Origin: an uncultured Thermoplasmata archaeon
GTDB taxonomy: Archaea; Thermoplasmatota; Thermoplasmata; Lutacidiplasmatales; UBA184
DNA: 64,000 nt
Direction of reading: 5' to 3'
Assembly: GCA_963749205.1 (NCBI GenBank)
Contig: CAVVLW010000006.1
Span: forward strand, 129,176 to 193,175
Shown here: piece by piece, positions 1 through 64,000 of the stretch
How positions within the stretch are numbered: position 1 is the stretch's first letter
Layout of the letters: the number at the start of each line of letters is the position of its first letter
Program-made: the position numbers and the translations under genes
The notes under the pieces: model-generated
What the model was told of the DNA's origin: nothing
Databases searched by the model: none
Seen by the model: only the letters and a program-made list of their open reading frames with translations

Positions 1-143
1 TGCCTCCGGCCGAGAGTCCTGGGCATGGGCCGCGTCGGAAAGGGACGGCGGCGCCACGACAGACGTCCTGCCGGTCACTGTCCGTACCGGTCACTCACCG
101 TGGGGCGCAGGAGTTCGCCGCTGCTCATGCATGCGCCGCTGAC

Positions 144-1100
144 CTACGAAGGGTGCGTGGGGGGACGAACCGGGCCGGGTTCAGATTCCTGGGGAGCGGC
201 CGGTGCAGTTGCCAGTTCTTCCATGAACTTAATCATGATCGAAAAATCCGCATCCATTCCCTTCGCGGTGGCGGCAGCAGCCATCTGCTGAGCCGCAGCG
301 GTGGCCGGCATCGCCACCGAGAGGTCGTAGGCTTCCCTGAGCACCAGGTCGAAATCTTTGTGCATGAGGGCAAGCGCAAAGTTCGTAGGATACTCATCTC
401 GCCGGACATTCTCGAGCTTGGACTTCTGACCCGGAGTTAGCACGTAAGTCTGCCCGAGGACGTCGAGCAACAGACCCTTCTCAATCCCTGCCTTTTGACC
501 GAGCGCAATCGCTTCCGCGAGGGCCTGCATGCCCAGACCGAGCAGGGTGTTGACCACCAGTTTCATGGTGGTGCCCATTCCGCTCGGGCCCATGTAGAAG
601 CTCTGGGGCCCCAGCGTGTCCAGGATTGGTTTACATCGCTGGTACGTCTCCTGCTCGCCTCCGACGAAGATCACGAGGCCTCCCTGTTCCACCTGCGGCA
701 CACTTCCCGAAACAGCAGCGTCAACCATCGGGGCACCACGTTCCGCCGCCGCCTGATGAAGTCGACGCGAAGCTCCGGGAGAAACGGTGCTGAGATCGAT
801 CATCATCGAATCCGAGTGCAACCCTGCGAGCGCACCCTCTGGGCCGAACATCACGTCATGTTGCGCCTCGTCATTGGTCACGCAGGACATGACCACCTGG
901 CACTCCGCCGCCAGGTCCCTCGGCGTGCGGGCCGTGGTCGCGCCCCACTGCTCTGCCGGCCGGGTTTTCTCCGCGGTGCGATCGTAGACCGCCACGGGAT
1001 ACCCCGCATTCAGCAGTCTGCGAGTCATCGCGCTACCCATATGGCCCATGCCGATGAACCCGACTCTCGTTTGCTGCTTGCCGCCTTCCCGGTCCGTCAC
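144..1100 (-). CDS. NAD(P)-dependent oxidoreductase, 3-hydroxyisobutyrate/6-phosphogluconate dehydrogenase family
   Basis: 318-aa ORF. Rossmann motif GFIGMGHMGSAM near the N-terminus. HIBADH-like core (GGLVIFVGG, GTTMKLVVN). GTG start preceded by gaggag. Confidence 0.8.
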   Translation of the reverse strand: MTDREGGKQQTRVGFIGMGHMGSAMTRRLLNAGYPVAVYDRTAEKTRPAEQWGATTARTPRDLAAECQVVMSCVTNDEAQHDVMFGPEGALAGLHSDSMMIDLSTVSPGASRRLHQAAAERGAPMVDAAVSGSVPQVEQGGLVIFVGGEQETYQRCKPILDTLGPQSFYMGPSGMGTTMKLVVNTLLGLGMQALAEAIALGQKAGIEKGLLLDVLGQTYVLTPGQKSKLENVRRDEYPTNFALALMHKDFDLVLREAYDLSVAMPATAAAQQMAAAATAKGMDADFSIMIKFMEELATAPAAPQESEPGPVRPPTHPS

Positions 1101-1282
1101 AACTCCTCACCGATTGGCGTCGGCCAACCGCACTTGACGAACTGGTACCAGGTAGTTGATTCTGCCGAGGAGGAGTCCCGAAGGTGCCGAGGGCGTGGGG
1201 GGGGGCGGTCCTTGCGTCGGTCTGTGGACGCCGGTGAAGGACGGGGAGAGAGGACCCGAGGTCCGTATCTGGAGGATCTCGC

Positions 1283-1885
1283 TTAACCGGGCTTACGCGC
1301 GATGACAACATCCAGAACGTGTCGATGAGGGACCCCATCGAAGTTGCAGTCAAACTCGAACTCCCGAGAATCCAGGATCAGCCAATCCGAGTAGTACCCC
1401 GCAGTTCGCCCGACCGGTACATTGCCAGGTTGGGATCCATGTCGGGCGGTGTTCTGAGGCCGGGCTGGGGAACGAAGGCGTTCACTGCGTGGATCCCTCC
1501 GGGAGCGGTCATCGCTTTGAAATGGGCGAATCGGCGGGCACGGAGCTTGCGCGGGAGATGGTTCAAGGTCGAGCTCGAGAAGACCACGTCGAACTTGCGC
1601 TTCAGGCGATAGGTCCGGAAGGTCCGCTAGTTGGGTTCGAATCGGAAGTTCGAGTCGCGCTGCCCGCCGTTTCGCCTTCTCCAACCCCACGGGAGAGATG
1701 TCGACCCCGAGGACTCGAAACCCGCGCCGCCCGAAGTAGATCAGATCGCGCCCTCTCCCCATCCCCAGGTCAATCAGAGAAGGCGATTGCGGCCCGAGGG
1801 TTTTCTTTAATCTGAAGACGGCGTGGATCAGGTGCCATCCGGCAACATCGAACCGGCCATCGTAACCGGGTCTGCTCGTCGCCAT
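1283..1885 (-). CDS. SAM-dependent methyltransferase (TehB-like); reading frame interrupted, merged span
   Basis: SAM motif I LIDLGMGRGRDLIYFGRRGFRVLGVDISP is in the ORF 1283..1969 frame. The middle (VVFSSSTLNHLPRKLRARRFAHFKAMTAPGG) is in the 1378..1587 frame. The C-terminus (YYSDWLILDSREFEFD) returns to the first frame. There are two compensating frame changes near 1610 and 1395. Confidence 0.6.
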   Translation of the reverse strand: MATSRPGYDGRFDVAGWHLIHAVFRLKKTLGPQSPSLIDLGMGRGRDLIYFGRRGFRVLGVDISPVGLEKAKRRAARLELPIRTQLADLPDLSPEAQVRRGLLELDLEPSPAQAPCPPIRPFQSDDRSRRDPRSERLRSPARPQNTARHGSQPGNVPVGRTAGYYSDWLILDSREFEFDCNFDGVPHRHVLDVVIARKPG

Positions 1886-1977
1886 GCTCGCGGAAAGCTG
1901 ACTAACCACTGGATTCCTAAGACCACGCCGTGCGGCGGGCAAGGTGGGCGGCAATTCCGATAGGTGCAATTGTCATT

Positions 1978-3942
1978 TCAGCCACTCCGGAGAGGGGGGT
2001 CTCGGACGCCGTGAATCGGAAGCCCATACTCGCGAAGCAAGGCGACGAACCTGGGGTGGTCACGAATCGAGTCGAACCATACACCTCGGTACCAGAGCCA
2101 CAGCACCCGATCGCCCTCGCGTGAATCCTGCTCGAGGAGTCCCAGCGCTTTACTCCGCTCCCCCAGGGCCGCGTAAAGCATCGCGAGATGGGTTGGGGAG
2201 GTGTACGATTTTGTCCCTCCTCTTTCCACTGCCGTCGCAACCGCGCGCGCTTCATCGGGTCGGCCGAGGAGAGCGTTAAGCAGGGCATGATCGAATCGTT
2301 CGTCCTCGTCGGCCCCCGTCAACGGGGTGTCCGCTTGCTGGAGGGCATCTGCCCGGCGCCCGGCGGCAAGGAGGGCAAGTCCGAGCTGGACGTGGTGGCT
2401 GATGGAAGTAGGATCGTGCTCGGCCTCTTTCTCCAGGTGCTCTACAAGGGCGGTGGAATTTCCCGCGGCCCAATCGACCATCACCAACGGATGGCCCGCG
2501 TGGCCCGTGGGGTCTAGTCGGATCTCGGCCCGGAACACCCCTCTCGCCTCATCGAACCGGTCCAGAGCAACGAGCATCATCCCCAGGAATCGGTGGGCCG
2601 TGACATTGCTGGGATTGAGCGAAATCGCGATCTTGAATTCACTTTCGGCGAGCTGCCAGTCGTGATCAAATTGAAACGCAATATTGGCCAGCGCCGCGTG
2701 GGCATCGGACGAGTTGGGGTCGAGCTCGAGGGCTTTGGCGGCCAGCTCTCTGGCGCGGGGTACCACCTCGCGCATGGAGACATGCTCCCCGGCCGCTTTG
2801 ACGTACAGATCTGCCCAAGCGGCGTAGGCCTCGGCGAAGTCCGGGTCGAGCTCCGTCGCGTGCTCGTAACATCGGATCGCTTCGTCATAGCCCCGCCACA
2901 TCGGCTCCCTTTCCGCCACGAGTCCCCGCAGGTAGGAGTCGTAAGCCTCAGTGTTCGTCGTGGGCTGTTCTCGCACTCGCGGTCGCCCGGTCTTTACGAA
3001 CTCCAGGCGGAGCGCTTCCGCCGTCCGTTCCGCGATATCGGCCTGAACGGCGAAGACGTCGTCGATCTCCCGATTGTAGCTGCTGGACCAGAGATGCCCT
3101 TGCGTGACCACATCGATCAATTGGAGGGTGATCCGGATGCGCTTTCCTGCCTTTCGGACGCTTCCTTCGAGGACGGCATCGACTCCCAACTCCTTTCCGA
3201 TTTGCGCGACGGATTTTGGCGCGGACTTGTACGGCGTGACCGACGTTCGCGCGATCACATTCATGCCCCGGACCTGGGAGAGGACTGAAATCAGCTCGTC
3301 GGTGAGACCGTCCGCGAAGTAGTCGTCGCTCGGGTCCGGACTGATGTTTGCGAGGGGAAGGACCGCGATGCTCCGGGCCTCCCCCCGCACCGGGACCGAA
3401 CGATCGGTTGGCCGTGCCTCCCATGGCTGAATCACCTTGTAGATGCTCACCTCGGCCTTGATGTTCTTCAGTGCGATCGGTGACAACTTCACGAACGGGG
3501 TCGGGACCTTGTTCTGTACCTGGTCGTACACCTGCTGGGTCACGCAGACGCTCTCCGGTTCGGCCACCGACTGGATGCGAGAGGCGATGTTCACTACATC
3601 CCCGAAGACGTCCCCCGCGGCATGCACCACGTCCCCGACGTGAATCCCGATTCGAATTCGGATCACTCGCCCACCGGGGGAGGTCTTGTTGTACTCGTGA
3701 AGGACGCGCTGGATCTCGACGGCGCATCGGGTCGAGTCCAGCGCACTCTCGAACTCGACCAGGAACGCGTCTCCGAAGGTTTTCACCTCGCGGCCGCTGA
3801 ACTTCTTGAAGATGGGCCGAAGGAGGCGGTTGTGCCGGTCCAGGAGTGCGAGCGCGTTCGCTTCATCCGCCTGGGCCAGGGCGGAATAGCCCACCATGTC
3901 CGTGAACATGATCGCGGCGAGCCGACGCCGCGTTTGCATCAT
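1978..3942 (-). CDS. Class III adenylate/guanylate cyclase fused to a TolB-N-like spacer and C-terminal TPR repeats
   Basis: The conserved part of ORF 1978..4284 begins at ATGATG 3942. Cyclase motifs IMFTDMVGYS, TFGDAFLVEF, IRIGIHVGDV. These are followed by IAVLPLANISPD..YFADGLTDELI and TPR-like helices to the stop. Confidence 0.8.
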   Translation of the reverse strand: MMQTRRRLAAIMFTDMVGYSALAQADEANALALLDRHNRLLRPIFKKFSGREVKTFGDAFLVEFESALDSTRCAVEIQRVLHEYNKTSPGGRVIRIRIGIHVGDVVHAAGDVFGDVVNIASRIQSVAEPESVCVTQQVYDQVQNKVPTPFVKLSPIALKNIKAEVSIYKVIQPWEARPTDRSVPVRGEARSIAVLPLANISPDPSDDYFADGLTDELISVLSQVRGMNVIARTSVTPYKSAPKSVAQIGKELGVDAVLEGSVRKAGKRIRITLQLIDVVTQGHLWSSSYNREIDDVFAVQADIAERTAEALRLEFVKTGRPRVREQPTTNTEAYDSYLRGLVAEREPMWRGYDEAIRCYEHATELDPDFAEAYAAWADLYVKAAGEHVSMREVVPRARELAAKALELDPNSSDAHAALANIAFQFDHDWQLAESEFKIAISLNPSNVTAHRFLGMMLVALDRFDEARGVFRAEIRLDPTGHAGHPLVMVDWAAGNSTALVEHLEKEAEHDPTSISHHVQLGLALLAAGRRADALQQADTPLTGADEDERFDHALLNALLGRPDEARAVATAVERGGTKSYTSPTHLAMLYAALGERSKALGLLEQDSREGDRVLWLWYRGVWFDSIRDHPRFVALLREYGLPIHGVRDPPLRSG

Positions 3943-4183
3943 GATCTCCGAACTCCCGCCCCCCAAATTAAGCGCTCCGAGTTGCGGGGATTTGGGCCGT
4001 GGCCCACTCCGCCGCGGCCCTGTGACGGGTACGTCGGCCGGGCGCGGACGTAGCCACCCGCGTCGCCCGGGCAAGAACCTGCGGTTTTGCGTGGTGGGCG
4101 CACTCCTCGTTCCAGCCCGTTGGCCGTTGTCAGCATCAACCCCGGCCTCGAACGCGGCCCCAATTGAACTTCTAACCCTGTGA

Positions 4184-4867
4184 TTACCGGACCATCCCCG
4201 TTCCGAGGATTTGCTGAGGCCCCCCAGTGGTCCGGGCCGCTGCCCCCGCCCTCTGCACCCGCCTGGCCACGAGCGATAGGACAAACGCTACGAATAAAGT
4301 GAGCCCGGCGAAAAAGGCATAATACCAACCGAACCCCGCCGTCGATAAACCGCCCGTGAGTGGAAGGTATCCTGCGCCGTTGTTGTACGAGTAGTAGGCA
4401 TACATCCCAGGAGCGACGAATGCGCTGAGGCAGCCGAGTCCGGTAACGAGGGAGCCAAGTCGTCCGCGGCCTCCCTTCATCGCAATCGTCCGAGGTGCGA
4501 TGAGGGAGAGAACGATGCCGAGGACGCTTGCGAGAATGGCAAAGAGGATCAGGGCTTCGGCTGCCACGTACGCCGTTGGAAAGCTCGTGACCATCGAACA
4601 AGTGGTGGTCCCCGAGCCACTGCTCGACTCGCAGACGTTCCCCCAAATGTAGAGGCGAGTCGATAGTACCACCCCACCGATCGTCGCTGACACGACTTGC
4701 CAGGGAGTGACCAGGCTCTCTAACGTCAATATTAGACCGAGAGCGCTGAGCGCGAAAACCGCCCACCAGTGTTTCTTAAATCGGAGTCCACTGGTCGTCG
4801 TCGTTTGGACCGATCCGTAGGATAGGCTAGCCATCGCTTGAGCGACCCGAGAGTTGCGAAGAGTCAT
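4184..4867 (-). CDS. Hypothetical polytopic membrane protein
   Basis: 227-aa ORF with several hydrophobic helices (WWAVFALSALGLILTL, ALILFAILASVLGIVLSLI, YYAFFAGLTLFVAFVLSLV). No family recognised. An alternative ATG start lies at 4834. Confidence 0.5.
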   Translation of the reverse strand: MTLRNSRVAQAMASLSYGSVQTTTTSGLRFKKHWWAVFALSALGLILTLESLVTPWQVVSATIGGVVLSTRLYIWGNVCESSSGSGTTTCSMVTSFPTAYVAAEALILFAILASVLGIVLSLIAPRTIAMKGGRGRLGSLVTGLGCLSAFVAPGMYAYYSYNNGAGYLPLTGGLSTAGFGWYYAFFAGLTLFVAFVLSLVARRVQRAGAAARTTGGPQQILGTGMVR

Positions 4868-4972
4868 ATGGACCCTTCGCCGAGGAAACGGACTCTTACT
4901 TCCCGGAGCGCAGGCGCAACAAGGCTGGGAAGCGAGTCGCGCTCCCCGAAACCAAGAATCCTAAAACTCGAG

Positions 4973-5961
4973 TCACATCGGAGCAACGGTCGGGAGTCGG
5001 AGGAAGCCCGAGCGCAATTGGATCGATCCCGTAACGCGATCGATCTCGCCGTGGACGCCGTACGCTCGGCGACCTGCCGCCTGGGAGATTATGTACCACC
5101 ACACCTCGTAAATCGGACCCTTCTCGGCGGCCTCCCCAAAATGGTAGCTCTCGGCGAGCCACTCGCTCTTGGCCATCGCGGGGAGGTAGGTCCGCTCGAG
5201 CGCCGCCTGTGGGGAAGTGACCGGTCCGGGGGTCGGGGGGAGCTTGGCCACGTCAAGGCTCCGGTCGGAGCCCGTCATCCCGGAACCCAGGGAGAGTCTG
5301 CGGAAGCGGATGTGGTAGCGGGTGGGGGTCTCGGTCTCCTCGAGCAACAGCCACCTCCATGGGCTCGTACTCGGGAGGACTTCGGCGTATCCGAATCGAC
5401 GCCGCAAGATGCCGGCCCTCCAACGAGCGACGCCTCGGAGGAGGAGATACCCCCGTACACCCCGACGAGGATCCACGCGGTCTCCTCCCAGAGCCCGAAG
5501 GGAACCGTCCCGTGTTCGAGGATGAGCACGATCAGGCACACCCCGGTGAGGGTCATGGTAACGAGACTGACCGCGACGTCGGCGTTCAGTCGGAGTGGTC
5601 GTCCCGAGAAAGGAAGTAGCGGACGGACCGCGTAGTTCGTGAAACCATCGAGCGCGAGATGGGAGAGGCCGCCGATTTCCATCGCGACGAAGTAGAGCAG
5701 TGTCGATGCGTGGGTGAAGTAGGGGAGGTAGGGCACCAGGAAGCTGCCCGGCGACCGCGATGATGGTCACGCCCAGAACCGTGTGCACGGCGCCCCGGTG
5801 GTGGAGCGACGGGAACCACCGAGTGAGGGGGAAGAGGAGGATGTCCGCGTTCCGGAAGGCCGCCCGCGAGTGATCCCGCCGCGATGTACCTGCGGAGCGG
5901 CGGGTCCCCAGATGATGAACGAGAGCAGGTAGGCGAAGATTACGTGAGTAAAGAGATCCAA
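4973..5961 (-). CDS. DUF457/YdjM-like membrane-bound metal-dependent hydrolase with an unknown C-terminal region; reading frame interrupted
   Basis: Pieces lie in three frames: MDLFTHVIFAYLLSF with a TTG start (5767..5961), FRNADILLFPLTRWFPSLHHRGAVHTVLGV (4973..6052 frame), and LYFVAMEIGGLSHLALDGFTNYAVRPLLPF (5275..5736). Confidence 0.4.
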
Positions 5962-6306
5962 TCGGTGGCCCCCCGACCTCGAACACTACTCGACACAACG
6001 GATTATGTTGCCCATCTCGCAGGCCACCACCGGGCGAGGCCCGTGGTTGCAACCATGCTTACACCTCTGACGCTGGAGCCACTTCCCTAGGCCAGCAGAA
6101 ACAATTGCTGTCCGCTCCCGTTTTCACCAGTGACCTCAACTTCCCACTCTCGAGAGTACCTCGAACGTTGCCTGGTAGAGCGGCTTCAGCTGCATGAACG
6201 GCGGCCCCTACCGCGTCCCGGAGCGCGTGATTCCCTAGGCTGATTTCTGTGCTACCCCATGGGGCGCCGGTGAATCATGACGGAGTGACCCCGTTCGCTG
6301 GGCCTC

Positions 6307-7262
6307 CTATTCGATGTTCTCTAGGAATGTAGCGGACGGGACGAAGAACAGGTTCCCGGTGACCGCCCGACTGAAATCCAGCAGCCGGTCGTAGTTCCCG
6401 GGGGGATTGCCGACGAACATGTTCTGGAGCATCTGTTCGGTCGTACGGGGCGAGCGGCTGTAGCCGATGAAGAAGGTCCCGAACTCCCCTTTCGCGGGGC
6501 TACCGAACGACATGTTGTCTCGGAGAATCTTGACTTCCTTCCCGTTCTCGACGATCGTGGTCAACGCGTTGTGGGCGTAGCTGGGTTTCACGGAGTCGAG
6601 GAGTTCGATATCCGATAGTTTCTCCCGGCCGACGATGCGCTCCTGCTGTTCGGTGGGGAGAGCGTTCCAGCCCGCGAGATCGTGGAGATACTTCTGCACG
6701 ATCACGTAGCTGCCGCCCGCAAATCGCGCGTCCTCCTCGCCGATCAGGGTGGCGTCGGCGGCTTCCTGACCCTGGGGGTTCTCGGTCCCGTCGACGAACC
6801 CGATGAGGTCGCGGTTATCGAAATAACGGAATCCCTGGACCTCGTCCGTGGGGCGGACGGCCGCTCCTCAGACGGGCCAGGATCTGCGTCTCGAGCTCGA
6901 AGCACAGGTCCATGCGGTTCGCGCGAATGTGAAAAAAGAGATCGCCGGGAGTGGAGACGGCGTGTCGATTCTCGGCTCGGATCACCCGGAACGGATGGAG
7001 CTCTGCGGGTCGTGGCGGTCCAAAGAGCGAATCCCACGCTTCCCGGTCCAAAGGCGGCGATGCAAGAGAGACTCTTTTCCGGTTCGCGAGAACCCACCCC
7101 ACGGACCAATGCGGAGAGGTCCCCGCAGAGCGAGCGGACGACCGCACGATTTTCGACGCCCGGCGGGATAGTCAACGTCAGGAAGATCACGGCCCGCGTG
7201 AGCAGGCCGGTCACTGGTTGTGGAATTGCATTCCCACTATTGGACCGACTCGGCGACGGCAA
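6307..7262 (-). CDS. DyP-type (dye-decolorizing) peroxidase; reading frame interrupted, merged span
   Basis: The C-terminal half is in ORF 6307..6705 (GEFGTFFIGYSRSP, NMFVGNPPGNYDRLLDF), with an upstream in-frame continuation FRYFDNRDLIGFVDGTENP. GDLFFHIRANRMDLCFELE (6815..7147 frame) and AVIFLTLTIPPG (6744..7262 frame) lie in other frames. The start is uncertain. Confidence 0.7.
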
Positions 7263-7482
7263 CTACGGAAGGCTCCTACCCGCCGCTCGGGAGGAGGTTC
7301 CGCATGATATACCTCGCGCCGGTCGATGGTAGTTTTTTCCGATCACGACGAGTTTCGCGCTCCGGGGGAGGCTCTCCCGCGATGGTTCGAGCCATCGAAG
7401 TCGCGATTCCCCCTCGGCCGTCAGAAGGGTTCAGGTAGGCGAGCGCATTGGTGATTCGAGCCGTTCCATGATTCCGTCCGAA

Positions 7483-8854
7483 ATGCGGTACGCCAAGAGC
7501 GGGGCACGTGCACGTCGCGTATCAGACGGTGGGAGACGGCCCGGTCGACCTGGTACTCGGATTCAGCGGGATCTCCCAATTGGAGGTGATGTGGGAAGAA
7601 CCCTCCTGCGCGCGCTTCTTCCGGCAGCTCGCCGACTTCAGCCGTCTTATTCTCTTCGACAAACGCGGTACGGGTCTTTCCGACCGCAACGTGGGGATTG
7701 CCACCCTCGAAGACCGTATGGACGACATCCGCGCGGTCCTCGACGCCGTCGGGTCGGAACGGACCGCACTGTTTGGGACCCTCGACGGGACTCCCCTCAC
7801 GCTGCTCTTCGCCGCGACGTACCCGGAGAAGACCGTGGCGCTCATCCTGTGGGGCGGCCAGGCCCGAAGCCTGTGGGCACCAGATTACCCTTGGGCGAAA
7901 ACGGAGGAACAGTGGGAGGCCGAGATCCGGCGCGATGAGGCCGACTGGGGGAGCCCGGCCCATATCGAACGGGTGACCGCTCAACTCGCCCCGAGTCGGC
8001 TCCGCGACCCCGAATTCAAGCGATGGCTCAGCCGACGGGTCCGGTTCGGCGCCTCACCGGCCGAAGGCAGCGCCCTGAGTCGAATGAACATGCAGATCGA
8101 CGTCCGATGGGCGCTCCCCGCCTTGCACGTTCCGACCTTGGTCATGTACACTCCGGCGAGCCGGGCATCGTCGGTCGAGGATGGACGGTTCCTGGCATCG
8201 AAGATCCCCGGAGCCCAAGTCGCTGAGGTGGACTGCCCCGACCACCTGTTCTGGACCACGGCCGAGGGGACACGGGAGGCGGTGGGAGTCATGCGGCGCT
8301 TTGTGGAGGGGCTCGGGAGCTCGCCCGAGAGCGACCGGATCCTGACCACCGTGCTCTTCACCGACCTCGTGGGTTCCACGCAGCTCGCTTCCGCGATGGG
8401 CGATCGACGGTGGGGCGAACTTCTGGACCGTCACTTCGCCAGTGCGCGAAGAGAGCTCGCGCGGCACCGAGGAACGCTCATCAAGACCACGGGGGACGGG
8501 ATGGTCGCGGTCTTCGACGGACCGACCCGCGCGATCCGATGCGCGCTGTCGTTGCGGGACGGAGCGAGAACCGATGGCCTCACGCTGCGTGCGGGGCTCC
8601 ACACCGGGGAGTGCGTGCTCAAGTCGGGGGACGTCCAGGGGATCGCGGTCCATATCGCCTCCCGCATCAGCGACCGAGCCGGTCCCGGAGAGGTCCTCGT
8701 GTCGGGCACCGTCCGGGACCTCTCGGTCGGTTCCGATATCCCGTTCCGTGACCTCGGAGCTCACCCGCTGAAGGGCGTCGAGGGGGAGTGGCGGGTTTAC
8801 GCCACAGGGGAGGGTCTGCCCGCAACAACCCCGACCCAAAGTGAATCGACGTAA
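7483..8854 (+). CDS. Alpha/beta-hydrolase-fold domain fused to a class III adenylate/guanylate cyclase (LipJ-like architecture)
   Basis: ATG 7483 (MRYAKSG) is followed by a 1-nt frame change in g-run 7501-7504 into ORF 7508..8854 (HVAYQTVGDGPVDLVL). The C-terminal cyclase has motifs VLFTDLVGST, TTGDGMVAVF, LRAGLHTGE, GIAVHIASR. Confidence 0.8.
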
Positions 8855-8883
8855 CCCGAGATGGTCGGGGAAGGAGCGCCGCC

Positions 8884-9261
8884 TCAGTTCGACCCCGACG
8901 GAGATGGGCCGACATCGAGGTGATCCCGCGGAAACCAGCCGGTTCGGGACTGCGAATCGCGGCACCACAGCCACCCGCCTTGGCGGTCCTCCGTGATGAC
9001 TTGCAACTCTTCGCCGACGAGGGGGTCGAGGGTGGTGGTATCGTATCCCTTCCGGACGTGCCCGGTCGCGCCTTCCCTCCGAAGGATCCGCGCCGGAACC
9101 CACCCCCGCTCTCCCTTTCTCGTGGTCACGAACACAAAGGCGGGCCATTCGCTGGACTGCTCTCCAACCTCCAATTTCTCCCCGCGGCGAACCACCAGAG
9201 GCGGCGTAGAGATCCTGGTGGACGGAGGCAGGCGCCGTACGACTCGGACCGTCCGTGCCAT
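8884..9261 (-). CDS. Hypothetical protein, SH3-like
   Basis: 125-aa ORF. The pattern GWVPARILR ... GWLWCRDSQSRTGWFPRDHL resembles bacterial SH3-type domains. The assignment is weak. Confidence 0.45.
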   Translation of the reverse strand: MARTVRVVRRLPPSTRISTPPLVVRRGEKLEVGEQSSEWPAFVFVTTRKGERGWVPARILRREGATGHVRKGYDTTTLDPLVGEELQVITEDRQGGWLWCRDSQSRTGWFPRDHLDVGPSPSGSN

Positions 9262-9442
9262 CTCGGGTTCGGTAGGGTTCTGCGTTCAAAAGCAGCCACG
9301 CTCCGTTGCAAACTACCACGGACTGTGTGCAACCGGCATTGCACCCACGTTCCGTCGAGCACGAAAAATCCCGGCGCGGCTTTGTCAACCGAGGAGGCCG
9401 ACTGAAATTTCGCTCGGGAATGGTCCGCGGGATGGGGCACGC

Positions 9443-9754
9443 ATGAGAGTTCAGTTTTCCGGGACCGTGGACGCCGACGGCGCGGCGGATGAGCTCATCC
9501 TGGCGTACCTTGCCCGCCACCGGGGCGGTTCGGTGACCGCGGATCAAGTCTGGAAGAGTCTGCGCTCGCGGGGCCTCACGCCGTCGGACGGGCGACCGAC
9601 CGCTCAGAATGACCCAGATGATGGGGTCGCGATTGCAGAGATTCGCCGTAGGTTAGAAAAGTGGTTGGACGAGGGTTTGGTCGGTGGAGAAAAAGAGCCC
9701 GAATCCATTACCGGCGACCGTCACTTCTGGGCCCTTGGAAAGTTACCGGTGTAG
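9443..9754 (+). CDS. Hypothetical small protein (possible winged-helix)
   Basis: ATG 9443 within ORF 8993..9754. The sequence (ELILAYLARHRGGSVTADQVWKSL) has non-repetitive composition, unlike the upstream part of the ORF. Confidence 0.4.
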   Translation: MRVQFSGTVDADGAADELILAYLARHRGGSVTADQVWKSLRSRGLTPSDGRPTAQNDPDDGVAIAEIRRRLEKWLDEGLVGGEKEPESITGDRHFWALGKLPV

Positions 9755-9821
9755 CGCCGAGCGCGAGTCAAACTGGGCGGCTGATTGACGTCGTCTGCGT
9801 CGGAGGCTGGTGATCGTGGAC

Positions 9822-10315
9822 TCAGGCGTACTGGAACTTGGTCAAGGTCGTGCGGGATACGGGGAGGCGCGACGACAGCGATCCCGTGAGATCTTCCGTC
9901 GTCGCCTTGGTCCAGAGCCCCCAGAGATCGAGGGAGAGGGCGTGCCGTCGTTGCCGGTGAACACGACGGACGACAACGTCCGCCCGGTTCCCGCTCCGGT
10001 CCGATAGCCGGACGGCGAACGATCGGGCCCTCGCGGCCGGAGCCCAGGCTCCGCTCTCGAGGGCCCTGAGGAGCTCTCCAACCGGTTCCTCGGGGACCGA
10101 AGTGCTTTCCGTTCCGGCAGGGGGAGCCACCCTCCCGGACGGATCTCCCAGTGGTCGATCCATCGAAATCTGCGGGCGGCCAAAGCGTGCAGAGTCGCGG
10201 CGGCCAAAAGGAGGAGGTCGGCCGACTCCACCAGGTCCTTCTCGGAGAGTAATCTCTCGAGCCGCTGGAGAAAGGGGGCTCCCTCGATCGGTTTCGTTAC
10301 CACGGTAAGGTCCAT
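9822..10315 (-). CDS. Hypothetical protein; reading frame interrupted
   Basis: ATG 10315 gives MDLTVVTKPIEGAPFLQRLERLL (9842..10606 frame). After about 10150 it continues in the 9822..10163 frame (EEPVGELLRALESGAW...LSLDLWGLW). No family recognised. Confidence 0.3.
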
Positions 10316-10559
10316 CTCGATCCGAACATGACGGTAGGGTCGGTTTCGCTGCCGTCGATTCGACCTCGGACCGGAGATAGGTTGGTTGAGGATGGAAATT
10401 GGGCCCACGAGGTCAGGTGCCGAAAGAGCCGGGGGTGGGGGACCGGAGGGTGTCACGACCGGCGGTGGAACGTGCGCAGAAGACCCTTTTGCACGCTGCG
10501 GGGAAGATTCCGCTCGGTCGAAACGCTCCCCGGAGGGGAGGGCGAGGGGGCTCCGTCCG

Positions 10560-11355
10560 CTATGGAGCGGGCACCTTCTGGAGGAAGTTCTGGACTGCCA
10601 CCGCAAACGATCCCGGCGCTTCCAACGACGGGAGGTGCCCAGCTGCCGGAATCCCCACCCCTGAACCTTGCGCGATTAACGGGACCATTGATTGGCTCTG
10701 GGTCGGTGGAATCAACTGGTCCTCCTCTCCCCAGATGACCAGTGTCGGGACGTGGATCGTGGACAGGTACTGGGGTCAAATCGGACCGATCGGCGATAGC
10801 CCTCAGAGTACTGCGAATGGTCTGCGTCGGGGTTCCTCGCACCATTCCCCGGACCTGCTCGACGACTGGTCCTCCTCGCTGCCACGTTGCGGGCGCAACA
10901 AGACCGCGCACGGTCTCCTCGACGTCCAGAAACTGACCGGGGGCCCTCAGCCGTCGGATGGTCGCTTGTCGCTTTTCCTTCGCTTCCGGGCTGTCCGCCG
11001 CGGAGCGAGTGTTGGTCAATACCAAACCCCGAAACATTTCCGGATGCATGTGGATCCATTGCAAGGCGACATAGCCCCCGAAGGAATGCCCCACAACGAC
11101 GGCAGGGCTCGTCACGCGCGCCGCGATCGTCCGATGAACGCTCTCGGCGAATCCCTCCAGGCTGTTCGGGACCTGCCAAGATTGGGCTAGGTCGTAACCA
11201 GGCAAGTCCAGGAGAACCACGCGATGTTCCCCCGAGAGACTCTTGAGCTGCGGCAGCCACATCGCGTGGTTCAGCGGGTACCCGTGCAGGAAAACGACCG
11301 TCGTCCCACTGCCTTGATCCACGCCGGGGAGCGGGGCATCGGAGGCGGTCGTCAT
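10560..11355 (-). CDS. Alpha/beta hydrolase; reading frame interrupted near the 3' end
   Basis: VVFLHGYPLNHAMW and the nucleophile elbow VVGHSFGG are present. The true C-terminus is recovered in another frame (IHVPTLVIWGEEDQLIPP...GIPAAGHLPSLEAP, stop at 10560). The frame change is near 10745. Confidence 0.7.
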
Positions 11356-11508
11356 GGCCGTGGAGACGAACGCGCGCCAAGGTCATCCGAGTTTCGCCCT
11401 GGCCAAAGTTGCGAGCCACCCTGCAATCCTCGGGCATCGGTTCGGCAGCTCGACCGTTCCTCGGCCGGGGCGGACGCTTAATGGCCCGTCTCTGACTGGA
11501 CGAGGCTG

Positions 11509-12453
11509 ATGCGGGCGATCGCGGTCGCCAAGATCGGGGACCGACCGAGCCTGATGCACCTCCCCGAGCCGACCCCTGGCGAAGGAGAGGTGCTGGTACA
11601 CCTCGGAGCGGCCGGAGTTAACCCGGTCGATTGGAAGATCGCCGACGGAGGGTTCCTGGGCCAGATGCCACACGTGTTCCCGTTGATCCTCGGGATCGAC
11701 GGGGCCGGCACCGTCGAAGCGGTCGGCCCCGGCGTGAAGCGGCTGGCAGTAAAGGATCACGTGTTCGGCCAGTTCTTCCACCCCCCCGTGGGAATCGGGA
11801 CCTTCGCGGAGCACGTCGCCGCACCGGAAACCCTCGGCATCTCCCTCCGGCCCCGCGGGATGTCCGTCGACCAAGCGGCGGCAGTCCCCACTGCGGGAAT
11901 GACGGCCCTACAGGCGATCGACCTGCTCGGACTCGGCGCGGGCGAGTCGTTGCTCATCCTCGGTGCGGCCGGAGGGGTTGGGTCGTTTGCCGTCCAGCTC
12001 GCCTCGCAGCGAGGCATCACGACGCTCGCGGCCTCCCGCGGACCGAATGACGAGTTTCTGAACGACCTCGGCGCATCGGGCGTCTACCGTTCGTCGGCGA
12101 CCTCGTTCCAGGAGGACGTCCGACGGGGGTATCCCGGCGGGGTCGACGCCCTCCTCGACCTGAGCCGACGGGGGGCAGAGTTTGAGCGGAACCTCTCCCT
12201 GGTCCGCCGGCACGGGACCGTCGCCTCGACCGTCGGAGCTGCGACCGAGGCCGTCCTGAAGCCGCGCGGCCTCACCGCTCTGAACATTGGTCTCGACTCG
12301 AGCTCCGCCCTCCTCGACCGACTCTCGGGAGAATTCACGTCGGGTAGGCTGCGGATCCCTCTCGAGGAGACGGTGCCCCTCGAGGCCGCCCCCGAAGCCC
12401 TGGCAAAGAGCCGGCAAGGACAGGGCCGCGGCAAGACAGTGATACGCATCTAG
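11509..12453 (+). CDS. Zinc-type alcohol dehydrogenase-like / NADPH:quinone oxidoreductase (MDR superfamily)
   Basis: Intact 314-aa ORF with an ATG start. Motifs GEVLVHLGAAGVNPVDWK and the cofactor motif LILGAAGGVGSFAVQLA. Confidence 0.85.
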   Translation: MRAIAVAKIGDRPSLMHLPEPTPGEGEVLVHLGAAGVNPVDWKIADGGFLGQMPHVFPLILGIDGAGTVEAVGPGVKRLAVKDHVFGQFFHPPVGIGTFAEHVAAPETLGISLRPRGMSVDQAAAVPTAGMTALQAIDLLGLGAGESLLILGAAGGVGSFAVQLASQRGITTLAASRGPNDEFLNDLGASGVYRSSATSFQEDVRRGYPGGVDALLDLSRRGAEFERNLSLVRRHGTVASTVGAATEAVLKPRGLTALNIGLDSSSALLDRLSGEFTSGRLRIPLEETVPLEAAPEALAKSRQGQGRGKTVIRI

Positions 12454-12608
12454 ACGTTGTCCGCTCTGAGGTAACCGCCCTGGCTCCCAGCGGCCGAAAC
12501 CTTTGAACGACCTGCTGGATGCAGTCTTCGAGCTCGACGCGAGTCGATGAGCCCCCACCATGATGCACGGTGCCGGGCGGTACCGAGTGTCCGTCGTATT
12601 CGCCGGTG

Positions 12609-13331
12609 CTATCGGCCGGCAGTCTCGGGAATCGCACCTTCGAGCACGCGTGCGATGGAGGGGAGTTCCCCGAGGCGGCACGGCTTCCCGGGCCCGAGGA
12701 GCCCCGTGGCAACACCCTGCTCGCATTGCAGGGTCGAGTCCCTCCAGTGGGAGGCGTTCCCATCGACGCTGAGGACCACGTCGAACACCGTGCGGAGCGG
12801 CGGCGGTGCTCCGGTCCAGAGGACGAACAGGCAGACGCCGGAATCGAGGATCGCGTGGATGATCGGTCCGATGGACTCTCGAGGGTAGATCCCCACGAGG
12901 TGGTGGGCGTTCGAGGCGATTAGAATGGCGGGCTGGTCCCCCATCGCGACCGACGCGATCCGGGCCTGGGTGTGCGCGGGCAATCGAAGAAACTCGGAGA
13001 TCCGGCGAAGGGACTCCGGGACCTCGTCGGAACGGATCATGGTCGCGGCGGCGGCTTCCGCCCGCTGGGCCTCCTGTTCGTCCCGCTCCATCTCCCGGGG
13101 ATGGACGACGTGGAGATGGTCTTCGGGAACCGCGTGGAGCGCGAGGGGGTCGAGGGGGTCGAGCGTTTCCCCGTCCAACCGCACGTCGGTCCAGTAGGCC
13201 CGCGACGAATACGGGGCGAGGAGGGCGAGGGTGACCCACTTCAGTAACGCTCGGTCCGTGCCAAAAATGAAGATGGAGGTCGGCTTGGCGAAATCGCCGG
13301 GGAGGAGATCGTCCTTGGCCGAAGCGCTCAT
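12609..13331 (-). CDS. Hypothetical protein
   Basis: 240-aa ORF with balanced, non-repetitive composition. No family recognised. Confidence 0.45.
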   Translation of the reverse strand: MSASAKDDLLPGDFAKPTSIFIFGTDRALLKWVTLALLAPYSSRAYWTDVRLDGETLDPLDPLALHAVPEDHLHVVHPREMERDEQEAQRAEAAAATMIRSDEVPESLRRISEFLRLPAHTQARIASVAMGDQPAILIASNAHHLVGIYPRESIGPIIHAILDSGVCLFVLWTGAPPPLRTVFDVVLSVDGNASHWRDSTLQCEQGVATGLLGPGKPCRLGELPSIARVLEGAIPETAGR

Positions 13332-13462
13332 CGCCCCGCGTGAGAAATGGGAGCACTAGGATAAGGACCCCCACGCTAGGTCTTCGGGAGCGCCCGTCCG
13401 ACCTGCGGGCGGGGGAAGTGTTCACTCCCGGGGGGACCGCACCGACCGAGAGAGGGGGAGCC

Positions 13463-14032
13463 CTATGCGCCCGTCGAGCGGGAACGGGGGAGCCGGCGGA
13501 GCTCGAGCTGGCCGATCAGGAGTCGCACGTGTTCTTTGGTGATCGCGTCCACGAGCACGAACGTGGCCCCCTCGCCGGGAATTCCGTAGAGGACGGTGGC
13601 GCCGTTGGGAAGCGACTCGACCAGCGCGAGCGACCCGAGGTCCTCCTCCCCGTCGACCTCGATCAGGCCCCCGCCCGCGGCGATGATCTTCCGGACCGCG
13701 CTGCGGAGCTCCTCGGTCAGGAACCCGGGGGGGTTCGTCACCCGGATGCGGCGTCGGGCGGCGAGCGGTTGGAAGAGCTCCCGCGAGACCGGTTCCTGCC
13801 GGCGGGTCTTGTAGTCGACGATCCCCACGAGCGGCAGGTGGTTCAGTTCGATCGCCCGCGCGGTCACTCGGTCGCCGCACGTCGCGAAGACGCCGAGGGA
13901 ACGGATCCGCCGGTCGGCCTCGTCGCCGGAATAGACCGGGCCGTATCGTTCGGCGAGGGTGGGACGGAGCGAGTCGGGAACCGCCCAGGCCCGCTCGTCA
14001 CTTGACGCGGAGCGCGTACCGACCCGCGGCAT
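13463..14032 (-). CDS. GTP-dependent dephospho-CoA kinase (DUF359 family)
   Basis: Family-typical motifs are TCGDRVT, VDYKTRRQ, TNPPGFLT, VDGEEDLGSLALV and VLYGIPGEGA. The ATG start overlaps the spt4 3' end by 35 nt. Confidence 0.75.
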   Translation of the reverse strand: MPRVGTRSASSDERAWAVPDSLRPTLAERYGPVYSGDEADRRIRSLGVFATCGDRVTARAIELNHLPLVGIVDYKTRRQEPVSRELFQPLAARRRIRVTNPPGFLTEELRSAVRKIIAAGGGLIEVDGEEDLGSLALVESLPNGATVLYGIPGEGATFVLVDAITKEHVRLLIGQLELRRLPRSRSTGA

Positions 14033-14183
14033 GGATTCCCATCTTCCGGGCGATCTCGGACTTCTCGGGGTCGATCACGATGAGATAGCCCTGCCACTCC
14101 CGGGAGACCTCGCCGCCGCACCGGGGGCACTTCGCCTGGTCGGTGATCGTGCTGCAGTTCTTGCACGCTTTGAGGTTGATCAT
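13998..14183 (-). CDS. spt4: Transcription elongation factor Spt4 (RpoE'')
   Basis: 61 aa from ATG 14183: MINLKACKNCSTITDQAKCPRCGG (zinc ribbon), then WQGYLIVIDPEKSEIA. There is a 4-nt ATGA overlap with the rpoE' stop. Confidence 0.85.
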   Translation of the reverse strand: MINLKACKNCSTITDQAKCPRCGGEVSREWQGYLIVIDPEKSEIARKMGIHAAGRYALRVK

Positions 14184-14842
14184 GTCGACCCCGCCGCTGC
14201 CGGGGGCTTCGCCGCTGGTTTGGCGGCCGCCGCGGGCTTGGCCGGCAGTCGCTTGCCCGCGGGCGGGCCGCCCTTCTTGCCGGGTTTCTCTTCGGACTTC
14301 TTGTGGACCTCCACGATCCACTCGAGGCGGCCGAGGGCCGGCTGGCGCATCGTGAGGCCGATGCGGCTGTCCCGCGGGGAGATCTCGGAGAGCGAGAGGG
14401 AAACGACCCGCGCACGGACCTTGTAGCCCACCTTGAGGTCCTTCTTCGTCTCCACGCCGACGAGGCGCTGGTTGTGCTCGTCGATGTTGACCCGGTCGTC
14501 CATGATCTGGGAGACGTGGAGCAGGCCGTCGAGCGGACCGAACCGCACGAAGGCGCCGAACTTGCGGATCTCTACGACCGACCCTTCGACCACCTCCTGG
14601 ATCTCGGGTCGGAAGAGCAGGGCCTGGTACTCGACCTCCTGGTAGACGCCGCCGTCACCGTGGATGATGTGGCCCTCGCCGAGCGGCTTCACATCGCGGA
14701 TCGTCACCGCGAGGTTCTGGCCGTCGACGAGCTTCCCTTCGAACTGCTGCTGGGCGAGCTCCGTGAGTACGTTCGCGAGCTCGGGTCCGAGCCGCTCGGG
14801 CGGGATGCGAACGACGTCCCGTCGATGATCGAGATAGTACAT
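14180..14842 (-). CDS. rpoE: DNA-directed RNA polymerase subunit E' (Rpo7)
   Basis: Intact 220-aa ORF. The N-terminal Rpo7 fold is followed by an S1 domain (GSVVEIRKFGAFVRFGPLDGLLHVSQI) and an Ala/Pro/Lys-rich tail. Confidence 0.9.
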   Translation of the reverse strand: MYYLDHRRDVVRIPPERLGPELANVLTELAQQQFEGKLVDGQNLAVTIRDVKPLGEGHIIHGDGGVYQEVEYQALLFRPEIQEVVEGSVVEIRKFGAFVRFGPLDGLLHVSQIMDDRVNIDEHNQRLVGVETKKDLKVGYKVRARVVSLSLSEISPRDSRIGLTMRQPALGRLEWIVEVHKKSEEKPGKKGGPPAGKRLPAKPAAAAKPAAKPPAAAGST

Positions 14843-14923
14843 GCGCCGCGCGCGAGCGGGGCGACCTATAAGATTCTTGGGGTGCGGGAGGCTTTGGAGC
14901 TGTCTCGATCGGTCGGACCAAGG

Positions 14924-15463
14924 TCAGCACCCGACCGGCGGGGGAGATTGGTCGCACGGCTGCCCGTTCGCGGCGACGCCGATCTCTGCCGTGACGTTCA
15001 ACGCGATGGGGACCTTTCCGCCCAGGTTGTACCAGACGACGTCGTAAATTCCCGACTGAACCCCCCAGCCGGTGGGAATGCTCTGCCAACCACCTATCCA
15101 TGGGTCGCCGTACATTCCGAACCCATCGCAATTTCTTGGCGGGGAAGTCTTGTTCCACCCGTCGAAGAAACTTTGAGACACCAGGCAGAAGTCCGTGCCA
15201 TTTGTCTCCCACCATGCTCCCGCAGGAGCCCACTCCGAGTCATTCCGGAGGTTGAACGGACCAACCGCGAGATACCCGGGTGCCTCAACGGTCAGTCGAG
15301 TCCCATTCGCAACCAAAACGACGACAAGCGGTGGTGGCCCCTGAGCAGTCGGGGTCGATTTGGTTTCGAAGAATCCCAGGGACCAAGCCCCCGCGAGAAT
15401 CGCCACGACAACAATCACCGCGACGACCGCACCAACCCAAACCCGGGGGCCGGACGAACCCAT
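14924..15463 (-). CDS. Hypothetical membrane-anchored or secreted protein with N-glycosylation sequons
   Basis: N-terminal hydrophobic helix VWVGAVVAVIVVVAILAGAW. Sequons NGT, NDS, NGT, NKT and NVT are present, along with several Cys. No family recognised. Confidence 0.5.
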   Translation of the reverse strand: MGSSGPRVWVGAVVAVIVVVAILAGAWSLGFFETKSTPTAQGPPPLVVVLVANGTRLTVEAPGYLAVGPFNLRNDSEWAPAGAWWETNGTDFCLVSQSFFDGWNKTSPPRNCDGFGMYGDPWIGGWQSIPTGWGVQSGIYDVVWYNLGGKVPIALNVTAEIGVAANGQPCDQSPPPVGC

Positions 15464-15647
15464 ATTGCGCTCAACTCCTGCCTACGACCAACGTACGCGG
15501 CACGAACGATTAACACTTGCCGGAGTGACAGGCACTGGATGTGTGCCAGAGCAAATGGATTCTTTGCCACGTTCAGAGTATTGTTCCAAAGCCGGTGCGG
15601 GAGGCTCGGATTCAGAACGCCCCTCGGTTCGAGGGCAACACGAGAGG

Positions 15648-16671
15648 CTAGGTGTGGGACAGGCCGAGGGTTCGGTCCGTGATCGCGATCGAGGCCGGAC
15701 CGTCGGCGGCCAGGTCGAACATCGCGCGGATCGCGTCCACGTTCTCGGGCACGACGACCGATTCCTGGTGGATCGCCTGGAAGAAGTAGGCATCCCGCCC
15801 GTCGAGGCTCACGCCGTCCTCCCAAAGGACGTTCTCCATCACGTCGTTCAGACCGATCCCCCGGTTGCGCCCGAACTCCATCACCTGGGGGGTGCCGTCC
15901 ACGTGCTCCCAGGGAGCGAAGACGCGGAAGCGCGGGGTAGTCCGGAACGCGGCCACGACCTCGGCGGTGCCCTGCGGAGCGGAGCGGAACCGGACGTGGT
16001 TGACGTGGACATGCATCAGGGTCGTCGGGACCACGACCGCGACAGTCGCGATCGACAGCTCGGGGAAGATCGTTTTCACGTCGGGGCCGTGGTGCGAGGG
16101 GATGTGGAGCGAGGGTACGATGCCGTTCAACGGACCCTTCTTCGACTCCCCCGGGTCCGCGGCGCGCCGAACGAGCGTGACATCCCAGCGCTCCACTCCC
16201 CAGCGCGGAAGGACCACGGACGCCGCCCGGGCGATCCCCGTCGTGTTGCACGAGACGACCCGGACGCGGCGTCGCCCCCGAGCGCGCGTCGTAGTTCCCG
16301 AGCGCGTTGAACGACACCTCGGCGACCTCGGCCTTCTCTCCACCCTGGAAGATCGCTCGGACCTTGGCGGCGTCGTAGAGCCTCCGGTTCTCGGCTCCGA
16401 CCTTCTCGGGGGTCGCGTCGACCACGACGTCGGCGCGGGAGAGGAGGTCGTGGACCGTGCCGGCGACCTTCAGTCCGGCCGCGTCGAACTCGGAGCGCTC
16501 GCCGTCCCCGGCGATGTAGAGGGGGTACCCTTTCGCGATCGCCCGCTCCGCCTCGAAGCTGGGTCGGGTCTTGGCGACCCCGACCAGCTCCATGTCCGGC
16601 TGTTTTGCGACCGCGTCCGCGACGCGCTTACCGATCGTACCGTAGCCGTTCACCGCGACGCGGACCCGCAA
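15648..16671 (-). CDS. gap: Glyceraldehyde-3-phosphate dehydrogenase, archaeal type II; one frame change
   Basis: VAVNGYGTIGKRVADAV is in the 15415..16746 frame. The catalytic VVSCNTTG and the remainder are in the 15648..16343 frame. The frame change is near 16280. A probable TTG start at 16671 lies after ggaggg. Confidence 0.8.
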
Positions 16672-16786
16672 GGAAAGTGACCCTCCCGGGCGTCGAGCGA
16701 GGACCGGGATAAAGGCGTTCCCCGGGGCGGCTCTCGTGCGGTCCACTAGGCTTTATTCCCGGGCGCGCGTCGCCGCTCGATCCCCG

Positions 16787-17977
16787 ATGGAGTTTCGGCT
16801 CAGCGACGAGGAGGAGGCGTTCCAGACCGCGGTGCGTCGGTTCGGCGACCGGGTGCTCCGGACGCACGAGCGACAGATCGACGCGGAGGGTCGGATCCCG
16901 GACGACGTTCTTCGGCCGATGGCGGAGCTCGGGCTCCTCGCAATGCCCGTCGCGACCGAGTACGGCGGGATGGGGGCCTCCGCGGGTACTGACCGAGCTC
17001 GCGGCGGAGGAGGTCGGTCGGGGCGACTTCTCCATGGCGACCGCCGTGTTCTTCCTGCTCGAGGCCGGTTGGGGTGCATCCTGAGCCGGCACGGAACCGA
17101 GGAGGCCAAGCGCGAGCTGCTCCCCCCGGTCTGCCGGGGAGAGGCGTTCCTCGGGATCGCGACGACCGAGCCGACCGGGGGCAGCGATCTCGCGAACCTG
17201 CGGACCACGTCCCGTCGGGACGGCGAGGCGTTCATCCTCCACGGTGAGAAGGCGTTCGTCTCGGGGGTCGAGGAGGCGAAGCGGCTCGGGGGCGGCCACC
17301 TCACCCTATCGAAGTCCGCGACGGGTGGCTTCAACTTCCTCTACGTCCCGACGCGCTTGAGCGGGGTCGCGACCCAGAAGTTCGAGAACCTGGGCCGGAT
17401 GGGCATCTCCACCGGAGGGCTAACCTACCCGGACGTGCGCGTCCCCGCCCGGTACCTCATCGGGGAGGAGGGGAAGGGGTTCGAGTGCGCCATGGAGGGG
17501 TTCACCGTGGCCCGCACGTTCGTGGCCGCGGCGTGCATCGGCGCCGCGGAGCGTGCGCTCGAGACCGGGATGGCGTACATCCGGGAACGCCACGCGTTCG
17601 GCCAGCCCCTCGGGAAGTTCGAGGGGATCCAGTTCGAGCTCGTCGACCTGTGGACCCAGGTGGAGGCCGTCAAGTGGCAGTGCCGGCGCGCCGCGTGGCT
17701 CCTCGACACCTATACGTTGAAGGGGGACTCCTCGCATCGGTCCGAGGTCGACCGCGCGGTCGCGAGCGTAAAGCTCACCGCTCCGCCGATCGCCTTCGAG
17801 TGCGTGAAGCGGGTGATGATGTGGTTCGGGGCGGCGGGCTACACGAAGGACGTCGGCCTCGAGCTCGGGTTCCGCGGGATCATGTCGTACCTCGTCGGCG
17901 CGGAGGGGGGGCTCAACATCATGCGGATCATCCTCGGCCGGGAGCTCCTCGGGAAAGAGTTCCTCCCCTACAAGTGA
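16787..17977 (+). CDS. Acyl-CoA dehydrogenase; two compensating frame changes
   Basis: ATG 16787 gives MEFRLSDEEEAFQ. The ACAD core includes GIATTEPTGGSDL and GFTVARTFVAAACIGAAE. Between about 16985 and 17080 the conserved reading (VLTELAAEEVGRGDFSMATAVFFLLEAGWGA) lies in a different frame. Confidence 0.8.
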   Translation: MEFRLSDEEEAFQTAVRRFGDRVLRTHERQIDAEGRIPDDVLRPMAELGLLAMPVATEYGGMGASAGTDRARGGGGRSGRLLHGDRRVLPARGRLGCILSRHGTEEAKRELLPPVCRGEAFLGIATTEPTGGSDLANLRTTSRRDGEAFILHGEKAFVSGVEEAKRLGGGHLTLSKSATGGFNFLYVPTRLSGVATQKFENLGRMGISTGGLTYPDVRVPARYLIGEEGKGFECAMEGFTVARTFVAAACIGAAERALETGMAYIRERHAFGQPLGKFEGIQFELVDLWTQVEAVKWQCRRAAWLLDTYTLKGDSSHRSEVDRAVASVKLTAPPIAFECVKRVMMWFGAAGYTKDVGLELGFRGIMSYLVGAEGGLNIMRIILGRELLGKEFLPYK

Positions 17978-17984
17978 GGGGCGA

Positions 17985-18989
17985 ATGACCGGCCGGGCCC
18001 GACGCCCTCCCCGGGTCGTGCGGGAGCGGGAGTTCCACGATCGGCTCGCGCGTACTCTGCCCGCCGGTCACTCCGGACTGCTTCCCCTCGGCGATGACGC
18101 GACGGCGCTCCGACCGCCCCCCGGCCGCGTGGCGGTCATCTCTACCGACACGCTGGTGGAAGGGACCCACTTCCTTCCGTCCTCGCCTCCCGAACGCATC
18201 GGGGCGGCGGCCACGGGCGTCAGTCTCTCCGACGTCGCCGCGAAGGGCGCGACCCCCGACGCGATCCTCCTCGCCCTGGTGCTCCCCGTGGGGACCCCCG
18301 CAGCGTGGGCGGAGGCCGTCGTCCGGGGCGCGGAGCGGTTCGGAGCTCGATTCGGCGCCCACGTCGTCGGCGGCGACACCAAACCGGGCCCGGTCCGCGC
18401 GGTCGTCAGCACGGTGCTGGGGTGGGGACGCGCCGCCCACCTCGCCCCGCGCACGGGCGCCCGTCCGGGCGACGTGCTGGCCACGACCGGCGACGTCGGG
18501 CGAGGGGGACTTGCCGCCGCTCGTCTGGCGGCCGGCGGTGCGCGGGGTCGGCGCGCCGTCGTCGACCTGCTCGACATCCGGCCCCGCGTCCGGGAAGGGA
18601 TTGCGCTCGCCCCGTTCGCCCACGCCCTCATCGACACATCGGACGGGCTCGCGGAGGCGGCCCGTCTCCTCTCGGGGGCGAGCCGCGCGCGACTCATCGT
18701 GGTCGAGGACCGTCTTCCGATCGCCCGGGGCGTCGGGACCGTCGCACCGACCCTCGCCCGACGACGCGAGGTGATCTTCTACGGTGGGGACTACGAACTG
18801 CTGGCGGCGATCCCTCGGGCCGGATGGGCGCGGGCGAGGGCGGCCGTGCGAAAGTCCGGAGGACGGCTCACCGAGGTCGGTCGTGTGGAGCGCGGAGCCG
18901 GGGCCTGGCTCGAGACGGGAGACCACCAGGTTCCGATGCCCGAGGCGGGCTGGCGCACCTTCGGCGCGGACGATCCGTCGGCCGCGTAA
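17985..18989 (+). CDS. thiL: Thiamine-monophosphate kinase
   Basis: Intact 334-aa ORF of the AIR-synthase-related fold (LGDDATAL, STDTLVEGTHF, GVSLSDVAAKGA, VVGGDT, IDTSDGL). Confidence 0.8.
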   Translation: MTGRARRPPRVVREREFHDRLARTLPAGHSGLLPLGDDATALRPPPGRVAVISTDTLVEGTHFLPSSPPERIGAAATGVSLSDVAAKGATPDAILLALVLPVGTPAAWAEAVVRGAERFGARFGAHVVGGDTKPGPVRAVVSTVLGWGRAAHLAPRTGARPGDVLATTGDVGRGGLAAARLAAGGARGRRAVVDLLDIRPRVREGIALAPFAHALIDTSDGLAEAARLLSGASRARLIVVEDRLPIARGVGTVAPTLARRREVIFYGGDYELLAAIPRAGWARARAAVRKSGGRLTEVGRVERGAGAWLETGDHQVPMPEAGWRTFGADDPSAA

Positions 18990-19102
18990 GGTCCCCTCGC
19001 GGTTCGTCCGTTGTCGATACCCGTGTCTCACCGTGGCAGGGTTCTCGCTACCCTCAAGTACCAGTTCCCGGGTCTCCGCGGTACCCGCAAGGGGACGAGA
19101 AC

Positions 19103-20362
19103 ATGGCGAACACCTCCACCATCAATCCGTTCGAGACAGCGAAGCAACAGGTCGACATCGTCGCGGACCTGATCGGGATCGATTCGGGCGTCCGCGAGGT
19201 GCTGAAACACCCGAAGCGGGAGCTGACGGTCAACTTCCCCGTCCGGATGGACGACGGCTCGCTCCGCGTCTACACCGGGTACCGTGTCCAGTACAACATG
19301 GCGCGGGGCCCGTGCAAGGGCGGTATCCGCTACCACCCTCAGGTGACGCTGGACGAGGTCCGCGCGCTCGCGGCCTGGATGACGTGGAAGTGCGCGGTCG
19401 TCAACATCCCCTATGGGGGAGCGAAGGGCGGCGTGGTCTGCGACCCGAAGCACATGTCCCGGAACGAGCTCGAAGGGCTCACCCGCCGGTACGCGAGCGA
19501 GATCGCCATGATCATTGGACCCGAGATCGACATTCCCGCGCCCGACGTCTACACCGACAGCCAGACGATGGCGTGGATCATGGACACCTACTCGATGCTG
19601 AAGGGGTACTCCGTCCCGGGCGTCGTGACGGGGAAGCCGATCAGCCTGGGCGGCAGCGAGGGCCGCGGCGAAGCGACCGGCCGCGGGTGTGCCTACGTCA
19701 TCCGTGAGGCGGCGAAGGACCTCGGCCTCAAGGTGAAGGGCGCGACCGTCGCGATCCAGGGATTCGGCAACGCGGGGAGCGTCGCCGGCAACATCCTCTA
19801 CGACGAGCAGGGCGCGAAGATCGTCGCCGTCTCGGATTCGAAGGGTGGCATCTGGAAGGCCGACGGGTTCAACCCCCACGCGGTCGAGGAGCACAAGCAG
19901 AAGACCGGCTCGGTCGTGGGGTTCCCCGGCGCGAAGTCGATCTCGAACGAGGAGGTCCTCGAGGCGAAGGCCGACATCCTGGTCCCGGCCGCGCTCGAGA
20001 ACCAGATCACCAAGAAGAACGCGGACAAGATCCAGGCGAAGATCGTCGCCGAGGCTGCGAACGGCCCGACCCTCCCCGAGGCCGACACGATCCTGTACCA
20101 GAAGAAGATCGCGGTCCTCCCCGACGTGCTCGCGAACGCGGGCGGCGTCACGGTGAGCTACTTCGAGTGGGCGCAGGACATCCAGGGGTACTACTGGGCC
20201 CTCGACGAGGTCAATTCCCGCCTCGAACGGGTCATGGTACGGTCGTACAACGACGTCCACAAGGTCGCGACCGAGCGCAAGGTCCACAACCGGACCGCGG
20301 CGTACGTCCTCGCGATCCAGCGGGTCGTTGACGCGATCAAGATCCGCGGGATCTACCCGTAG
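19103..20362 (+). CDS. gdhA: Glutamate dehydrogenase
   Basis: 419 aa from ATG 19103. Motifs PCKGGIRYHP, PYGGAKGG, GFGNAGS and NAGGVTVSYFEW. The upstream part of ORF 18305..20362 is R/G/P-rich read-through over thiL. Confidence 0.95.
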   Translation: MANTSTINPFETAKQQVDIVADLIGIDSGVREVLKHPKRELTVNFPVRMDDGSLRVYTGYRVQYNMARGPCKGGIRYHPQVTLDEVRALAAWMTWKCAVVNIPYGGAKGGVVCDPKHMSRNELEGLTRRYASEIAMIIGPEIDIPAPDVYTDSQTMAWIMDTYSMLKGYSVPGVVTGKPISLGGSEGRGEATGRGCAYVIREAAKDLGLKVKGATVAIQGFGNAGSVAGNILYDEQGAKIVAVSDSKGGIWKADGFNPHAVEEHKQKTGSVVGFPGAKSISNEEVLEAKADILVPAALENQITKKNADKIQAKIVAEAANGPTLPEADTILYQKKIAVLPDVLANAGGVTVSYFEWAQDIQGYYWALDEVNSRLERVMVRSYNDVHKVATERKVHNRTAAYVLAIQRVVDAIKIRGIYP

Positions 20363-20385
20363 GTCCTCTTCCGTCGTCCCGCGCG

Positions 20386-21001
20386 ATGGCCGACCTTCCC
20401 CGGTGCCGGCATCGCGACGTGGGCCGACGTCGACGGATGGGCCGATACGCTCGCCGCACGGGTCCGTGAGCGGTCGGCGGTCCCGGTCACGATCGTCGGG
20501 CTCACGCGCGGCGGATGGGTCCCCGCGCGGCTCCTCGCGGACCGGCTCGGCGTGAAACGGTTGGTCTCGCTCCGCGCGCAGCACTGGGGTGTGACCGCCA
20601 CGCCGACCGGAGCGGCCGAGGTCACCGAGGGGCTGAGCGGGCCGGTCGCGGGCCAGAGAGTCCTCGTCGTCGACGACATCACCGACACGGGGGAGAGCAT
20701 GGCCCTCGCGGTCGCCCACGTGCGCGCCGAGGGACCGAGCCGAGTGGAGAGCGCGGTGTTCCTGCACATCACCCGCGCGACGTTCGAGCCGACGTACTAT
20801 GCCGAGGAGATCCCGCGCGACGCTTGGGTCTGGGTCGTGTTTCCGTGGAACTACTGGGAGGACCTGATCGCCCTCGCGCTCCGCGCGGTCGAGCTCGGCC
20901 CGGGGATCGAACGGGTACAGGCGACGTTGAAGGAACGGTGCGGTCTTGACGTCCCCCGGTCGGACCTCGAGCGGGTCGGCCGGTACGTCTCGTTCGGGTA
21001 G
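20386..21001 (+). CDS. Purine phosphoribosyltransferase (Gpt/Hpt-like); one frame change
   Basis: ATG 20386 (MADLP) is followed by a 1-nt frame change in c-run 20398-20401 into the frame of ORF 20552..21001. The PRPP motif is RVLVVDDITDTGESM. Confidence 0.65.
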
Positions 21002-21014
21002 GACCCGCCGCGGC

Positions 21015-22100
21015 TCAGCCCGGGGTTGCCGGCTCGAGGACCGAGCGGGCGGCGGCCTTGAAGTACTGCTGGAGCACGCCCGCGCCGATCACGAGCCCGA
21101 AGCCGCCTACGAGGAGGCCGATGAGAAGGGGCAGCTGGCTCGACCCGGTCACTCCTTGCAGGTACCGCACCAGGAAGAGGATCCCGAAGCTCACGAGCCC
21201 GATCCCGACGATCGAGGTCGTGGCGACCGCGAACGAGCGCGGGAATCGTCCCCGGGAGAGCGTGCGGCGGATCGCGCGACCGCACTCCCAGACGACCGCT
21301 CCGATGAGCCACCAGAGGAGGGCCGCTTGGAGGAAGTAGAGGAACCGGTCGATCGGGGGGCCGTTGCTCCCGGTGTAGTTGTTGTAACCGGAGAGGAAAC
21401 CGACTCCGACCAGCGCGATCGCGAACAGTCCGAAGCCGAACGCGACCGAGCCCTGACGGATGTCGGTCGAGGCACTGCGCACGGAGTCGATGATCGACTC
21501 GTCGATGTCGAACGTCCAGAAGATGAGGTAGACCCCGAGCACAATCGCGAGGCCAATGACCCCCCACTGGAGGACCCCCTCTGCCTGGGCCACGCCGAGG
21601 ATCAGCAGGACGAGGGCCAGCGGGAGGACCGTCTTCGCTCGTAGTTTCGGGTCCTTCAGCGCGCGGACGATCGTGTAGTAGGTCGACTCGATGCTCGCGT
21701 TCTGCCGGACGTAGACCCGGCGGTACGCCGTCGACCTTGACGCGGGAGGCGAGGATCGGGAAGAGATACTCGTCCTCCGCTCCGTCGCTGACCAGGTACG
21801 CCGACTTCGCTCCCACGCGGCCAAGGACGTCGTCGAACTGATCCGCGACCCGGCGGTCGCTCATCACGCCGACCTTCCCGGAACCGGTGAGGACGCAGAC
21901 CTCGCACTCCTCGCCCGCCCCCCGCAGCTCGTCCAGGAGGTTGACCGCGGCGAACAGTGCGTTCGTGTCGGAATCCTCCGGGTCAACGGTGCCGAGACGG
22001 ACGGCCGCGTCCAGCACGCTGGCACGACCGACGACCGGCTGGCCACGGAGGCCTTCCGGCCGAGGTCGTCGTCGCGGTCGATGCAGACGACGAGGCGCAT
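21015..22100 (-). CDS. DUF373-family archaeal membrane protein; reading frame interrupted
   Basis: MRLVVCIDRDDDLGRKA starts at 22100. GTVDPEDSDTNALFAAVNLLDEL...LVSDGAEDE is in the 20851..22017 frame. The polytopic C-terminal half is in the 21015..21824 frame. The frame changes are near 22040 and 21735. Confidence 0.6.
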
Positions 22101-22232
22101 GGCCCGCGATGTATGTCCCGCCGAGACCATAATGGCTAGGGTGCTCTGGCGGCCTTCGGGGTGGGCCGCCGCCAAGCGCGGGGTCCTCGCCGCACAGGCT
22201 ATTACGTACCGGTCTCCCCTTCGGGCGGACCG

Positions 22233-23662
22233 ATGGCCGAGCTCCCCGACAAGCGCGCGGCGTTCATGGACTGGTACCTCGCCGTCGTGGACGGAGCGAA
22301 CCTCACCGACAAACGCTACCCCGTGAAGGGGATGAATGTCTGGACGGCGTACGGTTTCCGGGCGCGTCGGAACCTCGACGCCGTCCTGACCCGGGAGATC
22401 GAGGCGACCGGGTCCGAGGCGGTCGAGTTCCCGACCCTGATCCCCGCGACCGAGTTCGCGAAGGAGAAGGAGCACATCAAGGGGTTCGACGCCCAGGTTT
22501 ACTGGGTCACGAAGGGGGGCCTCTCGGAGCTCGACGTCCCCCTCGTGCTCCGCCCGACGAGCGAGACCGCGATGTACCCGATCTTCGCCCTCTGGGTCCG
22601 GTCCCACCGCGACCTGCCCCTCAACGTCTACCAGGTCGTGAACACGTTCCGCTACGAGACGAAGACGACCCGGCCGTTCCTCCGGGTCCGGGAGATCCAC
22701 TTCTTCGAGGAGCACACCTGCCAGGCGAACGAAGCGCACGCGACCGCGCGGGTCGAGTCCAACCTCGCTGCTTTCCGGAAGATGGCGGACGCGTTCGCCC
22801 TCCCGTACCTCCCGATCCGGCGACCCGAGTGGGACAAGTTTCCCGGCGCGTTCTACAGCATCGCCCTCGACATTCCGGTCGGTGAGGCGCGGACCCTCCA
22901 GATCGGCAGCATCCATCATTACCGGGAGAACTTCTCCCGGCCGTACGGTATCCGGTACGAGGCGGCCGACGGGAGCCAACCGTACGTCCACCAGACGACG
23001 TTCGGTCTTTCGGAGCGTCTCCTCGGCGCGATCCTCGCCGTGCACGGGGACCAGAAGGGAGCGGTGTTCCCGAGCGCGATCGCCCCGTACCAGGTCGTCG
23101 TGATCCCGATCCCCGGGACCGGGGCGGGGGAAGGTCCCCTCCGGACCGCGACGGAGATCGTCGACCGGCTTCGGCTCCACGGGGTCCGCGTCCGCCTGGA
23201 TGGAGGCGACGAGCGCCCGGGAGCGAAGGACCTACCCGGTGGGAGCTCGCCGGGGCCCCGCTTCGTCTCGAGGTCGGTCGGCGCGAGGCGGAGTCGCGGA
23301 GCGCGACCGCGGTCGACCGGCTCGGCCGGAAGAGCCACGTTACCCTCGACCGTCTCGAGCACGAGGTCGCAGAGCACCTGGCCGAGTTCGACCGGGCCCT
23401 CTTCGAGCGCGCCCGGGCGGCGTTCATCTCGTCGTTCTCCGTCGCGGCGTCGATCGAGGAGCTCGCCGGTTCGACGACCGTCCGGGTGGTCTCCTGGTGC
23501 GGTTCGGAGGAGTGCGGCCATCGGATCGAGACCGCAATCGATGGCGCCCTGCTCGGAACGCCCGAGGGGGCCCTGCCGATCTCCGTGGGGGAACCCGGCC
23601 CGTGCGTGGCGTGCGGCGCGCGAGCGAACGTTCGCTGGGCGCTCGCGGGCCGACCGCTGTAG
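22233..23662 (+). CDS. proS: Proline--tRNA ligase (archaeal type); one frame change
   Basis: ATG 22233. Class II motifs LRPTSET and FRYETKTTRPFLRVREIHF. After about 23232 the C-terminus continues in another frame (WELAGAPLRLEVGRRE...VVSWCGSEECGHRIE...CVACG), with the stop at 23660-23662. Confidence 0.85.
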
Positions 23663-23678
23663 TTGCGGGGTCGCGCCC

Positions 23679-23936
23679 TTACGAGGGAGGCGACGCCGGG
23701 AGGGGTGGGTTGGGCAGCACGAGCCACATCCCCGCGAGGCCGAACAATAAGAGGGTGATGACGACGGCGTACACGCCGTTGTCGATCCAGACCCCGAACG
23801 AGACGCCCCACCACACGTAGAACGCGACCGCGAGCACCACGAGCGAGGCGAACCCCCAGAAGGAGAGGCGGCGGGTCAGCGACATCTGACGGAACCGCAC
23901 GGGCTCGGGGAGCGCGGGGACGTTCTCCTCGGCCAT
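23679..23936 (-). CDS. Hypothetical small membrane protein
   Basis: 85-aa ORF with two hydrophobic helices (FWGFASLVVLAVAFYVWW, VYAVVITLLLFGLAGMWLV). Confidence 0.4.
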   Translation of the reverse strand: MAEENVPALPEPVRFRQMSLTRRLSFWGFASLVVLAVAFYVWWGVSFGVWIDNGVYAVVITLLLFGLAGMWLVLPNPPLPASPPS

Positions 23937-24060
23937 GGACGGTCGTCGAGCCGGAACTCGTTACATAACACTTGCGGGGATTGGCCGCTCTCCCGCGCCG
24001 GGAGACGGTCCGGCGCACGAGCCACAGTATTAACCGATATCCCGGACTAGAACCGTTCCG

Positions 24061-25641
24061 ATGCCCGATGCGCCCTCCGGGGATACCGACCCCCTCGTCG
24101 AGGGTTCCCGGTTCGAGCAGCTCACCCCCGAACAGCATCGGATCCTCGCCTACGCGAGTTCGATCGGTTCGGAGTTTGAATTCCCGCTCCTGGTCGCCGC
24201 GATGGGGGTCGAGGAGGAGCGGCTCGCCGAACAGCTCGAACGACTCGTGCACCTGGGGATCCTCCGCGAGCGCGTGGGCGGGGACCGGTTCACGTTCATC
24301 GAGGAGGAGTTTCGGGCCCGGATCTACCGCTCGCTCACGGAGAGCCGACTGCGCGTTCTCCACCGGAAGATCGCGGAAGCGATGGAGCGGATGCATCCGA
24401 CCCCCTCGGCGGCGGTCGTCGCCGAGCTCGGCCGGAACTACTTCCTCGGGAAGGTCCCCGAAAAGTCGCGCCTCTACAACCGGCTCGCGTCCGAGAACGC
24501 GCGGAGCGCCGACGACCCGGAGTCGGCGACGCACTACCTCGAACGGGTCCGGGTCGACCTCGAGTCGTCCACGGGAGACCACCGCCACGACGTCGCCGAG
24601 GTCGACGAGGCGCTCGGGGAGCTCTACTACTCGACCGGGAACTTCGCGGCGGCCGACCGGTACTTCACCGAGGCGCTCGAACGCCTTGGCAGCGACGAGC
24701 CGCGGATCCGAGCGCGCCTCCTCCTCGCCCGGGCCGAGGTCGCCCGCGAGAACCTCAACATCGAGACCGCGACCCAGCAGGCGCTCGAGGCGCAGCAGCT
24801 GTTCGAGGCGGCCGACGACCGGCTCGGCCGGGCCCAGACCTATCGGCTCCTGGGGCGGGTCGCGTTCCATCGGGGCGCCTATCGCGAGGCGCTGGACGAG
24901 AGCATGCGTTCCCTGGACGCGCTCGGGGACCTCCGGGACCCCCGACTGATCGGAGAGCTATCGATCGATATCGGCAACTCCTTCGCCCTGCTCGGACCCG
25001 AGGTGAGCGCGGAGGCCGTGACGTGGTACGAACGAGCGATCGACCGGCTCACACAGGCGGGCGACTGGGTGGAACTGTCCCGGGCCTACCACAACCTCGG
25101 GGTCTCGGTCGGGGAGCACCGTCCGGAGGACGGGCTAGAGCAGCTCGACCGCGCACGGGAGATGGGCGACCGCGCCCACGACCCGCGCTCGGTCGGGCGA
25201 GCGCTCCTCTCGGGGGTCGAGCTCCGGCTCTCGCTCGGCCAGCTCGAGGAAGCGACCCGCGACAACGAGCAGGCCGGCCGCCTGCTCGAGCGGCTCTCCG
25301 ACGACCTCGGGCTCGAACAGGTCGAGATGAACCGTGGTCTCATCGCGGAGAAGCAGGGCCAGTGGGACGACGCGGAACGCGCGTTCGAGAAGGCGATCAC
25401 CATGACCCGCCGGTTCCGTCTCCGGGCGGACGAGGCGGAGGTCTACTTCTACCTCGCCCGGCTCCGATTCAAGACCCGTAACTTGGAGGGCGCGCGCCAC
25501 GCGCTCCACGCGGCGACGAACCTCGGGGTGACCGAACTGAAGCCGACCCTCGCCCCGATGGTCGCGGACCTCCGCCGGCAGCTCGACGAGGCGGGGGACC
25601 GACGACCGCCCGCCGACCCGACGGCGGGCCCGGCCTCCTGA
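24061..25641 (+). CDS. TPR-repeat regulatory protein, ATPase-less paralog of the downstream STAND protein
   Basis: Intact 526-aa ORF. The N-terminal region (LTPEQHRILAYASSIGSEFEF...RLRVLHRKIAEAME) parallels 26395-frame residues of the next gene. Multiple TPR-like helical pairs follow. Confidence 0.6.
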   Translation: MPDAPSGDTDPLVEGSRFEQLTPEQHRILAYASSIGSEFEFPLLVAAMGVEEERLAEQLERLVHLGILRERVGGDRFTFIEEEFRARIYRSLTESRLRVLHRKIAEAMERMHPTPSAAVVAELGRNYFLGKVPEKSRLYNRLASENARSADDPESATHYLERVRVDLESSTGDHRHDVAEVDEALGELYYSTGNFAAADRYFTEALERLGSDEPRIRARLLLARAEVARENLNIETATQQALEAQQLFEAADDRLGRAQTYRLLGRVAFHRGAYREALDESMRSLDALGDLRDPRLIGELSIDIGNSFALLGPEVSAEAVTWYERAIDRLTQAGDWVELSRAYHNLGVSVGEHRPEDGLEQLDRAREMGDRAHDPRSVGRALLSGVELRLSLGQLEEATRDNEQAGRLLERLSDDLGLEQVEMNRGLIAEKQGQWDDAERAFEKAITMTRRFRLRADEAEVYFYLARLRFKTRNLEGARHALHAATNLGVTELKPTLAPMVADLRRQLDEAGDRRPPADPTAGPAS

Positions 25642-25652
25642 AAGGGCGCGCG

Positions 25653-28110
25653 TTGGATTATCTACCCGAGGAATCGTCCGACGCGCCCATGCTCGAGACC
25701 GAGACGTCGAAGGCGTCCGCGGTCCCGCCGATCTTCGGTCGCGCCGAGGCCGTGACCGAGGTCGACCGGACCCTCGAGCGGACGCGCACCGGGTCGGGGG
25801 AAGGACTCCTGCTCTCGGGCGAGGACGGCTCGGGAAAGAGCCTGTTCTTCCGGACGACGATCCAGCGGGCGCGCCACCGCGGCTTCCGGGTGCTTGACGG
25901 CCGGGCGCTGCCCGAGGAGATCCCCCAACCGTTCTCCCTGGTCCGGGACCTCGTCCGGTCGGGGGACTGGCGCCCTCGCCCCGACCGGGCCGAGCCGGAG
26001 CCGGAGGGGCCGTCCCGCTCTTCCTCGCTCCGTTCCTCGGCGACGAGGGGTCGGGTGGGGCCCGACACGCCGACCAGAGCGAGCCCCCGCCCGATTCCGA
26101 GGGTCTCGCCTCCATGCTCGCCCCGCTCGGCAGCCCGGGGGAGCTGATGGAGACGAGCCGGGAGGAACTGTTCGCGAACCTGGCTCAGTACCTCACTGAC
26201 CTCGCGCGGGAGAAGCCCCTCTTGCTCGCGATCGACGACCTGCACTTCGCCGACGCCCGGTCGATCGAGTTCCTCGGACGGCTGGCACCGGAGCTGGGTC
26301 ACCACCCGGTCGCGATCATCGCTACGGTGGCGACCGGGAGCCGAGTCCCCGGCGGATCCGGGAGGCGATCGAGTCGTTCGCCCGTTCAAGCACCGTGCGA
26401 ACGGTTCCGCTGCGCCCGCTCTCCGCCGCCGAGGTCGCGGAGTTCGCGCAGTGGGTACGACGGGGCCTCCCGCCCGACCCCGCGGACGTGCTCCGGTGGC
26501 ACGCCCAGACCGAGGGCAACCCGCTCTTCGTCGAGCAGCTCGTACGCTCCACGACCGGCGTCGGGGTCCGCCCGGCGCCGGTCGCGCTGGGCGGCACCGT
26601 CGACCTGAACGAAATCCTTCTCGGCCACGTGCGCCAGCTGGGGGAGGCCGAGCACCGAACCCTCACATACGCGGCGTTGCTGGGCAAGGAGTTCGCGTTC
26701 TCGAACCTCGTCGCGATCTCGGAGATGGACGAGGAACGGGTGACCGAGAGCCTCGACCGGCTGGTCGCGGGAGGCCTCCTCCGCGAGAAGGGGAACGAGG
26801 TCTGCGAATTCGTCACCGAAGGGGTCCGCGCGGGGGTGTACGCCGAGCTGACCGAGACCCGGCGACGTATCCTCCACCGCCGTGTCGGACGGTCGCTCGA
26901 GGAGCGGGGGCTCGCGAGCGAGTTCGAGCTCGCGCGTCAGTTCTACCTGGGCCGGGACGATGCGAAGGCCGCCGAGTACAACCTCCGAGCTGCCGTGATC
27001 GCGATGCGCTCGTTCGCGTTCGAGACCGCCGTCCCGCATCTCGAGCGGGCGCTCGAGGCCGAGCGGCGACGCCCGGACCGCAGCCCTGCGCGGGAGATCC
27101 ACGTCATGATCGACCTGGGCCGAGCGTTCGACGAGCTCGGCGACCTGCGGCATTCGGAGGTCGCACTCTCCGACGCCGTCCTGCTCGCCCGCACCCGTCC
27201 CGAGCTCGACCCCGAGCTCGGTCGGGCGCTCTTAGCGCTCGCCCAGACCCGGGCAGGACCAGAGCGAGTACCCGTCGGCCGAGGCCCTGGCCCAGGAGGC
27301 GTACGGGCGACTCGAACGCGTCGGCACTCCCCGGGAGGTCATGACCGCCCACCGGGTGCTCGGCGTCGTCTGCTGGCGGCTCGGCCGCCTTCCCGACGCC
27401 GAGCGGCATCTCCGTCTCGCGCTCGAGATTGCCGAGCACGAGGGGACCCCCGTCGAGCATGGCCATGCGCTCGTGGACGTCGCGAACACGATGCTGCTCC
27501 GCGACCAGGCGCAGTTCCGCCAAGCCCTCGAGCTCTACGAGAAGGCGGCGGAGCTGTTTGGTTCCGGACAGGACCTGTCCGCGCGCGCTCGCGTGCTGAT
27601 GAACCGCGCGGTGCTGCTCAACTCGTCGGCCGGCCCGACGACGCCATCCGGGGCATCGAGCAGGCGATCGAGGCGGCCGAGCGGTCCCGGTCCCCTATCT
27701 GGATGGGGTACTGTTACCTCAACCTCGCGCAGATGCAGGCGGAGCTCGGACACGCCGAACCGGCGCGGCCCGCGCTCGAACGGGCCGCCACCCTGCTCCT
27801 CCCCCTCGGCGACCGGCTCGCCCCGGAACAGATCGCGCTCGCGCGCGGGCTCCTCGCGGAGGCCGAGAAGGACTACGACGGAGCGGAAACGCACTTTGCC
27901 GATGCGCTGCATCAGGCCCACGAACTGAACTCCGAGCCCGAGGTCTGCGAGCTCCTCTTCCGCCTCGCCCACGTGGCGTACTCGCGCGGCGACCTCCCCT
28001 CGGCCCGCGCGAAGCTCGCGGCCGCGCGGGAGGCCGGCCTGGACGCCAGCCGGAGCGACCTCGCCGCACGGGTCGCCGCGCTCGATGCAGCCCTGGCGCC
28101 CCCCGAGTAA
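25653..28110 (+). CDS. STAND/AAA-type NTPase with winged-helix and TPR array; reading frame interrupted several times
   Basis: The Walker A-like LLLSGEDGSGKSLF is in the 25653 frame. The Walker B-like PLLLAIDDLHFAD is in the 26114 frame. The body (NPLFVEQL, RRRILHRRVG) is in the 26395 frame. One TPR stretch (27341 frame) shifts out and then returns to the 26395 frame. There are at least four frame changes, and the TTG start is uncertain. Confidence 0.6.
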
Positions 28111-28148
28111 CCCTTACCGTTAAGGCGACCGCATCGGTCGCGACGGCG

Positions 28149-28969
28149 ATGACAGGGGTCCCCGGCTCCGAGCCACCCGTCCGGGACGGTTCCCCGTTCC
28201 CGGACCGCCGCGACCCCGAGTTCGAGCGGGACGTGCGCCGGATGTTCACGCATATCGCCGAGCGCTATGAGTGGTTCGACCACGTCGCGTCGATGGGGAA
28301 CGACCTCCTCTGGCGGCCCCGGGCGCTCTGGGACCTCGACCGGTTTCGCGCCCCGGGGACGGTCCAGCGGATCCTCGACCTGGGTTGCGGCACTGGGGAA
28401 CTGACCCGGCTCGCGGCGCACCGCTTCCCCACGGCCCGGGTGGTCGGGGTCGACTTCACGGGCGCGATGCTCGCCGTCGCGCGGCGTCGCACGCACTCCT
28501 CCGGCGAGGCCGGTCGGATTCGTACGGCCGGGCGACCGCGATGCGCCTTCCGTTCTCCGACGGTGCGTTCGACCTGGCGACCAACGCGTTCCTCGCGCGG
28601 AACCTGGTCGACCTGGACGCGGCCCTCGTCGAGATGCGACGGGTCCTGCGGCCGGGCGGCGTTCTGCTCGTCCTCGAGATCACCGAACCCGTTTCTTCCG
28701 CGTTCGGGTCCCTCTTCCACGCCTACTTCGACCACGTGGTCCCCTGGCTCGGCACCGCGGTCGATAGCGCGGGGCCGTACCGGTACCTTCCCGAATCGTT
28801 GCGGCGCCTCCCGCCGCGACCGGCGTTCCTGGAGGCGCTGCGTCGCGCGGGTTTCGGGCGCACCGAGGCGTGCACGCAGTCGATGGGGATCGTGACGACC
28901 TTCCTCGCGGAGGTGCCTCCCACCTCGGCCGACCGATCCGCCGTCGTCGGGCCAAAGCCGTTTAAGTGA
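28149..28969 (+). CDS. ubiE: Demethylmenaquinone/ubiquinone methyltransferase (UbiE/MenG family); one frame change
   Basis: FTHIAERYEWFDHVASMGNDLLWR and LDLGCGTGE are in the 28149 frame. LPFSDGAFDLATNAFLARNLVDLDAAL..LRPGGVLLVLE is in the 28271 frame. The frame change is near 28520. Confidence 0.75.
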
Positions 28970-30117
28970 CCGGCGCTCGCTGGGTCCCGGGGGGGAGGCG
29001 GACGCCGTTCGACGCATTCCGGTACGCCCACGCGCACCGGAACGAGGTGGCGTGGATGAGCCAGAACACGAACCATCTCGTTCCGCCCGAGGTCGTTCGC
29101 GGCGCGCTGGACGAAGCGATACGGGAACGTCGCTACGAGGGGTACCCGTACGGCCCGGGCGAGCCCGAGCTGCTCGACCTCGTCGTGCGAGACCTGGGGC
29201 TGAAGGGTCTGACCCCGTTCCTCACGGCCGGTGGCACAGAGTCGCTCTACATGATCGCCCGGGCCCTGCTCGCTCCGGGGGACGAGGTCGTCGCCTCCGA
29301 CCCGAGCTACCTCATCATCCACAAGTTCATCGAACTGTCCGGAGCGCGGACCCGCAACCTCGACATCTACGCTCCCCCGTATCGGTTGAGCGCGGAGCGG
29401 GTACAGGAGGCGGTCGGGTCGGCGACCCGGATGATCCTGCTCATCGACCCGCTCAACCCGCTCGGCTCGGGGTACCCCCGGGAGGAGGTCCGCGCGATCT
29501 CCGAGATCGCCCACGACCGTCATCTTCTCCTGCTCAACGACGTCACCTACCGCGACTTCGCGGACGCCCCGACGCTCGCGGCCGAGTTCGCCCCCGACTC
29601 GACCATCACCGTCTGGTCAGTGTCGAAGAACTGCGGTCTCGCCGGCCTTCGGATCGGCGGCTTCCTGGCGACCGCGGAGCTCGTCCGCAAGGTCGGTCGG
29701 TTCAACACGAACGACCTCGGGGTCAATATCCTCGCCCAGGTCGCGGCCCTCGCGGCGATGCGATCCAAGCCGACCTGGATCGGGGAGGTCCGACGCCAGA
29801 CCCGGGAGAACGGCGCGCGGATCCGGGCCGCGGTGGAGGGCGTCGCCGGGACCCATCTCCCGGTCTACCCGTCCCAGGCGAACATGATGGTGATCGACAT
29901 CGCCCAGTTGGGGCTCTCGCCCGACGCGGTGCAGCAGGAGCTGCTCGAGAAGTACGGGGTGTTCGTCCGCGCCGGCAACTATCTCTCCCCGTCGCACGGG
30001 CAGCGGTTCGTCCGCGTCTCGTTCTCGAACCCGCCCGCTGACATCGACCGGTTTGTGCGGGCCTTCCCCGAGGCGGTCCGAACGCTCGCGACCCGGGCGC
30101 CCGCTCCCTCCGCTTAG
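28966..30117 (+). CDS. Pyridoxal-phosphate-dependent aminotransferase, class I/II
   Basis: Intact 383-aa ORF. The GTG start overlaps the ubiE stop (GTGA). The PLP-lysine context is WSVSKNCGLAGLRIG, and LIDPLNPLG is present. Confidence 0.85.
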   Translation: MTGARWVPGGRRTPFDAFRYAHAHRNEVAWMSQNTNHLVPPEVVRGALDEAIRERRYEGYPYGPGEPELLDLVVRDLGLKGLTPFLTAGGTESLYMIARALLAPGDEVVASDPSYLIIHKFIELSGARTRNLDIYAPPYRLSAERVQEAVGSATRMILLIDPLNPLGSGYPREEVRAISEIAHDRHLLLLNDVTYRDFADAPTLAAEFAPDSTITVWSVSKNCGLAGLRIGGFLATAELVRKVGRFNTNDLGVNILAQVAALAAMRSKPTWIGEVRRQTRENGARIRAAVEGVAGTHLPVYPSQANMMVIDIAQLGLSPDAVQQELLEKYGVFVRAGNYLSPSHGQRFVRVSFSNPPADIDRFVRAFPEAVRTLATRAPAPSA

Positions 30118-30992
30118 GCTCCGGGCTTCAAGCGCACGTCCACGACCACGTGCGTGCGCCCGGGCCCGTACGGTTTTACCTCGCGCGCGTGCGGGGTCTC
30201 GAGGACGGCCGCCCCCGCGGCGGCGACCGCGGCTTCGACCCGGTGTCGCGCGTCGTTCCGTGCCTCCCGCGCGTCCGCGACCGTATGGACATGGAGCCAG
30301 CCGCCTTGTGAGCGCACGAGGTCGACCGCGCGGGCGACCCATGGCACCGCGTCCGGGAGATACCCGAGGAACACGCGGTCGGCGCGGTGCGGGTCGAGCG
30401 GGACGGTACGGTTCTCGCCCCAGAGGCAGTCGACCCGGTCGACGACCCCGTTCCACGCGACGTTCTCGAGGAGGTAGCGGTACGCCACCGGATTCTTCTC
30501 GACCGCCACCACGCGGGCCGCGTTCCCCGACACCGCCGCGGGGATCGCGAAGTAGCCGATCCCGGCGAACAGGTCGACGACCGTTTCCCCGGGGCGCGTG
30601 AGCGCGCCGGCGCGTCGGCGTTCGGTACGGTTCCCGGCCGCGAACATGACCCGCGCTGCGTCGAAGCGCCAGCGGACCCCGTGCTCCATGACCTCGGTCT
30701 CGGTGTCGGCCCCCGCGATCCGCTCGACGCGCGGACGACGCAATTCCCCCTCGACCGGACCGACCCGCGTCAGCACCGTCGCGACCCCCAGCTCCTCTTG
30801 CCAGGCGCGCCCGAGGAGCCGAAAGTACGGGCGGTAGCGCTCGGGCAACCGCACGAGGAGGACTCGTCCCATACGTTGGTACCCCGACGGCATCGCGTCC
30901 GCCGTCGGTCCACCGGCGACCGCACGCAGGCGGTCGCGGACGCGGTCCGCGGGCGACCGACGGGGACCTCGTAGAGGGCGTCCGTCGGCCAT
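30114..30992 (-). CDS. trm5: tRNA (guanine37-N1)-methyltransferase Trm5 / Met-10+ family
   Basis: 292 aa from ATG 30992 within ORF 30114..31844. Motifs FDAARVMFAAGN, VVDLFAGIGYFAIPAA and VVAVEKNP. The upstream part of the ORF is read-through over trmB. Confidence 0.75.
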   Translation of the reverse strand: MADGRPLRGPRRSPADRVRDRLRAVAGGPTADAMPSGYQRMGRVLLVRLPERYRPYFRLLGRAWQEELGVATVLTRVGPVEGELRRPRVERIAGADTETEVMEHGVRWRFDAARVMFAAGNRTERRRAGALTRPGETVVDLFAGIGYFAIPAAVSGNAARVVAVEKNPVAYRYLLENVAWNGVVDRVDCLWGENRTVPLDPHRADRVFLGYLPDAVPWVARAVDLVRSQGGWLHVHTVADAREARNDARHRVEAAVAAAGAAVLETPHAREVKPYGPGRTHVVVDVRLKPGA

Positions 30993-31006
30993 CGGCGCCG
31001 GGTCCG

Positions 31007-31762
31007 TCAGGGCGACGCGCGACCCGACCCGGCCTCGAGGATGACCTCGAGGAACTGCTTCAGGTGCGCGGTGAGGATCGGGTTGTCGGTGAAACCGCAC
31101 GCCTCGAGGCCGGGGGCCGCGAGGAGCGCGTGCGCACCGTCCGCGAGCACCTCGGTCGCGAGGAGGTTCTCCCGGGCCACGTACTCGACGCCCTCGGGGA
31201 CGCGTTGGAGCGGGGAGGTGACGAACGTCACGCGGACCCCGCGCTTCACCGCGTGCTGGATCTTCTTCGTGAGCTCGTCGCGCACCTCGGAGACCTGGGG
31301 CGTGGTCAGGATGAACGTCTGGGTCGATTGGTCGAGCAGTTCGCCGATCTTCGCGACGACCCGGTCGTGGCCCGACAGGAGGTAGACGAGCTGGGGTTCC
31401 CCGTGCTCGGCGACGACGCGGTGGAGGTGCGCGAGCTTCTCGAAGACCTCCTGGATCGCCTCCTTCAGTTGGTCCGCGACCTCGAGCGGGGCGGTCGGGC
31501 GAAAGAGGATCGGCTTGCCGCCGGTCGGTTGGGCGTACCCCTTCTCGGCGAGCGACTCGAGCACCTTGTACACGCTCGTGCGGGGGATCCCGGCGGCCGT
31601 CGCGAGGGTCGCCGCGTCTCCCACCCCGCGCGCGACCAGGGCGATGTACGCCCGGGCCTCGTACTGGGTGAGGCCGACCTTTCCGAGGACGGCGGCGGCC
31701 CGCCGGAACTCCTCCGACGTCTGGTTGCCGATCGCGACGGTCGCGTCCTCGATCGTCGACAT
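31007..31762 (-). CDS. TrmB-family transcriptional regulator
   Basis: Intact 251-aa ORF. The N-terminal wHTH is LTQYEARAYIALVARGVGDAATLATAAGIPRTSVYKVLESLAEKGY, followed by a TrmB-type C-terminal domain. Confidence 0.8.
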   Translation of the reverse strand: MSTIEDATVAIGNQTSEEFRRAAAVLGKVGLTQYEARAYIALVARGVGDAATLATAAGIPRTSVYKVLESLAEKGYAQPTGGKPILFRPTAPLEVADQLKEAIQEVFEKLAHLHRVVAEHGEPQLVYLLSGHDRVVAKIGELLDQSTQTFILTTPQVSEVRDELTKKIQHAVKRGVRVTFVTSPLQRVPEGVEYVARENLLATEVLADGAHALLAAPGLEACGFTDNPILTAHLKQFLEVILEAGSGRASP

Positions 31763-31898
31763 GCGCGTCGGGGGAGAGGACGGGAGGCGACCGTCTTAAC
31801 AGTGCCCCCGTGGCTGGTCCGAGGAGGGGCGGCGACAAAACCATTTACACCGCGAGGGCTCACCGAGCCGCCCACGTTTACGGCCCGGCGGCGTTGTC

Positions 31899-33722
31899 GT
31901 GATCGATCCCGTGCAACTCGCGAACGACATCGCGGGCAACGTCGCGGTCCTCGCCTTTCCCGCAGCCCTCTGGGCCTTACTCTACCTCCTCGCATGGGAG
32001 CACGGGCCGTTCGCTGCCAGTATCGGCTTCGGCCGCCGAACGTTCTGGCTGCTCGTGCCGGGAGCGCTCCTCGCCACCCTGGTGCTTCTGCCGGTCGCAC
32101 CCGTCGCCCGCGATTGGGTCGCCGTGAGCTTCGCCGGCGCCCTCTTCCCGCTCCTCATCGCGACCCTCGCGTTCGAACGGTTCGCGTCGCCCGGCGCGCG
32201 GAGCGTCGTGCTCTACCTCGCTCTCCTCGGCGCGGAGACCGCGGCGCTGCTCGCGCTGGTCGTGTTCGTCGCCGCTCCCTCCGACCAGCTGGTGGCCATG
32301 GTCTCGGTCGCGGTGGGGGTGCCGGTCGCGGTGGGAGCCGTCGCGATCGGCGGCCATCGACCATTGCTGGGGCGGGTCGTCTTCGTCCTCGGGCTGACGT
32401 CGGGCGTCCTCCTCTTCACGTTCCTCACTTCGGTCGCGGTCCCGGGGGTCGGGATCGAGGAGTCGTTCCCGGTGTACCTCCTTCCCCCCATCGGAGCGGG
32501 GGTGATCGCGGCCCTCACCGCCGAGTGGGTGTTTCCCGGTGCGGAGGGGTTCGCCCTACCGGTCGCGTACGCGTCCAGCACGTTTGGGGTCCTCGTCGGC
32601 GCCGACGTGCTGCGCCAGCCTCCGCTCTACGCCGCGGGGTCGCCGGCCGGCCTGTACGCGATCGGGGGTGCGGGGGTGTTCGACCTCGTCTATCTCTCGG
32701 GGCTCCTCGCGCTCGGCGCGGCGTACCTCACCCACCGCGCGCTCAGCCGCGGCTTCTCGCCCGTCGGCTCCTCCCTCCCTGCCACGGCTCCGACACCGGT
32801 CGGGCGCCTCGGTCGTGCGTTCCACGCGGGGGTCGAGGGGCGGATCGATGAAGCCCTGAAGGACTCCGCGACCGCCAGCCGCGAGTCCGCGTCCCAGGCG
32901 CGTCGGCTGCTCGCGCGCCCGGTCGCGCCCGAGGACCGACCGTGGCAGGACCTCCCCGTTCCGGGTTGGGTGGTCAGCGACCAGGCGAACCTGGATGCGG
33001 TCGCTCGGACCGGGTCGACCGACGGTCGCGAGGGATTCCGCGGATTCCTGACCGCCCGATGGATGGTCCTCCTCGGCCGCGAACTCGGACTGTCCCGATT
33101 CAGCACGGTGGGTTCGCGCGTGGCGGCCTTCTTGATCGACCTCGTCATCGTGACCGCCCCGGCCGCGGCGCTGTGGGTCTACCTCATCGAGGTAATCCCG
33201 GGGTCGCTCAACGACCTCGCCGCGAGTGTCGGGTTCAACACCGCGATCTACGGGTACGCCGCGCTCGCGTTCCTCTATTTTGCCCTCGCGGAGACTCTGG
33301 GGGGACGGACCCTCGGGAAGGCCGCGCTCAGGATCGCGGTCCGGGACCGGCAGATGGGTCGACCGAGCCTCTCCCCGTCCCTCCTCCGGAACGCCTTCAA
33401 GTTGCCCACGCTCACCGTGCTCGGGGTCGGGCTCGCGGTCGCGCTCCTCTTCCTGCTCAAATCGGGGACGAGTGGATCCCTTGCAGTAGCCGGTGGGGTC
33501 CCGGTCGCGTTCGGTTTCCTCGACTTCCTCGGTGTCCTCGCCTTCGTCGCCGGCGGGGTAGGACTGCTCGGGGCGGTCGGCGTCCTCGAGATCGTCCTCA
33601 CCGCCGAGCGGCAGCGGTTCGGCGACTTGGTTGCGGGGACGTGGGTCGTGCGGACTACCCGGCCCCCGGAGGCGACCCCGGCCCCGCCGCCGGCGGGACC
33701 GGGAGGGGCGCGGTCCGGATGA
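31899..33722 (+). CDS. Polytopic membrane protein, DUF1614-like N-terminal half fused to an RDD-family C-terminal domain
   Basis: Intact 607-aa ORF with a GTG start. Many TM helices are present. GVLVGADVLRQPPLY and GGAGVFDLVYLSG are DUF1614-like. FLIDLVIV...LAETLGGRTLGKAALRIAVRD is RDD-like. Confidence 0.6.
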   Translation: MIDPVQLANDIAGNVAVLAFPAALWALLYLLAWEHGPFAASIGFGRRTFWLLVPGALLATLVLLPVAPVARDWVAVSFAGALFPLLIATLAFERFASPGARSVVLYLALLGAETAALLALVVFVAAPSDQLVAMVSVAVGVPVAVGAVAIGGHRPLLGRVVFVLGLTSGVLLFTFLTSVAVPGVGIEESFPVYLLPPIGAGVIAALTAEWVFPGAEGFALPVAYASSTFGVLVGADVLRQPPLYAAGSPAGLYAIGGAGVFDLVYLSGLLALGAAYLTHRALSRGFSPVGSSLPATAPTPVGRLGRAFHAGVEGRIDEALKDSATASRESASQARRLLARPVAPEDRPWQDLPVPGWVVSDQANLDAVARTGSTDGREGFRGFLTARWMVLLGRELGLSRFSTVGSRVAAFLIDLVIVTAPAAALWVYLIEVIPGSLNDLAASVGFNTAIYGYAALAFLYFALAETLGGRTLGKAALRIAVRDRQMGRPSLSPSLLRNAFKLPTLTVLGVGLAVALLFLLKSGTSGSLAVAGGVPVAFGFLDFLGVLAFVAGGVGLLGAVGVLEIVLTAERQRFGDLVAGTWVVRTTRPPEATPAPPPAGPGGARSG

Positions 33723-34014
33723 GGGGGATCGCGATCGACGAGACGTTCGCGTCGCGCCCGTCCCGGTTCACGAGCCGTTCCGTACCGATCACGATCGGCC
33801 CCAGGTCGACCTGACCCTCCAGGAACCGGCGGCGGACGACCTCGACCACGTCGACTGCCTTCGCGATCGCGTTCCCGCGGGCCTTGACGACGACCGGGCC
33901 GGCCCCCGAGTTGAGCTGGGTCACCACCTGAAAGACGTAGGTCATCGTCGGCTTGAGGCCGATGAACACCGTCGCTCCGACGGTGTCGGGGGACCGTCGT
34001 TTCTCCTCCACCAT
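33655..34014 (-). CDS. albA: DNA/RNA-binding protein Alba with a Pro/Gly-rich C-terminal tail
   Basis: ATG 34014. Motifs VFIGLKPTMTYVFQVVTQL and VVVKARGNAIAKAVDVVEVVRRRF. The tail overlaps the convergent upstream gene by 68 nt. Confidence 0.8.
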   Translation of the reverse strand: MVEEKRRSPDTVGATVFIGLKPTMTYVFQVVTQLNSGAGPVVVKARGNAIAKAVDVVEVVRRRFLEGQVDLGPIVIGTERLVNRDGRDANVSSIAIPLIRTAPLPVPPAAGPGSPPGAG

Positions 34015-34135
34015 GGGCCGGCTCCCACCGCGCCTCCGTACAAGGCTTTTTGCGCGCCCGCGTCCCTCGGCCGTTCCGGTGAACGAGCGCGTTCGCAAAG
34101 GTTATCGCTCGGGCTCCGTACGCGCGACCGGTCGT

Positions 34136-34220
34136 GCAGGGGTGGCCCAGCTTGGTCAAAGGCGCCAGGTTGAGGTCCTGGTCTCGTAGGAGTTCGTGAG
34201 TTCAAATCTCACCCCCTGCA
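34136..34220 (+). tRNA. tRNA-Leu (anticodon GAG)
   Basis: Hand-folded cloverleaf. Acceptor GCAGGGG/CCCCTGC plus discriminator A. Anticodon arm CCAGG-ttGAGgt-CCTGG. Long variable arm. T-arm GTGAG-ttcaaat-CTCAC. Confidence 0.9.
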
Positions 34221-34238
34221 TACCTATCGGGTACGTTG

Positions 34239-35327
34239 ATGGCCGACCCTTCCTTCGTTTGTCCCCACTGCGGGGCGCCCCTCCCCGAGGATGTGCTTGT
34301 CTGCCCGACCTGCCACACTCCGCTGGACCTCCCCGCTCTCCTCCCCCAACGCGCGAGGGCAGAGGCGGCTTCGGACCCCGAGAGGGAGGAGCGCGACACC
34401 GCTCCCCCGCCCGCGCCATCCCCCGCGTCCCTCCCGACCGACCCGGAGGAGCCCGCCACCGGCGCCGATACTACCCTGTCCCGGGCGCGGCCGCCGACGA
34501 AGCCGCCGGCGCGACGCGGCGCGGCCCCGCCGGGGAATCCGTTCGCCGCCGAGCTCACGCGTCGGCTCGCGCGGGTCGCCCAGTGGGCCGAGGGCGCCGA
34601 ACCGCTCGGGGTTCAGATCCCCCGGCTCCCTCCGTGGGCCGAAGAAGCCGCACGGACGTCGTGGAACCCCGAGCCGTGGGCGGAGGCGGTCCGCGGGATC
34701 GAGCGGATCGCCCAGAAGCGGATCGTCGCCGGCTTCGAGGACTGGCAGAAGCGAACGAAGGCCCGCCTGACGCGCCTCGAGGCGTACTCGGTCGACAGCC
34801 GGCTCGAGCGGGACCAGATCGAGGACACCCTCCACGCGGCGCGGACCGGCGACATCGCCCAGGCGCTGTCCACGTTCCAACAGGTCGACCGGGTCGTCTC
34901 GCTCAAGGAGCGGCATCTCGACCAGGCGAGGGAAGAGCTGGAACGGGTCGTGGCACTCCTGCGCGACATGCAGGCGCTCGGGGTCGACCCGCCGCAGGAC
35001 CCGACGAGCATCGAGGACGACCTCGAGAGCGAGCTCCGGGCCGGGAAGCTCGCGCCGCTCAAGCAGCAGATCCGCGCGCTCCGACTCCAGGCCGTGAACC
35101 GCTTGAAGGCCGGCCTCCCGCGCTACATCGCGGACTACGGCGACTATCTCCTGGACGAACGCGCCCACGGGATCGCGACCGAGCTCGAGGCGACGGAGCT
35201 CGCGCGCGGGGCGCGCGAGTTCTTCCGCGGCCACCCCGAGGAGGGCCTCCGCCGGCTGCGCGCGCTCCAGCAGACCCACGGGCTGCCGCCGAGCCGCTCG
35301 ACGTATTCGGGCGCGGGCCGGCGCTAG
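34239..35327 (+). CDS. Hypothetical zinc-ribbon protein with a long helical (coiled-coil-like) C-terminal region
   Basis: The N-terminus is CPHCGAPLPEDVLVCPTCH. A Pro/Ala-rich linker follows, then a charged helical region. No family recognised. Confidence 0.5.
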   Translation: MADPSFVCPHCGAPLPEDVLVCPTCHTPLDLPALLPQRARAEAASDPEREERDTAPPPAPSPASLPTDPEEPATGADTTLSRARPPTKPPARRGAAPPGNPFAAELTRRLARVAQWAEGAEPLGVQIPRLPPWAEEAARTSWNPEPWAEAVRGIERIAQKRIVAGFEDWQKRTKARLTRLEAYSVDSRLERDQIEDTLHAARTGDIAQALSTFQQVDRVVSLKERHLDQAREELERVVALLRDMQALGVDPPQDPTSIEDDLESELRAGKLAPLKQQIRALRLQAVNRLKAGLPRYIADYGDYLLDERAHGIATELEATELARGAREFFRGHPEEGLRRLRALQQTHGLPPSRSTYSGAGRR

Positions 35328-35854
35328 AGGATCCGCTCGAACAGCCGGACGTCCTCGTTCCACTCGTGCTTGTGGAGGACCCCGCACTCGGAGAACCCGA
35401 GGTGCTTGTAGAGCGCGAGGGCCGCGGGGAATCGGGACAGGGCATCCGCCCAGATTTGGGCGGCGTTCGCGTGGCGCGCCCACTCGACGCCGGCCGCGAT
35501 GAGCGCGGTCCCGGTCCCCTTCCGCCGGTCGTCGGGGTCGACCGCGAGGTGGACCAAGTGACAGTTCCCATGCGCGACCTCGCAGCCGACGATGCCGACG
35601 AGGCGGCCGTCGCGCCGGGCGGCGAAGTAGGTGACGCCTTCCATCCAGCTCGTGAATTCGAGCGGGGTCGGCTGCCACGATTTCACGAGCTCGGGAGGGA
35701 GCCCGGGGTTCGGAGGGGATTCCCAGACGCGCCGGTAGAGCCCGCAGATCTCCGGAACGTCCTGGTGGGTGATCCGTCCGACCGTCACGGCCGCGTCCGG
35801 CAGTTTGGTGGAGGGCGTGGGCGCACGCTCTCCTCCCCGGTCCGACCCGTGCAT
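35324..35854 (-). CDS. GNAT-family N-acetyltransferase
   Basis: ATG 35854 lies within the fused ORF 35324..37105. The acetyl-CoA motif is LAVDPDDRRKGTGTALI, and YKHLGFSECG is present. Confidence 0.75.
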   Translation of the reverse strand: MHGSDRGGERAPTPSTKLPDAAVTVGRITHQDVPEICGLYRRVWESPPNPGLPPELVKSWQPTPLEFTSWMEGVTYFAARRDGRLVGIVGCEVAHGNCHLVHLAVDPDDRRKGTGTALIAAGVEWARHANAAQIWADALSRFPAALALYKHLGFSECGVLHKHEWNEDVRLFERIL

Positions 35855-35949
35855 CGCCGCCAAGCTACGATCTCCGGTCCGGAACCGTGGGCGGTCCACG
35901 CGCACTCGCGCACTTGAATCTTGCTGCGCTAAAACGTCGGGCGGACGCG

Positions 35950-37254
35950 TTACGGGGTGTGGCGCGAGGGAGTTCGGGGAAACGGCGTCGTTTCCCGGAT
36001 GTGCTCTCGGCGGAGCATCCAGCGCAGGACCCGCTCGACCCCGATCCCGAATCCGGCGTGCGGGATGTTGCCGTGGCGCCGGAGGTCGAGGTACCATTCG
36101 GTACTCTTCGGGGCGGGCTCCGATCTCGAGGACCCGCTCTCGGAGGCGGTCGAGGTTCGTCTCGCGGCACGACGCGCCGACGATCTCGCCGTACCCTTCG
36201 GGGCCGAGGAGGTCGGCGGCCTCGACCGTGCGCGGGTCGGTCGGGGAACGCTCCATGTAGAACGCCTTGAGCTCCCGCGGGTAGCGGGTGACGAAGAGCG
36301 GCACCTGGGACTCGAGGGTGAGCGCGCGCTCCTCGGCGGTCCCCAGGTCGCTGCCGAACGCGACGGGAAACCCCTGCTTCGTGAGCCGCTCGATCGCCTC
36401 CGCGTAGGGGAGCCGGGGGAAGGGGGGTTGAAGCGCGAGGAGCTCCTCGGGCTTCCGGCCGAGCGCGCGGAGCTCGGTCGGCCGACGCTCGGCGACCGCG
36501 TGGCAGAACGACGTGAACATCCGCTCGACGAAGTCGATCAGTCCGTCCAGGTCGCACCAGGCGAGCTCGACCTCCAGATGCTGGTACTCGGTCAAGTGCC
36601 GGGGGGTCCGTGACTTCTCGGCACGGAACGACGGGGTGAGCGCGTAGACGCGCTCGTGGGGGGCGAGGAGGGCTTCGAGGTACAGCTGCACGCTCTGGGA
36701 GAGGTAGCCCGGTCGGCCGAAGTAGTCGATCTGGAACGCCTCGGCCCCGCCTTCGGCCGGGTTCCCCGTGAGGATCGGTGGCGTCACCTCGAGGACCTCC
36801 TCCGCGTCCAGGAACTCGCGCATGGCGCGCAGGAGTTCGGCCTTGACCCGGAACGTCGCGACGTGCTCCGGGGAACGGATGACGAGGTGGCGTTTGTCGA
36901 GCCGGAACTCCTCGGTCTGCTCCTGGAAGATCGGGAACGGCAGTCCCGGGTCGATGATCTTCACGGTCCGAGCCCGCACTTCCCGCCCTCCTGGCGCGCG
37001 CGGGTCGTCGGCGACCGTCCCTTCGACCTCGATCGCCCCCTCGACCTGGACGTGCTCGGTCGCGTCGAACAGCTCGGGACCGAGGACGTCCTTCTTGCCG
37101 GTCACCTGGACCGTGCCGGTCCGGTCCCGGAGGTGGAGGAAGAGGATCCCCCCGACGAGCGCGAGCGTTGCACCCAGCCGCGGACGTGCACCATGCGACC
37201 GAGCGCTTCGGGGGCGAAGACGCGGGAGACGGGGTCGACCGGGGCTCCGCTCAC
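35950..37254 (-). CDS. asnS: Class IIb aminoacyl-tRNA ligase, asparagine--tRNA ligase-like (AspRS not excluded); two frame changes
   Basis: GTG 37254 overlaps the tfs stop (GTGA). The OB-fold start ([10 protein letters not shown]) is in the 37102..37365 frame. The core ([33 protein letters not shown]) is in the 35324..37105 frame. The C-terminus is recovered in a third frame ([34 protein letters not shown]), with the stop at 35950. Confidence 0.7.
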
Positions 37255-37558
37255 TGGTACTCTCGCCACTTGTAGCCGCACTTGGTGCACTCGAAGATCC
37301 GGGTCTCGGGCTCGTCCGACCCGCGGGTCTGGCGGAGGACCCAGTACGCCTTCGTGTTGCCGCACTTCGAGCAGAGCTCGTCGGCCGTCGGGAGCGTCAC
37401 CGTCTTCGAATCAACGACCGCCATCCCCCGGCCCTGGGCGTCGAACGGCCGACCTCGACCCCCCGGCCCAGCGGCACCTTCTTTCCGCACGCCGAGCAGA
37501 CCCAGACCCCGGCGGCCTGGTCCGGACGCATCAACCGCTTGCAGTTCGGACAGAACAT
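37251..37558 (-). CDS. tfs: Transcription factor S (TFS / RpoM-like); one frame change
   Basis: The N-terminal zinc ribbon MFCPNCKRLMRPDQAAGVWVCSACG starts at ATG 37558. The C-terminal zinc ribbon CSKCGNTKAYWVLRQTRGSDEPETRIFECTKCGYKW is in ORF 37251..37490. The frames join in the linker, probably at c-run 37459-37464. Confidence 0.8.
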
Positions 37559-37686
37559 GGAGGACTTCAACACCGGGGGGACGGTATTTAACGCTGGGCG
37601 GGCGGATGGCTTTGCCCAGCAGCTAGTTTCTGTTCACGGGTTGTTGGGCGGGCCGCTGGATTTCTGTGCCCGCCGCAAGGGGACCT

Positions 37687-38304
37687 CTACGAGCTGGCCC
37701 GGGCATAGTGAAGTTGCACTTCCCCGGTCTTGAGGGGCCGCGCCTCAATCAACGTGAAATCTTGTCTCCCCGGCGCTCCACGGGGAACGACATCTTCCTC
37801 GTGGTCGGGGTTGCCCGCCACGCGGAAGAGTGGCTTCCCGCCTCCCACGATACTGGGAAACATGATGATGAACAGCTCGTCCACGAGAGCCCGTTCCAAG
37901 AGGGATTGGGCGAGTTTGGGACCTCCGCCCAGGACGATATCCTTCCCCGGTAGGGACTTGAGGCGGACAACCTCCTCACCCAGGTCCCCCGTGACGATTC
38001 TTGACTTCGTCCAGTCGGCCGACTTGAGTGATTTCGAAAACACGACCTTCTCCGCGCGATCGGCAAACCGCGAGAAATCCTGCATGAACTTCCCCGCGGA
38101 CGGCTCGTTCTTCCAGCGGGGCCAGAATGCGGCCCACTTCTCGTAGGTTCGCCGACCCAGGAGAAGGGTATCGGTTGAATCCATTCGGGAGGTCCACATC
38201 GGTGGTCCCTCGCCGGGATCGTTCGAATCGGTATCCTCGGCGTAGTCGGGAAACTCGGCGACACCGTCCAGGGTCATGAACATCAGCATCAGCACTTTCC
38301 TCAT
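37687..38304 (-). CDS. Dihydrofolate reductase-family protein (RibD C-terminal domain)
   Basis: Intact 205-aa ORF. Motifs MTLDGV, LLLGRRTYE, DIVLGGGPKLAQSLL and DELFIIMFPSIVGGGKPLF. Confidence 0.8.
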   Translation of the reverse strand: MRKVLMLMFMTLDGVAEFPDYAEDTDSNDPGEGPPMWTSRMDSTDTLLLGRRTYEKWAAFWPRWKNEPSAGKFMQDFSRFADRAEKVVFSKSLKSADWTKSRIVTGDLGEEVVRLKSLPGKDIVLGGGPKLAQSLLERALVDELFIIMFPSIVGGGKPLFRVAGNPDHEEDVVPRGAPGRQDFTLIEARPLKTGEVQLHYARASS

Positions 38305-38474
38305 GGGCGACCGCTCCGTCAGAGCTGGAATGTCTCAAGGCACTTAAGGACCGTAAAGTCGGTCGGCCTCTCCCAAGCGAGTTCTTGTGCAACGGGCAGA
38401 GTTTGCGTGCAGAAAGGCGAGTTTCTGTACCGGAGAGGGTATTCGGGCAAAGCCCGGGCGGACGGGCTACCCGA

Positions 38475-39874
38475 TCAACTGCTCGGCCGAGCCGGCGCTC
38501 GACGGCGGCGCGGCCGGCGCGGCGACGCTCGAGGGGCAGCGGAGACGGCTTCGCCCCCGGTGCGCGGAGCTGCCGTAAGTGCTCGACGCGAACGGGAGAG
38601 GTCCTCCTTCGTCCCGATATCGTGGCGGACGTAGTAGTCGCCCCGGACATGGGCGAGCGCGGCCTCGACCCGGGTCCCGGCCTCGTGGATCGCGCTCGCC
38701 TCGCCCACGAGCGCGACCCCGCGAGAGTGGCCGAGCCGAACGGTCCCGGGCCCCGCGGCCTCGACCGCCCCGTAGAACACGTGGACGCCGTCGTCCTCGA
38801 TCGCGCCCGTGTCGATCTCGAGGAGACCGCCGGGCTTCGGGCGGTCCCCGTAGCCGGGGGGAACGAGGTACTTCACGACCGTCGAGCGAAGACGGTACTG
38901 GACGAGGTTCGGGTCGACCCGCCCCCGCGCGACCCCCTCCAAGAGCTCGGCGAAGTTCCCTTCCTCGTAGAGGGTCATCGCGTTGATCCCCTCGGGGTCC
39001 CCGAAACGGGCGTTGTACTCCACCAGGACCGGTCCCCGGGCGGTGAGCATGAACCCGCCGTAGAGGACCCCGCGGTAGGAAATCCCCTCCGCGCGGAGTG
39101 CGTCGACCGTCCGCCGGACGATCTCGATCGCCGCGTCCCGGTCGGAGGCGGAGAGGAACGGCAGGAGGTGGTCGCGCTGGGAGTATGAGCCCATGCCCCC
39201 GGTGTTCCCGCCCGGTTCCCCTCGAGCGCGCGCTTGAAGTCCTGCACCGCCGGCATCGGGTAGATGCCGCTGTCGGTCACGAACGCCATCTGGCTGAACT
39301 CCTCGCCATCGAGCTTCTCTTCGAGGAGGACCCGGCCTCCCTGGAGGAGGAGGGACTTCGCGTAGACGGCGCCCTCCTTCGGCTCGGTGAAATCTGACCC
39401 CTGCACCCACACGCCCTTTCCGGCGGTGAGGCCGTCGGGCTTGACGACGAACGGGACCCCCAGCTCCGCGATTGCCCGCTCGACCTCGTCGACCGTCGTC
39501 GGGGTCGCGACCTTGGGGGACGCCGCGATGCCGTGCCGACCGAGGAGTTCGCGGCAGAACACCTTCGACGATTCGATCCGGGCCCCGTCCCGCGACGGGC
39601 CGACCGTCGGGACCTCCGCGGCGCGAAGGGCATCCGCGACGCCGGCGGCGAGCGGCGCCTCCGGCCCGATAACGGCGATGGCCACCCGCTCCTTCCGGGC
39701 GAACTCGACCACGCGCGCCACGTCGGTCGGGTCGATCCGGGCGGACGCGCTCGCGATCCGCTCGAGCCCGGGGTTGGCGTTCGAGCTCACGACCACGACC
39801 TCGGCGCCGGCCCGTTTGAGGGTCGCGGCGATCGCGTGCTCGCGTGCGCCCCCGCCGAGTACGAGAAACTTCAT
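38475..39874 (-). CDS. purD: Phosphoribosylamine--glycine ligase; one frame change, 3' end uncertain
   Basis: MKFLVLGGGAREHAIA and the ATP-grasp N-terminal two thirds are in ORF 38975..39874. GNTGGMGSYS, GVLYGGFMLT and EYNARFGDPE are in the 38475..39410 frame. The frame change is near 39200. Confidence 0.8.
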
Positions 39875-39904
39875 CCGGACCCGGCTCCCCGGAGGCGGTG
39901 AGAG

Positions 39905-39912
39905 TTATATCG
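39905..39912 (-). promoter_or_regulatory. Candidate TATA box for purD (leaderless or short-leader transcript)
   Basis: The minus strand reads gatataac, with 30 nt between it and the purD ATG (39874). It is the only AT-rich element in the 86-nt tnpB-purD spacer. Confidence 0.3.
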
Positions 39913-39960
39913 GCGTCGCGGCGCCTGCCGAGCCCGACTTCCGAGTGTGACTGAGAACCC

Positions 39961-41200
39961 CTACGTTGGGTAGGGACTCCCCATCTCCCTTCCCGTCCGC
40001 TCCGCCCGTGCCCCTCGGATCGACTCCGAAGGGTAGAGAGGCCTCACCGCATCATGGAGAAGGGCGTCGAGGTCCACTCGAAGACCTCCGAGTTCCCGCG
40101 TCTCCGCGAGAACCTTTCCCGCCAGGTTCGCCCCGGCATTGATCTGCCGGTCCAACTCCCACCCGCACCCGTCACAGACGAACTTGGCCCCCACCCTGCT
40201 TCGGCGACCTTGGATCACGCCACATCTCGGGCAGGTTCGACTCGTGTACCGAGGATTCACAAGGATCACGGGGACCCCGCGTTCCTCGGACTTGTAGAAG
40301 ATCTGACGATGTAACTCCCGACGGGGCCACGAGGAGAGGCGACGACGCAACGCCCCAGACGCACGACGCTTCACCGGGAAGTTCTCGAGCTTCTCGAGGG
40401 CCAGGGCGGACTCCTTGGCGCGGGCGGTCTCCACGAGCGCCTTGCTGATCCGATGGAGTCGTTGGGTGATCCGAGCGTGCTCCCGACTGTCCTTCGCGAC
40501 CGAGCAACTTCCGGGCGACCCGTCGGTCGTGCGTCTTCTTTTGGCTCAGACGTCGCCGTTGCCCGTGATGACGCTCCTGGATAATGCGAACCTCCGGGAA
40601 GGGGACGGTCACCGGGACCGTCCCCCGGGGTGTCAGCTGGACGCCGTCGAGCGAGCTCTCGTTAGTGTCGAGGGCGAGGAGGGAGGTGGGCTCGTAGGGT
40701 TGCGGGACCTCCTTCTCGATCACCACGCTCACTCGAGTCGGTTGGATGTGAATCTCCTTGACCTCGTTCCCGGGGTCGGTGAGAATCGCCCGGTGGTAGT
40801 CCGCGAGGGGGAGGACGAAGGAACTCCACTCCCCCGGGCGGAGGGAAAGCCGGACCTTGCCGGTCATCGAGTCGAGGTGGAACGTCAGTTGGGTGGCAAT
40901 GAGGAACGGGTGACGGACGTAGGGGGTAGTGGAGGAGAGGCCCTCGCGGATGCGGCGACGATGCCCCTTCCCGAGGGCCAGGGCGACCTCAGTGGCGCGT
41001 CGGGCGTGCTGGAAGCTCATCCGGTAGTCGCGGGCGGCACCCTGCGCGAAGGGCACGAGAGAACCGCGGGCGGTGAGACGGAACTCGAGGGCGGCGCGGA
41101 CGGCCTGGTTGACGAGGAGTTGGAAGTCTCGGAGGAGAAGAGTGAGTGGAGCGGAAAGCGGCCCCGTGAGTTGGAACACCAATGCTCGTCGAACGCCCAC
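39961..41200 (-). CDS. tnpB: TnpB (IS200/IS605 OrfB-family, RuvC-like plus zinc-finger) without an adjacent TnpA; one frame change
   Basis: The N-terminal two thirds are in ORF 40172..41200 (LLALDTNESS). The C-terminal third is in ORF 39961..40434 (ALALEKLENF, VNPRYTSRTCPRCG..FVCDGCGWELDRQINAGANLA). The frame change is near 40490. Confidence 0.8.
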
Positions 41201-41390
41201 ACGAAAGTGTCGGAAATCCGGGGGATAAACGCGCGCAGGCCGGTGGAATGTGAACGATGCGTCGCGTCAACGAACGAGGGAGGTGTAACGAACACTCCCT
41301 GCTATGGGAGCGAGACAGTTTTCAGTCAGCCTTCTGACTTCCGCCATGCTTAAGAACCGAGCGCAGGTGGCCCGACTCCCGGTGCCATCG

Positions 41391-41678
41391 ATGGAGCTGC
41401 GCGTCGTCGAAAAGTCCAATGACCTCCTCCGCGTCGAGCTCCCGCGGGGCGAAGAGACCCTCTTGATCCCGCTCGTCGAGGCCCTGCAGAAGGAGGAGAA
41501 GGTCGTCGAGGCGCGCTACTACCTCGGCCACCCGTACCTGGAGCGCCCGACCCTCGTGCTCAAGACCAAGGGCGAGAAGCCCCAGCAGGTTCTGAAGCGC
41601 GTGCTGAAAGACCTCGCCGACCTCTACGGCGACCTCCTGACCGACTTCGAGAAGAAGGCGGACAAGGTCAAGGCCTAG
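41391..41678 (+). CDS. rpoL: DNA-directed RNA polymerase subunit L (Rpo11)
   Basis: MELRVVEKSNDLLRVELPRGEETLLIPLVEALQKEEKVVEARYYLGHPYLERPTLVLKTKG fits the Rpo11 fold pattern. An alternative upstream ATG lies at 41346. Confidence 0.7.
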   Translation: MELRVVEKSNDLLRVELPRGEETLLIPLVEALQKEEKVVEARYYLGHPYLERPTLVLKTKGEKPQQVLKRVLKDLADLYGDLLTDFEKKADKVKA

Positions 41679-41694
41679 GGAGGTCGCTGCGGCG

Positions 41695-42369
41695 ATGCTG
41701 AAGGAGTGCGCCCAACACGGGTATTTCCGGGCCGAGACGTGCCCGGTGTGCGGTCAGCCCGGCCGGTTCCTGATGAACGACCGGGAGCTCGACCATCTCG
41801 GGCGGATCCTGACGGGGATCCTCCGGCACTTCCCGGACCGCTACCAGCTCTCGATCGACGCCCGGGGCTGGGTCTCGCTGCCCCAGATCGTCCGCGCGAT
41901 CGGCCAGAAGCACCCCGCCTACCATTGGCTGCGCACCCAGCACCTGGTCGCGATTGCCGAGACGGACCCCAAGGGGCGGTACGAGGTCCGCGACGACCTG
42001 ATCCGCGCGACGTACGCCCACACGGTCGAGGTCGACCTCGACCTGCCGACCGACAACATCCCCGACCACCTCTACTATCCCGTCACCGAAGAGGAGGTCG
42101 CGATCGTGCTCGAGGTCGGCTTGAAGCCGTCCGACCGGAAGAAGGTCCACCTGTCGAAGACCGCCGGCGACGCCCACTCGGCCGGTTCGGTCCGGACCCC
42201 GAAGCCGGTCATTCTCGAGGTCGACGCGAGCGCCGCCCGCGCGAAGGGCATCGTGATCATGCAGGCCGGAAAGACCGTCTACCTCGTCGACCAGGTCCCG
42301 CCGGAATACCTGCGGCGCACGGAGTTCTCGCCCCCGGCCGACGCGGCGCCCCCGCCGTCGGCCGACTAG
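41695..42369 (+). CDS. kptA: RNA 2'-phosphotransferase (KptA/Tpt1) with an N-terminal zinc-ribbon-like CxxC pair
   Basis: Intact 224-aa ORF. Motifs LRHFPDRYQLSIDARGWVSL, DPKGRYEV, LIRATYAHTV and KVHLS. Confidence 0.85.
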   Translation: MLKECAQHGYFRAETCPVCGQPGRFLMNDRELDHLGRILTGILRHFPDRYQLSIDARGWVSLPQIVRAIGQKHPAYHWLRTQHLVAIAETDPKGRYEVRDDLIRATYAHTVEVDLDLPTDNIPDHLYYPVTEEEVAIVLEVGLKPSDRKKVHLSKTAGDAHSAGSVRTPKPVILEVDASAARAKGIVIMQAGKTVYLVDQVPPEYLRRTEFSPPADAAPPPSAD

Positions 42370-42993
42370 ATCCCGCCGTCCTCGGCGACGTTCGACTCGT
42401 ACGTTCGTCGCGATGTACACCTGGACCGTGATCTCGCTCGCGGCAGGCAACGGGTTCGTGAACACGAAGTAGTACATGTCGGTGTACGGCGCCGCGAAGA
42501 CGATCGCGCCCTGGGCGCTCGGGGTGTTGTTCCACTGGACACCCGAGGAGCCGGTGCCGTTCGTGAACCACGACCACTCGCTCGAATTGTAGATCGCGAC
42601 GGAGATCTCGATCCCGGGCGGGCTGAAGGCGGTGTAGTTGCCCTGGATGTAGTCGCCCCCCGTGATGTTCCCCGAGATCACCGTGAAGTTGCCGGGACCG
42701 AGCGTGTAGGTTCCCGCGGTCGTGAGGGGGTCAGGGACCACGGGGGGCCCCGCGAGCACCGTAGCGATCAGCGTGTAGGCGAGACCGACCGCGACCGCGA
42801 TCACGATCACCGACCGGAGGGTGGCCGTGAGCCGGATTCGGCGGCGGACCGGTTTCGACGCCCGGTCGATCTGCCCCGCCGGCACCGTGTGATCGGCCCC
42901 GCAGATGGGACATTTCGTGGCGCCCGGTGGGACCGCGACGCCGCAGAAGCTGCACGCCCCCCACGTTCCCGGGGTCGGCTCGGGGTCGGTCAC
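42366..42993 (-). CDS. Hypothetical zinc-ribbon / single-TM / glycosylation-sequon-rich ectodomain protein; frame change near the 3' end
   Basis: CSFCGVAVPPGATKCPICG is followed by the TM helix LRSVIVIAVAVGLAYTLIATVLAG. The ectodomain carries NFT, NIT, NYT, NSS, NGT and NNT. The shifted reading ..QVYIAT/TYESNVAEDGGI ends at 42366. The long ORF continuation to 41668 is antisense to kptA. Confidence 0.5.
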
Positions 42994-43068
42994 GGGTGCC
43001 CAACGACCGACGGGGTGCCTTTTCGGCTTTCGTACGAACCGCGGAGCGCCGCCCTCGAGGGCCGGGGT

Positions 43069-44548
43069 CTACCCCTTCCGCTTCGGGGTGCCGAGGTTCA
43101 GGAGGACGTTCTTCGCGTCGCGTGAACGGCTCGAGGGCGCGGACACCCTGCTCGAACCCGAGGCCGCTCCCTTTGACCCCGGCGAACGGGGACTGCGGGA
43201 ACGTGACCGGGGCTTCGTTGACGACGACCATGCCGGCTTCGATGCGCCGCGCGACCGTGTGGGCCGTGGCGAGGTCGCGGGTCCAGAGCGCGGCGAGGAG
43301 ACCGTACGGGGTGTCGTTCGCGGCGCGGATCGCCTCCTCGGTTTCCGTGAAAGAGGAGACCGTGAGGACCGGACCGAAGATCTCCTCCCGGGCGGCTCGG
43401 GCGGTCGCTGGCACGTCGGCGAGGACCGTCGGACGCACGAAGTTCCCCGCTTCGAGCCGCCCGTCCCTCGCCTTCGAGCCGCCGGTCACGACGGTGCCGC
43501 CGCTCGACCGGGCGTCCTCGATGTATCCGAGCACCCGCGCTTCGTGCTCCTTCGATACGAGCGGCCCCATCTCGACGCCGTCCTCGACTCCGGGTCCGAG
43601 CTTGAGGCCTTCCGCGATCGCGCGCACGCGCTCGACGAGCGGGGCCCGGAGGCTCTCGTGGACGATCAGCCGGGACGCCGCCCAGCACATCTGGCCCGCG
43701 TTCCCGAAGATCCCGTAGCCGATCGCCTTCGCCGCGCGCTCGAGGTCGGCGTCCGCGAAGACGACGACCGGCCCCTTGCCGCCGAGCTCGAGGGTCGCGG
43801 GAACGAGCCGGCGGGCGGCGAGCTCGGCGATCCGCTGGCCGACCTCGCCGCTGCCGGTCAAGGTGACCGACCGGCAGCGGGGGTCGTCGACGAGCGCCTC
43901 CCCCACCTCTGCGCCGCTCCCGATCACGACGTTGAAGATCCCGTCCGGGACCCCGGCCTCCTTCGCGAGCCGCGCGAACGCGACCGCGGTAAGGGGAGTG
44001 AGGCTCGCGGGCTTCAGCACGACCGCGTTCCCCGCCGCGAGCGCCGGGGCGAGCGAACGGACCGCGAGGAGCAGCGGGTAGTTCCACGGAGCGATGTGGA
44101 CCGTCACGCCGAGCGGCTCACGGACCGTGTAGTCGAGCCGGCTCCCGGGGACCGGGATCGTCTCTCCCTCGACCTTGTCCGCGAGCCCGGCGAAGTATTC
44201 CAGGGTCCGCACGACGTAGCCCAGGTCGCCGCGGGATTCGCGCAGCGGCTTGCCCATGTTGAGCGTCTCCAGGCGCGCGAGGGCTTCCGCGTGGGCCTCC
44301 ACGAGCACGGCGAGTTTGGAGAGGGCACGCGCGCGTCGGGCCCCGTCGTCGGCGGCCCAGTTCGATTCCCGGAACGCGCGGTCGGCCGATTCCATCGCGG
44401 CGTGCGCGTCGTCCCGCGAGGCGATCGCCGTGCTCGCCACCGGGGCGTTGGTCGCGGGGTCGGTGACCGTGCGGCGCTCTCCCCGGGTTCCGGGAACCTC
44501 TCGACCCCCGATGAACAGCTCGAACGTCGGCTCCGCGGAACTCTCCAT
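43069..44548 (-). CDS. NAD(P)-dependent aldehyde dehydrogenase; frame change near the 3' end
   Basis: VHIAPWNYPLL, the catalytic LELGGKGP and FGNAGQMCWAAS, and EEIFGPVL. The shifted tail ..PFTRR/KNVLLNLGTPKRKG ends at 43069. ATG 44548 is the start, and GTG 44578 is also possible. Confidence 0.85.
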
Positions 44549-44595
44549 GGACTCTCCGCTTCGAGGTCGGTCGACCACTTAGCGGTTCAGGGGGG

Positions 44596-45737
44596 CTATC
44601 GATCCAGGGAATACGCCCGGCCTTTCCACGTGACGGGTCGGTGGCGGAGTCCCCGCACGAGGGACGTGGCGGTCAGGATGACGTACCACCCGATCGCGAT
44701 GGGGTACAGAAAGCCGTAGGCGGCCGGGGCCCCGACGGCGCGGGAGAAGGCGACGTGCTTCCCGAACAACGCGACGTACAGGAACGCTCCGAGCCCGGCG
44801 AGGACCACGCTCCCGGTCTCGAGCCCGAACGGAAGAAGACCGAGGGGGAGCAGGTACAGCCCGACCAGGCTCGCGAGGAGACCGGCCTGTCGCGCGGCCG
44901 AGAAATCGACGCCGTGCGCGTTCTTCAGCAGCCCTTCGAACATCTCGTGCCGGTCCCGGTACATTCGTGTCCGCCCGAGGGCCGGGGTCCAGGCAAACCG
45001 GAGTCGGAGACCGGCGTCGCGGTATCGGCGGGCGATCGCCACGTCCTCCACGAGATGTCCGCGCACGGCTGCGTGCCCCCCGGTCTGTTCATAGGCCCCT
45101 CGGCGGGTGAGCCAGAACTGGCCGTTCGCCATGGCAGCCCGCCGTCCGGGTCGGTCCATGTGCGGCGGACGGTAGTGCATCAGCACCCGCTGGATGAACA
45201 ACGGAAGAATGAGACGCTCCCAGAACCCCACCATCTCCACCTGGAGCCCGACGGTGGCCAGGTCCGCGCTCTCCCCTTGGGCCCAGGCGAGGACCGTTCG
45301 AACCGCGGCGGGGTGGAGTTGAACGTCCGCGTCCACGAAGAGCAGCCAGGGCCCAACCGTGGCGTGGGCTCCCGTCCAGCAGGCCCAGCTCTTCCCGACC
45401 CACCCGGAGGGAAGAGGGGGTTCGGCGAGGTAACGGACGCGCGGACCGCGCGCGTCGATCGCGCCCCGGGTACCGTCGGTCGACCCCCCGTCGACGACCA
45501 CGACCTCGAGGTCGGGGTAGTCCTGGGCGAGCAGGCTGTCGAGCGTCGGGCCGATGTCGGCCTCCTCGTTCCGGGCGGCAATGACGACGCTCAGTCGGCC
45601 CGCTCCGAGACTCGAACGGTCCGGAGGCGCGGGCCGAAGCGGGTGAGCTGGTAGGCGAGCACGATCGCGACGCCCTGGTAGAGCAGAACGACGACCGCGC
45701 CGAGAACGAGGAGCAGGGTGAGCCCGAGTGGGACCAT
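44596..45737 (-). CDS. Family 2 glycosyltransferase with an N-terminal TM helix and a polytopic C-terminus; one frame change
   Basis: ATG 45737 gives MVPLGLTLLLVLGAVVVLLYQGV. After about 45600 the reading is LSVVIAARNEEADIGPTLDSLLAQDYPDLEVVVVDGGSTDGT, then FVDADV and ANGQFWL (ORF 44596..45501). Confidence 0.75.
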
Positions 45738-45799
45738 CCTCGGCGCTTAGACGGCGGCTAATTAAGACCCACCGGCTCCCGCTCGGGAGAGTTCCGTCG

Positions 45800-47392
45800 A
45801 TGGTGACCGTCGAGCACCCGAGAGTCCGCCCCGGCGTTCTCGATGACCGCCTCTATCAGGAGCGGATCGCCGCGACCGCGCTCACCCACAATACGCTCGT
45901 CGTCCTTCCGACGGGTCTCGGAAAGACGGCGATCGCCCTCCGTGTCATCGCCGAGTTCCTCCTGCGCGAGCCGACGAAATCGATCCTGTTCCTCGCCCCG
46001 ACCCGACCCCTGGTCGTGCAGCACGCGCGGAGCGTGGCCGCGACGTTGTTCGCGCCCGAGCCGCTCGCCCTGACTGGGGCGATCCCGCCCGAGCGACGTG
46101 CGGACCTGCTCCGCCCACCCCAAGTCGTGGTCGCGACCCCCCAGGTGATCGGGAACGACCTTCTCGAGGGTGGATTCCCCCTCTCGACGTTCTCCCTCCT
46201 CGTGTTCGACGAGGCGCATCGCGCCGTCGGGGACTATCCGTACGTCGCGATCGGCCGGGCGAACCAGGACGGCCCGAACGCCCGAGTGCTCGCGATGACC
46301 GCGTCGCCGGGCGGTAGCCTTGGGAGGATCCGGGAGGTCTGGAACCACCTGGGCATCGAACGGTTCGAGTACCGCACGGACCGCTCGCCGGACGTCCTTC
46401 CCTACGTTCACGGGATCGGCGTCGAGACGGTCGCCGTCGCGATGCCGCCCGAGGTCCAGGACCTCGCGATCCGATTGCGCGCCGCGGTGCAGCGTCCGGT
46501 CGATACGCTGCGTCAGCTCGGCCTGGTTTCCGGCTCGGAGGTCGGCCGGCGGACCCTGCTGGACGTCGGCGCCGTCCTCCACCGGGGGATCGCGGGAGAG
46601 CGGGCGAGCGGCGCGTCGACCCCGAATCTGTGGAAGGCCGTCACCGCGCAGGCGACCGCGATGAAGGCGTTCCACGCGCTCGAGCTCATCGAGAGCCAGG
46701 GGGTCGATTCGCTGCGGGAGTTCCTGCTCCGCCAGACCCCGACCGCGGGGAAGCGGATGACCCCGGCGCAGCGTTCGTTCCTCTCCGACCCGGACGTGGT
46801 CGAGGTGCAACGACGCCTCGAGCGTCTGACGCTCGAGCACCCGAAGATCGCGAAGACGGTCGAGATCGTCGCCGGCGAGCTGCGGGAGAAGCCCGATGCT
46901 CGCGTCATCGTTTTCGGACAGTACCGCGACACGGTCGACCGGCTGGTCGGCGAGCTGGAGAAGCTCGGCGACCCCGCCGTCCGTCCGGCGCGCTTCGTCG
47001 GTCAGGCGACCCACGGCCGCGACGTCGGGCTCTCGCAGAAGGAACAGGTCCGGCTCCTCGACGCCTTCCGCTCCGGGGCGGTGAACTGCCTGGTCGCGAC
47101 CTCCGTGGCCGAGGAAGGGCTCGACATCCCGGCCACCGACCTCGTCGTCTTCTACGAGCCGATCCCGGACGTGATCCGCACCATCCAGCGGCGGGGCCGC
47201 ACGGGGCGCGCCCGCACCGGCCGCGTCCTCGTGCTCGTCGCCGAAGGGACCCGGGACGTCGGGCTGAACCGGGGCGCGTCCGCGCGCGAGCGACGGATGC
47301 ACACCATGCTCGAACAGGTCCAGGCCGACGCAGAGTCGGGGCGCGGCCTCACGCCCCCTCGCCCCAAGACGGTGCAGACGACCCTGCCCTGA
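45800..47392 (+). CDS. hef: Hef/FANCM-type superfamily 2 helicase, helicase module only
   Basis: ATG 45800. Motifs VLPTGLGKT, LVFDEAHRAVG, MTASPG and VATSVAEEGLDIP..FYEP..IQRRGRTGR. The ORF ends about 60 aa after motif VI with no ERCC4-like nuclease sequence. Confidence 0.8.
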   Translation: MVTVEHPRVRPGVLDDRLYQERIAATALTHNTLVVLPTGLGKTAIALRVIAEFLLREPTKSILFLAPTRPLVVQHARSVAATLFAPEPLALTGAIPPERRADLLRPPQVVVATPQVIGNDLLEGGFPLSTFSLLVFDEAHRAVGDYPYVAIGRANQDGPNARVLAMTASPGGSLGRIREVWNHLGIERFEYRTDRSPDVLPYVHGIGVETVAVAMPPEVQDLAIRLRAAVQRPVDTLRQLGLVSGSEVGRRTLLDVGAVLHRGIAGERASGASTPNLWKAVTAQATAMKAFHALELIESQGVDSLREFLLRQTPTAGKRMTPAQRSFLSDPDVVEVQRRLERLTLEHPKIAKTVEIVAGELREKPDARVIVFGQYRDTVDRLVGELEKLGDPAVRPARFVGQATHGRDVGLSQKEQVRLLDAFRSGAVNCLVATSVAEEGLDIPATDLVVFYEPIPDVIRTIQRRGRTGRARTGRVLVLVAEGTRDVGLNRGASARERRMHTMLEQVQADAESGRGLTPPRPKTVQTTLP

Positions 47393-47397
47393 CCGAC

Positions 47398-47842
47398 CTA
47401 GCGGCCGGTGCTGCCGAAGCCGCCAGAACGACCCCGGACGGGGTTCACTTTTCCTAGGCGGAACTGCGTCGGGAGGTCCTCCACGAGACGCATCTGTCCG
47501 ATCCGGTCCCCCACGTGGATCGCGTAGGTCCCCTCGAACAAGTACGTGAGCGGAACTCGGACCTCCCCGGAGTAGTCCCGGTCGATGGTGCCCGGGGCGT
47601 TCGCCATCAGCACCCCGCGCGAGCTCAACCCGCTGCGCGGTCGAACTTCGAGGAACGTGCCCGGCGGACAGCGCACGCGGAGTCCCGTACCGTACCAGGG
47701 TCACGCGACCGCGCGCGAGCTCGACCGCCTCCGCCGCCGCGAGGTCGAAGCACGCCGACCCTTGAGTCGCGCGGGAGGGGAGCGCGACGCCCGTGGCCCC
47801 CGCGACACGTTCGACGACGACCGTTCGGACTCGGCGGGGCAC
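47398..47842 (-). CDS. dut: dUTP diphosphatase (dUTPase); one frame change
   Basis: GTG 47842 gives ..LPSRATQGSACFDLAAAE in the 45758..47842 frame. VRPRSGLSSRGVLMANAPGTIDRDYSGEV ... RGRSGGFGSTGR is in ORF 47398..47676. The frame change is near 47690. Confidence 0.75.
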
Positions 47843-47867
47843 GGCCCGAGGGAACGCGGGTCTCTCT

Positions 47868-48602
47868 TTACGATTCCCGAACGGGGGTGCCCGACCCTTC
47901 GGTGTCGCTCCCGGTCGACCCCTCGGAGGCGAGCCAGCGTGCGACGAGCCGACCCTCCGCGCGCCGCAGGACCTTTCCGAGACCGGGGGGGCTCCGCCCG
48001 GTCTGCCGGGCGAGGCGGCTCAGCGTGATCCGTCGCGGGACCGTGAAATAACCGAGGACCCACGCCCGCGCGATGAGCTTCGACTGCAAGGGGGTGAGCA
48101 ACGGCGTGGCCCCCTCGGCCGCGAACGGATGGCCCGAGGAGCGCAGGATCTCGTACGGGAACTCCTCGCGGTCGAGCCGCTTCAGCACCCGACGTAATGC
48201 GCGCTCCTCGCCCCGGAACGACGCTACGACCTTATCGGCGTTCAGGCGGAACGGCGCGGTCGGAGCGATCTCCCCTCCGGCGAGCGAGAGGAGGCGACGC
48301 AGCCGTTCGGGATTTCGTTGCCGGACGAGCAGGATGTAGTCGCGCGTGCGGGGACGTCGCTCGACCAGCTCGAAGCTCTCGAGCCCATAGAGCGAGCGGA
48401 TCCTCCGGGATTCCCGTTCGAGTTCGCTCGCGGTGCGGAGCGGGCCGCGTCGGCGAACCCTCAGCAGTTGCAGGCGCCAGCCCTGCTCCAGCCGGAGCGT
48501 CTCGAGGAGTTCGATCTCCTCGTACTTTGCGAAGAGCCCGGGCGGGAGGACTCCCAATAATTCCAGGTCGCCCGATCGGAACTCGAGGGTGACGGATTGC
48601 AT
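47868..48602 (-). CDS. HTH_10 (bacterio-opsin-activator-like) DNA-binding protein
   Basis: The C-terminal motif is LTPLQSKLIARAWVLGYFTVPRRITLSRLARQTG...VLRRAEGRLV. The probable ATG start is at 48602. Confidence 0.65.
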   Translation of the reverse strand: MQSVTLEFRSGDLELLGVLPPGLFAKYEEIELLETLRLEQGWRLQLLRVRRRGPLRTASELERESRRIRSLYGLESFELVERRPRTRDYILLVRQRNPERLRRLLSLAGGEIAPTAPFRLNADKVVASFRGEERALRRVLKRLDREEFPYEILRSSGHPFAAEGATPLLTPLQSKLIARAWVLGYFTVPRRITLSRLARQTGRSPPGLGKVLRRAEGRLVARWLASEGSTGSDTEGSGTPVRES

Positions 48603-48692
48603 GGGCGGACCGCGCGGAGGAGAGGTTCCCATATGAACCTGACCCCCTGGCGTCTCGGTCGGTTAAATAAGGCGGCGGGCTCGCTCGCCGCC

Positions 48693-50177
48693 ATGACGTT
48701 CCGGAACCTGGGCGAGTTCCTCGCCCGGCTCGAGGAGGTCGGGGACCTGGCCCGGGTCGCTCGACCGGTCTCCCGCGACCTCGAAATCACGGAGGTCACC
48801 CAGCGGGCCCTCGGGACCGACGGGCCGGCGCTCCTCTTCGAGAACGTCCCGGGCGCCGCGATGCCGGTCGTAACGAACCTGCTCGGCTCGCCGCGCCGCA
48901 TCGCGCTCGCCCTGGACGCGCCGAACGTCGACGCGGTCGCGGAGCGCGTGGCGCGCCTCGTCCACCTCCGCCCCCCGGCCGGAATACTGGGCGCTGTCCG
49001 CGACCTGTCGGGAACGATCGATGCGCTCTCCACGCTGCGGTCGCTGGCGCCGAAACGTGTCCGGTCCGGGACCGTGCCAGGAGGTCGAGGAGCCGTCCGT
49101 CGACCTCGACCGCTTGCCGATCTTGAAGTGCTGGCCGAAGGACGGCGGCCGGACGATCACCTTCCCGGTCGTCGTCACGTCCGACCCCGATACCGGGGAG
49201 CCCCACACCGGGATCTACCGCCTCCAGCAGTACGGCCCCGACACCCTCGGAATGCATTTCCAGGTCCACCGGGTCGGTGCGAACAACTACCGCAAATGGG
49301 CGGCCCGCGGCGAGAAGATGCCCGTCGCCGCGGTGATTGGCGTCGACCCGGCCACCGTCTTCTCGGGGCTCTCCCCCGTGCCCGAGGGGATCTCCAACTT
49401 CGTCTTCGCGAGCTTTTTGCGCTCGGAGCCGCTCGAGCTCGTCCGGGCCCGGTCGGTCGACCTCGAGGTCCCGGCGCAGGCCGAGATCGTCCTCGAAGGG
49501 TACGTCGACCCGACGGAGCGGCACCTCGAGGGCCCCTTCGGGGACCACACCGGCTACTACTCCGCCCCGGAGCCGTTCCCCGTCTTCCACGTCACGCGCG
49601 TCACGCACCGCGAGCGCCCGGTCTACCTCACGACCGTGACCGGGAAAGCCCCCGACCGAGGACTCGGTCCTCGGCAAGGCGGTCGAACGGGTCTTCCTCC
49701 CGGTCGATCCGGCTCGTGCTGCCAGAAGTGGTCGACATGAACCTGCCGGCCCCGGGGCTGTTCATCAACGTCGGCGTCGTTGCGATCCGCAAGTCCTACC
49801 CGGACCACCCCCGCAAGGTGATGCACGCCCTCTGGGGCCTCGGCCAGATGATGTTCGTTCGGTACCTGATCGTGGTCGACGAGGACGTCAACGTCCACGA
49901 CCTCTCCGAGGTGCTCTACCGCGTGGGCCTCCAGGCCGACCCGGCACGCGACCTCGAGCTCGTCCAGGGACCGGTCGACCAGTTGTCGATCTCGAACCCG
50001 GTGCCGAACATCGGCGGTAAGGTGGGGATCGACGCGACCCGGAAGCGCCCGGAGGACGGGTTCCCGCGTCCGTGGCCCGAGGAGATCCGGTCGGACCCCG
50101 CCGCGAGCCGTGCGGCCGAGCAAGCGATCCGGGAAGACCCGGCCCTCGCGCGGCTCCTCGGTCGGTCGGGTCGGTGA
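48693..50177 (+). CDS. UbiD-family (de)carboxylase (MqnL/UbiD-like); two frame changes
   Basis: ATG 48693 gives MTFRNLGEFLARLEEVGDL. The middle (KCWPKDGGRTITFPVVVTSDPDTGEPHTGIYRLQ, EGPFGDHTGYY) is in the 49021..49740 frame. The C-terminus (DMNLPAPGLF..VVDEDVNVHD) returns to the first frame. Confidence 0.8.
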   Translation: MTFRNLGEFLARLEEVGDLARVARPVSRDLEITEVTQRALGTDGPALLFENVPGAAMPVVTNLLGSPRRIALALDAPNVDAVAERVARLVHLRPPAGILGAVRDLSGTIDALSTLRSLAPKRVRSGTVPGGRGAVRRPRPLADLEVLAEGRRPDDHLPGRRHVRPRYRGAPHRDLPPPAVRPRHPRNAFPGPPGRCEQLPQMGGPRREDARRRGDWRRPGHRLLGALPRARGDLQLRLRELFALGAARARPGPVGRPRGPGAGRDRPRRVRRPDGAAPRGPLRGPHRLLLRPGAVPRLPRHARHAPRAPGLPHDRDRESPRPRTRSSARRSNGSSSRSIRLVLPEVVDMNLPAPGLFINVGVVAIRKSYPDHPRKVMHALWGLGQMMFVRYLIVVDEDVNVHDLSEVLYRVGLQADPARDLELVQGPVDQLSISNPVPNIGGKVGIDATRKRPEDGFPRPWPEEIRSDPAASRAAEQAIREDPALARLLGRSGR

Positions 50178-51076
50178 ACGCACCTCCCGTCCCGCCGGCC
50201 TCGCCGGCGAAGGAGCTCGGGCGCTTTCTCGAGATCCAGAACCTCGGGCTGAACCTGCCGTTCGCGCTCGCGTTCCTCCTCCTCGCGGCCGAGGGGCTGC
50301 CGTCCTTACGGACGGTCGTTCTGGTCGTCATCGCGTTCGTCGCCGCCCGCAACGCCGGTCACAGCTTCAACCGCTGGGCCGACCGCGAGTTCGACGCCCG
50401 GAATCCCCGCACGCGGGGCCGTCTCGTGGCCTCGGGGCGGGCTTCGCCGACGTTCGCGCTCCTCTTCTGTGCCGCCAACGCTGCGGTTCTCGTCACGGCG
50501 GCGTTCTTCCTCAATCCCCTCGCCTTCGTCCTCGCTCCGGTGGCCCTCGCGCTCGTGTTCGGGTACAGCTACACGAAGCGAGTCACCTCGTTCACGACCG
50601 CGTTCCTCGGATTGGTCGAGGCGATCACGCCGGCGGCCGTCTACATCGCCGTGCGCGGCACCCTCCCGCTCCCCGTCCTTCTCGCGGTCGGGGGACTCCT
50701 CGCGTGGGGCACCGCGTTCGAGACGGTCCACAGTCTCGGCGACCTCGCGAGCGACCGGGAGCTGGGGCTCTACTCGCTGCCCGTGCGCCTCGGCCCCGAG
50801 CGGTCGGCGCGTCTCGTGCCCGTGCTCCATGCCCTGGCGCTGGGGCTCCTCGCCCTCTTCGGACTCGCGATCGGCCTCACTCCGGTCTACTTCGGCGCGC
50901 TCGTGGTGATGGGGGTGGTCGCGGCGGTGGGCGACCGCGCCCTGATCCGCCGCCCGACGGAGACGCGGATCCCGTTCAACCGGCACGCGGCCCTGGGGGT
51001 GATTTACCTCATCGGGGTCGTCTCGGCACTGTTCTTCCCGCTCGGTCCGGTATGGATGACGCACGGAATCGCCTGA
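50174..51076 (+). CDS. UbiA-family aromatic prenyltransferase (MqnP/UbiA-like)
   Basis: GTG 50174 overlaps the UbiD-like stop (GTGA). Motifs ARNAGHSFNRWADREFD and HSLGDLASDRELGL (Asp-rich). Polytopic. Confidence 0.8.
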   Translation: MNAPPVPPASPAKELGRFLEIQNLGLNLPFALAFLLLAAEGLPSLRTVVLVVIAFVAARNAGHSFNRWADREFDARNPRTRGRLVASGRASPTFALLFCAANAAVLVTAAFFLNPLAFVLAPVALALVFGYSYTKRVTSFTTAFLGLVEAITPAAVYIAVRGTLPLPVLLAVGGLLAWGTAFETVHSLGDLASDRELGLYSLPVRLGPERSARLVPVLHALALGLLALFGLAIGLTPVYFGALVVMGVVAAVGDRALIRRPTETRIPFNRHAALGVIYLIGVVSALFFPLGPVWMTHGIA

Positions 51077-51130
51077 GTTCGGGGAGAGAGTGAGCTAAAG
51101 AGGCGGGTCTTGTGACGGATTTCGATACCG

Positions 51131-51484
51131 ATGCCGCAGGTGATGATCGGCCTATCGGCCCGCGACCACCGCACGACGAACGAGGTCTGGCGACTCGCGA
51201 AGCGCCACCTGAACCCGGCCGTGCGCCGACGCATCGGGTGGAGGGGGCAGTCGAGTTTCCTCCGTCAGCTCATCCTCTATGGGTTCGAGAAGGCGAGCGA
51301 GAACCCGGCCGAGTTCCTCCGTGAGGTCCGCGACACGCACGACCCACTCTTCGGTAAGCGCGGGCGTTCCGAAGCCGGATCCGAACGACGGGAGGCACTC
51401 CTCCCCGCCTGGGAGGCCTTCTTCCCACCCGCCCCCTCCGGACGCCCGCGCGCGAAGGGCGGCAAGGCGGCCGCGCACGACTGA
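51131..51484 (+). CDS. Hypothetical protein, possible ribbon-helix-helix
   Basis: 117-aa ORF. The N-terminal VMIGLSARDHRTTNEVWRLAKRHL has a strand-helix pattern. The assignment is weak. Confidence 0.35.
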   Translation: MPQVMIGLSARDHRTTNEVWRLAKRHLNPAVRRRIGWRGQSSFLRQLILYGFEKASENPAEFLREVRDTHDPLFGKRGRSEAGSERREALLPAWEAFFPPAPSGRPRAKGGKAAAHD

Positions 51485-51513
51485 AGAACGAGGGCCGGGA
51501 CGAGCGGACGTAC

Positions 51514-53378
51514 GTGCCGAGAACCGTCGACCGCCTGGAGGGAATCGCCCTCGTCGGGATGGCGAGAGTCGGGGCGTTGGCGTTCTCGACGCCGGGTCTC
51601 GCGGAGAGCCAACCTCCGGCGGATGACGGCGCTGGACTGACCCTGCGCAGCCGCCCGTCGCCCGCCGGCACCCGGGAGCTCACGCTCGCGAACGGCACCG
51701 GGCAGCTCGACCTGCATTTCCCGATCCTTGCCCCCGAGGTCATGGGCGCCCCCGGGACTGGCCTCCCCGTCGGGGACGGCGCCGTTCTCGTCCACGCACC
51801 GCTCTCCCCCCCTCCCGAACTTCCGAGGTCGGCCCCCGTCCCGACCTAGTCGTCCTGGGCAACGCGCGCGCGCTGTGGGCGGACGGCCTTCCGTTCGTCC
51901 GGGCGCTCCGGGAGGTCCGCGAGGTGTACGGAGGGTCTCCCGTGCTCTGGGCACCGCGGGTAGCGCTGCCCCATCGCGTCCCCCTGCTCGCCTATCTCGG
52001 AGTCGACCTGGTCGACACCACCGAGGGCCTGTTCGCCGCAGCCCACGGGACGTACCTCGACCCCACGTTCGGACCGTTCGACGCCGCCATCGCCCGCACC
52101 GAAACGCTCTGCCCGTGCGCGGCGTGCGCCTCCGACCTCGAAGGCCCGCTCCCGGTCCACACCGTACACGCCTATCGACGCGCGATCGCCGAGACCCGCG
52201 CCGCGGCCCGCGCCGGCCGTCTCCGGGAGCTCGTCGAGTCACGACTCACCGCAGAGCCCGCGCTCGCCGAGATGCTCCGCTACGCCGACCGGGAGCTCGC
52301 AGCGTTGTTGGACGAGCGCACCCCCGTCATCGGGGAGGGGCTGCGAGGGTACGTGCTCCTCGAGTCGCAGCGTCGCCCCGAGATGGCCCGCTTCCGGCGC
52401 CGCCTCCTCGAGCGTTACCGCCCCCCACGCTCGAAGACCGTCTTGGTGCTCGTACCGTGCTCGAAGACCAAGCCGTATCGCCACTCCCGATCGCACCGGA
52501 GGTTCGCGACGGCGTGGGAGGGATTGCGTGCCGTCGAGCGGGTCCACGTCGTCTCGGTGAGCTCTCCGATCGGTCTCGTTCCCCGGGAGCTCGAGGACGT
52601 CCCGCCCGCGCGCCACTACGACATCCCGGTCACCGGGGATTGGGTCGACCCGGAACGGGACGCCGTCCTGGCCGGTCTGGGCCACCTGCTCGCCCACGGA
52701 GGCTACCGCTCCGTCGTGGTCCACCTCGACCCCGGGGAGTACACGTTCCTCCGTCCGGCGCTCGTGGGCGGACCGGCCTCGCGCTGGACGATCGAGGACG
52801 ACCGCACCACCTCCCCGGACGCGCTGCGCACGTTGCGTCTCGCCCTCGAAGAGGCGCTCGCCGGGGAGAATCCGGTCCCCGGAGGGCCCCTCGCGGTGGT
52901 GCGGGAGGAGCTGCGGGAGGTCGCGAGCATCCAGTTCGGTCGCTCGGCGGCGGACCGGCTCTTCGCTCCCCCGGTTCCGCTCGCCGGACGCCCCTGGTTC
53001 CAGCGGCTGACCGATGGGCGGGCGGACCTTGCGACCCTACGGGAGGAACGGGGACTGTTCCATCTCACGGTCGCGGGGGCGCGCCGGCTCGTGCCCGGGA
53101 CCCCCCTGTTCGTTGAGGTCGACCCGGCCCTATCGCTGGCCGGCGACCTCTTCACGCCCGGCGTGCGCGGGGCGGATGACGAGATCCGGGTGGGCGACAG
53201 CGTCGTGCTGCTGCGAGGCGGCGCGCTCGCCGGAGTGGGAGAAGCGACGCTCCCCGGCCCCTTGATGCGCGAGCTGGGCCACGGCCTCGCGGTCCGGGTT
53301 CGACATCGCTCGCACCCCCCGACCGACACTCCCATGACGGAGGAGGGACCTCTCCCCGACCCTGGGCCGGTGGTCTAG
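51514..53378 (+). CDS. arcS: Archaeosine synthase ArcS-like (TGT-like N-terminus, DUF5591 core, PUA-like C-terminus); one frame change
   Basis: The N-terminus is in ORF 51514..51849. After about 51845 it continues in the frame of ORF 51924..53378 (DLVVLGNARALW..LAYLGVDLVD, CPCAAC, VLVPCSKTKPY, SSPIGLVPRELE). The last 15 nt overlap tRNA-Val. Confidence 0.7.
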
Positions 53379-53436
53379 TGGTGATGACGCCGCGCTTACA
53401 ACGCGGATATCGACGGTTCGAATCCGTCCCGGCCCA
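53364..53436 (+). tRNA. tRNA-Val (anticodon TAC)
   Basis: Hand-folded 73-nt cloverleaf. Acceptor GGGCCGG/CCGGCCC plus A. D-arm GTCT/TGAC (one mismatch). Anticodon arm CCGCG-ctTACaa-CGCGG. T-arm GACGG-ttcgaat-CCGTC. Confidence 0.92.
53419..53436 (+). repeat. Proximal copy of the 18-nt direct repeat (tRNA-Val 3' end), candidate attL core
   Basis: cgaatccgtcccggccca is identical to 60939-60956. Confidence 0.85.
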
Positions 53437-53438
53437 TC

Positions 53439-53470
53439 GGTATTCGCACCGCCGGGGCGATGCGAATACC
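53439..53470. repeat. Palindromic module adjacent to the proximal core
   Basis: ggtattcgca / ccgccggggcga / tgcgaatacc form a 10-bp inverted repeat, similar in sequence to the module at 60919-60943. Confidence 0.7.
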
Positions 53471-53507
53471 CCTTCGATTTGAGTTCCGAACTCCGAGGTC
53501 AGGTTAT

Positions 53508-54044
53508 TCACGCAATCCGAACAGATAGCGTCAGCCGAATCCAACCCGGTCGAAGTCCGGGCGCTTCTTTTAGTGAAACTCCCCGCGTTCTTGCCATTTC
53601 GATCATCTCATGATACGTCTCGTTCGAGAGGAAATCTTGGAGCCACAAGCGACCACTTACGGCCTGAACCGGGTGGCCACGCGATATCTCGTCGTCCACT
53701 CCTTCGGTGTGCTGAATGGTCAGCGGAAGTCCCTGGCCTGACCAGAGCACTTGCCTGGCGCGACCGTTAGGGTACTCGAAGCGAATGCCTCTCTCATCGA
53801 CAGAAACATCGACGGCACCAGGAGACCACTTCCAGAGGCCCCCGATCGCCGATAACGCGGCGAAGAGGAGTGCGAAAGCTGTCACGAAGAGGGTAACTCT
53901 CGTCCAACCCGGACCCACAATCGCGCTGGCCGCGAAGTATGAGCATATCCCCCCGAACAAGACCGCCCCTCCAAGGGAGATCAGTCGTGTGAGCCGTATC
54001 AGTGCCTTGTAGCGTTGGACACCGTCCGCGGCAGTGAAACTCAC
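53508..54044 (-). CDS. Hypothetical two-TM membrane protein with a soluble C-terminal domain
   Basis: GTG 54044 lies 1 nt after the stop of the giant gene. The helices are LISLGGAVLFGGICSYFAASAIVG and VTLFVTAFALLFAALSAIGGLW. A roughly 100-aa domain follows (VDVSVDERGIRFEYPNG..). No family recognised. Confidence 0.5.
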   Translation of the reverse strand: MSFTAADGVQRYKALIRLTRLISLGGAVLFGGICSYFAASAIVGPGWTRVTLFVTAFALLFAALSAIGGLWKWSPGAVDVSVDERGIRFEYPNGRARQVLWSGQGLPLTIQHTEGVDDEISRGHPVQAVSGRLWLQDFLSNETYHEMIEMARTRGVSLKEAPGLRPGWIRLTLSVRIA

Positions 54045-54045
54045 T

Positions 54046-57000
54046 TCAGGTTCCCCCAGCCACTTCGGCAACGTCGACGACGAAGGCCCCAAAATCCCCG
54101 AGCAGAACGAGAGCATTCACCAGAGGTGGCAATCCATCCGGCGGACCAAATAGGTCTATGATCACGCTGTCCGCATCGAAGACCATAGAGAGGATGGATC
54201 CGAACAACGAACTTACGGCAGCCGCTGCCGCGCACGTAACGATAGCTATGATCCCTAAGGCAGCCCCAACTGTGTCCGACCACGGAGCGTTCGTCTTCTG
54301 AAGCCACGCGTTGAGGACGACACTCCCTGCAACGCTTGTTGTGCCGGCTCCGAGTAACGAGCCCAGAGCCTCGAAGTCGGTGCTGTCAGCTCCACTAAGC
54401 TTCATCTCGAAGGAAGATCCCCCTCCATCCCGAGCGTCGTCAGGACCGCCACTGGCCCCAGTCAGATTCCCGAGTTCGTACCCAACTGATGGTGATAGTG
54501 GGCTCATTTGCGAGAAATATTTCGAAACGTTGGACCCGCCGGCAAGTATAGAGCCTGCAAGAATGCCGCTAACTAGGGCTCCGATTATGAGCGAGAGAAC
54601 GAATGCCGAACCCAGCGACACTCCTTCTATGACTGTTACGACCACTTCTATGGCGACAGCCGCAGCCAGTGCCACCCAAAACAGTGGTTGGGCCACATCC
54701 GACCAGAACCGAGCCTCGTCCTTGGTTGCCGAGCTTTTCGCGATTGTATCATTGACGACTTGTTGGAAGTCGCTCGCCAGCCGGGACGTATAGGCCTCCG
54801 CGGCTGCGATAATCGGTCCGAACGCGATCTTGAGGGCCACCAGCGCAATTTGGGCAAGGTACGCTAGCAGTTGATCCAACGCACGTACGATGAGCTGCCC
54901 GACATGGACGATCGCGGCAGCGGTCCGGGCGAGGACCTGCGCCCCAATCGCCGCCGCTTCGTTTGCGATGCGGTTGAGGTACGTCGTAGCCGCGACCGCC
55001 ACGGAATAGACTTCCCCGACAATGGAGACGATTGCCCCCGTGATCGTCGTCACCACCGCAGAGAAAGCGTTCCAGAAATCGCCCCAAATCCCCCCGGCCG
55101 ATGGCGGCGCTTTATTGTGGGTCGGCGGCCCGTAGAGACCCTGGGAGATCACCGGGGCGTTAGCCAGCGCCGAGAGGACTGGAGCGTCGAGGCCCAGTGA
55201 CGCGACCTGGTTCGTCACGGTCTGGAAGGTGCCGTTCACCCCCGCTGTCGTGTTTGTGAGGAGTGCGGAGAGGAGCAGGTCGAAAGTGGCTGTCGATGTG
55301 ATGTTCAGGGTTACGATCGCCTCCAGGGACGGAGGCATTGGGACGCTAGAGTAAATCGACGGATTGCTGGCCAATCCGCCGGTGTTGTTTGCAAGTGTCG
55401 TCTGCACGACCATCGTGCGAACTTGAAGCGGGCTGGAGCTGGACACCCCAGTCTCCGCGGTGGTGAAATTCCCGGGTGGAGAAGCGATCGAACGGTTCTG
55501 CCAGTACGCCTCGAGGTCGAACATCAGACCGGAGGCAGATCCAAACGACTGCGTAAGGAGACTCCGCGCGGTGGAATCGCTGCTCAATATTGGGGGCGTA
55601 GGATGGGAACTGGGGTACGGGAAGTTCTTCCCTTCGAATACGGCCGTCGCGAACGGGGAGTTCAGGAACTGCTCCCGAGGGAATAGGAGATTGTTCAGTC
55701 CCGGCTGCAGCGAGATCGTGTAGCTGCCACCCCAAGGGTAGGGAATGGATACCGATGTCAACGAGGCCGACGCGTTGATGACGACGAGGTCGAACGACTG
55801 CTCGCCGGTATACCGTTCGAGACCCGGGGGAAGCCCGTTCACTGTCGAGTTGTCGTCCGGTAGCCAGAGATACGTCGGAGTCTTGCGGTCGAGAGGAACG
55901 GTCGAGAGGGCGAGAGCGAGGGTGCCGTTCGGATTCCCGGTGGTGTTGGACCAAGACTCGGAGACGAGCGCGCCATGAACCATGTCGTAGGTCACGTCAA
56001 CTTTCTTGAGAGTCCCATCGAACGGCACTGCGGTAAGGGTGGAGGAGCCAGATTCGTTGACGAGAACCTCGATCTGGACGGTCTCAAACTGAGAGGTCTG
56101 GCTGGACGGGAGGACGACCGTATAGCCGGTGAGTAAGGAGATGCCCCCGGAGAGGCCGACGGGGGCGCTATAGTTAGTGAGCTCCGGCGTTCCCGTCGCC
56201 GTGCTACCCGCGTAGAGCTGGAATTGGGCGGCGTACCCCTCCCCCGTCTTGAGATGCATTACGTAGAGATGGGAGACAGTGACCGAGAGACCGATGGGGG
56301 CAGACGGGTTGATTCGAGAGCCATCTGCAATACCGTCCTGCGGAGCCGAGGCGGCGAGAGGGTCCGCTCCCCAGGAGAGCTTGCCCCACACAGTCATGGT
56401 ACGGTATCCCTTCCAGGCCCCGGTCGTTGCGCGTAGCCAGCCGGCCGCCTTGACGCCGGTTAGGTTCACAAAGGTGGAGAGCGCGGCGGAAGACCAGAGC
56501 ACGGTAGCAGCCCATGGGGAGCCGTCCCCGCTGGCGATCCCGCCCGCTGGAGCCGGAGTCAGATTCGTCCGGTTCTGGTTGGCACTCGACGGGGCTCCGC
56601 TAGGGAATGGGACGTACGATGAGTTCTCGTACCAGTATTCGAAACCGGACTTGGGCAGCTTCGCGCTCGTCGCTAATCCCACGTTGAAGGTGAGATTCCA
56701 AGTGTCGAGCATGTGGCTGCCCGCCGTGTCGACGGTAGTCGGGTTCAGACCGAACTCCTTTTCGATGTAATCGCCGACGAGCCCGTTCGTTGAGTAGAGG
56801 GACGGATCGGCCGTGGCCCTTTGTTGGACGACCCCGCCGCTGACGTTCGTGAAAGTGACCGGCCAGCCGTTCAGTTTCTCCACATCGGTGAGGCCATCTC
56901 CAGAGCTATCTTGTAGGTAAATGAAGCTCAACGGAGCGCTCGAAAGCGAGAGGCTCTGACCATCCCAGGTGAAGTTCCAGATTTCCTGGACAGTGTAGGA

Positions 57001-58467
57001 CGCGTTCCCCGTCATCCCGGTCAGGTTTTCGAGGAACCCTCCCCAGCCGTACTGTATCGCGATGAGGGAAGGTATGGGAATTACGATGCTCGAACCGGTG
57101 CCGCTGGAGAGACCGTAGGTGATCGCACCGCCGGTATAGAGGTGCAATTGATCGTAGAGACTGATCGCCATCGGAGCGAAGATGCCCTCCCCTCCGCCGG
57201 TCTGAGTGATCGAATCGTACGGGTAGGCGATGGATTGCAGCGTGAATCCCTGCCCGAGCTCGGCGAGGGTAGTCTTACCGTTCGATACGCTGAAACAACT
57301 TCCGATAGATTCCGTGACGGTGGCATTGAGCTCGTAGAACGCCGCGCCGAAGAGGCCGTTCAGCCCCGCGGTGAAGGTGTAGGTCCCTGAACTGAAGGTT
57401 CGCGCGGCGACCACCGAGAAATTCAGGGTGGTTCCGATTTCGTAGTACTCGAGTATCCCTAAGCCTCCGGTATTCGAGGTCCAGGTGACGGTCCCTGTAT
57501 CGTTTTTCCCGGACGTGGTTACTATGTTGTTGATTTCGATGTTGTTCGCGATCGTCTCGAACGTGCACGCAGCCTGATACTGCTGAGCCTCGGAGGAGGT
57601 CTGCTGGTTTGCCGAGAGGGTCGGCTTGAGAGTGGAGTTCCAACCACCGGGGTAGCTCACAGTGCTAACCTCGGCGGTGAAGTTGATGTTCTTCAGCGAA
57701 CTGCTTGTGTAGTTTATCCCGGTGGAGAGCACGTAACCCGTTGCGGGTGAGGTTTTGGCGGTCACTGGGCTCGAAGGGTTCAGAGTTTCCGTGCCCTCGG
57801 CCAGCATTGAGTTCCGCCATGCGATCGAAAGCGATTTGTTGCCCGACTGGGTCGCGCTGAGCTGGGTCACAAGGGTGGTCACAAAGGTCGAGCCTCCCGA
57901 CATCGAAATCGAGGTCGGATACCCGCTCATGGGGCTCGTTTTTTGCATCTGGGAGACCAACGGGTCGCAACCGCCGCCGAACCCGTGGTAGTTGACCGTG
58001 TCGAATTCCATCGTGTAGGTGGCCGTCTGGACCGCTGTCCACGAAACCCGGGAATCGGCGGAAAGATTCTGCAGGTAGATATTCGGTATCCATGATGATG
58101 ACTTCAGGGTGACGGTCGACTGATTGTCGATGGTCACCGTGTTGTTGTACGACGTCGGCATGTCGTAATAGTTCGTGCGCGGCTCGTAGACGACCTCCCC
58201 GTTGCAGGTGATCTCCTGCGTGCCGAAGGTCGGTGGCGGGATGTACCACGTGTACACCCCCCAAAACGACAGCTCCGCGATCGTCGGGCTCAGCATCGTC
58301 GTATTCGACCAACCGTCACTAATGTTCCCGTCGAGCGGGGTCGAAGTGTAGACGGGGGCGGGAAACAGGCTCGACGACGGGAGACTGTTCAGGAGCGTTG
58401 CGTTCACCAGTGGGTTGGCGGCGGCGATCGCTTCGACCCCTTCTGCGGCAAGAAGCCAGTCGGACAC
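54046..58467 (-). CDS. Giant (1473 aa) sequon-rich surface protein with a polytopic C-terminal membrane region, unknown family
   Basis: The ORF is uninterrupted, with a GTG start 33 nt after the upstream stop. I count about 35 N-x-S/T sequons. DSSGDGLTDVEKLNGW and EKEFGLNPTTVDT resemble thrombospondin-type-3-like Ca-binding repeats. The last roughly 430 aa contain long hydrophobic helices (LFWVALAAAVAIEVVVTVIEGV, AFVLSLIIGALVSGILAGSILAG, AALGIIAIVTCAAAAAVSSLF). Confidence 0.75.
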   Translation of the reverse strand: MSDWLLAAEGVEAIAAANPLVNATLLNSLPSSSLFPAPVYTSTPLDGNISDGWSNTTMLSPTIAELSFWGVYTWYIPPPTFGTQEITCNGEVVYEPRTNYYDMPTSYNNTVTIDNQSTVTLKSSSWIPNIYLQNLSADSRVSWTAVQTATYTMEFDTVNYHGFGGGCDPLVSQMQKTSPMSGYPTSISMSGGSTFVTTLVTQLSATQSGNKSLSIAWRNSMLAEGTETLNPSSPVTAKTSPATGYVLSTGINYTSSSLKNINFTAEVSTVSYPGGWNSTLKPTLSANQQTSSEAQQYQAACTFETIANNIEINNIVTTSGKNDTGTVTWTSNTGGLGILEYYEIGTTLNFSVVAARTFSSGTYTFTAGLNGLFGAAFYELNATVTESIGSCFSVSNGKTTLAELGQGFTLQSIAYPYDSITQTGGGEGIFAPMAISLYDQLHLYTGGAITYGLSSGTGSSIVIPIPSLIAIQYGWGGFLENLTGMTGNASYTVQEIWNFTWDGQSLSLSSAPLSFIYLQDSSGDGLTDVEKLNGWPVTFTNVSGGVVQQRATADPSLYSTNGLVGDYIEKEFGLNPTTVDTAGSHMLDTWNLTFNVGLATSAKLPKSGFEYWYENSSYVPFPSGAPSSANQNRTNLTPAPAGGIASGDGSPWAATVLWSSAALSTFVNLTGVKAAGWLRATTGAWKGYRTMTVWGKLSWGADPLAASAPQDGIADGSRINPSAPIGLSVTVSHLYVMHLKTGEGYAAQFQLYAGSTATGTPELTNYSAPVGLSGGISLLTGYTVVLPSSQTSQFETVQIEVLVNESGSSTLTAVPFDGTLKKVDVTYDMVHGALVSESWSNTTGNPNGTLALALSTVPLDRKTPTYLWLPDDNSTVNGLPPGLERYTGEQSFDLVVINASASLTSVSIPYPWGGSYTISLQPGLNNLLFPREQFLNSPFATAVFEGKNFPYPSSHPTPPILSSDSTARSLLTQSFGSASGLMFDLEAYWQNRSIASPPGNFTTAETGVSSSSPLQVRTMVVQTTLANNTGGLASNPSIYSSVPMPPSLEAIVTLNITSTATFDLLLSALLTNTTAGVNGTFQTVTNQVASLGLDAPVLSALANAPVISQGLYGPPTHNKAPPSAGGIWGDFWNAFSAVVTTITGAIVSIVGEVYSVAVAATTYLNRIANEAAAIGAQVLARTAAAIVHVGQLIVRALDQLLAYLAQIALVALKIAFGPIIAAAEAYTSRLASDFQQVVNDTIAKSSATKDEARFWSDVAQPLFWVALAAAVAIEVVVTVIEGVSLGSAFVLSLIIGALVSGILAGSILAGGSNVSKYFSQMSPLSPSVGYELGNLTGASGGPDDARDGGGSSFEMKLSGADSTDFEALGSLLGAGTTSVAGSVVLNAWLQKTNAPWSDTVGAALGIIAIVTCAAAAAVSSLFGSILSMVFDADSVIIDLFGPPDGLPPLVNALVLLGDFGAFVVDVAEVAGGT

Positions 58468-58500
58468 GACGTCGAGATAGGTGACCGCCGAACCGAACCC

Positions 58501-60248
58501 CTAGGACGGCACCAGGACTCCGAACGGGCGTTCCTTACCGCCGGTGGTAACGGGGCCGGTGTTGACGGCCGAAGTTAGGGTCGCGCCACCCGCGATCGTG
58601 TACCGTTGGTTGGGGCTCTGGCCCGCCACCTGTTCGCCGATGTACGAGAGGGGGCTGATGCTCACATTCTGATACAACCCGGCCGTCACATTGCGCGTTG
58701 CGTCGAGGTAGGGGAGATTCATCGCTCTGCTCGCGTTGGCGGCGACTTCGCTCAGCATTCCGGCCACCCCGGCCGTGAAAGTGGACGCGCTGGTCGAGCC
58801 GACCAGGTTCGGACTGCTCACGTTCAGCACGCCCTGCTGCATCGCGGCAACGGCGTTGGCGACAGAGAGGAAAGCGCCAGTTTCCGAGAGGGCGTTTCCC
58901 CCCGGGCTCGCAGGCGTTGCCCAGGTCAAGAGTAAACGTTGGAACGAATCGACCGCCATCCCCACCAGTAGACGGTTCCCGACCTTCCAGGCCCCTGTTC
59001 CGCCAGGTAGAGGAGCAGGATCCTGGACGATACGTCCGTCCGGTGAGAAGACCGCGCTCTCGATCGTGGTGAGGTTGGTTCCGGCGGTCGCGAGCCAGGA
59101 AGCGTAGACGTAGCCGACTTGGGTTCCGAGCACTTCGGGGTCGATCATCGCCCCCGCGGTCAGAGGGAACAGCGACGGCCCTTCCCAAATGAGGCCGTCG
59201 TCCGAGGAGATGTATACCGCTCCGATTACCTGCCCCAACTGTAGCACCGTGGAGAGTACGAAGAGATTCCCTCCGACGACCGTGGCAGACACCTGGCCCA
59301 GGAATCCGCCGGGCGTGTTGAGAAAGGTGGATCCGATCGTGGCGAGGGCCGCGGAGACGTTCGTGTCGTTCAGGGGACCGATCTTCGTTGAGCCGAAGCT
59401 TCGACCATCGTTCCAGGACGAGTAAAACACTACTGTGTTCGATGGCGTTGAAGCGACTACTCCTTCCTCTGCCCCTGCCTGGGTCCTGAGGATCACAGGA
59501 TTTGCGTCGACAACCGCGCCAAGGGTAGTGCTGACGATGGTCCCACCCGGGATCGGGAATGTCGTGACGAGCAAGGTGCCCCCGCTCCCTATCGTGGTCG
59601 CGGCCACAAATCCGTAGGGGTCGAGAGCGAGACGGACGTCGGTGCCGGCGACACTTCCGAGGCTCGTCCAGGAAGCTCAGAGCGCTCGCGACGCTCGACA
59701 GGTAAAGATACGACGTCGACCCGCAGGTGATCCCCGCGACAACCGACGAACCGTCGGCGGCGACCACCAGTGCTGACGAGGAGCAGTTGCTCTTCGCCGA
59801 AAATCCCCCAATATTGTAAGGGGTCGACCAACTGAGGGGGAGCGTGGGGCTCGGCTGCCCGGGAGGTCCCGGAACGTCCTGCAGGATGTTCTGAGCGATG
59901 GAAGGGGCGAAGATCCCTTCGGAGACCTCGAAGCTCGTCGTGTAACTCAGCGGGTGTGAACTGACCACGGTAGACGCGTATACGAGAATGTAAAGCGGGT
60001 TGGTCCCGATGCCCTGTCGCTCCGAGCTGGGGAAGGTAGAGCGTCTGGTTGGAAGTGGCCGAAATGGCCGATTCCGGACTCGGGAAGAGGGAAGGAGAGA
60101 CCAGGTAAGGATAGTAAGGAGTTGAGGCGCCGGTGATCCCCGGTGGGTAGGTCGGCGGTCCAGGACCCGAGGCTCTTGCGATACCGAAAGCGGAAAAGAC
60201 CATGATGAGGACAGAGAAAATCGCTAGGATGGACGGACGAACGGGCAA
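58501..60248 (-). CDS. Secreted BNR/Asp-box (sialidase-like beta-propeller) repeat protein; two frame changes
   Basis: TTG 60248 gives a signal-like MPVRPSILAIFSVLIMVFSAFGIARA. The frame changes near 60030 (g-run 60029-60032) and near 59675. Asp-box-like SSWNDGRSFG and SSDDGLIWEG are in ORF 58501..59607. About ten sequons are present. Confidence 0.6.
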
Positions 60249-60918
60249 GCGAGCGCCTCGCCGCCAAGGGCGAGAGGCTCGTCCTCGAGAATAGGACGTC
60301 ACGCACCGGGTCCGGCCGGTGATTGCAGGGGGACCACAGGGCTCGAGAGTTGAACGCGTGAACTCCAGACTCTCGTAGGGATCGCGGTGCGCCGGGTTTG
60401 GCCTGAAGGCCACGGTGTCCTCGTCGACGGCCCGGCACCCGGCTCGAAGCCGGGGCGTCTTGGAGTGGGGCAATGAATCCGGCCTAATGAACCTGCTGTC
60501 GTGTACGAGAGATAGGGCGGTCTGCCTCACCGCTACGGACGCTTTCCCCGCTTTTTGGCCCGAACACCGAATGGAAGACGGCGCAGTCTCCCAAGCGCGC
60601 CTCTTCGACATGTCGTACGGAACTGTGCGGCGAATTAATTCGCCCGATACTGCCTACGGGTCGGCGATCGGTCTGTGAAAGGGCGCGGGCGATAATTCTG
60701 AGTTCTGAGGTTGCCCAACGGGATGTATTCGAACTACCAGTTGAATGCGGTTGTCGGGACTCGAACCCACCTGGCCTCAATCAAGCGACTCCCTCAGGAT
60801 GAGGATGGAATCGATCCGTCGTTGTCCGGGAGGGAGTTATCGATAGGTTGTGAACCAACTATAGCTCACATCTCGCCGGAATCAGTCCGGCCGAGTCGTA
60901 TCAATGCACGTCTGTGAT

Positions 60919-60943
60919 ATTCGTATCGCGGGGCGATACGAAT
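60919..60943. repeat. Perfect 11-bp palindromic module running into the distal core
   Basis: attcgtatcgc / ggg / gcgatacgaat. The 3' arm overlaps the start of the 18-nt core copy. Confidence 0.75.
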
Positions 60944-60956
60944 CCGTCCCGGCCCA
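60939..60956 (+). repeat. Distal copy of the 18-nt direct repeat, candidate attR core
   Basis: cgaatccgtcccggccca is identical to the tRNA-Val 3' end. No cloverleaf lies upstream of it. Confidence 0.85.
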
Positions 60957-60985
60957 CGGTTCAAAACTCGGTCTGAACGCCTTCG

Positions 60986-61461
60986 TCACTCACCCGGCGC
61001 ACCGGGCGCAACGTACAACGTGATGGTCCAGTTGCCCGATTGTTGGTAGATACCGGATTCATTATCCGGCGCAATCCAGGTGGCGTTGCCCCACGGGGCG
61101 CCAAATCCAGTGGATCCGTAGAACGTAACTCCCGTGAACGGCTCTGTCACGGAAACAAGCGTTCCATCGCCGTCTCCACAGAAGTACCTCGCGCTAGATG
61201 GAACGTGAAGCTGACGAATTGCACCATCTCTGAGGTTTTGGTCCAAGTATCGTTGTTTGTAGAATGAAGGGCTTGCATCGAGTTCACCGTGGTCAACTCG
61301 TGGCAGTAGTCGTGTCCCTGGACAGAGACCGGAAGCCCGTTGGAGGCGGGGCATGCACCACCCGTGCTCGCCGGATAGCTCGGGAAAATCCCCAGCACGA
61401 GTATCACGGCGATCGCAACCGCTGTCCCTGCAAATATGGCGTAGAGCGTTCGTCGCTCCAT
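60986..61461 (-). CDS. Hypothetical membrane-anchored or secreted small protein; one frame change
   Basis: ATG 61461 gives MERRTLYAIFAGTAVAIAVILVLGIF (ORF 61147..61602 frame). After about 61300 it continues as ELDASPSFYKQRY...GNATWIAPDNESG...NWTITLYV (ORF 60986..61354). G+C is low (45% on line 61201). Confidence 0.4.
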
Positions 61462-61606
61462 GGGATTCCTAGTCTTCTCGCAAGTATGCCCGGCGGTCCC
61501 GTATATCCATTGCCGGAGGGCGGGGAATGAGATTCCCGGGGGGATGTGCGGACGGCGCACGCGGTCGATGATCCACCGCGAGGGGCACTGCAACCAATTC
61601 AAGGTC

Positions 61607-61647
61607 GATACTCGTATCGCCCGGCGACACGAATCCGCCCCGCCCGA
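61607..61647 (+). repeat. Degenerate third copy of the palindromic module plus tRNA-3'-like tail
   Basis: gatactcgtatcgcccggcgacacgaatccgccccgcccga matches 60916-60956 at 34 of 41 positions (ungapped hand alignment). Confidence 0.6.
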
Positions 61648-62081
61648 CCTTGCGAGGGGGAGACTTGCGTCGCGGCCCGCTTTCGAGGGGAATCGGTTGC
61701 ACGCCGGGGGCCGGACCGACCTCCTAAATTCACCGCGGCCTCCCGGACCCTCATGTCGGGGGGCTCAGGGAACGACCGTCCGCAGCCTACGATCCCCGGC
61801 ATCCCTCCCGGCATGGTCGGGGCGGTGATCTCGGTCCTCGACGCGTCCCGGGACCGCTCCGGCGGCGGAAAATCCTCGAAGAAGTCGAGCGACGCGGGCA
61901 CCGCATCTCGCTCGCGGGATTGAACCGGGTCCTCCAGCACTGCTCTCAGTCCGGGCTCACGGTCGAAGGCCCGGACGGGGTCCGACTACGACGGTGACGG
62001 CCGCTCCGGCACCGTCAACGAACGGCGAGCGTTCGACTGCATACCATACCTATAGTACTTTGTATAGTCTAAATTGAAATT

Positions 62082-62089
62082 CTATATAT
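62082..62089 (+). promoter_or_regulatory. Candidate TATA box for the PhoU-domain gene (leaderless start)
   Basis: ctatatat lies 24 nt upstream of ATG 62114, inside the most AT-rich 60-mer I counted (line 62041, 32% G+C). Confidence 0.45.
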
Positions 62090-62113
62090 GTCCCGCAGGA
62101 CGTTCCTTTCCCG

Positions 62114-63172
62114 ATGATCGAAACGAGTCCAACGGAGGAACGGGTCCGACCCCGGCGAGCCTCCGCCCCCCGCCGAGCGGCGCGACCGCCGGCGTCCGAC
62201 GCGAACCCCCGCACCTCCCGACCGACTGCCCGTCCCTCCCGCCGCCGAGCGGCCGCCCCGACCCGGGTCGCCGCACCGTTCGGTGCCCTCCTGCTTGGGC
62301 GGCCTCCCGTCGCCACCGTGAAGGTCGGACCGGGAGAATCCTCCGAGCACCTGTTCCGTCGCCTCCTCGGGGCCTATCTCGGCGGCGCTCGCGAGTTCGT
62401 GGTAATCGACCGACCCGGCCGAACGAGTCGAACGCGCGACGTCGTTCGCACGTTCTGCCGCCGGACCCGTCAGCCCGAGATCGTCTCGGAGGAGGACGGA
62501 GTGATCCGGCTCCGCGACCTCGCGTACGAAAGCCCCGTGCCCCTCCCCGAGCGCCTGGCCCGGATGGGCCGGATGGTCGTCGGATTCCACCGCGAGGCCG
62601 TGGAGAGCTGGGCCCAGCTCCCGCTCGAGGACGACCGGTCCTGGGAGCGACGGGACGACGAGATCGACCGCGAGGCCTGGTACGTCCAGCGACTCGCCGC
62701 CCTGCGTCTCGGCCTCGACGGCTCGGGCGTGACCCTTCTCGGACCGTGGACGATCGCCCGGAGCCTCGAACGGATCGCAGACCACGCGACCGTGCTCGGA
62801 GAGACCGGACGCCACCTGGTTGAGCTGCCGAACGGGGCCGGGCCGCTCACCTCCTTGAAGCAGTTCCACCACCAGGCGATGGACCTCCTGGAAGGGGTCC
62901 TGAACGCGCGGGACGATGCCGCCGCCAACGACCTGCTCGACATGGGCGACGCGCTCCTCGCCTCCGGACGTGCGCTCTCCGACCAGCTCCTGCCCGCGGT
63001 CGGAGGTGGAACGATGCCCCCCGCTACCGCCGCGGCGGTAACTCGGATTCTGGAATCGATCGGCCGCACGATCGCCTACGCCCAGGACATCGCCCAGGTC
63101 GCGCTCGACCGGGCGATCCCGGTGACGTTCTCCGACGCGGTCGAGCACGAGGGCGAGCCGATCCCCCTGTAA
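62114..63172 (+). CDS. PhoU-domain protein (phosphate uptake regulator-like) with an Arg/Pro/Ala-rich N-terminal extension
   Basis: Intact 352-aa ORF. Two PhoU-like helical repeats are present, with RSLERIADHATVLGE and ESIGRTIAYAQDIAQ. The first roughly 65 aa are low-complexity. Confidence 0.7.
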   Translation: MIETSPTEERVRPRRASAPRRAARPPASDANPRTSRPTARPSRRRAAAPTRVAAPFGALLLGRPPVATVKVGPGESSEHLFRRLLGAYLGGAREFVVIDRPGRTSRTRDVVRTFCRRTRQPEIVSEEDGVIRLRDLAYESPVPLPERLARMGRMVVGFHREAVESWAQLPLEDDRSWERRDDEIDREAWYVQRLAALRLGLDGSGVTLLGPWTIARSLERIADHATVLGETGRHLVELPNGAGPLTSLKQFHHQAMDLLEGVLNARDDAAANDLLDMGDALLASGRALSDQLLPAVGGGTMPPATAAAVTRILESIGRTIAYAQDIAQVALDRAIPVTFSDAVEHEGEPIPL

Positions 63173-63244
63173 GCCCCGGGCCGAGAGGGGGAACGTCTTT
63201 CTATCGCCGCGACACGTTCCCCACCTCCCGGGGGGCTTTCGAAC

Positions 63245-63772
63245 ATGAAGGAACCCTCTCGCGCGCCGCGCGTGGTCGTCTTCCGGCACGGCCCCGCCGA
63301 GGTCCGGGACCCCGCGCGCTGGCCGGACGACGGACTGAGGCCCCTCAGCCGGAAAAGTACCGAACAGACGCGGGCGGTCGCCACCGGCCTCGCGCGGCTC
63401 CTCGGCCCGGTCTCGTGCCTCGCGAGCGGTCCCGCGGTCCGGGTGCGCCGGACCGCGGATATCCTCGGGCGTGCGCTCGCCCCTCCGCGCCGGCCGGTCG
63501 TTTGGCCCGAACTCGACGCCGGGGACGCTCGCTGCCCCGATCCTGACCGGGTCCGACGCCAGACCGAGCGGGATCGCACCGTCGTCATCGTCGGCCACGA
63601 ACCGACCCTCGCCGAGTTCGTCGGCCTTGCCCTGACCGGTGACGGGGTCGCGGTGGTCCGACTGACGAAGGGGGGGGCCGCGTGCCTCGAGTTCCCGAGC
63701 GCGGTCCGGCCCGGTGCGGCCCGGCCGCTCTGGCTACTTACCCGGAAGCAGCTGGGGGGCGCGGGCGAATGA
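63245..63772 (+). CDS. sixA: Histidine-phosphatase-family protein (SixA-like phosphohistidine phosphatase)
   Basis: VVVFRHGPAE (RHG motif) and VVIVGHEPTLAEFV. Intact 175-aa ORF. Confidence 0.7.
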   Translation: MKEPSRAPRVVVFRHGPAEVRDPARWPDDGLRPLSRKSTEQTRAVATGLARLLGPVSCLASGPAVRVRRTADILGRALAPPRRPVVWPELDAGDARCPDPDRVRRQTERDRTVVIVGHEPTLAEFVGLALTGDGVAVVRLTKGGAACLEFPSAVRPGAARPLWLLTRKQLGGAGE

Positions 63773-64000
63773 ACGGGGCCTTCGGCCGGGACGGCGAGCG
63801 GATGGACCGGGGTTTCGCGTAGAGCGGCCCGACGAGCGCGCGGACGTCCTCGTGCACTTGCTCGGGGTGGCGGTTCGCGTCGACCCGGTGGAACCCGTAC
63901 TCGGCTCCGATCCACTCGAACTCCTTCGACAGGCGGTCCTGGTAGGCGAAGAAGCTCTCGAAGAGGTCGCGCGAGAGCGAGAGGTCCATCCCGGACTCCC
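63738..64000 (-). CDS. Partial CDS running off the window, nucleotide (thymidylate) kinase-like C-terminus, tentative
   Basis: The frame is open to the window edge (..GSPGMDLSLSRDLFESFFAYQDRLSKEFEWIGAEYGFHRVDANRHPEQVHEDV). The family call is weak. It overlaps the sixA 3' end by 35 nt. Confidence 0.3.
   Translation of the reverse strand, partial: ESGMDLSLSRDLFESFFAYQDRLSKEFEWIGAEYGFHRVDANRHPEQVHEDVRALVGPLYAKPRSIRSPSRPKAPFIRPRPPAASG

Follow-up and report, generated by a model that had tools for sequence, protein, structure and literature searches.

A probable integrase-less derivative of a tRNA-targeting integrative element next to tRNA-Val in a soil Thermoplasmata archaeon

In the 64-kb stretch of DNA analyzed here (the window), which comes from a soil archaeon of the class Thermoplasmata belonging to a UBA184/Lutacidiplasmatales-like group, the tRNA-Val(TAC) gene is followed by several kilobases of G+C-poor DNA that contain a second copy of the 3' end of the same gene. 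This arrangement raises the question of whether the locus harbors an integrated element, what is left of one, or merely a peculiar stretch of the native chromosome. The first-pass annotation, made from the sequence alone, favored an integrated element or its remnant, and this assignment, which withstood every test proposed with it, is now supported by the composition break, the repeat, empty sites in related genomes, and an arm motif shared with integrase-bearing relatives. It also called the island unusual, which it is not, as att-flanked islands lacking an integrase are already a recognized category; and it placed the right boundary at 60956, which has to be moved, as the insert consists of two tandem units and ends at 61648. 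The following features delimit the island:

53363-53438, plus strand: intact tRNA-Val(TAC) gene (ARAGORN; Rfam tRNA match of 72 bits at 53364-53436), with integration targeting its 3' end (attB/attL side)
53419-53436, plus strand: DR1, a core repeat of 18 nt within the tRNA gene, running from the T-loop to the acceptor 3' end, with an exact copy at 60939-60956 (repeat family D2)
53437-60956: unit A, with the exact 18-nt repeat at its closing end
53439-53470: P1, palindrome GGTATTCGCACCGCC-GG-GGCGATGCGAATACC at the left end of the element (inverted repeat I14)
60919-60956, plus strand: right end of unit A, palindrome P2 (ATTCGTATCGC-GGG-GCGATACGAAT) overlapping DR2 (60939-60956)
60957-61648: unit B, with a degenerate third repeat at its closing end
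60957-61606: interior of unit B, G+C 0.59, with no homologous DNA in relatives
61607-61648, plus strand: right end of unit B, palindrome P3 with the degenerate DR3 (61625-61647)
61792-61993, plus strand: host flank, a small conserved wHTH gene at which homology to relatives is back; it lies outside the island and sets its outer limit

The order of the genes for ArcS, tRNA-Val, the small wHTH protein, and, downstream of the latter, a PhoU-like protein (62114-63172 in the window) is kept in 78 related loci, none of which carries the island genes at tRNA-Val. Ten related genomes are homologous to the window up to 53436-53442, the 3' end of the tRNA gene, and DNA homology restarts at 61792-61798; about 8.3 kb of foreign DNA is found at the tRNA end. 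Since no homology with relatives is seen until ~61795, with both the non-homology and the low G+C persisting beyond 60956 up to ~61650-61790, the insert must extend past the second exact repeat. Seven related loci (L002, L003, L007, L012, L027, L041, and L044) have an essentially empty site, with tRNA-to-PhoU spacings of 119-483 nt versus 8.7 kb in the window; in L003, the wHTH host block begins 52 nt past the tRNA. These loci come from other species (their ArcS proteins are 57-86% identical to that of the window), not from the same population; exact-protein look-ups with the window's PhoU-like and partner proteins returned no record, and same-strain alleles were not found. Three further loci (L001, L008, and L050) carry partial copies of the tRNA-Val 3' end downstream, none of them a whole tRNA.

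The composition break proposed in the first-pass annotation, whose five G+C counts on 60-nt lines were all reproduced exactly, is sharp. In a sliding window, G+C drops from 0.72-0.75 to 0.55 at ~53.4 kb, and tetranucleotide usage departs from that of the host by up to z = 14.9. The G+C content of 53437-60956 is 0.603, compared with 0.71 and 0.72 in the flanks, and GC3 is 0.64-0.76 in island genes versus 0.85-0.91 in host genes. The largest island gene, described below, has a G+C content below that of its flanks in nearly every genome examined, so the composition signal is in part a property of this gene family and no proof of recent transfer. The spacer upstream of this gene and unit B are as G+C-poor as the rest of the island.

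The sequence CGAATCCGTCCCGGCCCA is present in exactly two copies in the window, at 53419-53436 and 60939-60956 on the same strand (chance expectation, 0.02); the tRNA-Val-derived repeat is thus exact, direct, and not dispersed in the window. A third, diverged copy (DR3) shares 74% identity with the tRNA end; it lies within a 42-nt block (D3) that is 83% identical to 60916-60957. Both units terminate in the palindrome TCGTATCGC-N3-GCGATACGA, a motif that also adjoins tRNA-Val in relatives L074 and L115-L118. The arm motif GCGATGCGAATACC is contained in P1, which can be aligned with P2, P3, and the attL-adjacent sequence of the integrase-bearing loci L074 and L115. The island ends carry directly repeated motifs and no terminal inverted repeats. 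The tRNA-like fragments reported earlier in the ~600-700-nt spacer were not recovered by ARAGORN or Rfam (E<=1), except for the repeat itself. Six-frame translation of the reconstructed circular junction revealed no ORF across it. No match to the att motif TCGTATCGCNNGGCGANACGAATCCGNCCCG was obtained in viral contigs, metagenome contigs, or the retrieved loci and, with the scans of the viral and metagenome collections empty, a free or circular form has not been seen.

Neither unit encodes an integrase among its ORFs, the Thermoplasmata integrase family has no detected member in the 64-kb window, and a search of the low-GC region at 1-16 kb of the window likewise found none. Replication and virion genes are absent from both units, as are recombinase or transfer genes, in agreement with the earlier statement that the island has no integrase, replication, or capsid gene (none among the ORFs and no PHROG match). 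Immediately after the same tRNA-Val gene, L074 and L115-L118 (23 contigs) encode a 450-aa protein with homology to the L092 and L081 integrases (E values from 6e-29 to 8e-98), members of a family located by tblastn from L092. The L092 integrase matches PF00589 with an E value of 0.0024, below the gathering score, and the best PDB match of the family profile is P. abyssi XerA (4a8e; E = 4.8e-4); the invariant columns are R154, K197, Y287-x-x-R290, H317, and Y325. These weak profile matches, supported by the position beside tRNA ends, make the family a candidate divergent tyrosine integrase. It has at least 210 members, for the most part annotated as "hypothetical." The att arms of these relatives match P1, P2, and P3: in L074, GCGATACGAATCC is found 9 nt past the tRNA, and in the window it overlaps DR2; AATACTCGTATCGCCGGGCGAT, which adjoins the tRNA in L115, matches P2 and P3.

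The contents of the two units are as follows:

53508-54116, minus strand: small partner gene, two TM helices and a soluble domain; 202 aa long if the start is ATG 54116, 178 aa if it is GTG 54044
54046-60330, minus strand: giant surface-protein gene, ~2,050 aa, start uncertain (about 60250-60330)
58501-58503, minus strand: in-frame TAG dividing the "propeller" ORF from the 1473-aa ORF; GAG in L080 and a sense codon in P0001
59674, minus strand: 1-nt insertion (frameshift) relative to L080
60015, minus strand: 1-nt insertion (frameshift) relative to L080
60331-60918: non-coding spacer with a G+C of 0.59 on the 5' side of the giant gene, no match in Rfam or by ARAGORN
61462->60986, minus strand: unit B gene for a small membrane-anchored secreted protein, in two frames (ORFs 61147-61602 and 60986-61354)

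The island genes are on the minus strand. The first-pass annotation counted three tightly packed genes in unit A; the ORFs do exist, as do the gaps of 33 nt and 1 nt, but the genes number two. The 33-nt "gap" between ORFs is a single in-frame TAG within one gene, and the 1-nt gap holds provided that the small gene starts at GTG 54044. The ORF of the 1473-aa polytopic giant is only part of the ~2,050-aa gene, which in the assembly is represented by ORFs 54046-58467, 58501-59673, 59675-60014, and 60016-60203+. Homologues P0001 (1944 aa) and P0002 align collinearly over 60203->54475, spanning these ORFs, and on this alignment the "propeller" ORF and the 1473-aa ORF are a single gene. Its 5' part is broken up by the insertions at 60015 and 59674, for which assembly errors are the probable cause, given the same kind of 1-nt indel in neighboring conserved genes of the host (the 90%-conserved UbiD-like gene and the ArcS gene). 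At 89% DNA identity to L080, the dN/dS ratio of the giant gene is 0.076 overall and 0.04-0.16 in every segment; together with the indels shared with the UbiD-like and ArcS genes, this downgrades its designation as a pseudogene. The spacer is conserved in L080 as far as 60513, so this portion is presumably the promoter/5' region.

The giant protein starts with a signal anchor, followed by a beta-rich region with two Asp-box-like motifs (SWNDGRSF and SSDDGLVW; no Pfam BNR match), a sequon-rich ectodomain (37 sequons in the protein versus 16 expected), and a C-terminal region with about 6-7 hydrophobic segments. It is membrane-anchored and probably N-glycosylated. AlphaFold2 models of its N-terminal region (pLDDT 36.6) and C-terminal membrane region (pLDDT 32) were too poor for use. 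Searches of Pfam, PHROG, NCBIfam, and PADLOC were empty for all island proteins, including the partner; the zero PADLOC matches also serve as the negative result of the anti-phage defense island test. PDB sequence and profile searches with the giant protein yielded nothing or accessory TIG domains alone. The small gene of unit B had no homologue in the 114 loci searched. The giant protein and its partner likely have a surface or envelope role, which could benefit the host or serve element transfer.

Proteins of the giant family (393 clusters; 2,000-2,700 aa), each accompanied by a small partner, are often encoded in ordinary chromosomal contexts. The giant gene is followed directly by a homologue of the small partner gene in L079, L080, L083, L085, L087, L093, L094, L110, and L113, and the pair forms a recurring compact low-GC block in peat and soil archaea. 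Two of these loci contain 8.4-kb units with the same minimal content as in the window (giant gene, partner, and ~650-700-nt upstream spacer), bounded by 40-nt repeats that include the tRNA-Thr 3' end in L110 and by 18-nt repeats in L113. The 21.8-kb L092 element, located between 21-nt repeats of the tRNA-Pro 3' end, carries genes for an integrase, a PriCT primase-helicase, a resolvase, the giant protein, its partner, and several secreted proteins, with no recognizable capsid gene; in L081, the order is tRNA-Glu, integrase, partner, giant. The pair is found, in L081 and L092, within elements that encode the integrase family seen at tRNA-Val but occupy other tRNA genes.

These observations are best accommodated if the island derives from a tRNA-targeting integrative element, with att sites on its flanks but no integrase, and arose by two tandem integrations, a reading to which we assign a probability of roughly 0.7. 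The 3' end of tRNA-Val(TAC) would be the attachment site for lineage-specific integrative elements that encode the ~450-aa putative tyrosine integrase. Two such elements would have integrated in tandem, unit A being the younger and unit B the older and more decayed, each bordered by a copy of the tRNA 3' segment with the element-specific palindrome. Both units would be non-autonomous derivatives of larger elements, produced by deletion or representing passengers between att sites on which a related integrase could still act. Unit A has retained only the two-gene module of the surface protein and its 2-TM partner. The insertion itself, its att architecture, the tie to the integrase family, and the repeated occurrence of the pair are established by the data, whereas the sequence of events, present-day mobility, and the role of the pair are inferred. 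Because neither unit has an integrase and the window yielded no member of the integrase family, mobility today is unproven.

An unlikely alternative is that unit A is no dead remnant but a still-mobile non-autonomous cassette, akin to a cis- or trans-mobilizable element, in which the two-gene module between intact attL and attR is what is transferred, moved by an integrase that another part of the genome or an incoming element supplies. DR1 and DR2 match at all 18 positions, both flanking palindromes are intact, the cargo is maintained (as judged by dN/dS), elements with the cognate integrase family occupy the same site in relatives, and the same minimal content recurs between repeats in L110 and L113, which random deletions would not predict. 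However, the three repeat-flanked copies occupy different sites and have different cores, so one integrase could not serve all of them. Neither a circular junction nor a free copy was found, the window yielded no integrase, and the same picture would result if selection had kept a useful surface gene while all else was lost.

A more speculative and rather improbable reading is that the giant protein and its partner constitute the transfer or envelope module of undescribed capsid-less integrative elements in wall-less soil Thermoplasmata, where they could act in cell-cell adhesion or fusion, or in spread by vesicles; the units in the window, L110, and L113 would then be satellites that retain the module and the att sites and use the integrase of a full element.

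The view that this is a native, fast-evolving surface-protein locus, with its low G+C due to Ser/Thr/Asn-rich composition and low codon bias and the repeat incidental, is disfavored and very unlikely to be correct. The lower-than-flank G+C of the giant gene almost everywhere, the size of its family with many members in ordinary chromosomal contexts, and the near-chance proximity of the family loci to tRNA genes would all fit it. However, the non-coding spacer and unit B are equally G+C-poor, the end of the tRNA is exactly where homology to relatives is lost, the genes are absent from all 78 syntenic loci, the repeat and the shared palindromic arm motif are far beyond chance, and the pair resides inside integrase-encoding elements elsewhere.

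Equally hard to sustain is the idea that an archaeal virus with an envelope and no capsid, of the pleolipovirus-like type, left a defective provirus here, with the giant protein as its spike or fusion protein. The exclusively membrane and surface nature of the cargo and the apparent lack of a capsid gene in the complete relative L092, with its integrase, primase-helicase, and secreted proteins, speak for it, as does the fact that Thermoplasmata have no rigid wall. Against it, no island protein matches PHROG, relatives of the giant protein are absent from 2.9 million viral contigs, no solved viral or cellular fusogen matches it in sequence, and known spikes do not resemble a protein of 2,000-2,700 aa whose C terminus has about 6-7 hydrophobic segments. 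A casposon is ruled out by the lack of both Cas1 matches among the island proteins and terminal inverted repeats.

Taken together, the integrase family at tRNA 3' ends, the giant surface-protein family with its partner, and the tRNA-Val hotspot, which gathers surface-protein cassettes, all uncharacterized in the abundant uncultured Thermoplasmata of soil and peat, offer a handle on the exchange of cell-surface diversity in this lineage. The defined att/integrase pair is testable and might be made into a genetic tool.

The island is of a known kind, textbook tRNA integration followed by decay; it is the cargo pair that is unstudied. With SSV-type elements, whose integrases have their own gene split upon integration (PMC7253208), it shares the target at a tRNA 3' end and the trapping of elements, but such an integrase is ruled out here, as neither repeat has an int(N) or int(C) fragment beside it and an ORF across the reconstructed attP is lacking. 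Archaeal integrated mobile elements with fusexin (Fsx1) surface glycoproteins (PMC9259645) also carry a large gene for a secreted, membrane-anchored glycoprotein-like product; however, the giant protein is three to four times larger, has a polytopic C terminus, and shows no similarity to PDB chains beyond TIG domains. The "cryptic integrated elements" of archaea (PMC6563490; reviewed in PMC8371274), pNOB8-type elements at tRNA genes in which the integrase remains intact after integration, resemble the island in tRNA 3' integration that leaves a short direct repeat and restores the tRNA, in arrays at one site, and in ORFan cargo; in relatives L074, L081, L092, and L115, the integrase gene is likewise whole and at the element end. 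However, the integrase is the defining conserved gene of such elements and is missing from the units in the window, and the integrase family of the relatives falls under the Pfam threshold. Further close counterparts are the cis-mobilizable elements (CIMEs) of bacteria, defined in ICEberg 2.0 (PMC6323972), which accrete in tandem at tRNA and other att sites. Although the host here is an archaeon and the parent elements show no conjugation genes, the island likewise lies between attL and attR, having lost integration and transfer genes; unit A combines identical 18-nt cores and intact palindromes with the absence of a recombinase or transfer gene, has a tandem neighbor at the same site, and shares that site with related integrase-bearing elements.

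The tRNA-Val gene of the window is followed by a foreign insert of ∼8.3 kb that consists of two att-bounded units and carries no integrase. The island genes are all encoded on the minus strand, and the locus is organized as follows:

48597-50177, UbiD-like gene
51514-53378, gene for the archaeosine synthase ArcS (DUF5591, PUA), upstream of the tRNA
53363-53438, tRNA-Val(TAC) (ARAGORN; Rfam score, 72 bits)
53419-53436, DR1, repeat of the tRNA 3' end
53437-60956, unit A
53439-53470, P1, palindrome directly after the tRNA
53508-54116, minus strand, partner gene, downstream of the giant gene
54046-60330, minus strand, giant gene for a ∼2,050-aa surface protein
60939-60956, DR2, second copy of the repeat
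60957-61648, unit B
61462-60986, minus strand, small membrane-anchored gene of unit B, spread over two frames
61625-61647, DR3, degenerate third copy of the tRNA end (74% identical)
61812-61993, small wHTH gene

The 18-nt repeat CGAATCCGTCCCGGCCCA reported in the first-pass annotation is present in exactly two copies in the window, DR1 and DR2, on the same strand, with an exact-match expectation of 0.02 in shuffled sequences. Its five single-line G+C counts were all reproduced exactly, and the composition break that it proposed is borne out by 200-nt sliding windows, in which G+C drops from 0.72-0.75 to 0.55 at ∼53.4 kb and is back above 0.66 only at ∼61.5-61.7 kb. Overall G+C is 0.603 at 53437-60956 versus 0.71 and 0.72 in the left and right host flanks, GC3 is 0.64-0.76 in the island versus 0.85-0.91 in the host, and the tetranucleotide distance to the host reaches a z of 14.9 (about 0 for host DNA). 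The composition also deviates in a second stretch, at positions 1-11000 of the window (G+C 0.61-0.65; tetranucleotide z of 7-11 versus 16-53 kb). It carries adenylate-cyclase/TPR genes, one hydrolase-cyclase gene and a Dyp-type peroxidase gene of which only the C-terminal half is present (6307-6705); a search of this stretch for an integrase was negative.

A scan with one genome per species yielded 78 related loci, all from soil or peat Thermoplasmata MAGs, with the common gene order ArcS, tRNA-Val, a variable stretch, the small wHTH gene and a PhoU-like gene. The distance from the tRNA to the PhoU-like gene is 119-483 nt in loci L002, L003, L007, L012, L027, L041 and L044, 1-9 kb in ∼22 loci and >9.4 kb in many others. 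When the window is aligned with ten close relatives, DNA homology stops at 53436-53442 and restarts at 61792-61798 or ∼62045; in L003, the restarted block begins 52 nt past the tRNA. Because homology breaks at the tRNA end and relatives of the island proteins are encoded at none of the 78 syntenic loci, the insert is real, as the first-pass annotation had maintained, but the extent given there, which ended at DR2, was too short.

The right ends of the two units (60916-60957 and 61607-61648, 42 nt each) are 83% identical to each other, and both contain the palindrome TCGTATCGC-N3-GCGATACGA (P2 and P3, respectively), the right arm of which extends into the core derived from the tRNA. P1 is a related palindrome, GGTATTCGCACCGCC-GG-GGCGATGCGAATACC. 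The simplest reading of this arrangement would be two successive integrations into one tRNA gene. If each integration reconstitutes the tRNA gene for the next, as the standard model has it, unit A, with its perfect repeat, would be the younger one, and unit B, with its decayed repeat, would be the older one that has been pushed outward.

Elsewhere, the island's cargo lies within elements that encode a particular family of putative integrases. Contig L092 has 21.8 kb of DNA between two copies of a 21-nt repeat that is taken from the 3' end of tRNA-Pro and, like the repeat of the window, reaches from the T-loop to the 3' end. Besides the giant and partner genes, this DNA encodes a 963-aa PriCT primase-helicase, a serine resolvase, several secreted proteins and, adjoining the distal repeat, a 471-aa protein with a weak match to PF00589 (E = 0.0024). 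The homologue of the 471-aa protein in L081 (E = 8e-98) adjoins the tRNA-Glu 3' end, with the partner and giant genes 1.2 kb away, and the one in L074 (E values of 6e-29 to 5e-52) directly follows the tRNA-Val gene that the insert of the window adjoins, too. The homologous protein P0157 (73% identical) occupies this place on 23 contigs with the order UbiD-UbiA-ArcS-[tRNA-Val]-integrase. At least 210 proteins from Thermoplasmata MAGs belong to the family, mostly named "hypothetical" and in a few cases "integrase"; the best PDB match of its profile is Pyrococcus abyssi XerA (E = 4.8e-4), and the columns that correspond to the catalytic R, K, (Y for H), R, H and Y are invariant. No member of this family is encoded in the 64-kb window.

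The att arms of the window are of the same type as those of the integrase-bearing relatives. In L074, the sequence GCGATACGAATCC is located 9 nt past the tRNA; the same 13-mer is present in the window, where it overlaps DR2, and variants are found at DR3 and 20 nt past the tRNA. The tRNA-adjacent sequence of L115-L118 (reverse complement), AATACTCGTATCGCCGGGCGAT, matches P2 and P3 at ∼20 of 23 nt. Since the bases shared with L074 and L115-L118 are not tRNA sequence, the arms that the window's units and the integrase-bearing elements at tRNA-Val have in common are element specific.

The "propeller" ORF and the 1473-aa ORF, annotated initially as separate genes, proved to be parts of one giant gene: the stretch from 60203 to 54475 is covered, in three reading frames, by collinear alignments to the homologous proteins P0001 (1944 aa, 57% identical) and P0002 (90%). 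Compared to the 89% identical copy in L080, the window has 1-nt insertions at 60015 and 59674 and a TAG at 58501-58503 in place of GAG, yet dN/dS between the two is 0.076 overall and 0.04-0.16 per segment, including the segments upstream of each lesion. Conserved host genes, scored for 1-nt indels against six relatives, are affected as well: the UbiD-like gene (88-96% identical to its L032 orthologue) has three 1-nt insertions (at ∼49067, ∼49640 and ∼49705), ArcS, which is 621 aa long in L116 and L118, is split at ∼51840, and a deletion affects the wHTH gene at ∼61842, all of which suggests that the assembly retains indel errors. Given such indels in host genes and the low dN/dS in every segment, the lesions of the giant gene are not read as decay, and its 1-nt indels are most likely assembly errors, a reading that does not cover the TAG codon.

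The giant protein starts with a charged N-terminus followed by a signal anchor, contains two Asp-box-like motifs and 37 N-x-S/T sequons (16 expected), and has ∼6-7 hydrophobic segments in its last 340 residues; the partner combines two TM helices with a soluble domain. A profile of the C-terminal region retrieved 393 clusters at E ≤ 1e-3 and 218 at E ≤ 1e-30, with full-length members of 1,900-2,750 aa. The only recognized domains are accessory TIG, PKD and FN3 domains in some members, and a PDB search matched TIG domains and nothing beyond. Strongly conserved in the family (alignments A6 and A7) are the motifs YLxDTSGDGLTDxEK..GW, NGLVxDxxEKEFGLNPxTxDTAGSHMLDTWNLTF and WGKLSWGANPL, the first of which appears to resemble calcium-binding D-x-D-G-x-x-D-x-x-E repeats. 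Together, these predicted features speak for a large, glycosylated protein of the cell surface and a partner in the membrane; the pair could have a role in host surface variation or element transfer.

In a survey of the gene pair covering four contigs and 32 metagenome loci, the partner homologue was found directly downstream of the giant gene in at least a dozen loci. Almost everywhere, the G+C of the giant gene is below that of its flanks (0.59 versus 0.73 in L094), and the gene often forms a compact block of 7-8 kb; low G+C is thus partly a trait of the family. In several loci, the module is flanked by direct repeats:

L110, 40-nt repeat including the tRNA-Thr 3' end, 8.4 kb, giant and partner genes only
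L113, 18-nt repeat, 8.4 kb
L101/L102, 28-nt repeat, 10.8 kb, with an IS transposase also inside

Just outside the L110 module, in further low-GC DNA, a gene at 3982-6615 encodes a secreted, C-terminally anchored repeat protein of 877 aa, which suggests that surface-protein units accrete at tRNA-Thr, too. The 15-kb contig L080 carries two diverged, oppositely oriented copies of the giant gene's 5' part (1-1974 and 6243-10395; 80% and 89% identical to the window), with L7Ae and KH-domain genes between the copies.

The units of the window would descend from integrase-bearing elements that have lost their integrase and replication modules; deletion of the integrase segment from the L081 order (tRNA, integrase, partner, giant) would produce that of the window. 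Unit A may still be able to move, its cores being identical and its palindromes intact, as in a cis-mobilizable element (PMC6323972), and the same minimal unit being seen again in L110 and L113. However, a single helper integrase is unlikely, as the three copies are at different sites with different core sequences. A native locus with a chance repeat is contradicted by the repeat statistics, the lack of the genes at all 78 loci, the homology break and the shared arms. A split-integrase provirus (no ORF across the reconstructed attP), a casposon (neither Cas1 nor terminal inverted repeats), any other provirus (no PHROG matches, no relatives on viral contigs) and a defence island (no PADLOC matches) were also dismissed.

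Partial copies of the tRNA-Val 3' end, rather than whole tRNAs, are also found downstream in L001, L008 and L050. They bound islets without an integrase in L001 (11707-15576) and L050 (12744-14933), whose only cargo is large secreted, C-terminally anchored proteins (1289 aa, and 729 aa with YVTN-like repeats, respectively); surface-protein cargo at the tRNA-Val hotspot is recurrent. A toxin-antitoxin pair, an MNT-like nucleotidyltransferase with an N-terminal zinc ribbon and a HEPN protein, is encoded between tRNA-Val and the wHTH gene in L032, the closest relative (11686-12527), and also in L008 and L050; the window is without it. The stretch adjoining tRNA-Val in L037 (11782-15403) holds an IS21 IstB ATPase and a fragment resembling protein-primed family B DNA polymerases (YCETDS motif; no Pfam match). 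One ORF in the pooled scan of the relatives' inserts matches Cas1 (E = 1.6e-42).

New, though peripheral to the island, are two unannotated families, that of the integrases and that of the giant surface proteins, which come with a conserved partner; the association of the two families is also new. The island itself belongs to a well-known kind: tRNA genes are familiar integration targets, elements are known to line up in arrays at a single site, and islands that have att flanks but no integrase have been described as well (PMC6563490, PMC8371274, PMC6323972).

Follow-up and report, generated by a model that had tools for sequence, protein, structure and literature searches.

A 1473-codon open reading frame (ORF) in the 64,000-nucleotide stretch of archaeal DNA analysed here (the window) belongs to a large, unstudied surface glycoprotein family of soil Thermoplasmata archaea. 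By alignment to its homologs, it makes up the distal 71% of a gene of ~2,084 codons that spans ~60302 to 54046 on the reverse strand. Together with a 178-aa partner carrying two transmembrane (TM) helices, this giant gene may form a mobile surface module of Lutacidiplasmatales-like Thermoplasmata, either polymorphic-toxin-like or serving self-recognition, a functional reading that we hold, by analogy, to be somewhat probable. The ORF is real and strongly enriched in N-x-S/T sequons; it is not an orphan, however, and forms only part of a gene. Coordinates are collected in Table 1; loci of relatives are numbered L001 onwards.

Table 1. Positions of the giant gene, its partner and their surroundings in the window.
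Feature	Position	Strand	Basis or remark
tRNA-Val(TAC)	53363-53438	+	ARAGORN; Rfam 72 bits
Left att-like repeat (tRNA-Val 3' end)	53419-53436	+	exact 18-nt repeat
Low-GC cassette	53439-60938		GC 0.60 vs about 0.70 in flanking host DNA
Partner gene, about 178 aa	53508-54044	-	likely GTG start 1 nt past the TGA of the giant gene
1473-aa ORF	54046-58467	-	GTG start; longest ORF of the window, runner-up 768 aa
Hypervariable C-terminal membrane module	54049-55110	-	ORF aa ~1120-1473; hydropathy analysis
Junction motif AYWQNR	55492-55509	-	ORF aa 987-992; orphan C-terminal fragments of L013 and L019 begin here
Junction motif TYLWLPDDNSTVNGLPPGLERYTGEQSFDL	55786-55875	-	ORF aa 865-894; columns invariant; orphan fragments of L030 and L019 begin here
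Conserved core, three degenerate thrombospondin-type-3-like acidic motifs	56308-56955	-	AF2 pLDDT 80-90
Junction motif GWLRATTGAWKGYRTMTVWGKLSWGA	56365-56442	-	ORF aa 676-701; most invariant block of the family
Two tandem FN3/Ig-like beta-sandwich domains	56908-57570	-	ORF aa ~300-520; AF2 model m256030b861d2
First ~300 aa of the ORF, beta-sandwich domains	57571-58467	-	AF2 model m951cd4184e44, strands at residues 617-909
In-frame TAG cutting the gene	58501-58503	-	DNA alignment to L001 and L036
N-terminal ~600 codons of the gene	58504-60302	-	tblastn of P0002 and P0001; DNA alignment to L001 and L036
Beta-propeller	about 60074-58876	-	AF2, pLDDT about 88
TM anchor SILAIFSVLIMVFSAFGIA	about 60240-60180	-	within the N-terminal ~600 codons
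Right att-like repeat	60939-60956	+	exact 18-nt copy of the tRNA-Val 3' end; repeat search

Reading frame and full-length gene

The original prediction that this ORF is longer than any other in the window was confirmed. Its composition (S 11.7%, T 10.4%, A 10.3%, G 9.6% and N 5.3%) agrees with the earlier description as Ser/Thr/Gly/Asn-rich, and 37 sequons were counted where about 35 had been reported. Within the first 1120 aa, which hold 34 of the 37, composition-preserving shuffles gave 15.8 ± 3.5 sequons and at most 27. The evidence supports an extracytoplasmic, sequon-dense, membrane-anchored protein from a Thermoplasmata archaeon.

The description of the ORF as an uninterrupted giant was not sustained. 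Homologs are 1,944-2,400 aa long and reach upstream of its start; the GTG at 58467 is an internal codon rather than a start, and the alignment to full-length homologs crosses this point without a break. At the in-frame TAG, the equivalent codon is GAG (Glu) in the 89%-identical L001 and Gln in P0001, and upstream of it the same reading frame resumes, until the TM anchor and basic tail are reached near 60302-60203. The N-terminal ~600 codons are split over three frames in the window because of 1-nt insertions at ~60015 and ~59674. Both insertions are judged to be assembly errors, because neither is present in L036, in which this locus was assembled independently and is 99.7% identical. The absence of an obvious signal peptide from the ORF, correctly noted before, is explained by the true gene start lying upstream, beyond the TAG. 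That most long genes of the window are frame-broken, as had also been stated, was verified for at least one host gene: UbiD has its UbiD_N and UbiD_C domains in ORF 48597-50177 and the middle UbiD domain in another frame (49021-49740), and is intact in L036.

Falling after codon ~600, the TAG probably inactivates or splits the gene in this strain. We give an even chance to this copy being a non-functional remnant, with the 1473-aa ORF not translated as such because no start context or signal sequence follows a real nonsense codon; such a state would concern this copy alone and is compatible with any functional reading for the family. The TAG is found in both independent assemblies (window and L036), the N-terminus of the ORF itself lacks any signal or TM segment, and the bracket of repeats around the two genes (see below) holds no integrase. 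Against decay, the partner gene is intact, and once the assembly errors are removed the TAG is the single disruption in about 6.2 kb, so that any inactivation would be very recent. The TAG also stands within CCTAGG, and these assemblies tend to err at CTAG, where discrepancies between window and L036 are likeliest, so a shared basecalling artefact is possible.

Domain architecture

From its N-terminus, the protein is composed of the basic tail and TM anchor, a beta-propeller, a three-helix segment, Ig/FN3 sandwiches, a Ca-motif core and a multi-helix membrane module. About 1,900 aa are displayed outside the cell, anchored by the N-terminal basic tail and TM helix. Across the family, proteins have a TM segment at the N-terminus, none mid-protein and 4-8 hydrophobic segments at the C-terminus; sequon density is 2.4 per 100 aa.

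Foldseek matched the propeller to sialidases, propeller lectins and SorCS2 (E 1e-9 to 1e-7, TM-score on target 0.46-0.67); the BNR-propeller, which the original prediction had proposed to test as a neighbouring gene, is the N-terminal domain of the same protein. The tandem FN3 domains matched tandem FN3 receptors (E 6e-6 to 1e-4), and one homolog gave a sub-threshold Pur_ac_phosph_N/fn3 match in Pfam. The acidic motifs of the core are DSSGDGLTDVEK, EKEFGLNPTTVDT and WGADPL..DGIADG, with residues D, G, D, G, L, D, E and K invariant in the family alignment; the core did not match the Pfam TSP_3 model. Both calcium-type motifs quoted in the original prediction are present and lie in the most conserved columns of this alignment.

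Besides a Pro-rich hinge and a Gly/Asp loop, the C-terminal membrane module comprises a hydrophobic W..WNA segment and a very long predicted helix, plus 4-6 more hydrophobic helices. Hydrophobic segments number 5-7 in the last ~350 aa (aa 1133-1160, 1199-1225, 1258-1312, 1397-1430 and 1446-1471), in agreement with the multi-helix C-terminus proposed earlier, with the loop between them. AF2 modelled the module as all helical, with one helix of 89 residues, at pLDDT below 50.

Family and distribution

Searches of a 5.8-billion-protein set returned 86 matches, and the family comprises at least 505 clusters at 50% identity (257 of 505 representatives at E<=1e-30), which removes the orphan status first assigned to the ORF. 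The claim that it has no characterised family stood, as sequence searches of Pfam, PHROGs, NCBIfam, PADLOC and PDB gave no match, the core likewise having no Pfam family. Members are typically 2,000-2,750 aa long, with a conserved ~1,150-aa module that is always C-terminal, and nearly all named ones come from Thermoplasmata or Lutacidiplasmatales MAGs. Among species-representative genomes, a pattern-limited scan recovered 25 genomes, some with two copies; the 25 loci come from MAGs titled Thermoplasmata or Lutacidiplasmatales, bar one 'bacterium' and one 'archaeon'. Tandem copies of the giant gene also occur.

Mobility

The partner and the giant gene are the only genes in a 7.5-kb segment bracketed by the att-like repeats (two exact matches of the 18 nt in the window vs 0.01 expected by chance), and no integrase was found inside it. 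The same pattern was seen at tRNA-Leu (L034, 16 nt), tRNA-Gly (L011, 151 nt) and tRNA-Arg (L006, 19 nt), giving four bracketed loci with the window. The brackets of the window, L011 and L034 contain two genes only; in L006 the cassette is part of a 17.3-kb element with a tyrosine integrase, PrimPol and resolvase. Cassette GC is constant at about 0.60 in hosts that differ in GC (0.57-0.65; flanks 0.58-0.74), and the 89%-identical copy in L001 has genomic surroundings unrelated to those in the window. The cassette as a whole passes from genome to genome and lies at tRNA genes with flanking tRNA-end repeats. The earlier suggestion of a mobile element was partly upheld by the tRNA-Val bracket, the foreign GC and the recurrence at tRNA genes of relatives; its spike or fusogen part was not.

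That the ORF encodes the envelope protein, spike or fusogen of a virus or other mobile element, enveloped or pleomorphic, inserted at tRNA-Val, and promotes membrane fusion or vesicle-mediated transfer of that element, is very unlikely. The four tRNA-end brackets, the integrase, PrimPol and resolvase of L006 and the GC foreign to the host would fit it, and the hydrophobic Gly/Ala/Trp segment and the 89-residue helix predicted after it bear a superficial likeness to a class I fusogen's fusion peptide and heptad repeat. That helical region, however, is low-confidence and hypervariable, and Foldseek against PDB and the viral BFVD gave generic FN3/Ig matches only, with no S-layer, viral glycoprotein, spike or fusogen among them. 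Relatives were absent from IMG/VR (2.9 million contigs), 50,697 phage records and 72,556 plasmids, and the brackets, two-gene ones in three loci, carry no capsid, packaging or other virus hallmark gene.

Mosaicism and the partner gene

The N-terminal 1,300 aa of the window protein are 92-100% identical to L001, and identity falls to 24-34% in the C-terminal part, with the breakpoint just upstream of GWLRATTGAWKGYRTMTVWGKLSWGA. Residues 1200-1900 share 55-75% identity with L007 and L011, two loci that match the window protein at just 20-30% in their N-termini. Orphan C-terminal fragments, each followed by its own partner, occur in L007, L013, L019 and L030, and start at TxLWxPxDNST..GLxRYTGEQxFDL or YWQNR motifs; W989 and R992 of AYWQNR are invariant in the family. 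Partners inside one locus are 25-30% identical to each other, and L035 carries an array of at least eight partner genes with no giant fragment between them. The unit of variation is the distal ectodomain, membrane module and partner, and the three conserved junction motifs are the points of allele exchange. Downstream, silent orphan C-terminal fragments with their own partners accumulate, and partner-only arrays also occur; both were seen in relatives, not in the window.

The mechanical ORF of the partner extends to an ATG at 54116. The protein has a short basic N-terminus and, besides the two TM helices, a probably cytoplasmic domain of ~100 aa. In about 20 loci a homolog immediately follows the giant gene; it is hypervariable across them, with close alleles found at 62-70% identity. 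The membrane module is only 15-39% identical to those of other members, even where the ectodomain is 50-95% identical, so the fastest-evolving part is membrane-embedded and not the exposed ectodomain. The exception is L037, the sole such locus among those examined, in which module and partner are both 68% identical to those of the window; elsewhere the partner is 20-33% identical. Over 190 locus pairs, partner and module identities were weakly correlated (rho 0.13, p 0.08) because both are saturated, and the argument that module and partner co-vary therefore leans mainly on this one close pair. The swappable pair of hypervariable module and downstream partner, the most informative feature of the locus, had been missed by the original prediction.

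The hypervariable pair with its orphan copies resembles polymorphic toxin systems, and the tail of the giant protein is exchanged between strains jointly with its small membrane-protein neighbour, much like bacterial contact-dependent toxin/immunity cassettes. By analogy with CDI/Rhs systems and VARTIG, the propeller and Ig stalk would attach to glycans of an adjacent cell. The allele-specific business end would be the variable hydrophobic module, acting as a membrane-active effector or a self/non-self recognition element, and the partner may be its cognate membrane-resident protector or pairing protein. Several points weigh against this toxin-like module: no toxin, pore-former or immunity family was detectable in the C-terminal module or the partner; both ends of the protein are TM-anchored, with no obvious route for delivering the C-terminus into another cell; the hydrophobic module, modelled at low confidence, may be a plain anchor whose fast evolution reflects weak constraint; and the window copy, with its TAG, may be dead.

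The gene might instead sit in a flexible genomic island and encode an ordinary structural protein of the cell surface, for instance a component of the envelope or glycocalyx or an adhesin, a reading that we regard as rather unlikely. Its mosaicism would then stem from virus- or grazer-driven diversifying selection and recombination, the partner would be an assembly or anchoring factor, and the orphan fragments would be recombination debris or silent cassettes for antigenic-type variation, as for the Mycoplasma MgPa/P1 adhesins. The huge sequon-dense Ig/FN3 and propeller ectodomain, the TM anchors at both ends and the mosaic structure are consistent with such a protein. In several loci the giant gene stands among housekeeping genes with no mobile-element genes nearby, and an island beside a tRNA with deviant GC is also the pattern described for the Haloquadratum cell-wall genomic island (PMC4535781). 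An assembly factor, however, hardly explains why each orphan fragment has its own diverged partner, or the contig with at least eight partners, and change that is fastest in the membrane-embedded module is the opposite of what receptor evasion predicts. Recovery from just 25 species-representative genomes in the pattern-limited scan, with two-copy genomes and tandem copies, makes the giant protein unlike a universal envelope component.

Extent of the gene and quality of the assembly

The open reading frame (ORF) singled out in the original prediction is present and is the longest in the window, but it is only part of a longer gene that is broken upstream (see table). In the first homology search, the matching proteins (1,944-2,400 aa) reached far upstream of ORF residue 1, and the N-terminal 600 residues of the homolog P0002 (95% identical) were mapped by tblastn to the region upstream of the ORF, in three frames. 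DNA alignment against L001, the contig that encodes P0002 (89% nucleotide identity), placed an extra single base at two positions of the window and a GAG to TAG change in the frame of the ORF. The true N-terminus of the giant protein is a short basic tail followed by a transmembrane (TM) helix (SILAIFSVLIMVFSAFGIA). The absence of an obvious signal peptide, as originally remarked, is thus correct for the ORF, because the true N-terminus lies upstream of it, and does not hold for the gene.

An independent assembly of the same locus, L036, from the same strain, was found via a match to the gene just downstream of the giant (the partner gene, described below) and is 99.7% identical to the window over 19 kb, with 31 mismatches and 24 indels. 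Both 1-nt insertions of the window are absent in L036, and UbiD, divided between frames in the window, is intact there (493 aa), so that the frameshifts of the window are assembly errors; L036 carries indels of its own where the window ORF stays open. The TAG is common to both assemblies and is therefore probably real. Its context is CCTAGG, and the discrepancies between the two assemblies are enriched in CTAG sites. Pyrrolysine was rejected as a reading of the TAG, as homologs carry Glu or Gln at this position. For annotation, a single gene underlies both the '1473-aa orphan' and the 'BNR-propeller gene' upstream of it, and long-read assembly errors account for most of the frame breaks in the window.

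Many of the differences between the window and L036 were located at or beside CTAG, GATC, CTCGAG and GGTACC-like palindromes, which suggests methylation-linked long-read basecalling errors. The host UbiD gene of the window reads as one open ORF in which the correct frame is kept at the ends only; the middle domain was shifted into another frame by extra C bases, and the wrong frame stays open because of the high GC. The GC3 frame plot alone was too noisy for counting frameshifts in host genes. L001 begins with an inverted, degraded copy of the giant's N-terminal region (80% identity, 57 gap openings), which was considered as a variation cassette and is more probably a contig-end artefact of long-read assembly.

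Coordinates of the features described in the window and in homologous loci (L numbers)
Sequence	Feature	Position (strand)	Size	Remarks
Window	ORF	54046-58467 (-)	1473 codons	GTG start
Window	Giant gene	~60302-54046 (-)	~2,084 codons	start codon likely GTG 60302 or TTG 60248
Window	Match to P0002 N-terminal 600 residues	60203-58504		
Window	Extra single bases	~60015, ~59674		compared with L001
Window	In-frame TAG	58503-58501		33 nt upstream of ORF GTG
Window	Partner gene	53508-54044 (-)	~178 aa	starts 1 nt past giant's TGA
Window	Bracketed cassette	53439-60938	7.5 kb	tRNA-Val 3' end, 18 nt
Window	Repeats past right att-like repeat	60919-60941, 61612-61634, 61625-61647		670 nt apart
Window	Small ORFs between those repeats	60986-61354, 61147-61602		one with TM segment
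Window	Segment aligned with L036	62721-43768	19 kb	
Window	Differences from L036 at palindromes (examples)	61194, 60738, 54866, 54575		
Window	UbiD ORF	48597-50177 (+)	526 aa	
Window	UbiD middle domain	49021-49740		other frame
Window	Extra C in UbiD	~49706, ~49648, ~49070		compared with L036
Window	Cyclase ORFs	1978-4284 (-), 7508-8854 (+)		
L001	Inverted N-terminal copy	1-1974		copy of window 58207-60241
L002	Direct repeats	3760-4350, 18529-19120	~600 bp	around 14.8 kb
L005	Bracket			imperfect ~100-nt repeat around two cassette genes
L006	Bracket		17.3 kb	tRNA-Arg, 19 nt; also divergent tyrosine integrase, PrimPol, resolvase, IS element
L011	Bracket			tRNA-Gly, 151 nt; only two cassette genes enclosed
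L034	Bracket			tRNA-Leu, 16 nt; only two cassette genes enclosed
L035	Partner-family array	177-7394		at least 8 genes

Architecture of the protein

The N-terminal 917 residues of P0002 were modelled with AF2 at a pLDDT of 79 and a pTM of 0.75, as a beta-propeller (aa 44-442, pLDDT ~88) followed by three helices and then by beta-sandwich domains. Foldseek matched the propeller to sialidases, pseudaminidase, propeller lectins and SorCS2 (E 1e-9 to 1e-7, TM-score on target 0.46-0.67), and Asp-box-like SxDxGxxW/F motifs are visible in it, e.g. SSDDGLIWEGP and SWNDGRSFGS. The predicted fold of the N-terminal ~400 aa thus resembles that of sialidase/BNR propellers and lectins (Pseudomonas aeruginosa pseudaminidase 2w38, NanA, Neu2, Photorhabdus PHL/PLL and the SorCS2 VPS10 domain), from which the propeller of the giant differs in that its sequence gave no BNR or sialidase match in the Pfam search. 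The BNR-propeller gene formerly listed as a neighbour turned out to be this N-terminal domain of the same protein.

For ORF residues 300-1473, AF2 gave a pLDDT of 80-90 for two FN3-like domains, a conserved core with the acidic motifs and further sandwiches. The FN3-like part matched tandem FN3 domains in Foldseek (E 6e-6), and the homolog P0040 has a Pfam match to Pur_ac_phosph_N of 27.1 bits, under the 30-bit cut-off. Both acidic motifs quoted in the original prediction were found in the ORF; of their proposed thrombospondin-type-3 character, a degenerate DxxxDGxxDxxE-like resemblance stands, and the TSP_3 profile (PF02412) had no Pfam match at E<=1 in the ORF. The hypervariable C-terminal membrane module (ORF aa ~1120-1473) was modelled at a pLDDT below 50, with predicted helices, one of them of 89 residues. 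The last ~350 residues hold 5-7 hydrophobic segments around a Gly/Asp loop, which bears out the description of this end as multi-helix and not a single anchor. The sole profile match to the PDB, between the W..WN helical region and the tape-measure protein of phage 80alpha, was marginal (E=0.015) and was treated as compositional.

About 35 N-x-S/T sequons had been reported, and 37 were counted, 34 of them within the first 1120 residues of the ORF. Composition-preserving shuffles gave an expectation of 15.8 +/- 3.5 with a maximum of 27, so the enrichment is real and restricted to the predicted extracellular part. Across the family, sequon density is 2.4 per 100 aa, and the common pattern is an N-terminal TM helix, then ~1,700 residues without TM, then 4-8 hydrophobic segments in the last 300-400. 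Taken together, the giant is a sequon-dense surface protein, predicted to be anchored at both ends, in which a head resembling lectins and sialidases is joined to a body of Ig/FN3 domains.

Family and taxonomic range

The ORF, described before as an orphan, belongs to a large and uncharacterised family of Thermoplasmata proteins. A profile of its C-terminal 1174 residues matched 86 proteins in a set of 5.8 billion, and an exhaustive search with the same profile returned 505 representatives of 50%-identity clusters (257 at E<=1e-30). Members are typically 2,000-2,750 aa long, with the conserved ~1,150-residue module at the C-terminus in every case, and are named 'hypothetical' or 'IPT/TIG domain-containing protein' in their sources. 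Neither the family core nor the partner gave any match in Pfam, PHROGs, NCBIfam, PADLOC and PDB sequence searches; in some members only, Pfam finds inserted TIG domains or a sub-threshold FN3 match.

Organism names are nearly all Thermoplasmata, Lutacidiplasmatales or 'Euryarchaeota archaeon'; one record, probably a mis-binned MAG, bears the name Metallibacterium scheffleri. In species-representative genomes, 25 loci were found, all of them in Thermoplasmata MAGs except one titled 'bacterium' and one titled 'archaeon'. Several MAGs have two copies, and tandem copies also occur. The host GC of ~0.70 agrees with the published description of Lutacidiplasmatales/TMEG (PMC9287336).

Partner gene and mosaic structure

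In the window and in ~20 other loci, the giant gene is directly followed by a gene for a protein of ~180-200 aa that has two TM helices and also a tail of ~100 aa. These partners share 11-23% identity with that of the window in the multiple alignment (20-33% pairwise), and a partner profile search gave 7 matches, all to hypothetical proteins.

The giant itself is a mosaic. Residues 200-1300 of the window protein are 92-100% identical to L001 and the remainder 24-34%; L007 and L011 match residues 1200-1900 at 55-75% identity, against only 20-30% in their N-terminal halves; and the last ~290 residues have 15-34% identity to the six relatives compared. Partial copies that comprise only the C-terminal 100-600 residues lie downstream of a full-length gene in L007, L013, L019 and L030, each with another partner gene directly after it. 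The starts of these orphan copies coincide with two conserved motifs, TxLWxPxDNST..GLxRYTGEQxFDL and YWQNR, and the L001 breakpoint is just ahead of a third, GWLRA..WGKLSWGA. Among the best 150 of the 505 cluster representatives, a dozen are 590-800 aa long and align only from profile positions ~384, 430, 540 or 580 on, which are the junction motifs, so that free-standing orphan C-terminal modules seem common across the family; some of these may be contig-end or frameshift fragments.

Partners that share one locus are only 25-30% identical to each other, and L035 carries a tandem array of diverged partner-family genes, of 170-250 aa each, that is not interrupted by any giant fragment. In the window, where tRNA-Val directly follows the partner, neither orphan fragments nor partner arrays were found. 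Co-variation of partner and membrane module was judged by comparison with one close pair, L037, in place of the correlation over 190 locus pairs, which was weak (rho 0.13) and uninformative because both identities are saturated. The L037 partner is 68% identical to that of the window, and the last 314 residues of the giant upstream of it are likewise 68% identical to the window's membrane module; L037 is the sole examined locus with a close partner, all others having <=39% for the membrane module and <=33% for the partner.

The loci could alternatively encode a structural protein, an adhesin or envelope component, that evolves fast within a flexible island. This reading is disfavoured, as every orphan fragment has its own partner, an array of partners alone exists (L035), and the most variable part is the membrane-embedded end and not the exposed ectodomain. 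The alignments show the two-TM protein as the putative cognate partner of the giant, and distal ectodomain, membrane module and partner as a unit that is exchanged in the manner of a cassette.

Insertion sites and mobility

The cassette in the window, which contains only the partner and the giant gene, has a GC of 0.60 against ~0.70 in the flanks. It lies between exact direct copies of the 3' end of tRNA-Val, where the chance expectation is 0.01 matches. No integrase was found inside it by inspection of ORFs, Pfam and PHROGs. The GC of the giant gene is steady at 0.57-0.65, with flanks of 0.58-0.74. Comparable brackets were found in other loci (see table), and a divergent tyrosine integrase adjoins the tRNA in L005 (18811-20085), L006 (22537-23937) and L023. 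The L001 copy lies in an unrelated genomic context; some other loci are flanked by housekeeping genes, with no repeats detectable.

As regards the earlier suggestion of a mobile element, the tRNA-end brackets and the deviant GC speak for it, and the window bracket without integrase and the lack of a match in mobile-element collections against it. Taken together, the loci show a cassette with apparent horizontal mobility at tRNA sites. The DNA of archaeal tRNA-integrating elements lies between direct repeats of a tRNA end. The cassette shares with these elements the tRNA-end repeats and, in L005, L006 and L023, the integrase beside the tRNA; it is unlike them in that the brackets of the window, L011 and L034 are without integrase, replication or transfer genes. 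A two-gene cassette between tRNA-end repeats without an integrase of its own is an unusual case. Membrane proteins of the pT26-2 family were rejected as analogues, as they are not comparable (PMC2926602).

Past the right att-like repeat of the window, the tRNA end recurs in a degenerate second copy (74% identity), and an inverted repeat of 23 nt (91% complementary) is also present. Between these repeats, in DNA that is still of low GC, are two small ORFs; an earlier insertion at this site may have left these features behind. The long direct repeats of L002 have exact blocks of 201, 102 and 42 nt and enclose the giant gene, the partner, and SLFN/AlbA_2 and AAA_33 genes; a tRNA is absent, and the repeats could be a different kind of element boundary. 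L003, L011 and L012 share the chromosomal neighbours of the cassette, among them a GCD14-type methyltransferase, as well as the flanking tRNA-Gly(GCC). The L011 cassette is reversed relative to these neighbours as compared with L003 and L012, which implies independent insertion or inversion at one site.

Comparison with known systems

Judged by gene order and alignments, the layout of the giant/partner locus is that of bacterial polymorphic toxin systems (PTS). As in CdiA-CT/CdiI and Rhs/RhsI, the surface protein is very large, conserved towards the N-terminus and variable towards the C-terminus, and immediately downstream is a small cognate gene that co-varies with the C-terminal region (L037). 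Also shared are orphan C-terminal fragments downstream with their own small gene, arrays of the small gene alone, conserved junction motifs at the swap points (in the role of VENN or PxxxxDPxGL) and a location in horizontally mobile islands. The differences are considerable. The giant and its partner are unrelated by sequence or fold to CdiA, Rhs or any catalogued toxin/immunity family, and no known toxin family was found in the C-terminal module or immunity family in the partner (Pfam, NCBIfam, PADLOC, PHROGs, PDB). In place of a soluble enzyme, the variable end consists of a polytopic, hydrophobic module of 350 aa, 150-450 aa of ectodomain are swapped along with it, and the host is an archaeon without outer membrane and without a two-partner, T6SS or T7SS secretion context.

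The closest described archaeal analogue is VARTIG of Thermococcales, a large secreted Ig-domain protein with a C-terminal region made hypervariable by recombination, with variable genes downstream, in an organisation explicitly described as PTS-like and with DNNxxxGG as the hallmark motif of the C-terminus; its authors, finding no counterpart in other taxa, report it as confined to Thermococcales (Makarova et al. 2021; PMC8416519). The present locus is likewise archaeal, with a large Ig-domain protein, a hypervariable C-terminus and variable downstream genes. It probably belongs to a different family from VARTIG (arCOG07710), and Pfam gave no CARDB (PF07705) match; nearly all named members are Thermoplasmata and not Thermococcales, a multi-helix membrane module is paired with a two-TM protein, and the cassette is located at tRNA genes.

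Pore-forming colicins and the ionophoric CdiA-CT(EC93) have a C-terminal effector that is helical and hydrophobic, paired with a small polytopic immunity protein in the producer's membrane. The pairing of a hydrophobic helical C-terminus with a small membrane protein recalls these, although no homology was detected and the C-terminal module of the giant is larger and has a pLDDT below 50. In Mycoplasma, P1/MgPa (P140/P110) are large adhesins of sialoglycan-binding type with a C-terminal TM anchor, varied via RepMP/MgPar silent repeats. The giant resembles them as a large surface protein, of putative sialoglycan-binding type and with a C-terminal TM anchor, that varies through truncated silent copies, in a host class that includes wall-less genera; it is unlike them in that the silent copies bring their own partner gene and membrane module, and no homology was detected.

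Putative function

The locus organisation points to a PTS/VARTIG-like polymorphic surface system in an uncharacterised family. We infer that it mediates allele-specific cell-cell antagonism or recognition, in which the hydrophobic C-terminal module would be the effector or specificity element and the partner its protector. In the mechanism proposed, the lectin-like propeller and Ig stalk would engage neighbouring, possibly wall-less, Thermoplasmata cells; the allele-specific C-terminal module would then be deployed against or into the membrane of the neighbour, with the two-TM partner as cognate immunity; and the effector-immunity pair would travel as a minimal two-gene cassette without integrase, inserting at tRNA genes. 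As a whole, this undescribed archaeal contact-dependent system is put forward tentatively, as possible rather than likely. Against the effector reading stand the absence of any recognisable toxin/immunity family, the low model confidence of the membrane module, a doubly anchored protein without obvious delivery route, and the TAG in the window copy.

The alternative of a spike or fusogen in the original prediction was dropped, together with that of an S-layer protein, after Foldseek with the C-terminal model against the PDB and the viral BFVD gave only generic FN3/Ig matches with low TM-scores, and none to spikes or fusogens such as pleolipovirus VP4/VP5, class I-III fusogens or fusexin. No relatives were found in IMG/VR, phage and plasmid collections or in PHROGs, and no S-layer family matched the ORF, of which the copy number is variable, with tandem copies present.

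Almost nothing is known of inter-cell interactions in uncultured soil Thermoplasmata (TMEG/Lutacidiplasmatales), and bacterial polymorphic toxin or kin-recognition systems have few counterparts in archaea, of which VARTIG is the main one described. The present family (>500 clusters at 50% identity, with a core without Pfam model) would be a second, unrelated archaeal PTS-like hypervariable surface module, and the cognate pairing of membrane module and two-TM partner is a testable prediction.

Other features of the window

The window begins with 16 kb in which the GC is lower (0.62-0.65). Two ORFs there have adenylate/guanylate cyclase catalytic domains, one as a TPR fusion and the other as an alpha/beta-hydrolase-fold fusion.

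Follow-up and report, generated by a model that had tools for sequence, protein, structure and literature searches.

T-arm-like palindromic modules at the core junctions of a tRNA-Val insertion in an uncultured Thermoplasmata archaeon

Integrative elements of the pNOB8 type ('type II') and their lambda-like counterparts insert at the 3' end of a tRNA gene and duplicate that end, flank the core with complex arms of about 100 nt or more, and keep an intact integrase gene beside attL. In KplE1 the integrase gene intS is reported to be autoregulated (PMC2951348). Tycheposons integrate serially at one tRNA, older elements being pushed outward, so that partial tRNA repeats and degraded remnants are found through the island and some elements are mostly cargo (bioRxiv 10.1101/2020.12.28.424599). 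The locus described here lies in a 64,000-nt stretch of DNA from an uncultured Thermoplasmata archaeon of soil, the whole of which was analysed and is called the window below. It shares with the type II and lambda-like elements the duplicated tRNA end and the long arms and, in its relatives, the integrase gene beside attL; a box that overlaps the integrase promoter in those relatives recalls the autoregulation of intS in KplE1. With tycheposons it has in common tandem accretion at one tRNA, with the older remnant displaced outward, the partial tRNA repeats, the degraded remnant and units consisting mostly of cargo. Our attention was drawn to two related palindromes, M1 and M2, each abutting a copy of the tRNA-derived core. 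We favor the reading, with a probability of roughly 0.6, that they are the inner-arm elements (P' and P, respectively) of an attachment site belonging to elements that insert at tRNA 3' ends in soil Thermoplasmata, a group whose mobile elements are, to our knowledge, almost unstudied.

From left to right the locus consists of tRNA-Val with core copy 1, M1, unit A, M2, core copy 2, unit B, a decayed third module (M2b), core copy 3 and host DNA, which starts again at 61648 (Table 1). The gene upstream of the tRNA encodes archaeosine synthase ArcS (DUF5591 + TGT_C2 + PUA). The 18-nt core (CGAATCCGTCCCGGCCCA) is exact at copies 1 and 2, and over 100 shuffles at most 2 core matches with three or fewer mismatches were obtained. 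G+C falls to 0.57-0.63 from 53500 to ~61500 (about 0.58-0.63 in unit A) against ~0.70 in the host. The third module and core, at 61607-61648, is 83% identical to 60916-60957 (repeat family D4); it was absent from the first-pass annotation of this DNA, as was the homology of the M2 right arm to the tRNA T-arm. Because of this third copy we place the end of the insertion at 61647 and not at 60956. What had been taken as a single island between two cores is instead a tandem of two integrase-less units (53437-60938 and 60957-61629), with three cores, between tRNA-Val and its native trailer.

Table 1. Features of the tRNA-Val locus, in window coordinates
Feature	Position	Strand	Basis
tRNA-Val(TAC), integration target, attL side	53363/4-53436	+	ARAGORN; Rfam tRNA 72 bits
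Core copy 1, last 18 nt of tRNA-Val	53419-53436		core search
M1, putative P'-arm palindrome, GGTATTCGCA-C-CGC-CGGG-GCG-A-TGCGAATACC	53439..53470	.	sequence, fold, alignment A3; not in empty sites
Unit A, 7.5-kb insertion without integrase	53437..60938	.	GC profile, ORFs, Pfam, tblastn
202-aa predicted membrane protein, last gene of unit A	53508..54116	-	no Pfam/PHROG family
Cargo, probably one giant NxS/T-rich surface protein gene	54046..60204	-	translations; homologue P0121; L141 identity
Putative P-arm region, three inverted T-loop-like motifs and conserved block	60728..60856	+	motif enrichment; alignment A4
M2, putative P-arm palindrome, ATTCGTATCGC-GGG-GCGATACGAAT	60919..60943	.	fold, family alignment A2, nhmmer
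Core copy 2, 18/18 against tRNA 3' end; unit A/unit B junction	60939..60956	+	core search
Unit B, 0.67-kb older unit	60957..61629	.	ORFs, repeat; low GC until ~61500
Decayed third module ACTCGTATCGC-CCG-GCGACACGAAT (61610-61634) and degenerate core 3	61607..61647	+	repeat family D4
Core 3, degenerate, 15/18 match	61630-61647		core search

A core scan of contigs representing one genome per species returned about 40 Thermoplasmata MAG tRNA-Val loci with the same synteny, and these include empty sites. At L004, L081 and L119 the homologue of the window from ~61795/62044 onward is found 26-55 bp past the tRNA. The site is likewise empty in the closest relatives, L142/L143 (ArcS 89% identical, the closest ArcS in the protein collection) and L144 (84%), where the tRNA trailer, a small ORF and a PhoU gene run on uninterrupted. 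Joining 53436 to 61648 gives an excised site that is colinear with L142 and L144 (70% and 64% identical), the same comparison between the two relatives themselves giving 68%. Since the empty sites of the relatives are colinear with the excised site, 53437-61647 is, judged by these alignments, an insertion of which M1 is part. Two empty junctions are possible in principle, from the tRNA end to 60957 (CGGTTCAAAACTCGG) or to 61648 (CCTTGCGAGGGGGAG). The locus displays a direct repeat of the tRNA 3' end and has empty counterparts, as tRNA-targeting elements do, and encodes no integrase itself. That the 18-nt repeat and the M2 palindrome are both perfect speaks for a recent or maintained unit A.

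Both inverted repeats read as they had been annotated. M1 begins 2 nt past the end of tRNA-Val, and its arms, ggtattcgca (53439-53448) and tgcgaatacc (53461-53470), form a perfect 10-bp stem with 3 further inner pairs. M2 (attcgtatcgc-ggg-gcgatacgaat) has perfect 11-bp arms around a 3-nt centre and runs into the core, its last 5 nt being the first 5 nt of core copy 2. Folded as single-stranded DNA, M1 reaches -12.8 kcal/mol on the plus strand and -14.6 on the minus strand, where its mismatch becomes a G.T pair (z of -3.7 and -4.6 against shuffles); M2 reaches -11.1 kcal/mol (z -4.5 to -4.8) and the decayed third module folds weakly (-5.9 kcal/mol, z -0.9). The likeness of the two modules also holds up, with 22 of 26 positions identical and one indel, and their common pattern ATTCGNANCGC(N0-1)GGGGCGATNCGAAT matches nothing else in the 64 kb (0 matches expected). 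When the island ends are rejoined in silico, the circular junction M2-core-M1 reads ...GGGGCGATACGAATCCGTCCCGGCCCATCGGTATTCGCACC..., rebuilding the module - 18-nt core - module arrangement that the first-pass annotation had postulated; it folds into two hairpins around the core at -25.2 kcal/mol (z -3.9). The architecture recurs at another locus (L121), in which the tRNA, a module, a 2.35-kb unit and a second module give the same hairpin-core-hairpin layout. The inner arms of M2 and M1 are 17-19 bp apart, a spacing too long for two core-type sites with the classical 6-8-bp overlap.

A perfect 10-bp inverted repeat is in itself unremarkable here. The window contains 7 perfect inverted repeats with arms of at least 10 bp compared with about 2.5 in Markov simulations, an excess of about 3 times, and this would suit a module that belongs to a generic class of dispersed palindromes (REP- or MITE-like), or to a host tRNA trailer or terminator hairpin. 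The departure from chance lies in two homologous repeats that each abut a core copy. We give the generic reading practically no credence: the only copies in the window are the three at the island junctions, none occurs elsewhere in the 144 other loci fetched, and IMG/VR scans with the attR junction, the consensus module and the attP junction returned no match. Nor does any such hairpin follow tRNA-Val in the island-free relatives, the first-pass annotation having raised its conservation there as a point against the arm-site idea. The lack of other module copies and the hairpin-free trailers of the empty sites contradict both the generic-repeat and the host-trailer version.

The modules do have kin at other tRNA-Val insertions. 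Screening the fetched loci for degenerate cores, followed by an nhmmer profile, yielded 12 distinct module-plus-core junctions (three at L032, two each at L080 and in the window, and one each at L122, L123, L120, L039 and L085). All are downstream of tRNA-Val, in MAGs of Thermoplasmata and in metagenomes; some are arrayed about 1 kb apart, and three more modules (L121, L126 and M1) have no core after them. The consensus is (CACTTTCCAC)GATATTCGAACCGCC-s-GGCGGTTCGAAT|CCGTCCCGGCCCA, in which the right arm corresponds to the 5' strand of the tRNA T-stem plus the T-loop and the left arm repeats it exactly as an inverted complement. M2 follows this plan, its right arm being a diverged copy of the same T-stem strand and T-loop and its left arm the inverted complement, and the right two-thirds of M1 (CCGGGGCGATGCGAAT) is the T-arm-like box that integrase-bearing relatives carry immediately after the tRNA. 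Within the T-loop, many junctions depart from the tRNA sequence (TTCGAGA vs TTCGAAT). Because the 13 nt CCGTCCCGGCCCA are the sole sequence common to the tRNA and all junctions, we place strand exchange within them, outside the palindrome, and reject a crossover in the T-loop or at the palindrome centre. These comparisons support the view that the modules are island-borne attachment-site arm elements, and neither generic repeats nor native tRNA trailer, and the alignments show M1 and M2 to be homologous to the putative arm elements of a tRNA-targeting insertion family, some members of which carry a tyrosine-recombinase-like gene beside the proximal box. The symmetry noted at the outset is complete in the window and L121, a minority among the related sites; the proximal side of most related units bears no more than a half box or a GAATAT motif, so full symmetry is evidently not required.

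Conservation extends beyond the palindrome itself. About 100 nt upstream of the module, the P arm, are also conserved across loci (alignment A4), and a block within 60728..60856 (TGAACCAAC..TCACATCTCGCCGGAA) is kept at other distal junctions in that alignment. Inverted T-loop-like motifs occur in the P arms at 4.2/kb against a background of 0.72/kb, an enrichment of about 6-fold, often 60-65 nt ahead of the module; in the window they are TTCGAAC at 60728, TCGAACC at 60761 and TGAACC at 60851. These data bear on the suggestion that the palindromes are neutral by-products, functionless inverted fragments left by imprecise or secondary recombination and local duplication at a T-arm that is itself near-palindromic (TTCGAA). 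Such an origin would be in keeping with a right arm that is clearly T-arm-derived, with palindromes ranging from absent to complete between loci, and with the decay of the old copy at 61610-61634. However, the left arm and a further ~100 nt of the P arm persist across MAGs in which the flanking genes share only about 65-75% identity, the proximal box is retained across elements targeting five different tRNAs, and M2 is a perfect 11-bp palindrome despite two stem pairs that depart from the family consensus. We consider a by-product origin highly improbable.

Integrase-less units are found between junctions across the family. L032 has two roughly 1-kb units, each with a nucleotidyltransferase/HepT (MntA/HepT) toxin-antitoxin pair, the L085 unit encodes DUF488 and PIN proteins, and the L080 units encode secreted proteins. 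This invites a different explanation, in which the palindromes act as folded single-stranded DNA or cruciforms, like integron attC or CTX-phage attP(+), the recombinase reads the hairpin, and the units are cassettes at a tRNA-anchored platform. Shuffled sequences fold far less well than either module or the rejoined attP, the arrays consist of roughly 1-kb units of one or two genes ending in module and core (two with MntA/HepT), an integron integrase is among the top structural matches to the candidate recombinase described below, and compensatory changes occur at two stem pairs, 14-29 (A:T, T:A, C:G) and 16-27 (C:G, T:A). In the 14-sequence alignment the stem is 83.7% paired, and the pairing is register-specific (46% or less when slid). 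Against this, none of three measures (covariation score, paired fraction, number of compensated pairs) rises above column shuffles (120/500, 176/500 and 432/500, respectively), the double changes amount to about two events, all within the window locus, and pair 16-27 is a C.A-type mismatch in 9/14 copies. The sites are also conserved in sequence (79% mean column identity), which attC sites are not, the junction-wide repeat and hence the crossover lie outside the hairpin, and XerA, Cre and lambda Int fit the recombinase model about as well as IntI. Because the covariation measures do not exceed column shuffles we claim no structural selection for the hairpin. The first-pass annotation's alternative of structured DNA or RNA needed for integration thus gains nothing from covariation, and we rate a hairpin or cruciform mechanism as unlikely.

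The broader form of this idea would make tRNA-Val the anchor of an integron-like cassette platform, at which a tyrosine recombinase acting in trans and invisible to Pfam would take up integrase-less units, stack them and shuffle them, reading the T-arm-like hairpin, possibly as folded DNA. Each unit would end in a hairpin-forming T-arm mimic and the 13-nt core, and would bring in a single gene or a few (surface proteins, MntA/HepT pairs, PIN/DUF488). This, too, we regard as doubtful.

Returning to duplex arm elements, our preferred reading, a candidate recombinase is found in related loci. At L054 (=L127) and L013 a half module (ccttGCCCCGCGATACGAATcc and tcacGCGGGGCGGTCTGAATATcc, respectively) comes after tRNA-Val, and next an ORF of roughly 450 aa reading away from the tRNA; L127-L138 and L145 are the integrase-bearing loci of this kind. 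The 450-aa protein had no match among Pfam, NCBIfam, PHROGs and PDB sequences apart from a marginal profile hit to archaeal XerA at E 0.04. In its family, P0001, the homologues number at least 226; almost every one comes from a Thermoplasmata MAG or from a soil or peat metagenome, and a few of them carry the JGI label 'integrase'. An alignment of 43 members keeps R154, K197, Y287-x-x-R290, H317 and Y325 invariant; these are the catalytic residues of tyrosine recombinases, except that a Tyr stands in place of the first His. Foldseek matched the AlphaFold (AF2) model (pLDDT 83) to XerA, VchIntI, Brujita Int, XerH, Cre and lambda Int (lowest E 1e-6, probability 1.00). By these residues and its predicted fold the protein looks like a tyrosine recombinase. 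Literature searches returned no description of a P0001-type integrase family or of these sites, and an IMG/VR scan with the family gave no match. Where the first-pass annotation could name no archaeal integrase family, a candidate family can now be put forward, though an uncharacterised one.

The setting of these genes is that of mobile elements. The order is Helicase-UbiD-UbiA-ArcS-tRNA-Val, then int, then plasmid- or virus-like genes (DUF87-like ATPase, Fic, methyltransferases, primase-helicase, TraG), and judged by gene content such contexts show bona fide integrated elements. Other P0001 members follow tRNA-Arg, a Leu-like tRNA or intron-containing tRNAs. No second core was found within 10 kb downstream in L127-L129, L131 and L133-L136; L138 lacks a tRNA upstream and contains its presumed core just once, and the L145 contig ends 1.3 kb past int. 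Because no integrase-bearing element was recovered with both ends, the integrase family is linked to the M2-type distal arm through their common tRNA-Val target and box sequence.

That box is conserved on the proximal side, occurring in 7 of the 8 integrase-bearing loci examined, with Val, Arg, Leu-like and other tRNAs as targets (alignment A3), and it is kept in elements aimed at five different tRNAs. The proximal order is tRNA, 2-6 nt, a C-rich run, the box sCCsGGCGrTwCGAAT, an AT-rich TATA-like motif (AAATAC, ATATTAA or AAATAG) and a start codon ~30 nt on; the box lies about 50-60 nt upstream of the 450-aa gene. The eighth and more distant locus, L135, has a short palindrome (CTCTC-CCC-GAGAG) and then TTAATA only. 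M1 and the L121 module contain the same box plus 11 left-side nt that complete the palindrome, and completeness between loci extends from none to full.

The proximity of the box to a promoter-like motif is one argument for reading the palindromes as transcription or RNA signals, whether operators or insulators at the integrase promoter or 3'-end hairpins of minus-strand genes that shield the tRNA from antisense read-through. In relatives the box stands immediately upstream of the TATA-like motif, ~30 nt ahead of the integrase start codon. Two minus-strand genes of the window end close by, with 38 nt between the stop codon of the 202-aa gene and M1 and 43 nt between that of the unit B gene and M2, and the M1 mismatch pairs as G.T on that strand. 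Archaeal transcription termination depends on T tracts, however, and no oligo-T tract follows the M1 or M2 hairpin on either strand. There is also no integrase gene in the window to regulate, an Rfam scan of 52-64 kb matched only the tRNA, and across the family the register of module to core is fixed whichever way the neighbouring genes point. A role purely in transcription or RNA processing seems to us to have little chance of being correct.

No integrase ORF was found within 53437-61647 by ORF search, translation or Pfam, tblastn of the candidate integrase family against the 64-kb window gave no match, and the rejoined island ends encode no integrase ORF, the junction-spanning ORFs being of 81 aa or fewer. 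The proposal of recombinase arm or binding sites holds in part, in that the modules appear to be island-borne att arm elements, as suggested by the empty sites, the family copies and the recombinase-like gene that adjoins the box in relatives, and is qualified by an island that has no integrase. Because they lack one, we infer that the window's units either are decayed, having lost the integrase while retaining arms and cargo, or move only with an integrase supplied in trans. Neither Pfam nor PHROGs provided a family for any island protein. The cargo of unit A is probably a single giant surface-protein gene of about 1,950-2,050 aa with C-terminal transmembrane segments. It is split in the window into ORFs of 1473 aa (54046-58467) and 368 aa (58501-59607) and an N-terminal piece from 59968 or about 60204. 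A homologue of 1,944 aa (P0121) is colinear with these pieces, L141 has 89% nucleotide identity over 56357-60513, and the L039 island has a homologue of the 368-aa ORF. The frame disruptions argue for decay, or else for assembly errors. In unit B a single gene for a small signal-anchored protein, apparently frameshifted, occupies about 60986-61461 on the minus strand.

Taken together, these observations suggest how the site may work. M1 and M2 are probably attachment-site arm boxes and, as such, candidate recombinase-binding sites. The functional unit would be a 12-nt T-arm-like box (GGCGRTWCGAAT), a mimic of the 5' strand of the tRNA T-stem and of the T-loop. On the distal side the box would continue into the tRNA-derived core, and with its own inverted copy before it would constitute M2; on the proximal side it would lie 2-6 nt past the tRNA, the inverted copy that precedes it in the window and L121 giving M1. 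The boxes may bind the divergent tyrosine integrase and/or a partner protein on duplex DNA, and the bound boxes would build the attP, attL and attR complexes, with strand exchange presumably occurring inside the 13 nt CCGTCCCGGCCCA. Sitting just upstream of the AT-rich promoter-like motif of the integrase, the proximal box may double as an operator.

The locus offers a concrete att-site architecture, palindrome-paired T-arm mimics around a 13-18-nt tRNA-derived core, and connects it with an integrase family that is large (at least 226 members) yet escapes standard domain models. MAG surveys are therefore likely to leave such islands unannotated. Should the boxes prove to be what the recombinase recognises, it would become clear how a single family can address many different tRNAs: the enzyme would read the invariant T-loop and take its specificity from the acceptor-stem core next to it. 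The integrase-less arrays raise the question of cassette-like cargo movement in trans which, if true, would be a new route of archaeal gene flow for surface proteins and toxin-antitoxin genes.

Several known systems were weighed against the locus. Integron attC arrays, including those of archaeal integrons (PMC9668308), are similar in having short units bounded by imperfect foldable palindromes, a tyrosine recombinase and toxin-antitoxin cassettes. Here, in contrast, no intI or attI lies by the array, which is anchored at a tRNA and starts right after the host ArcS and tRNA-Val, the sites are conserved in sequence and include a tRNA fragment, the crossover would lie outside the hairpin and covariation is not significant; for want of intI/attI, and given conserved sites with a crossover outside the hairpin, we would not class the locus as an integron. 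SSV-type ('type I') elements are also archaeal, target the 3' part of a tRNA gene and use a tyrosine recombinase. Their attP lies inside int, which is split on integration into int(N) and int(C) fragments at the two junctions, whereas no ORF crosses the rejoined junction here and the relatives keep int intact beside attL. The SSV-type comparison raised in the first-pass annotation accordingly failed, with no split int across the rejoined ends and only the short junction ORFs already mentioned. Elements of the IS200/IS605 type, which have subterminal hairpins and transpose as single strands, carry TnpA (HUH Y1) and/or TnpB and do not duplicate their target. Such an element was set aside as well, since no Pfam transposase was found among the island ORFs tested and an 18-nt direct repeat is present. 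Xer/dif-type sites (IMEX, pdif) have two 11-bp inverted arms around a 6-8-bp centre in which exchange takes place; M2 is 11-3-11, and the Xer/dif type was rejected on account of this 3-nt centre and because the sequence common to all junctions, and with it the crossover, lies 3' of the palindrome.

The nearest relatives in behaviour remain the tycheposons and the type II and lambda-like elements with which we began. Unlike tycheposons, the locus has an archaeal host and another recombinase family, each partial tRNA is preceded by a conserved, hairpin-capable inverted complement, and several arrays are made up of integrase-less units of 1 kb or a few kb only. Compared with type II and lambda-like elements, the integrase of the relatives has no Pfam, NCBIfam or PHROG match and is almost confined to Thermoplasmata, the arm boxes mimic the tRNA T-arm, are palindrome-paired and abut the core, and an integrase is missing from the window's units. 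As a whole the locus behaves as integrative elements ordinarily do, in close parallel to tycheposon islands. What is new is an integrase family invisible to standard models, T-arm-mimicking palindromic boxes that abut the core on one or both sides, and arrays built solely of integrase-less units of 1 kb or a few kb.

When two related loci from other assemblies, L122 and L080, were compared in tRNA orientation, they were 89% identical over the tRNA with its host flank, the first unit, that unit's module and core (the T-arm-like palindrome and tRNA-Val 3'-end-derived repeat found at insertion junctions) and roughly 60 nt more, after which they were unrelated. This suggests mosaicism at the level of the unit, with the breakpoint lying just beyond the junction. 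The locus nearest by nucleotide identity among the tRNA-Val loci from the genome-contig scan (L060, contig JBOGRO010000029.1) stops 11 nt past the tRNA, an assembly break that coincides exactly with the integration hot spot and hints at a repeat or polymorphic island there too. Elsewhere, integrase-less units bounded by module and core carry defence- or addiction-type genes in L032 and L085, with an N-terminal zinc ribbon in each L032 gene pair.

Coordinates of features in the window and at related loci
Locus	Position	Feature
Window	1978-4287	Adenylate/guanylate cyclase-domain protein
Window	7472-8854	Adenylate/guanylate cyclase-domain protein
Window	15607-15650, minus strand	Module profile match
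Window	54046-60204, minus strand	Probable giant cargo gene
Window	56357-60513	Stretch related to L141
Window	60986-61461	Unit B gene
L080	1-1920, tRNA-oriented	Stretch shared with L122
L032	4058-6220, tRNA-oriented	Two consecutive MntA/HepT pairs (nucleotidyltransferase and HEPN RNase)
L085	497-3851	DUF488 and PIN
L138	9870-9945	Reverse complement of second conserved sequence

Three MAGs (L010, L023 and L033) share a different, second conserved sequence immediately 3' of tRNA-Val: ..CCGGGGGGTAKTACCAATT...TTGCACTACC. Its reverse complement was found in L138 upstream of an integrase-family gene. There it adjoins a "core" of non-tRNA sequence, GCGCGGCCATGCCCA, as well as a module whose stem differs and is still palindromic (TACTGCC-C-GGCAGTA), an arrangement that may represent either a tandem junction or an attP in free form.

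Within the window itself, the module profile (nhmmer) also gave a weak match (E 0.03), where a short hairpin, CCCTCG-AAC-CGAGGG, precedes GCGTTCTGAATCCGAGCCTCCCGCACC, a stretch resembling the 3' portion of a tRNA. G+C falls to 0.62 over the surrounding 1 kb, and the site may be what is left of a further att junction specific to a different tRNA. The first 10 kb of the window, lower in GC, also holds two cyclase-domain genes, one product having TPR repeats and the other fused to an alpha/beta hydrolase; two such proteins are unusual gene content for an archaeon.

The probable giant cargo gene of the island is split into at least three ORFs, and the unit B gene is also frameshifted; either these are pseudogenes or the breaks are long-read assembly indels. 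Related cargo occurs at 89% nucleotide identity in L141, where neither a tRNA nor an att site lies close to it. The window cargo is probably a single giant NxS/T-rich surface protein of about 1,950 aa, comparable to its homologue P0121 from L140, which is 1,944 aa long.
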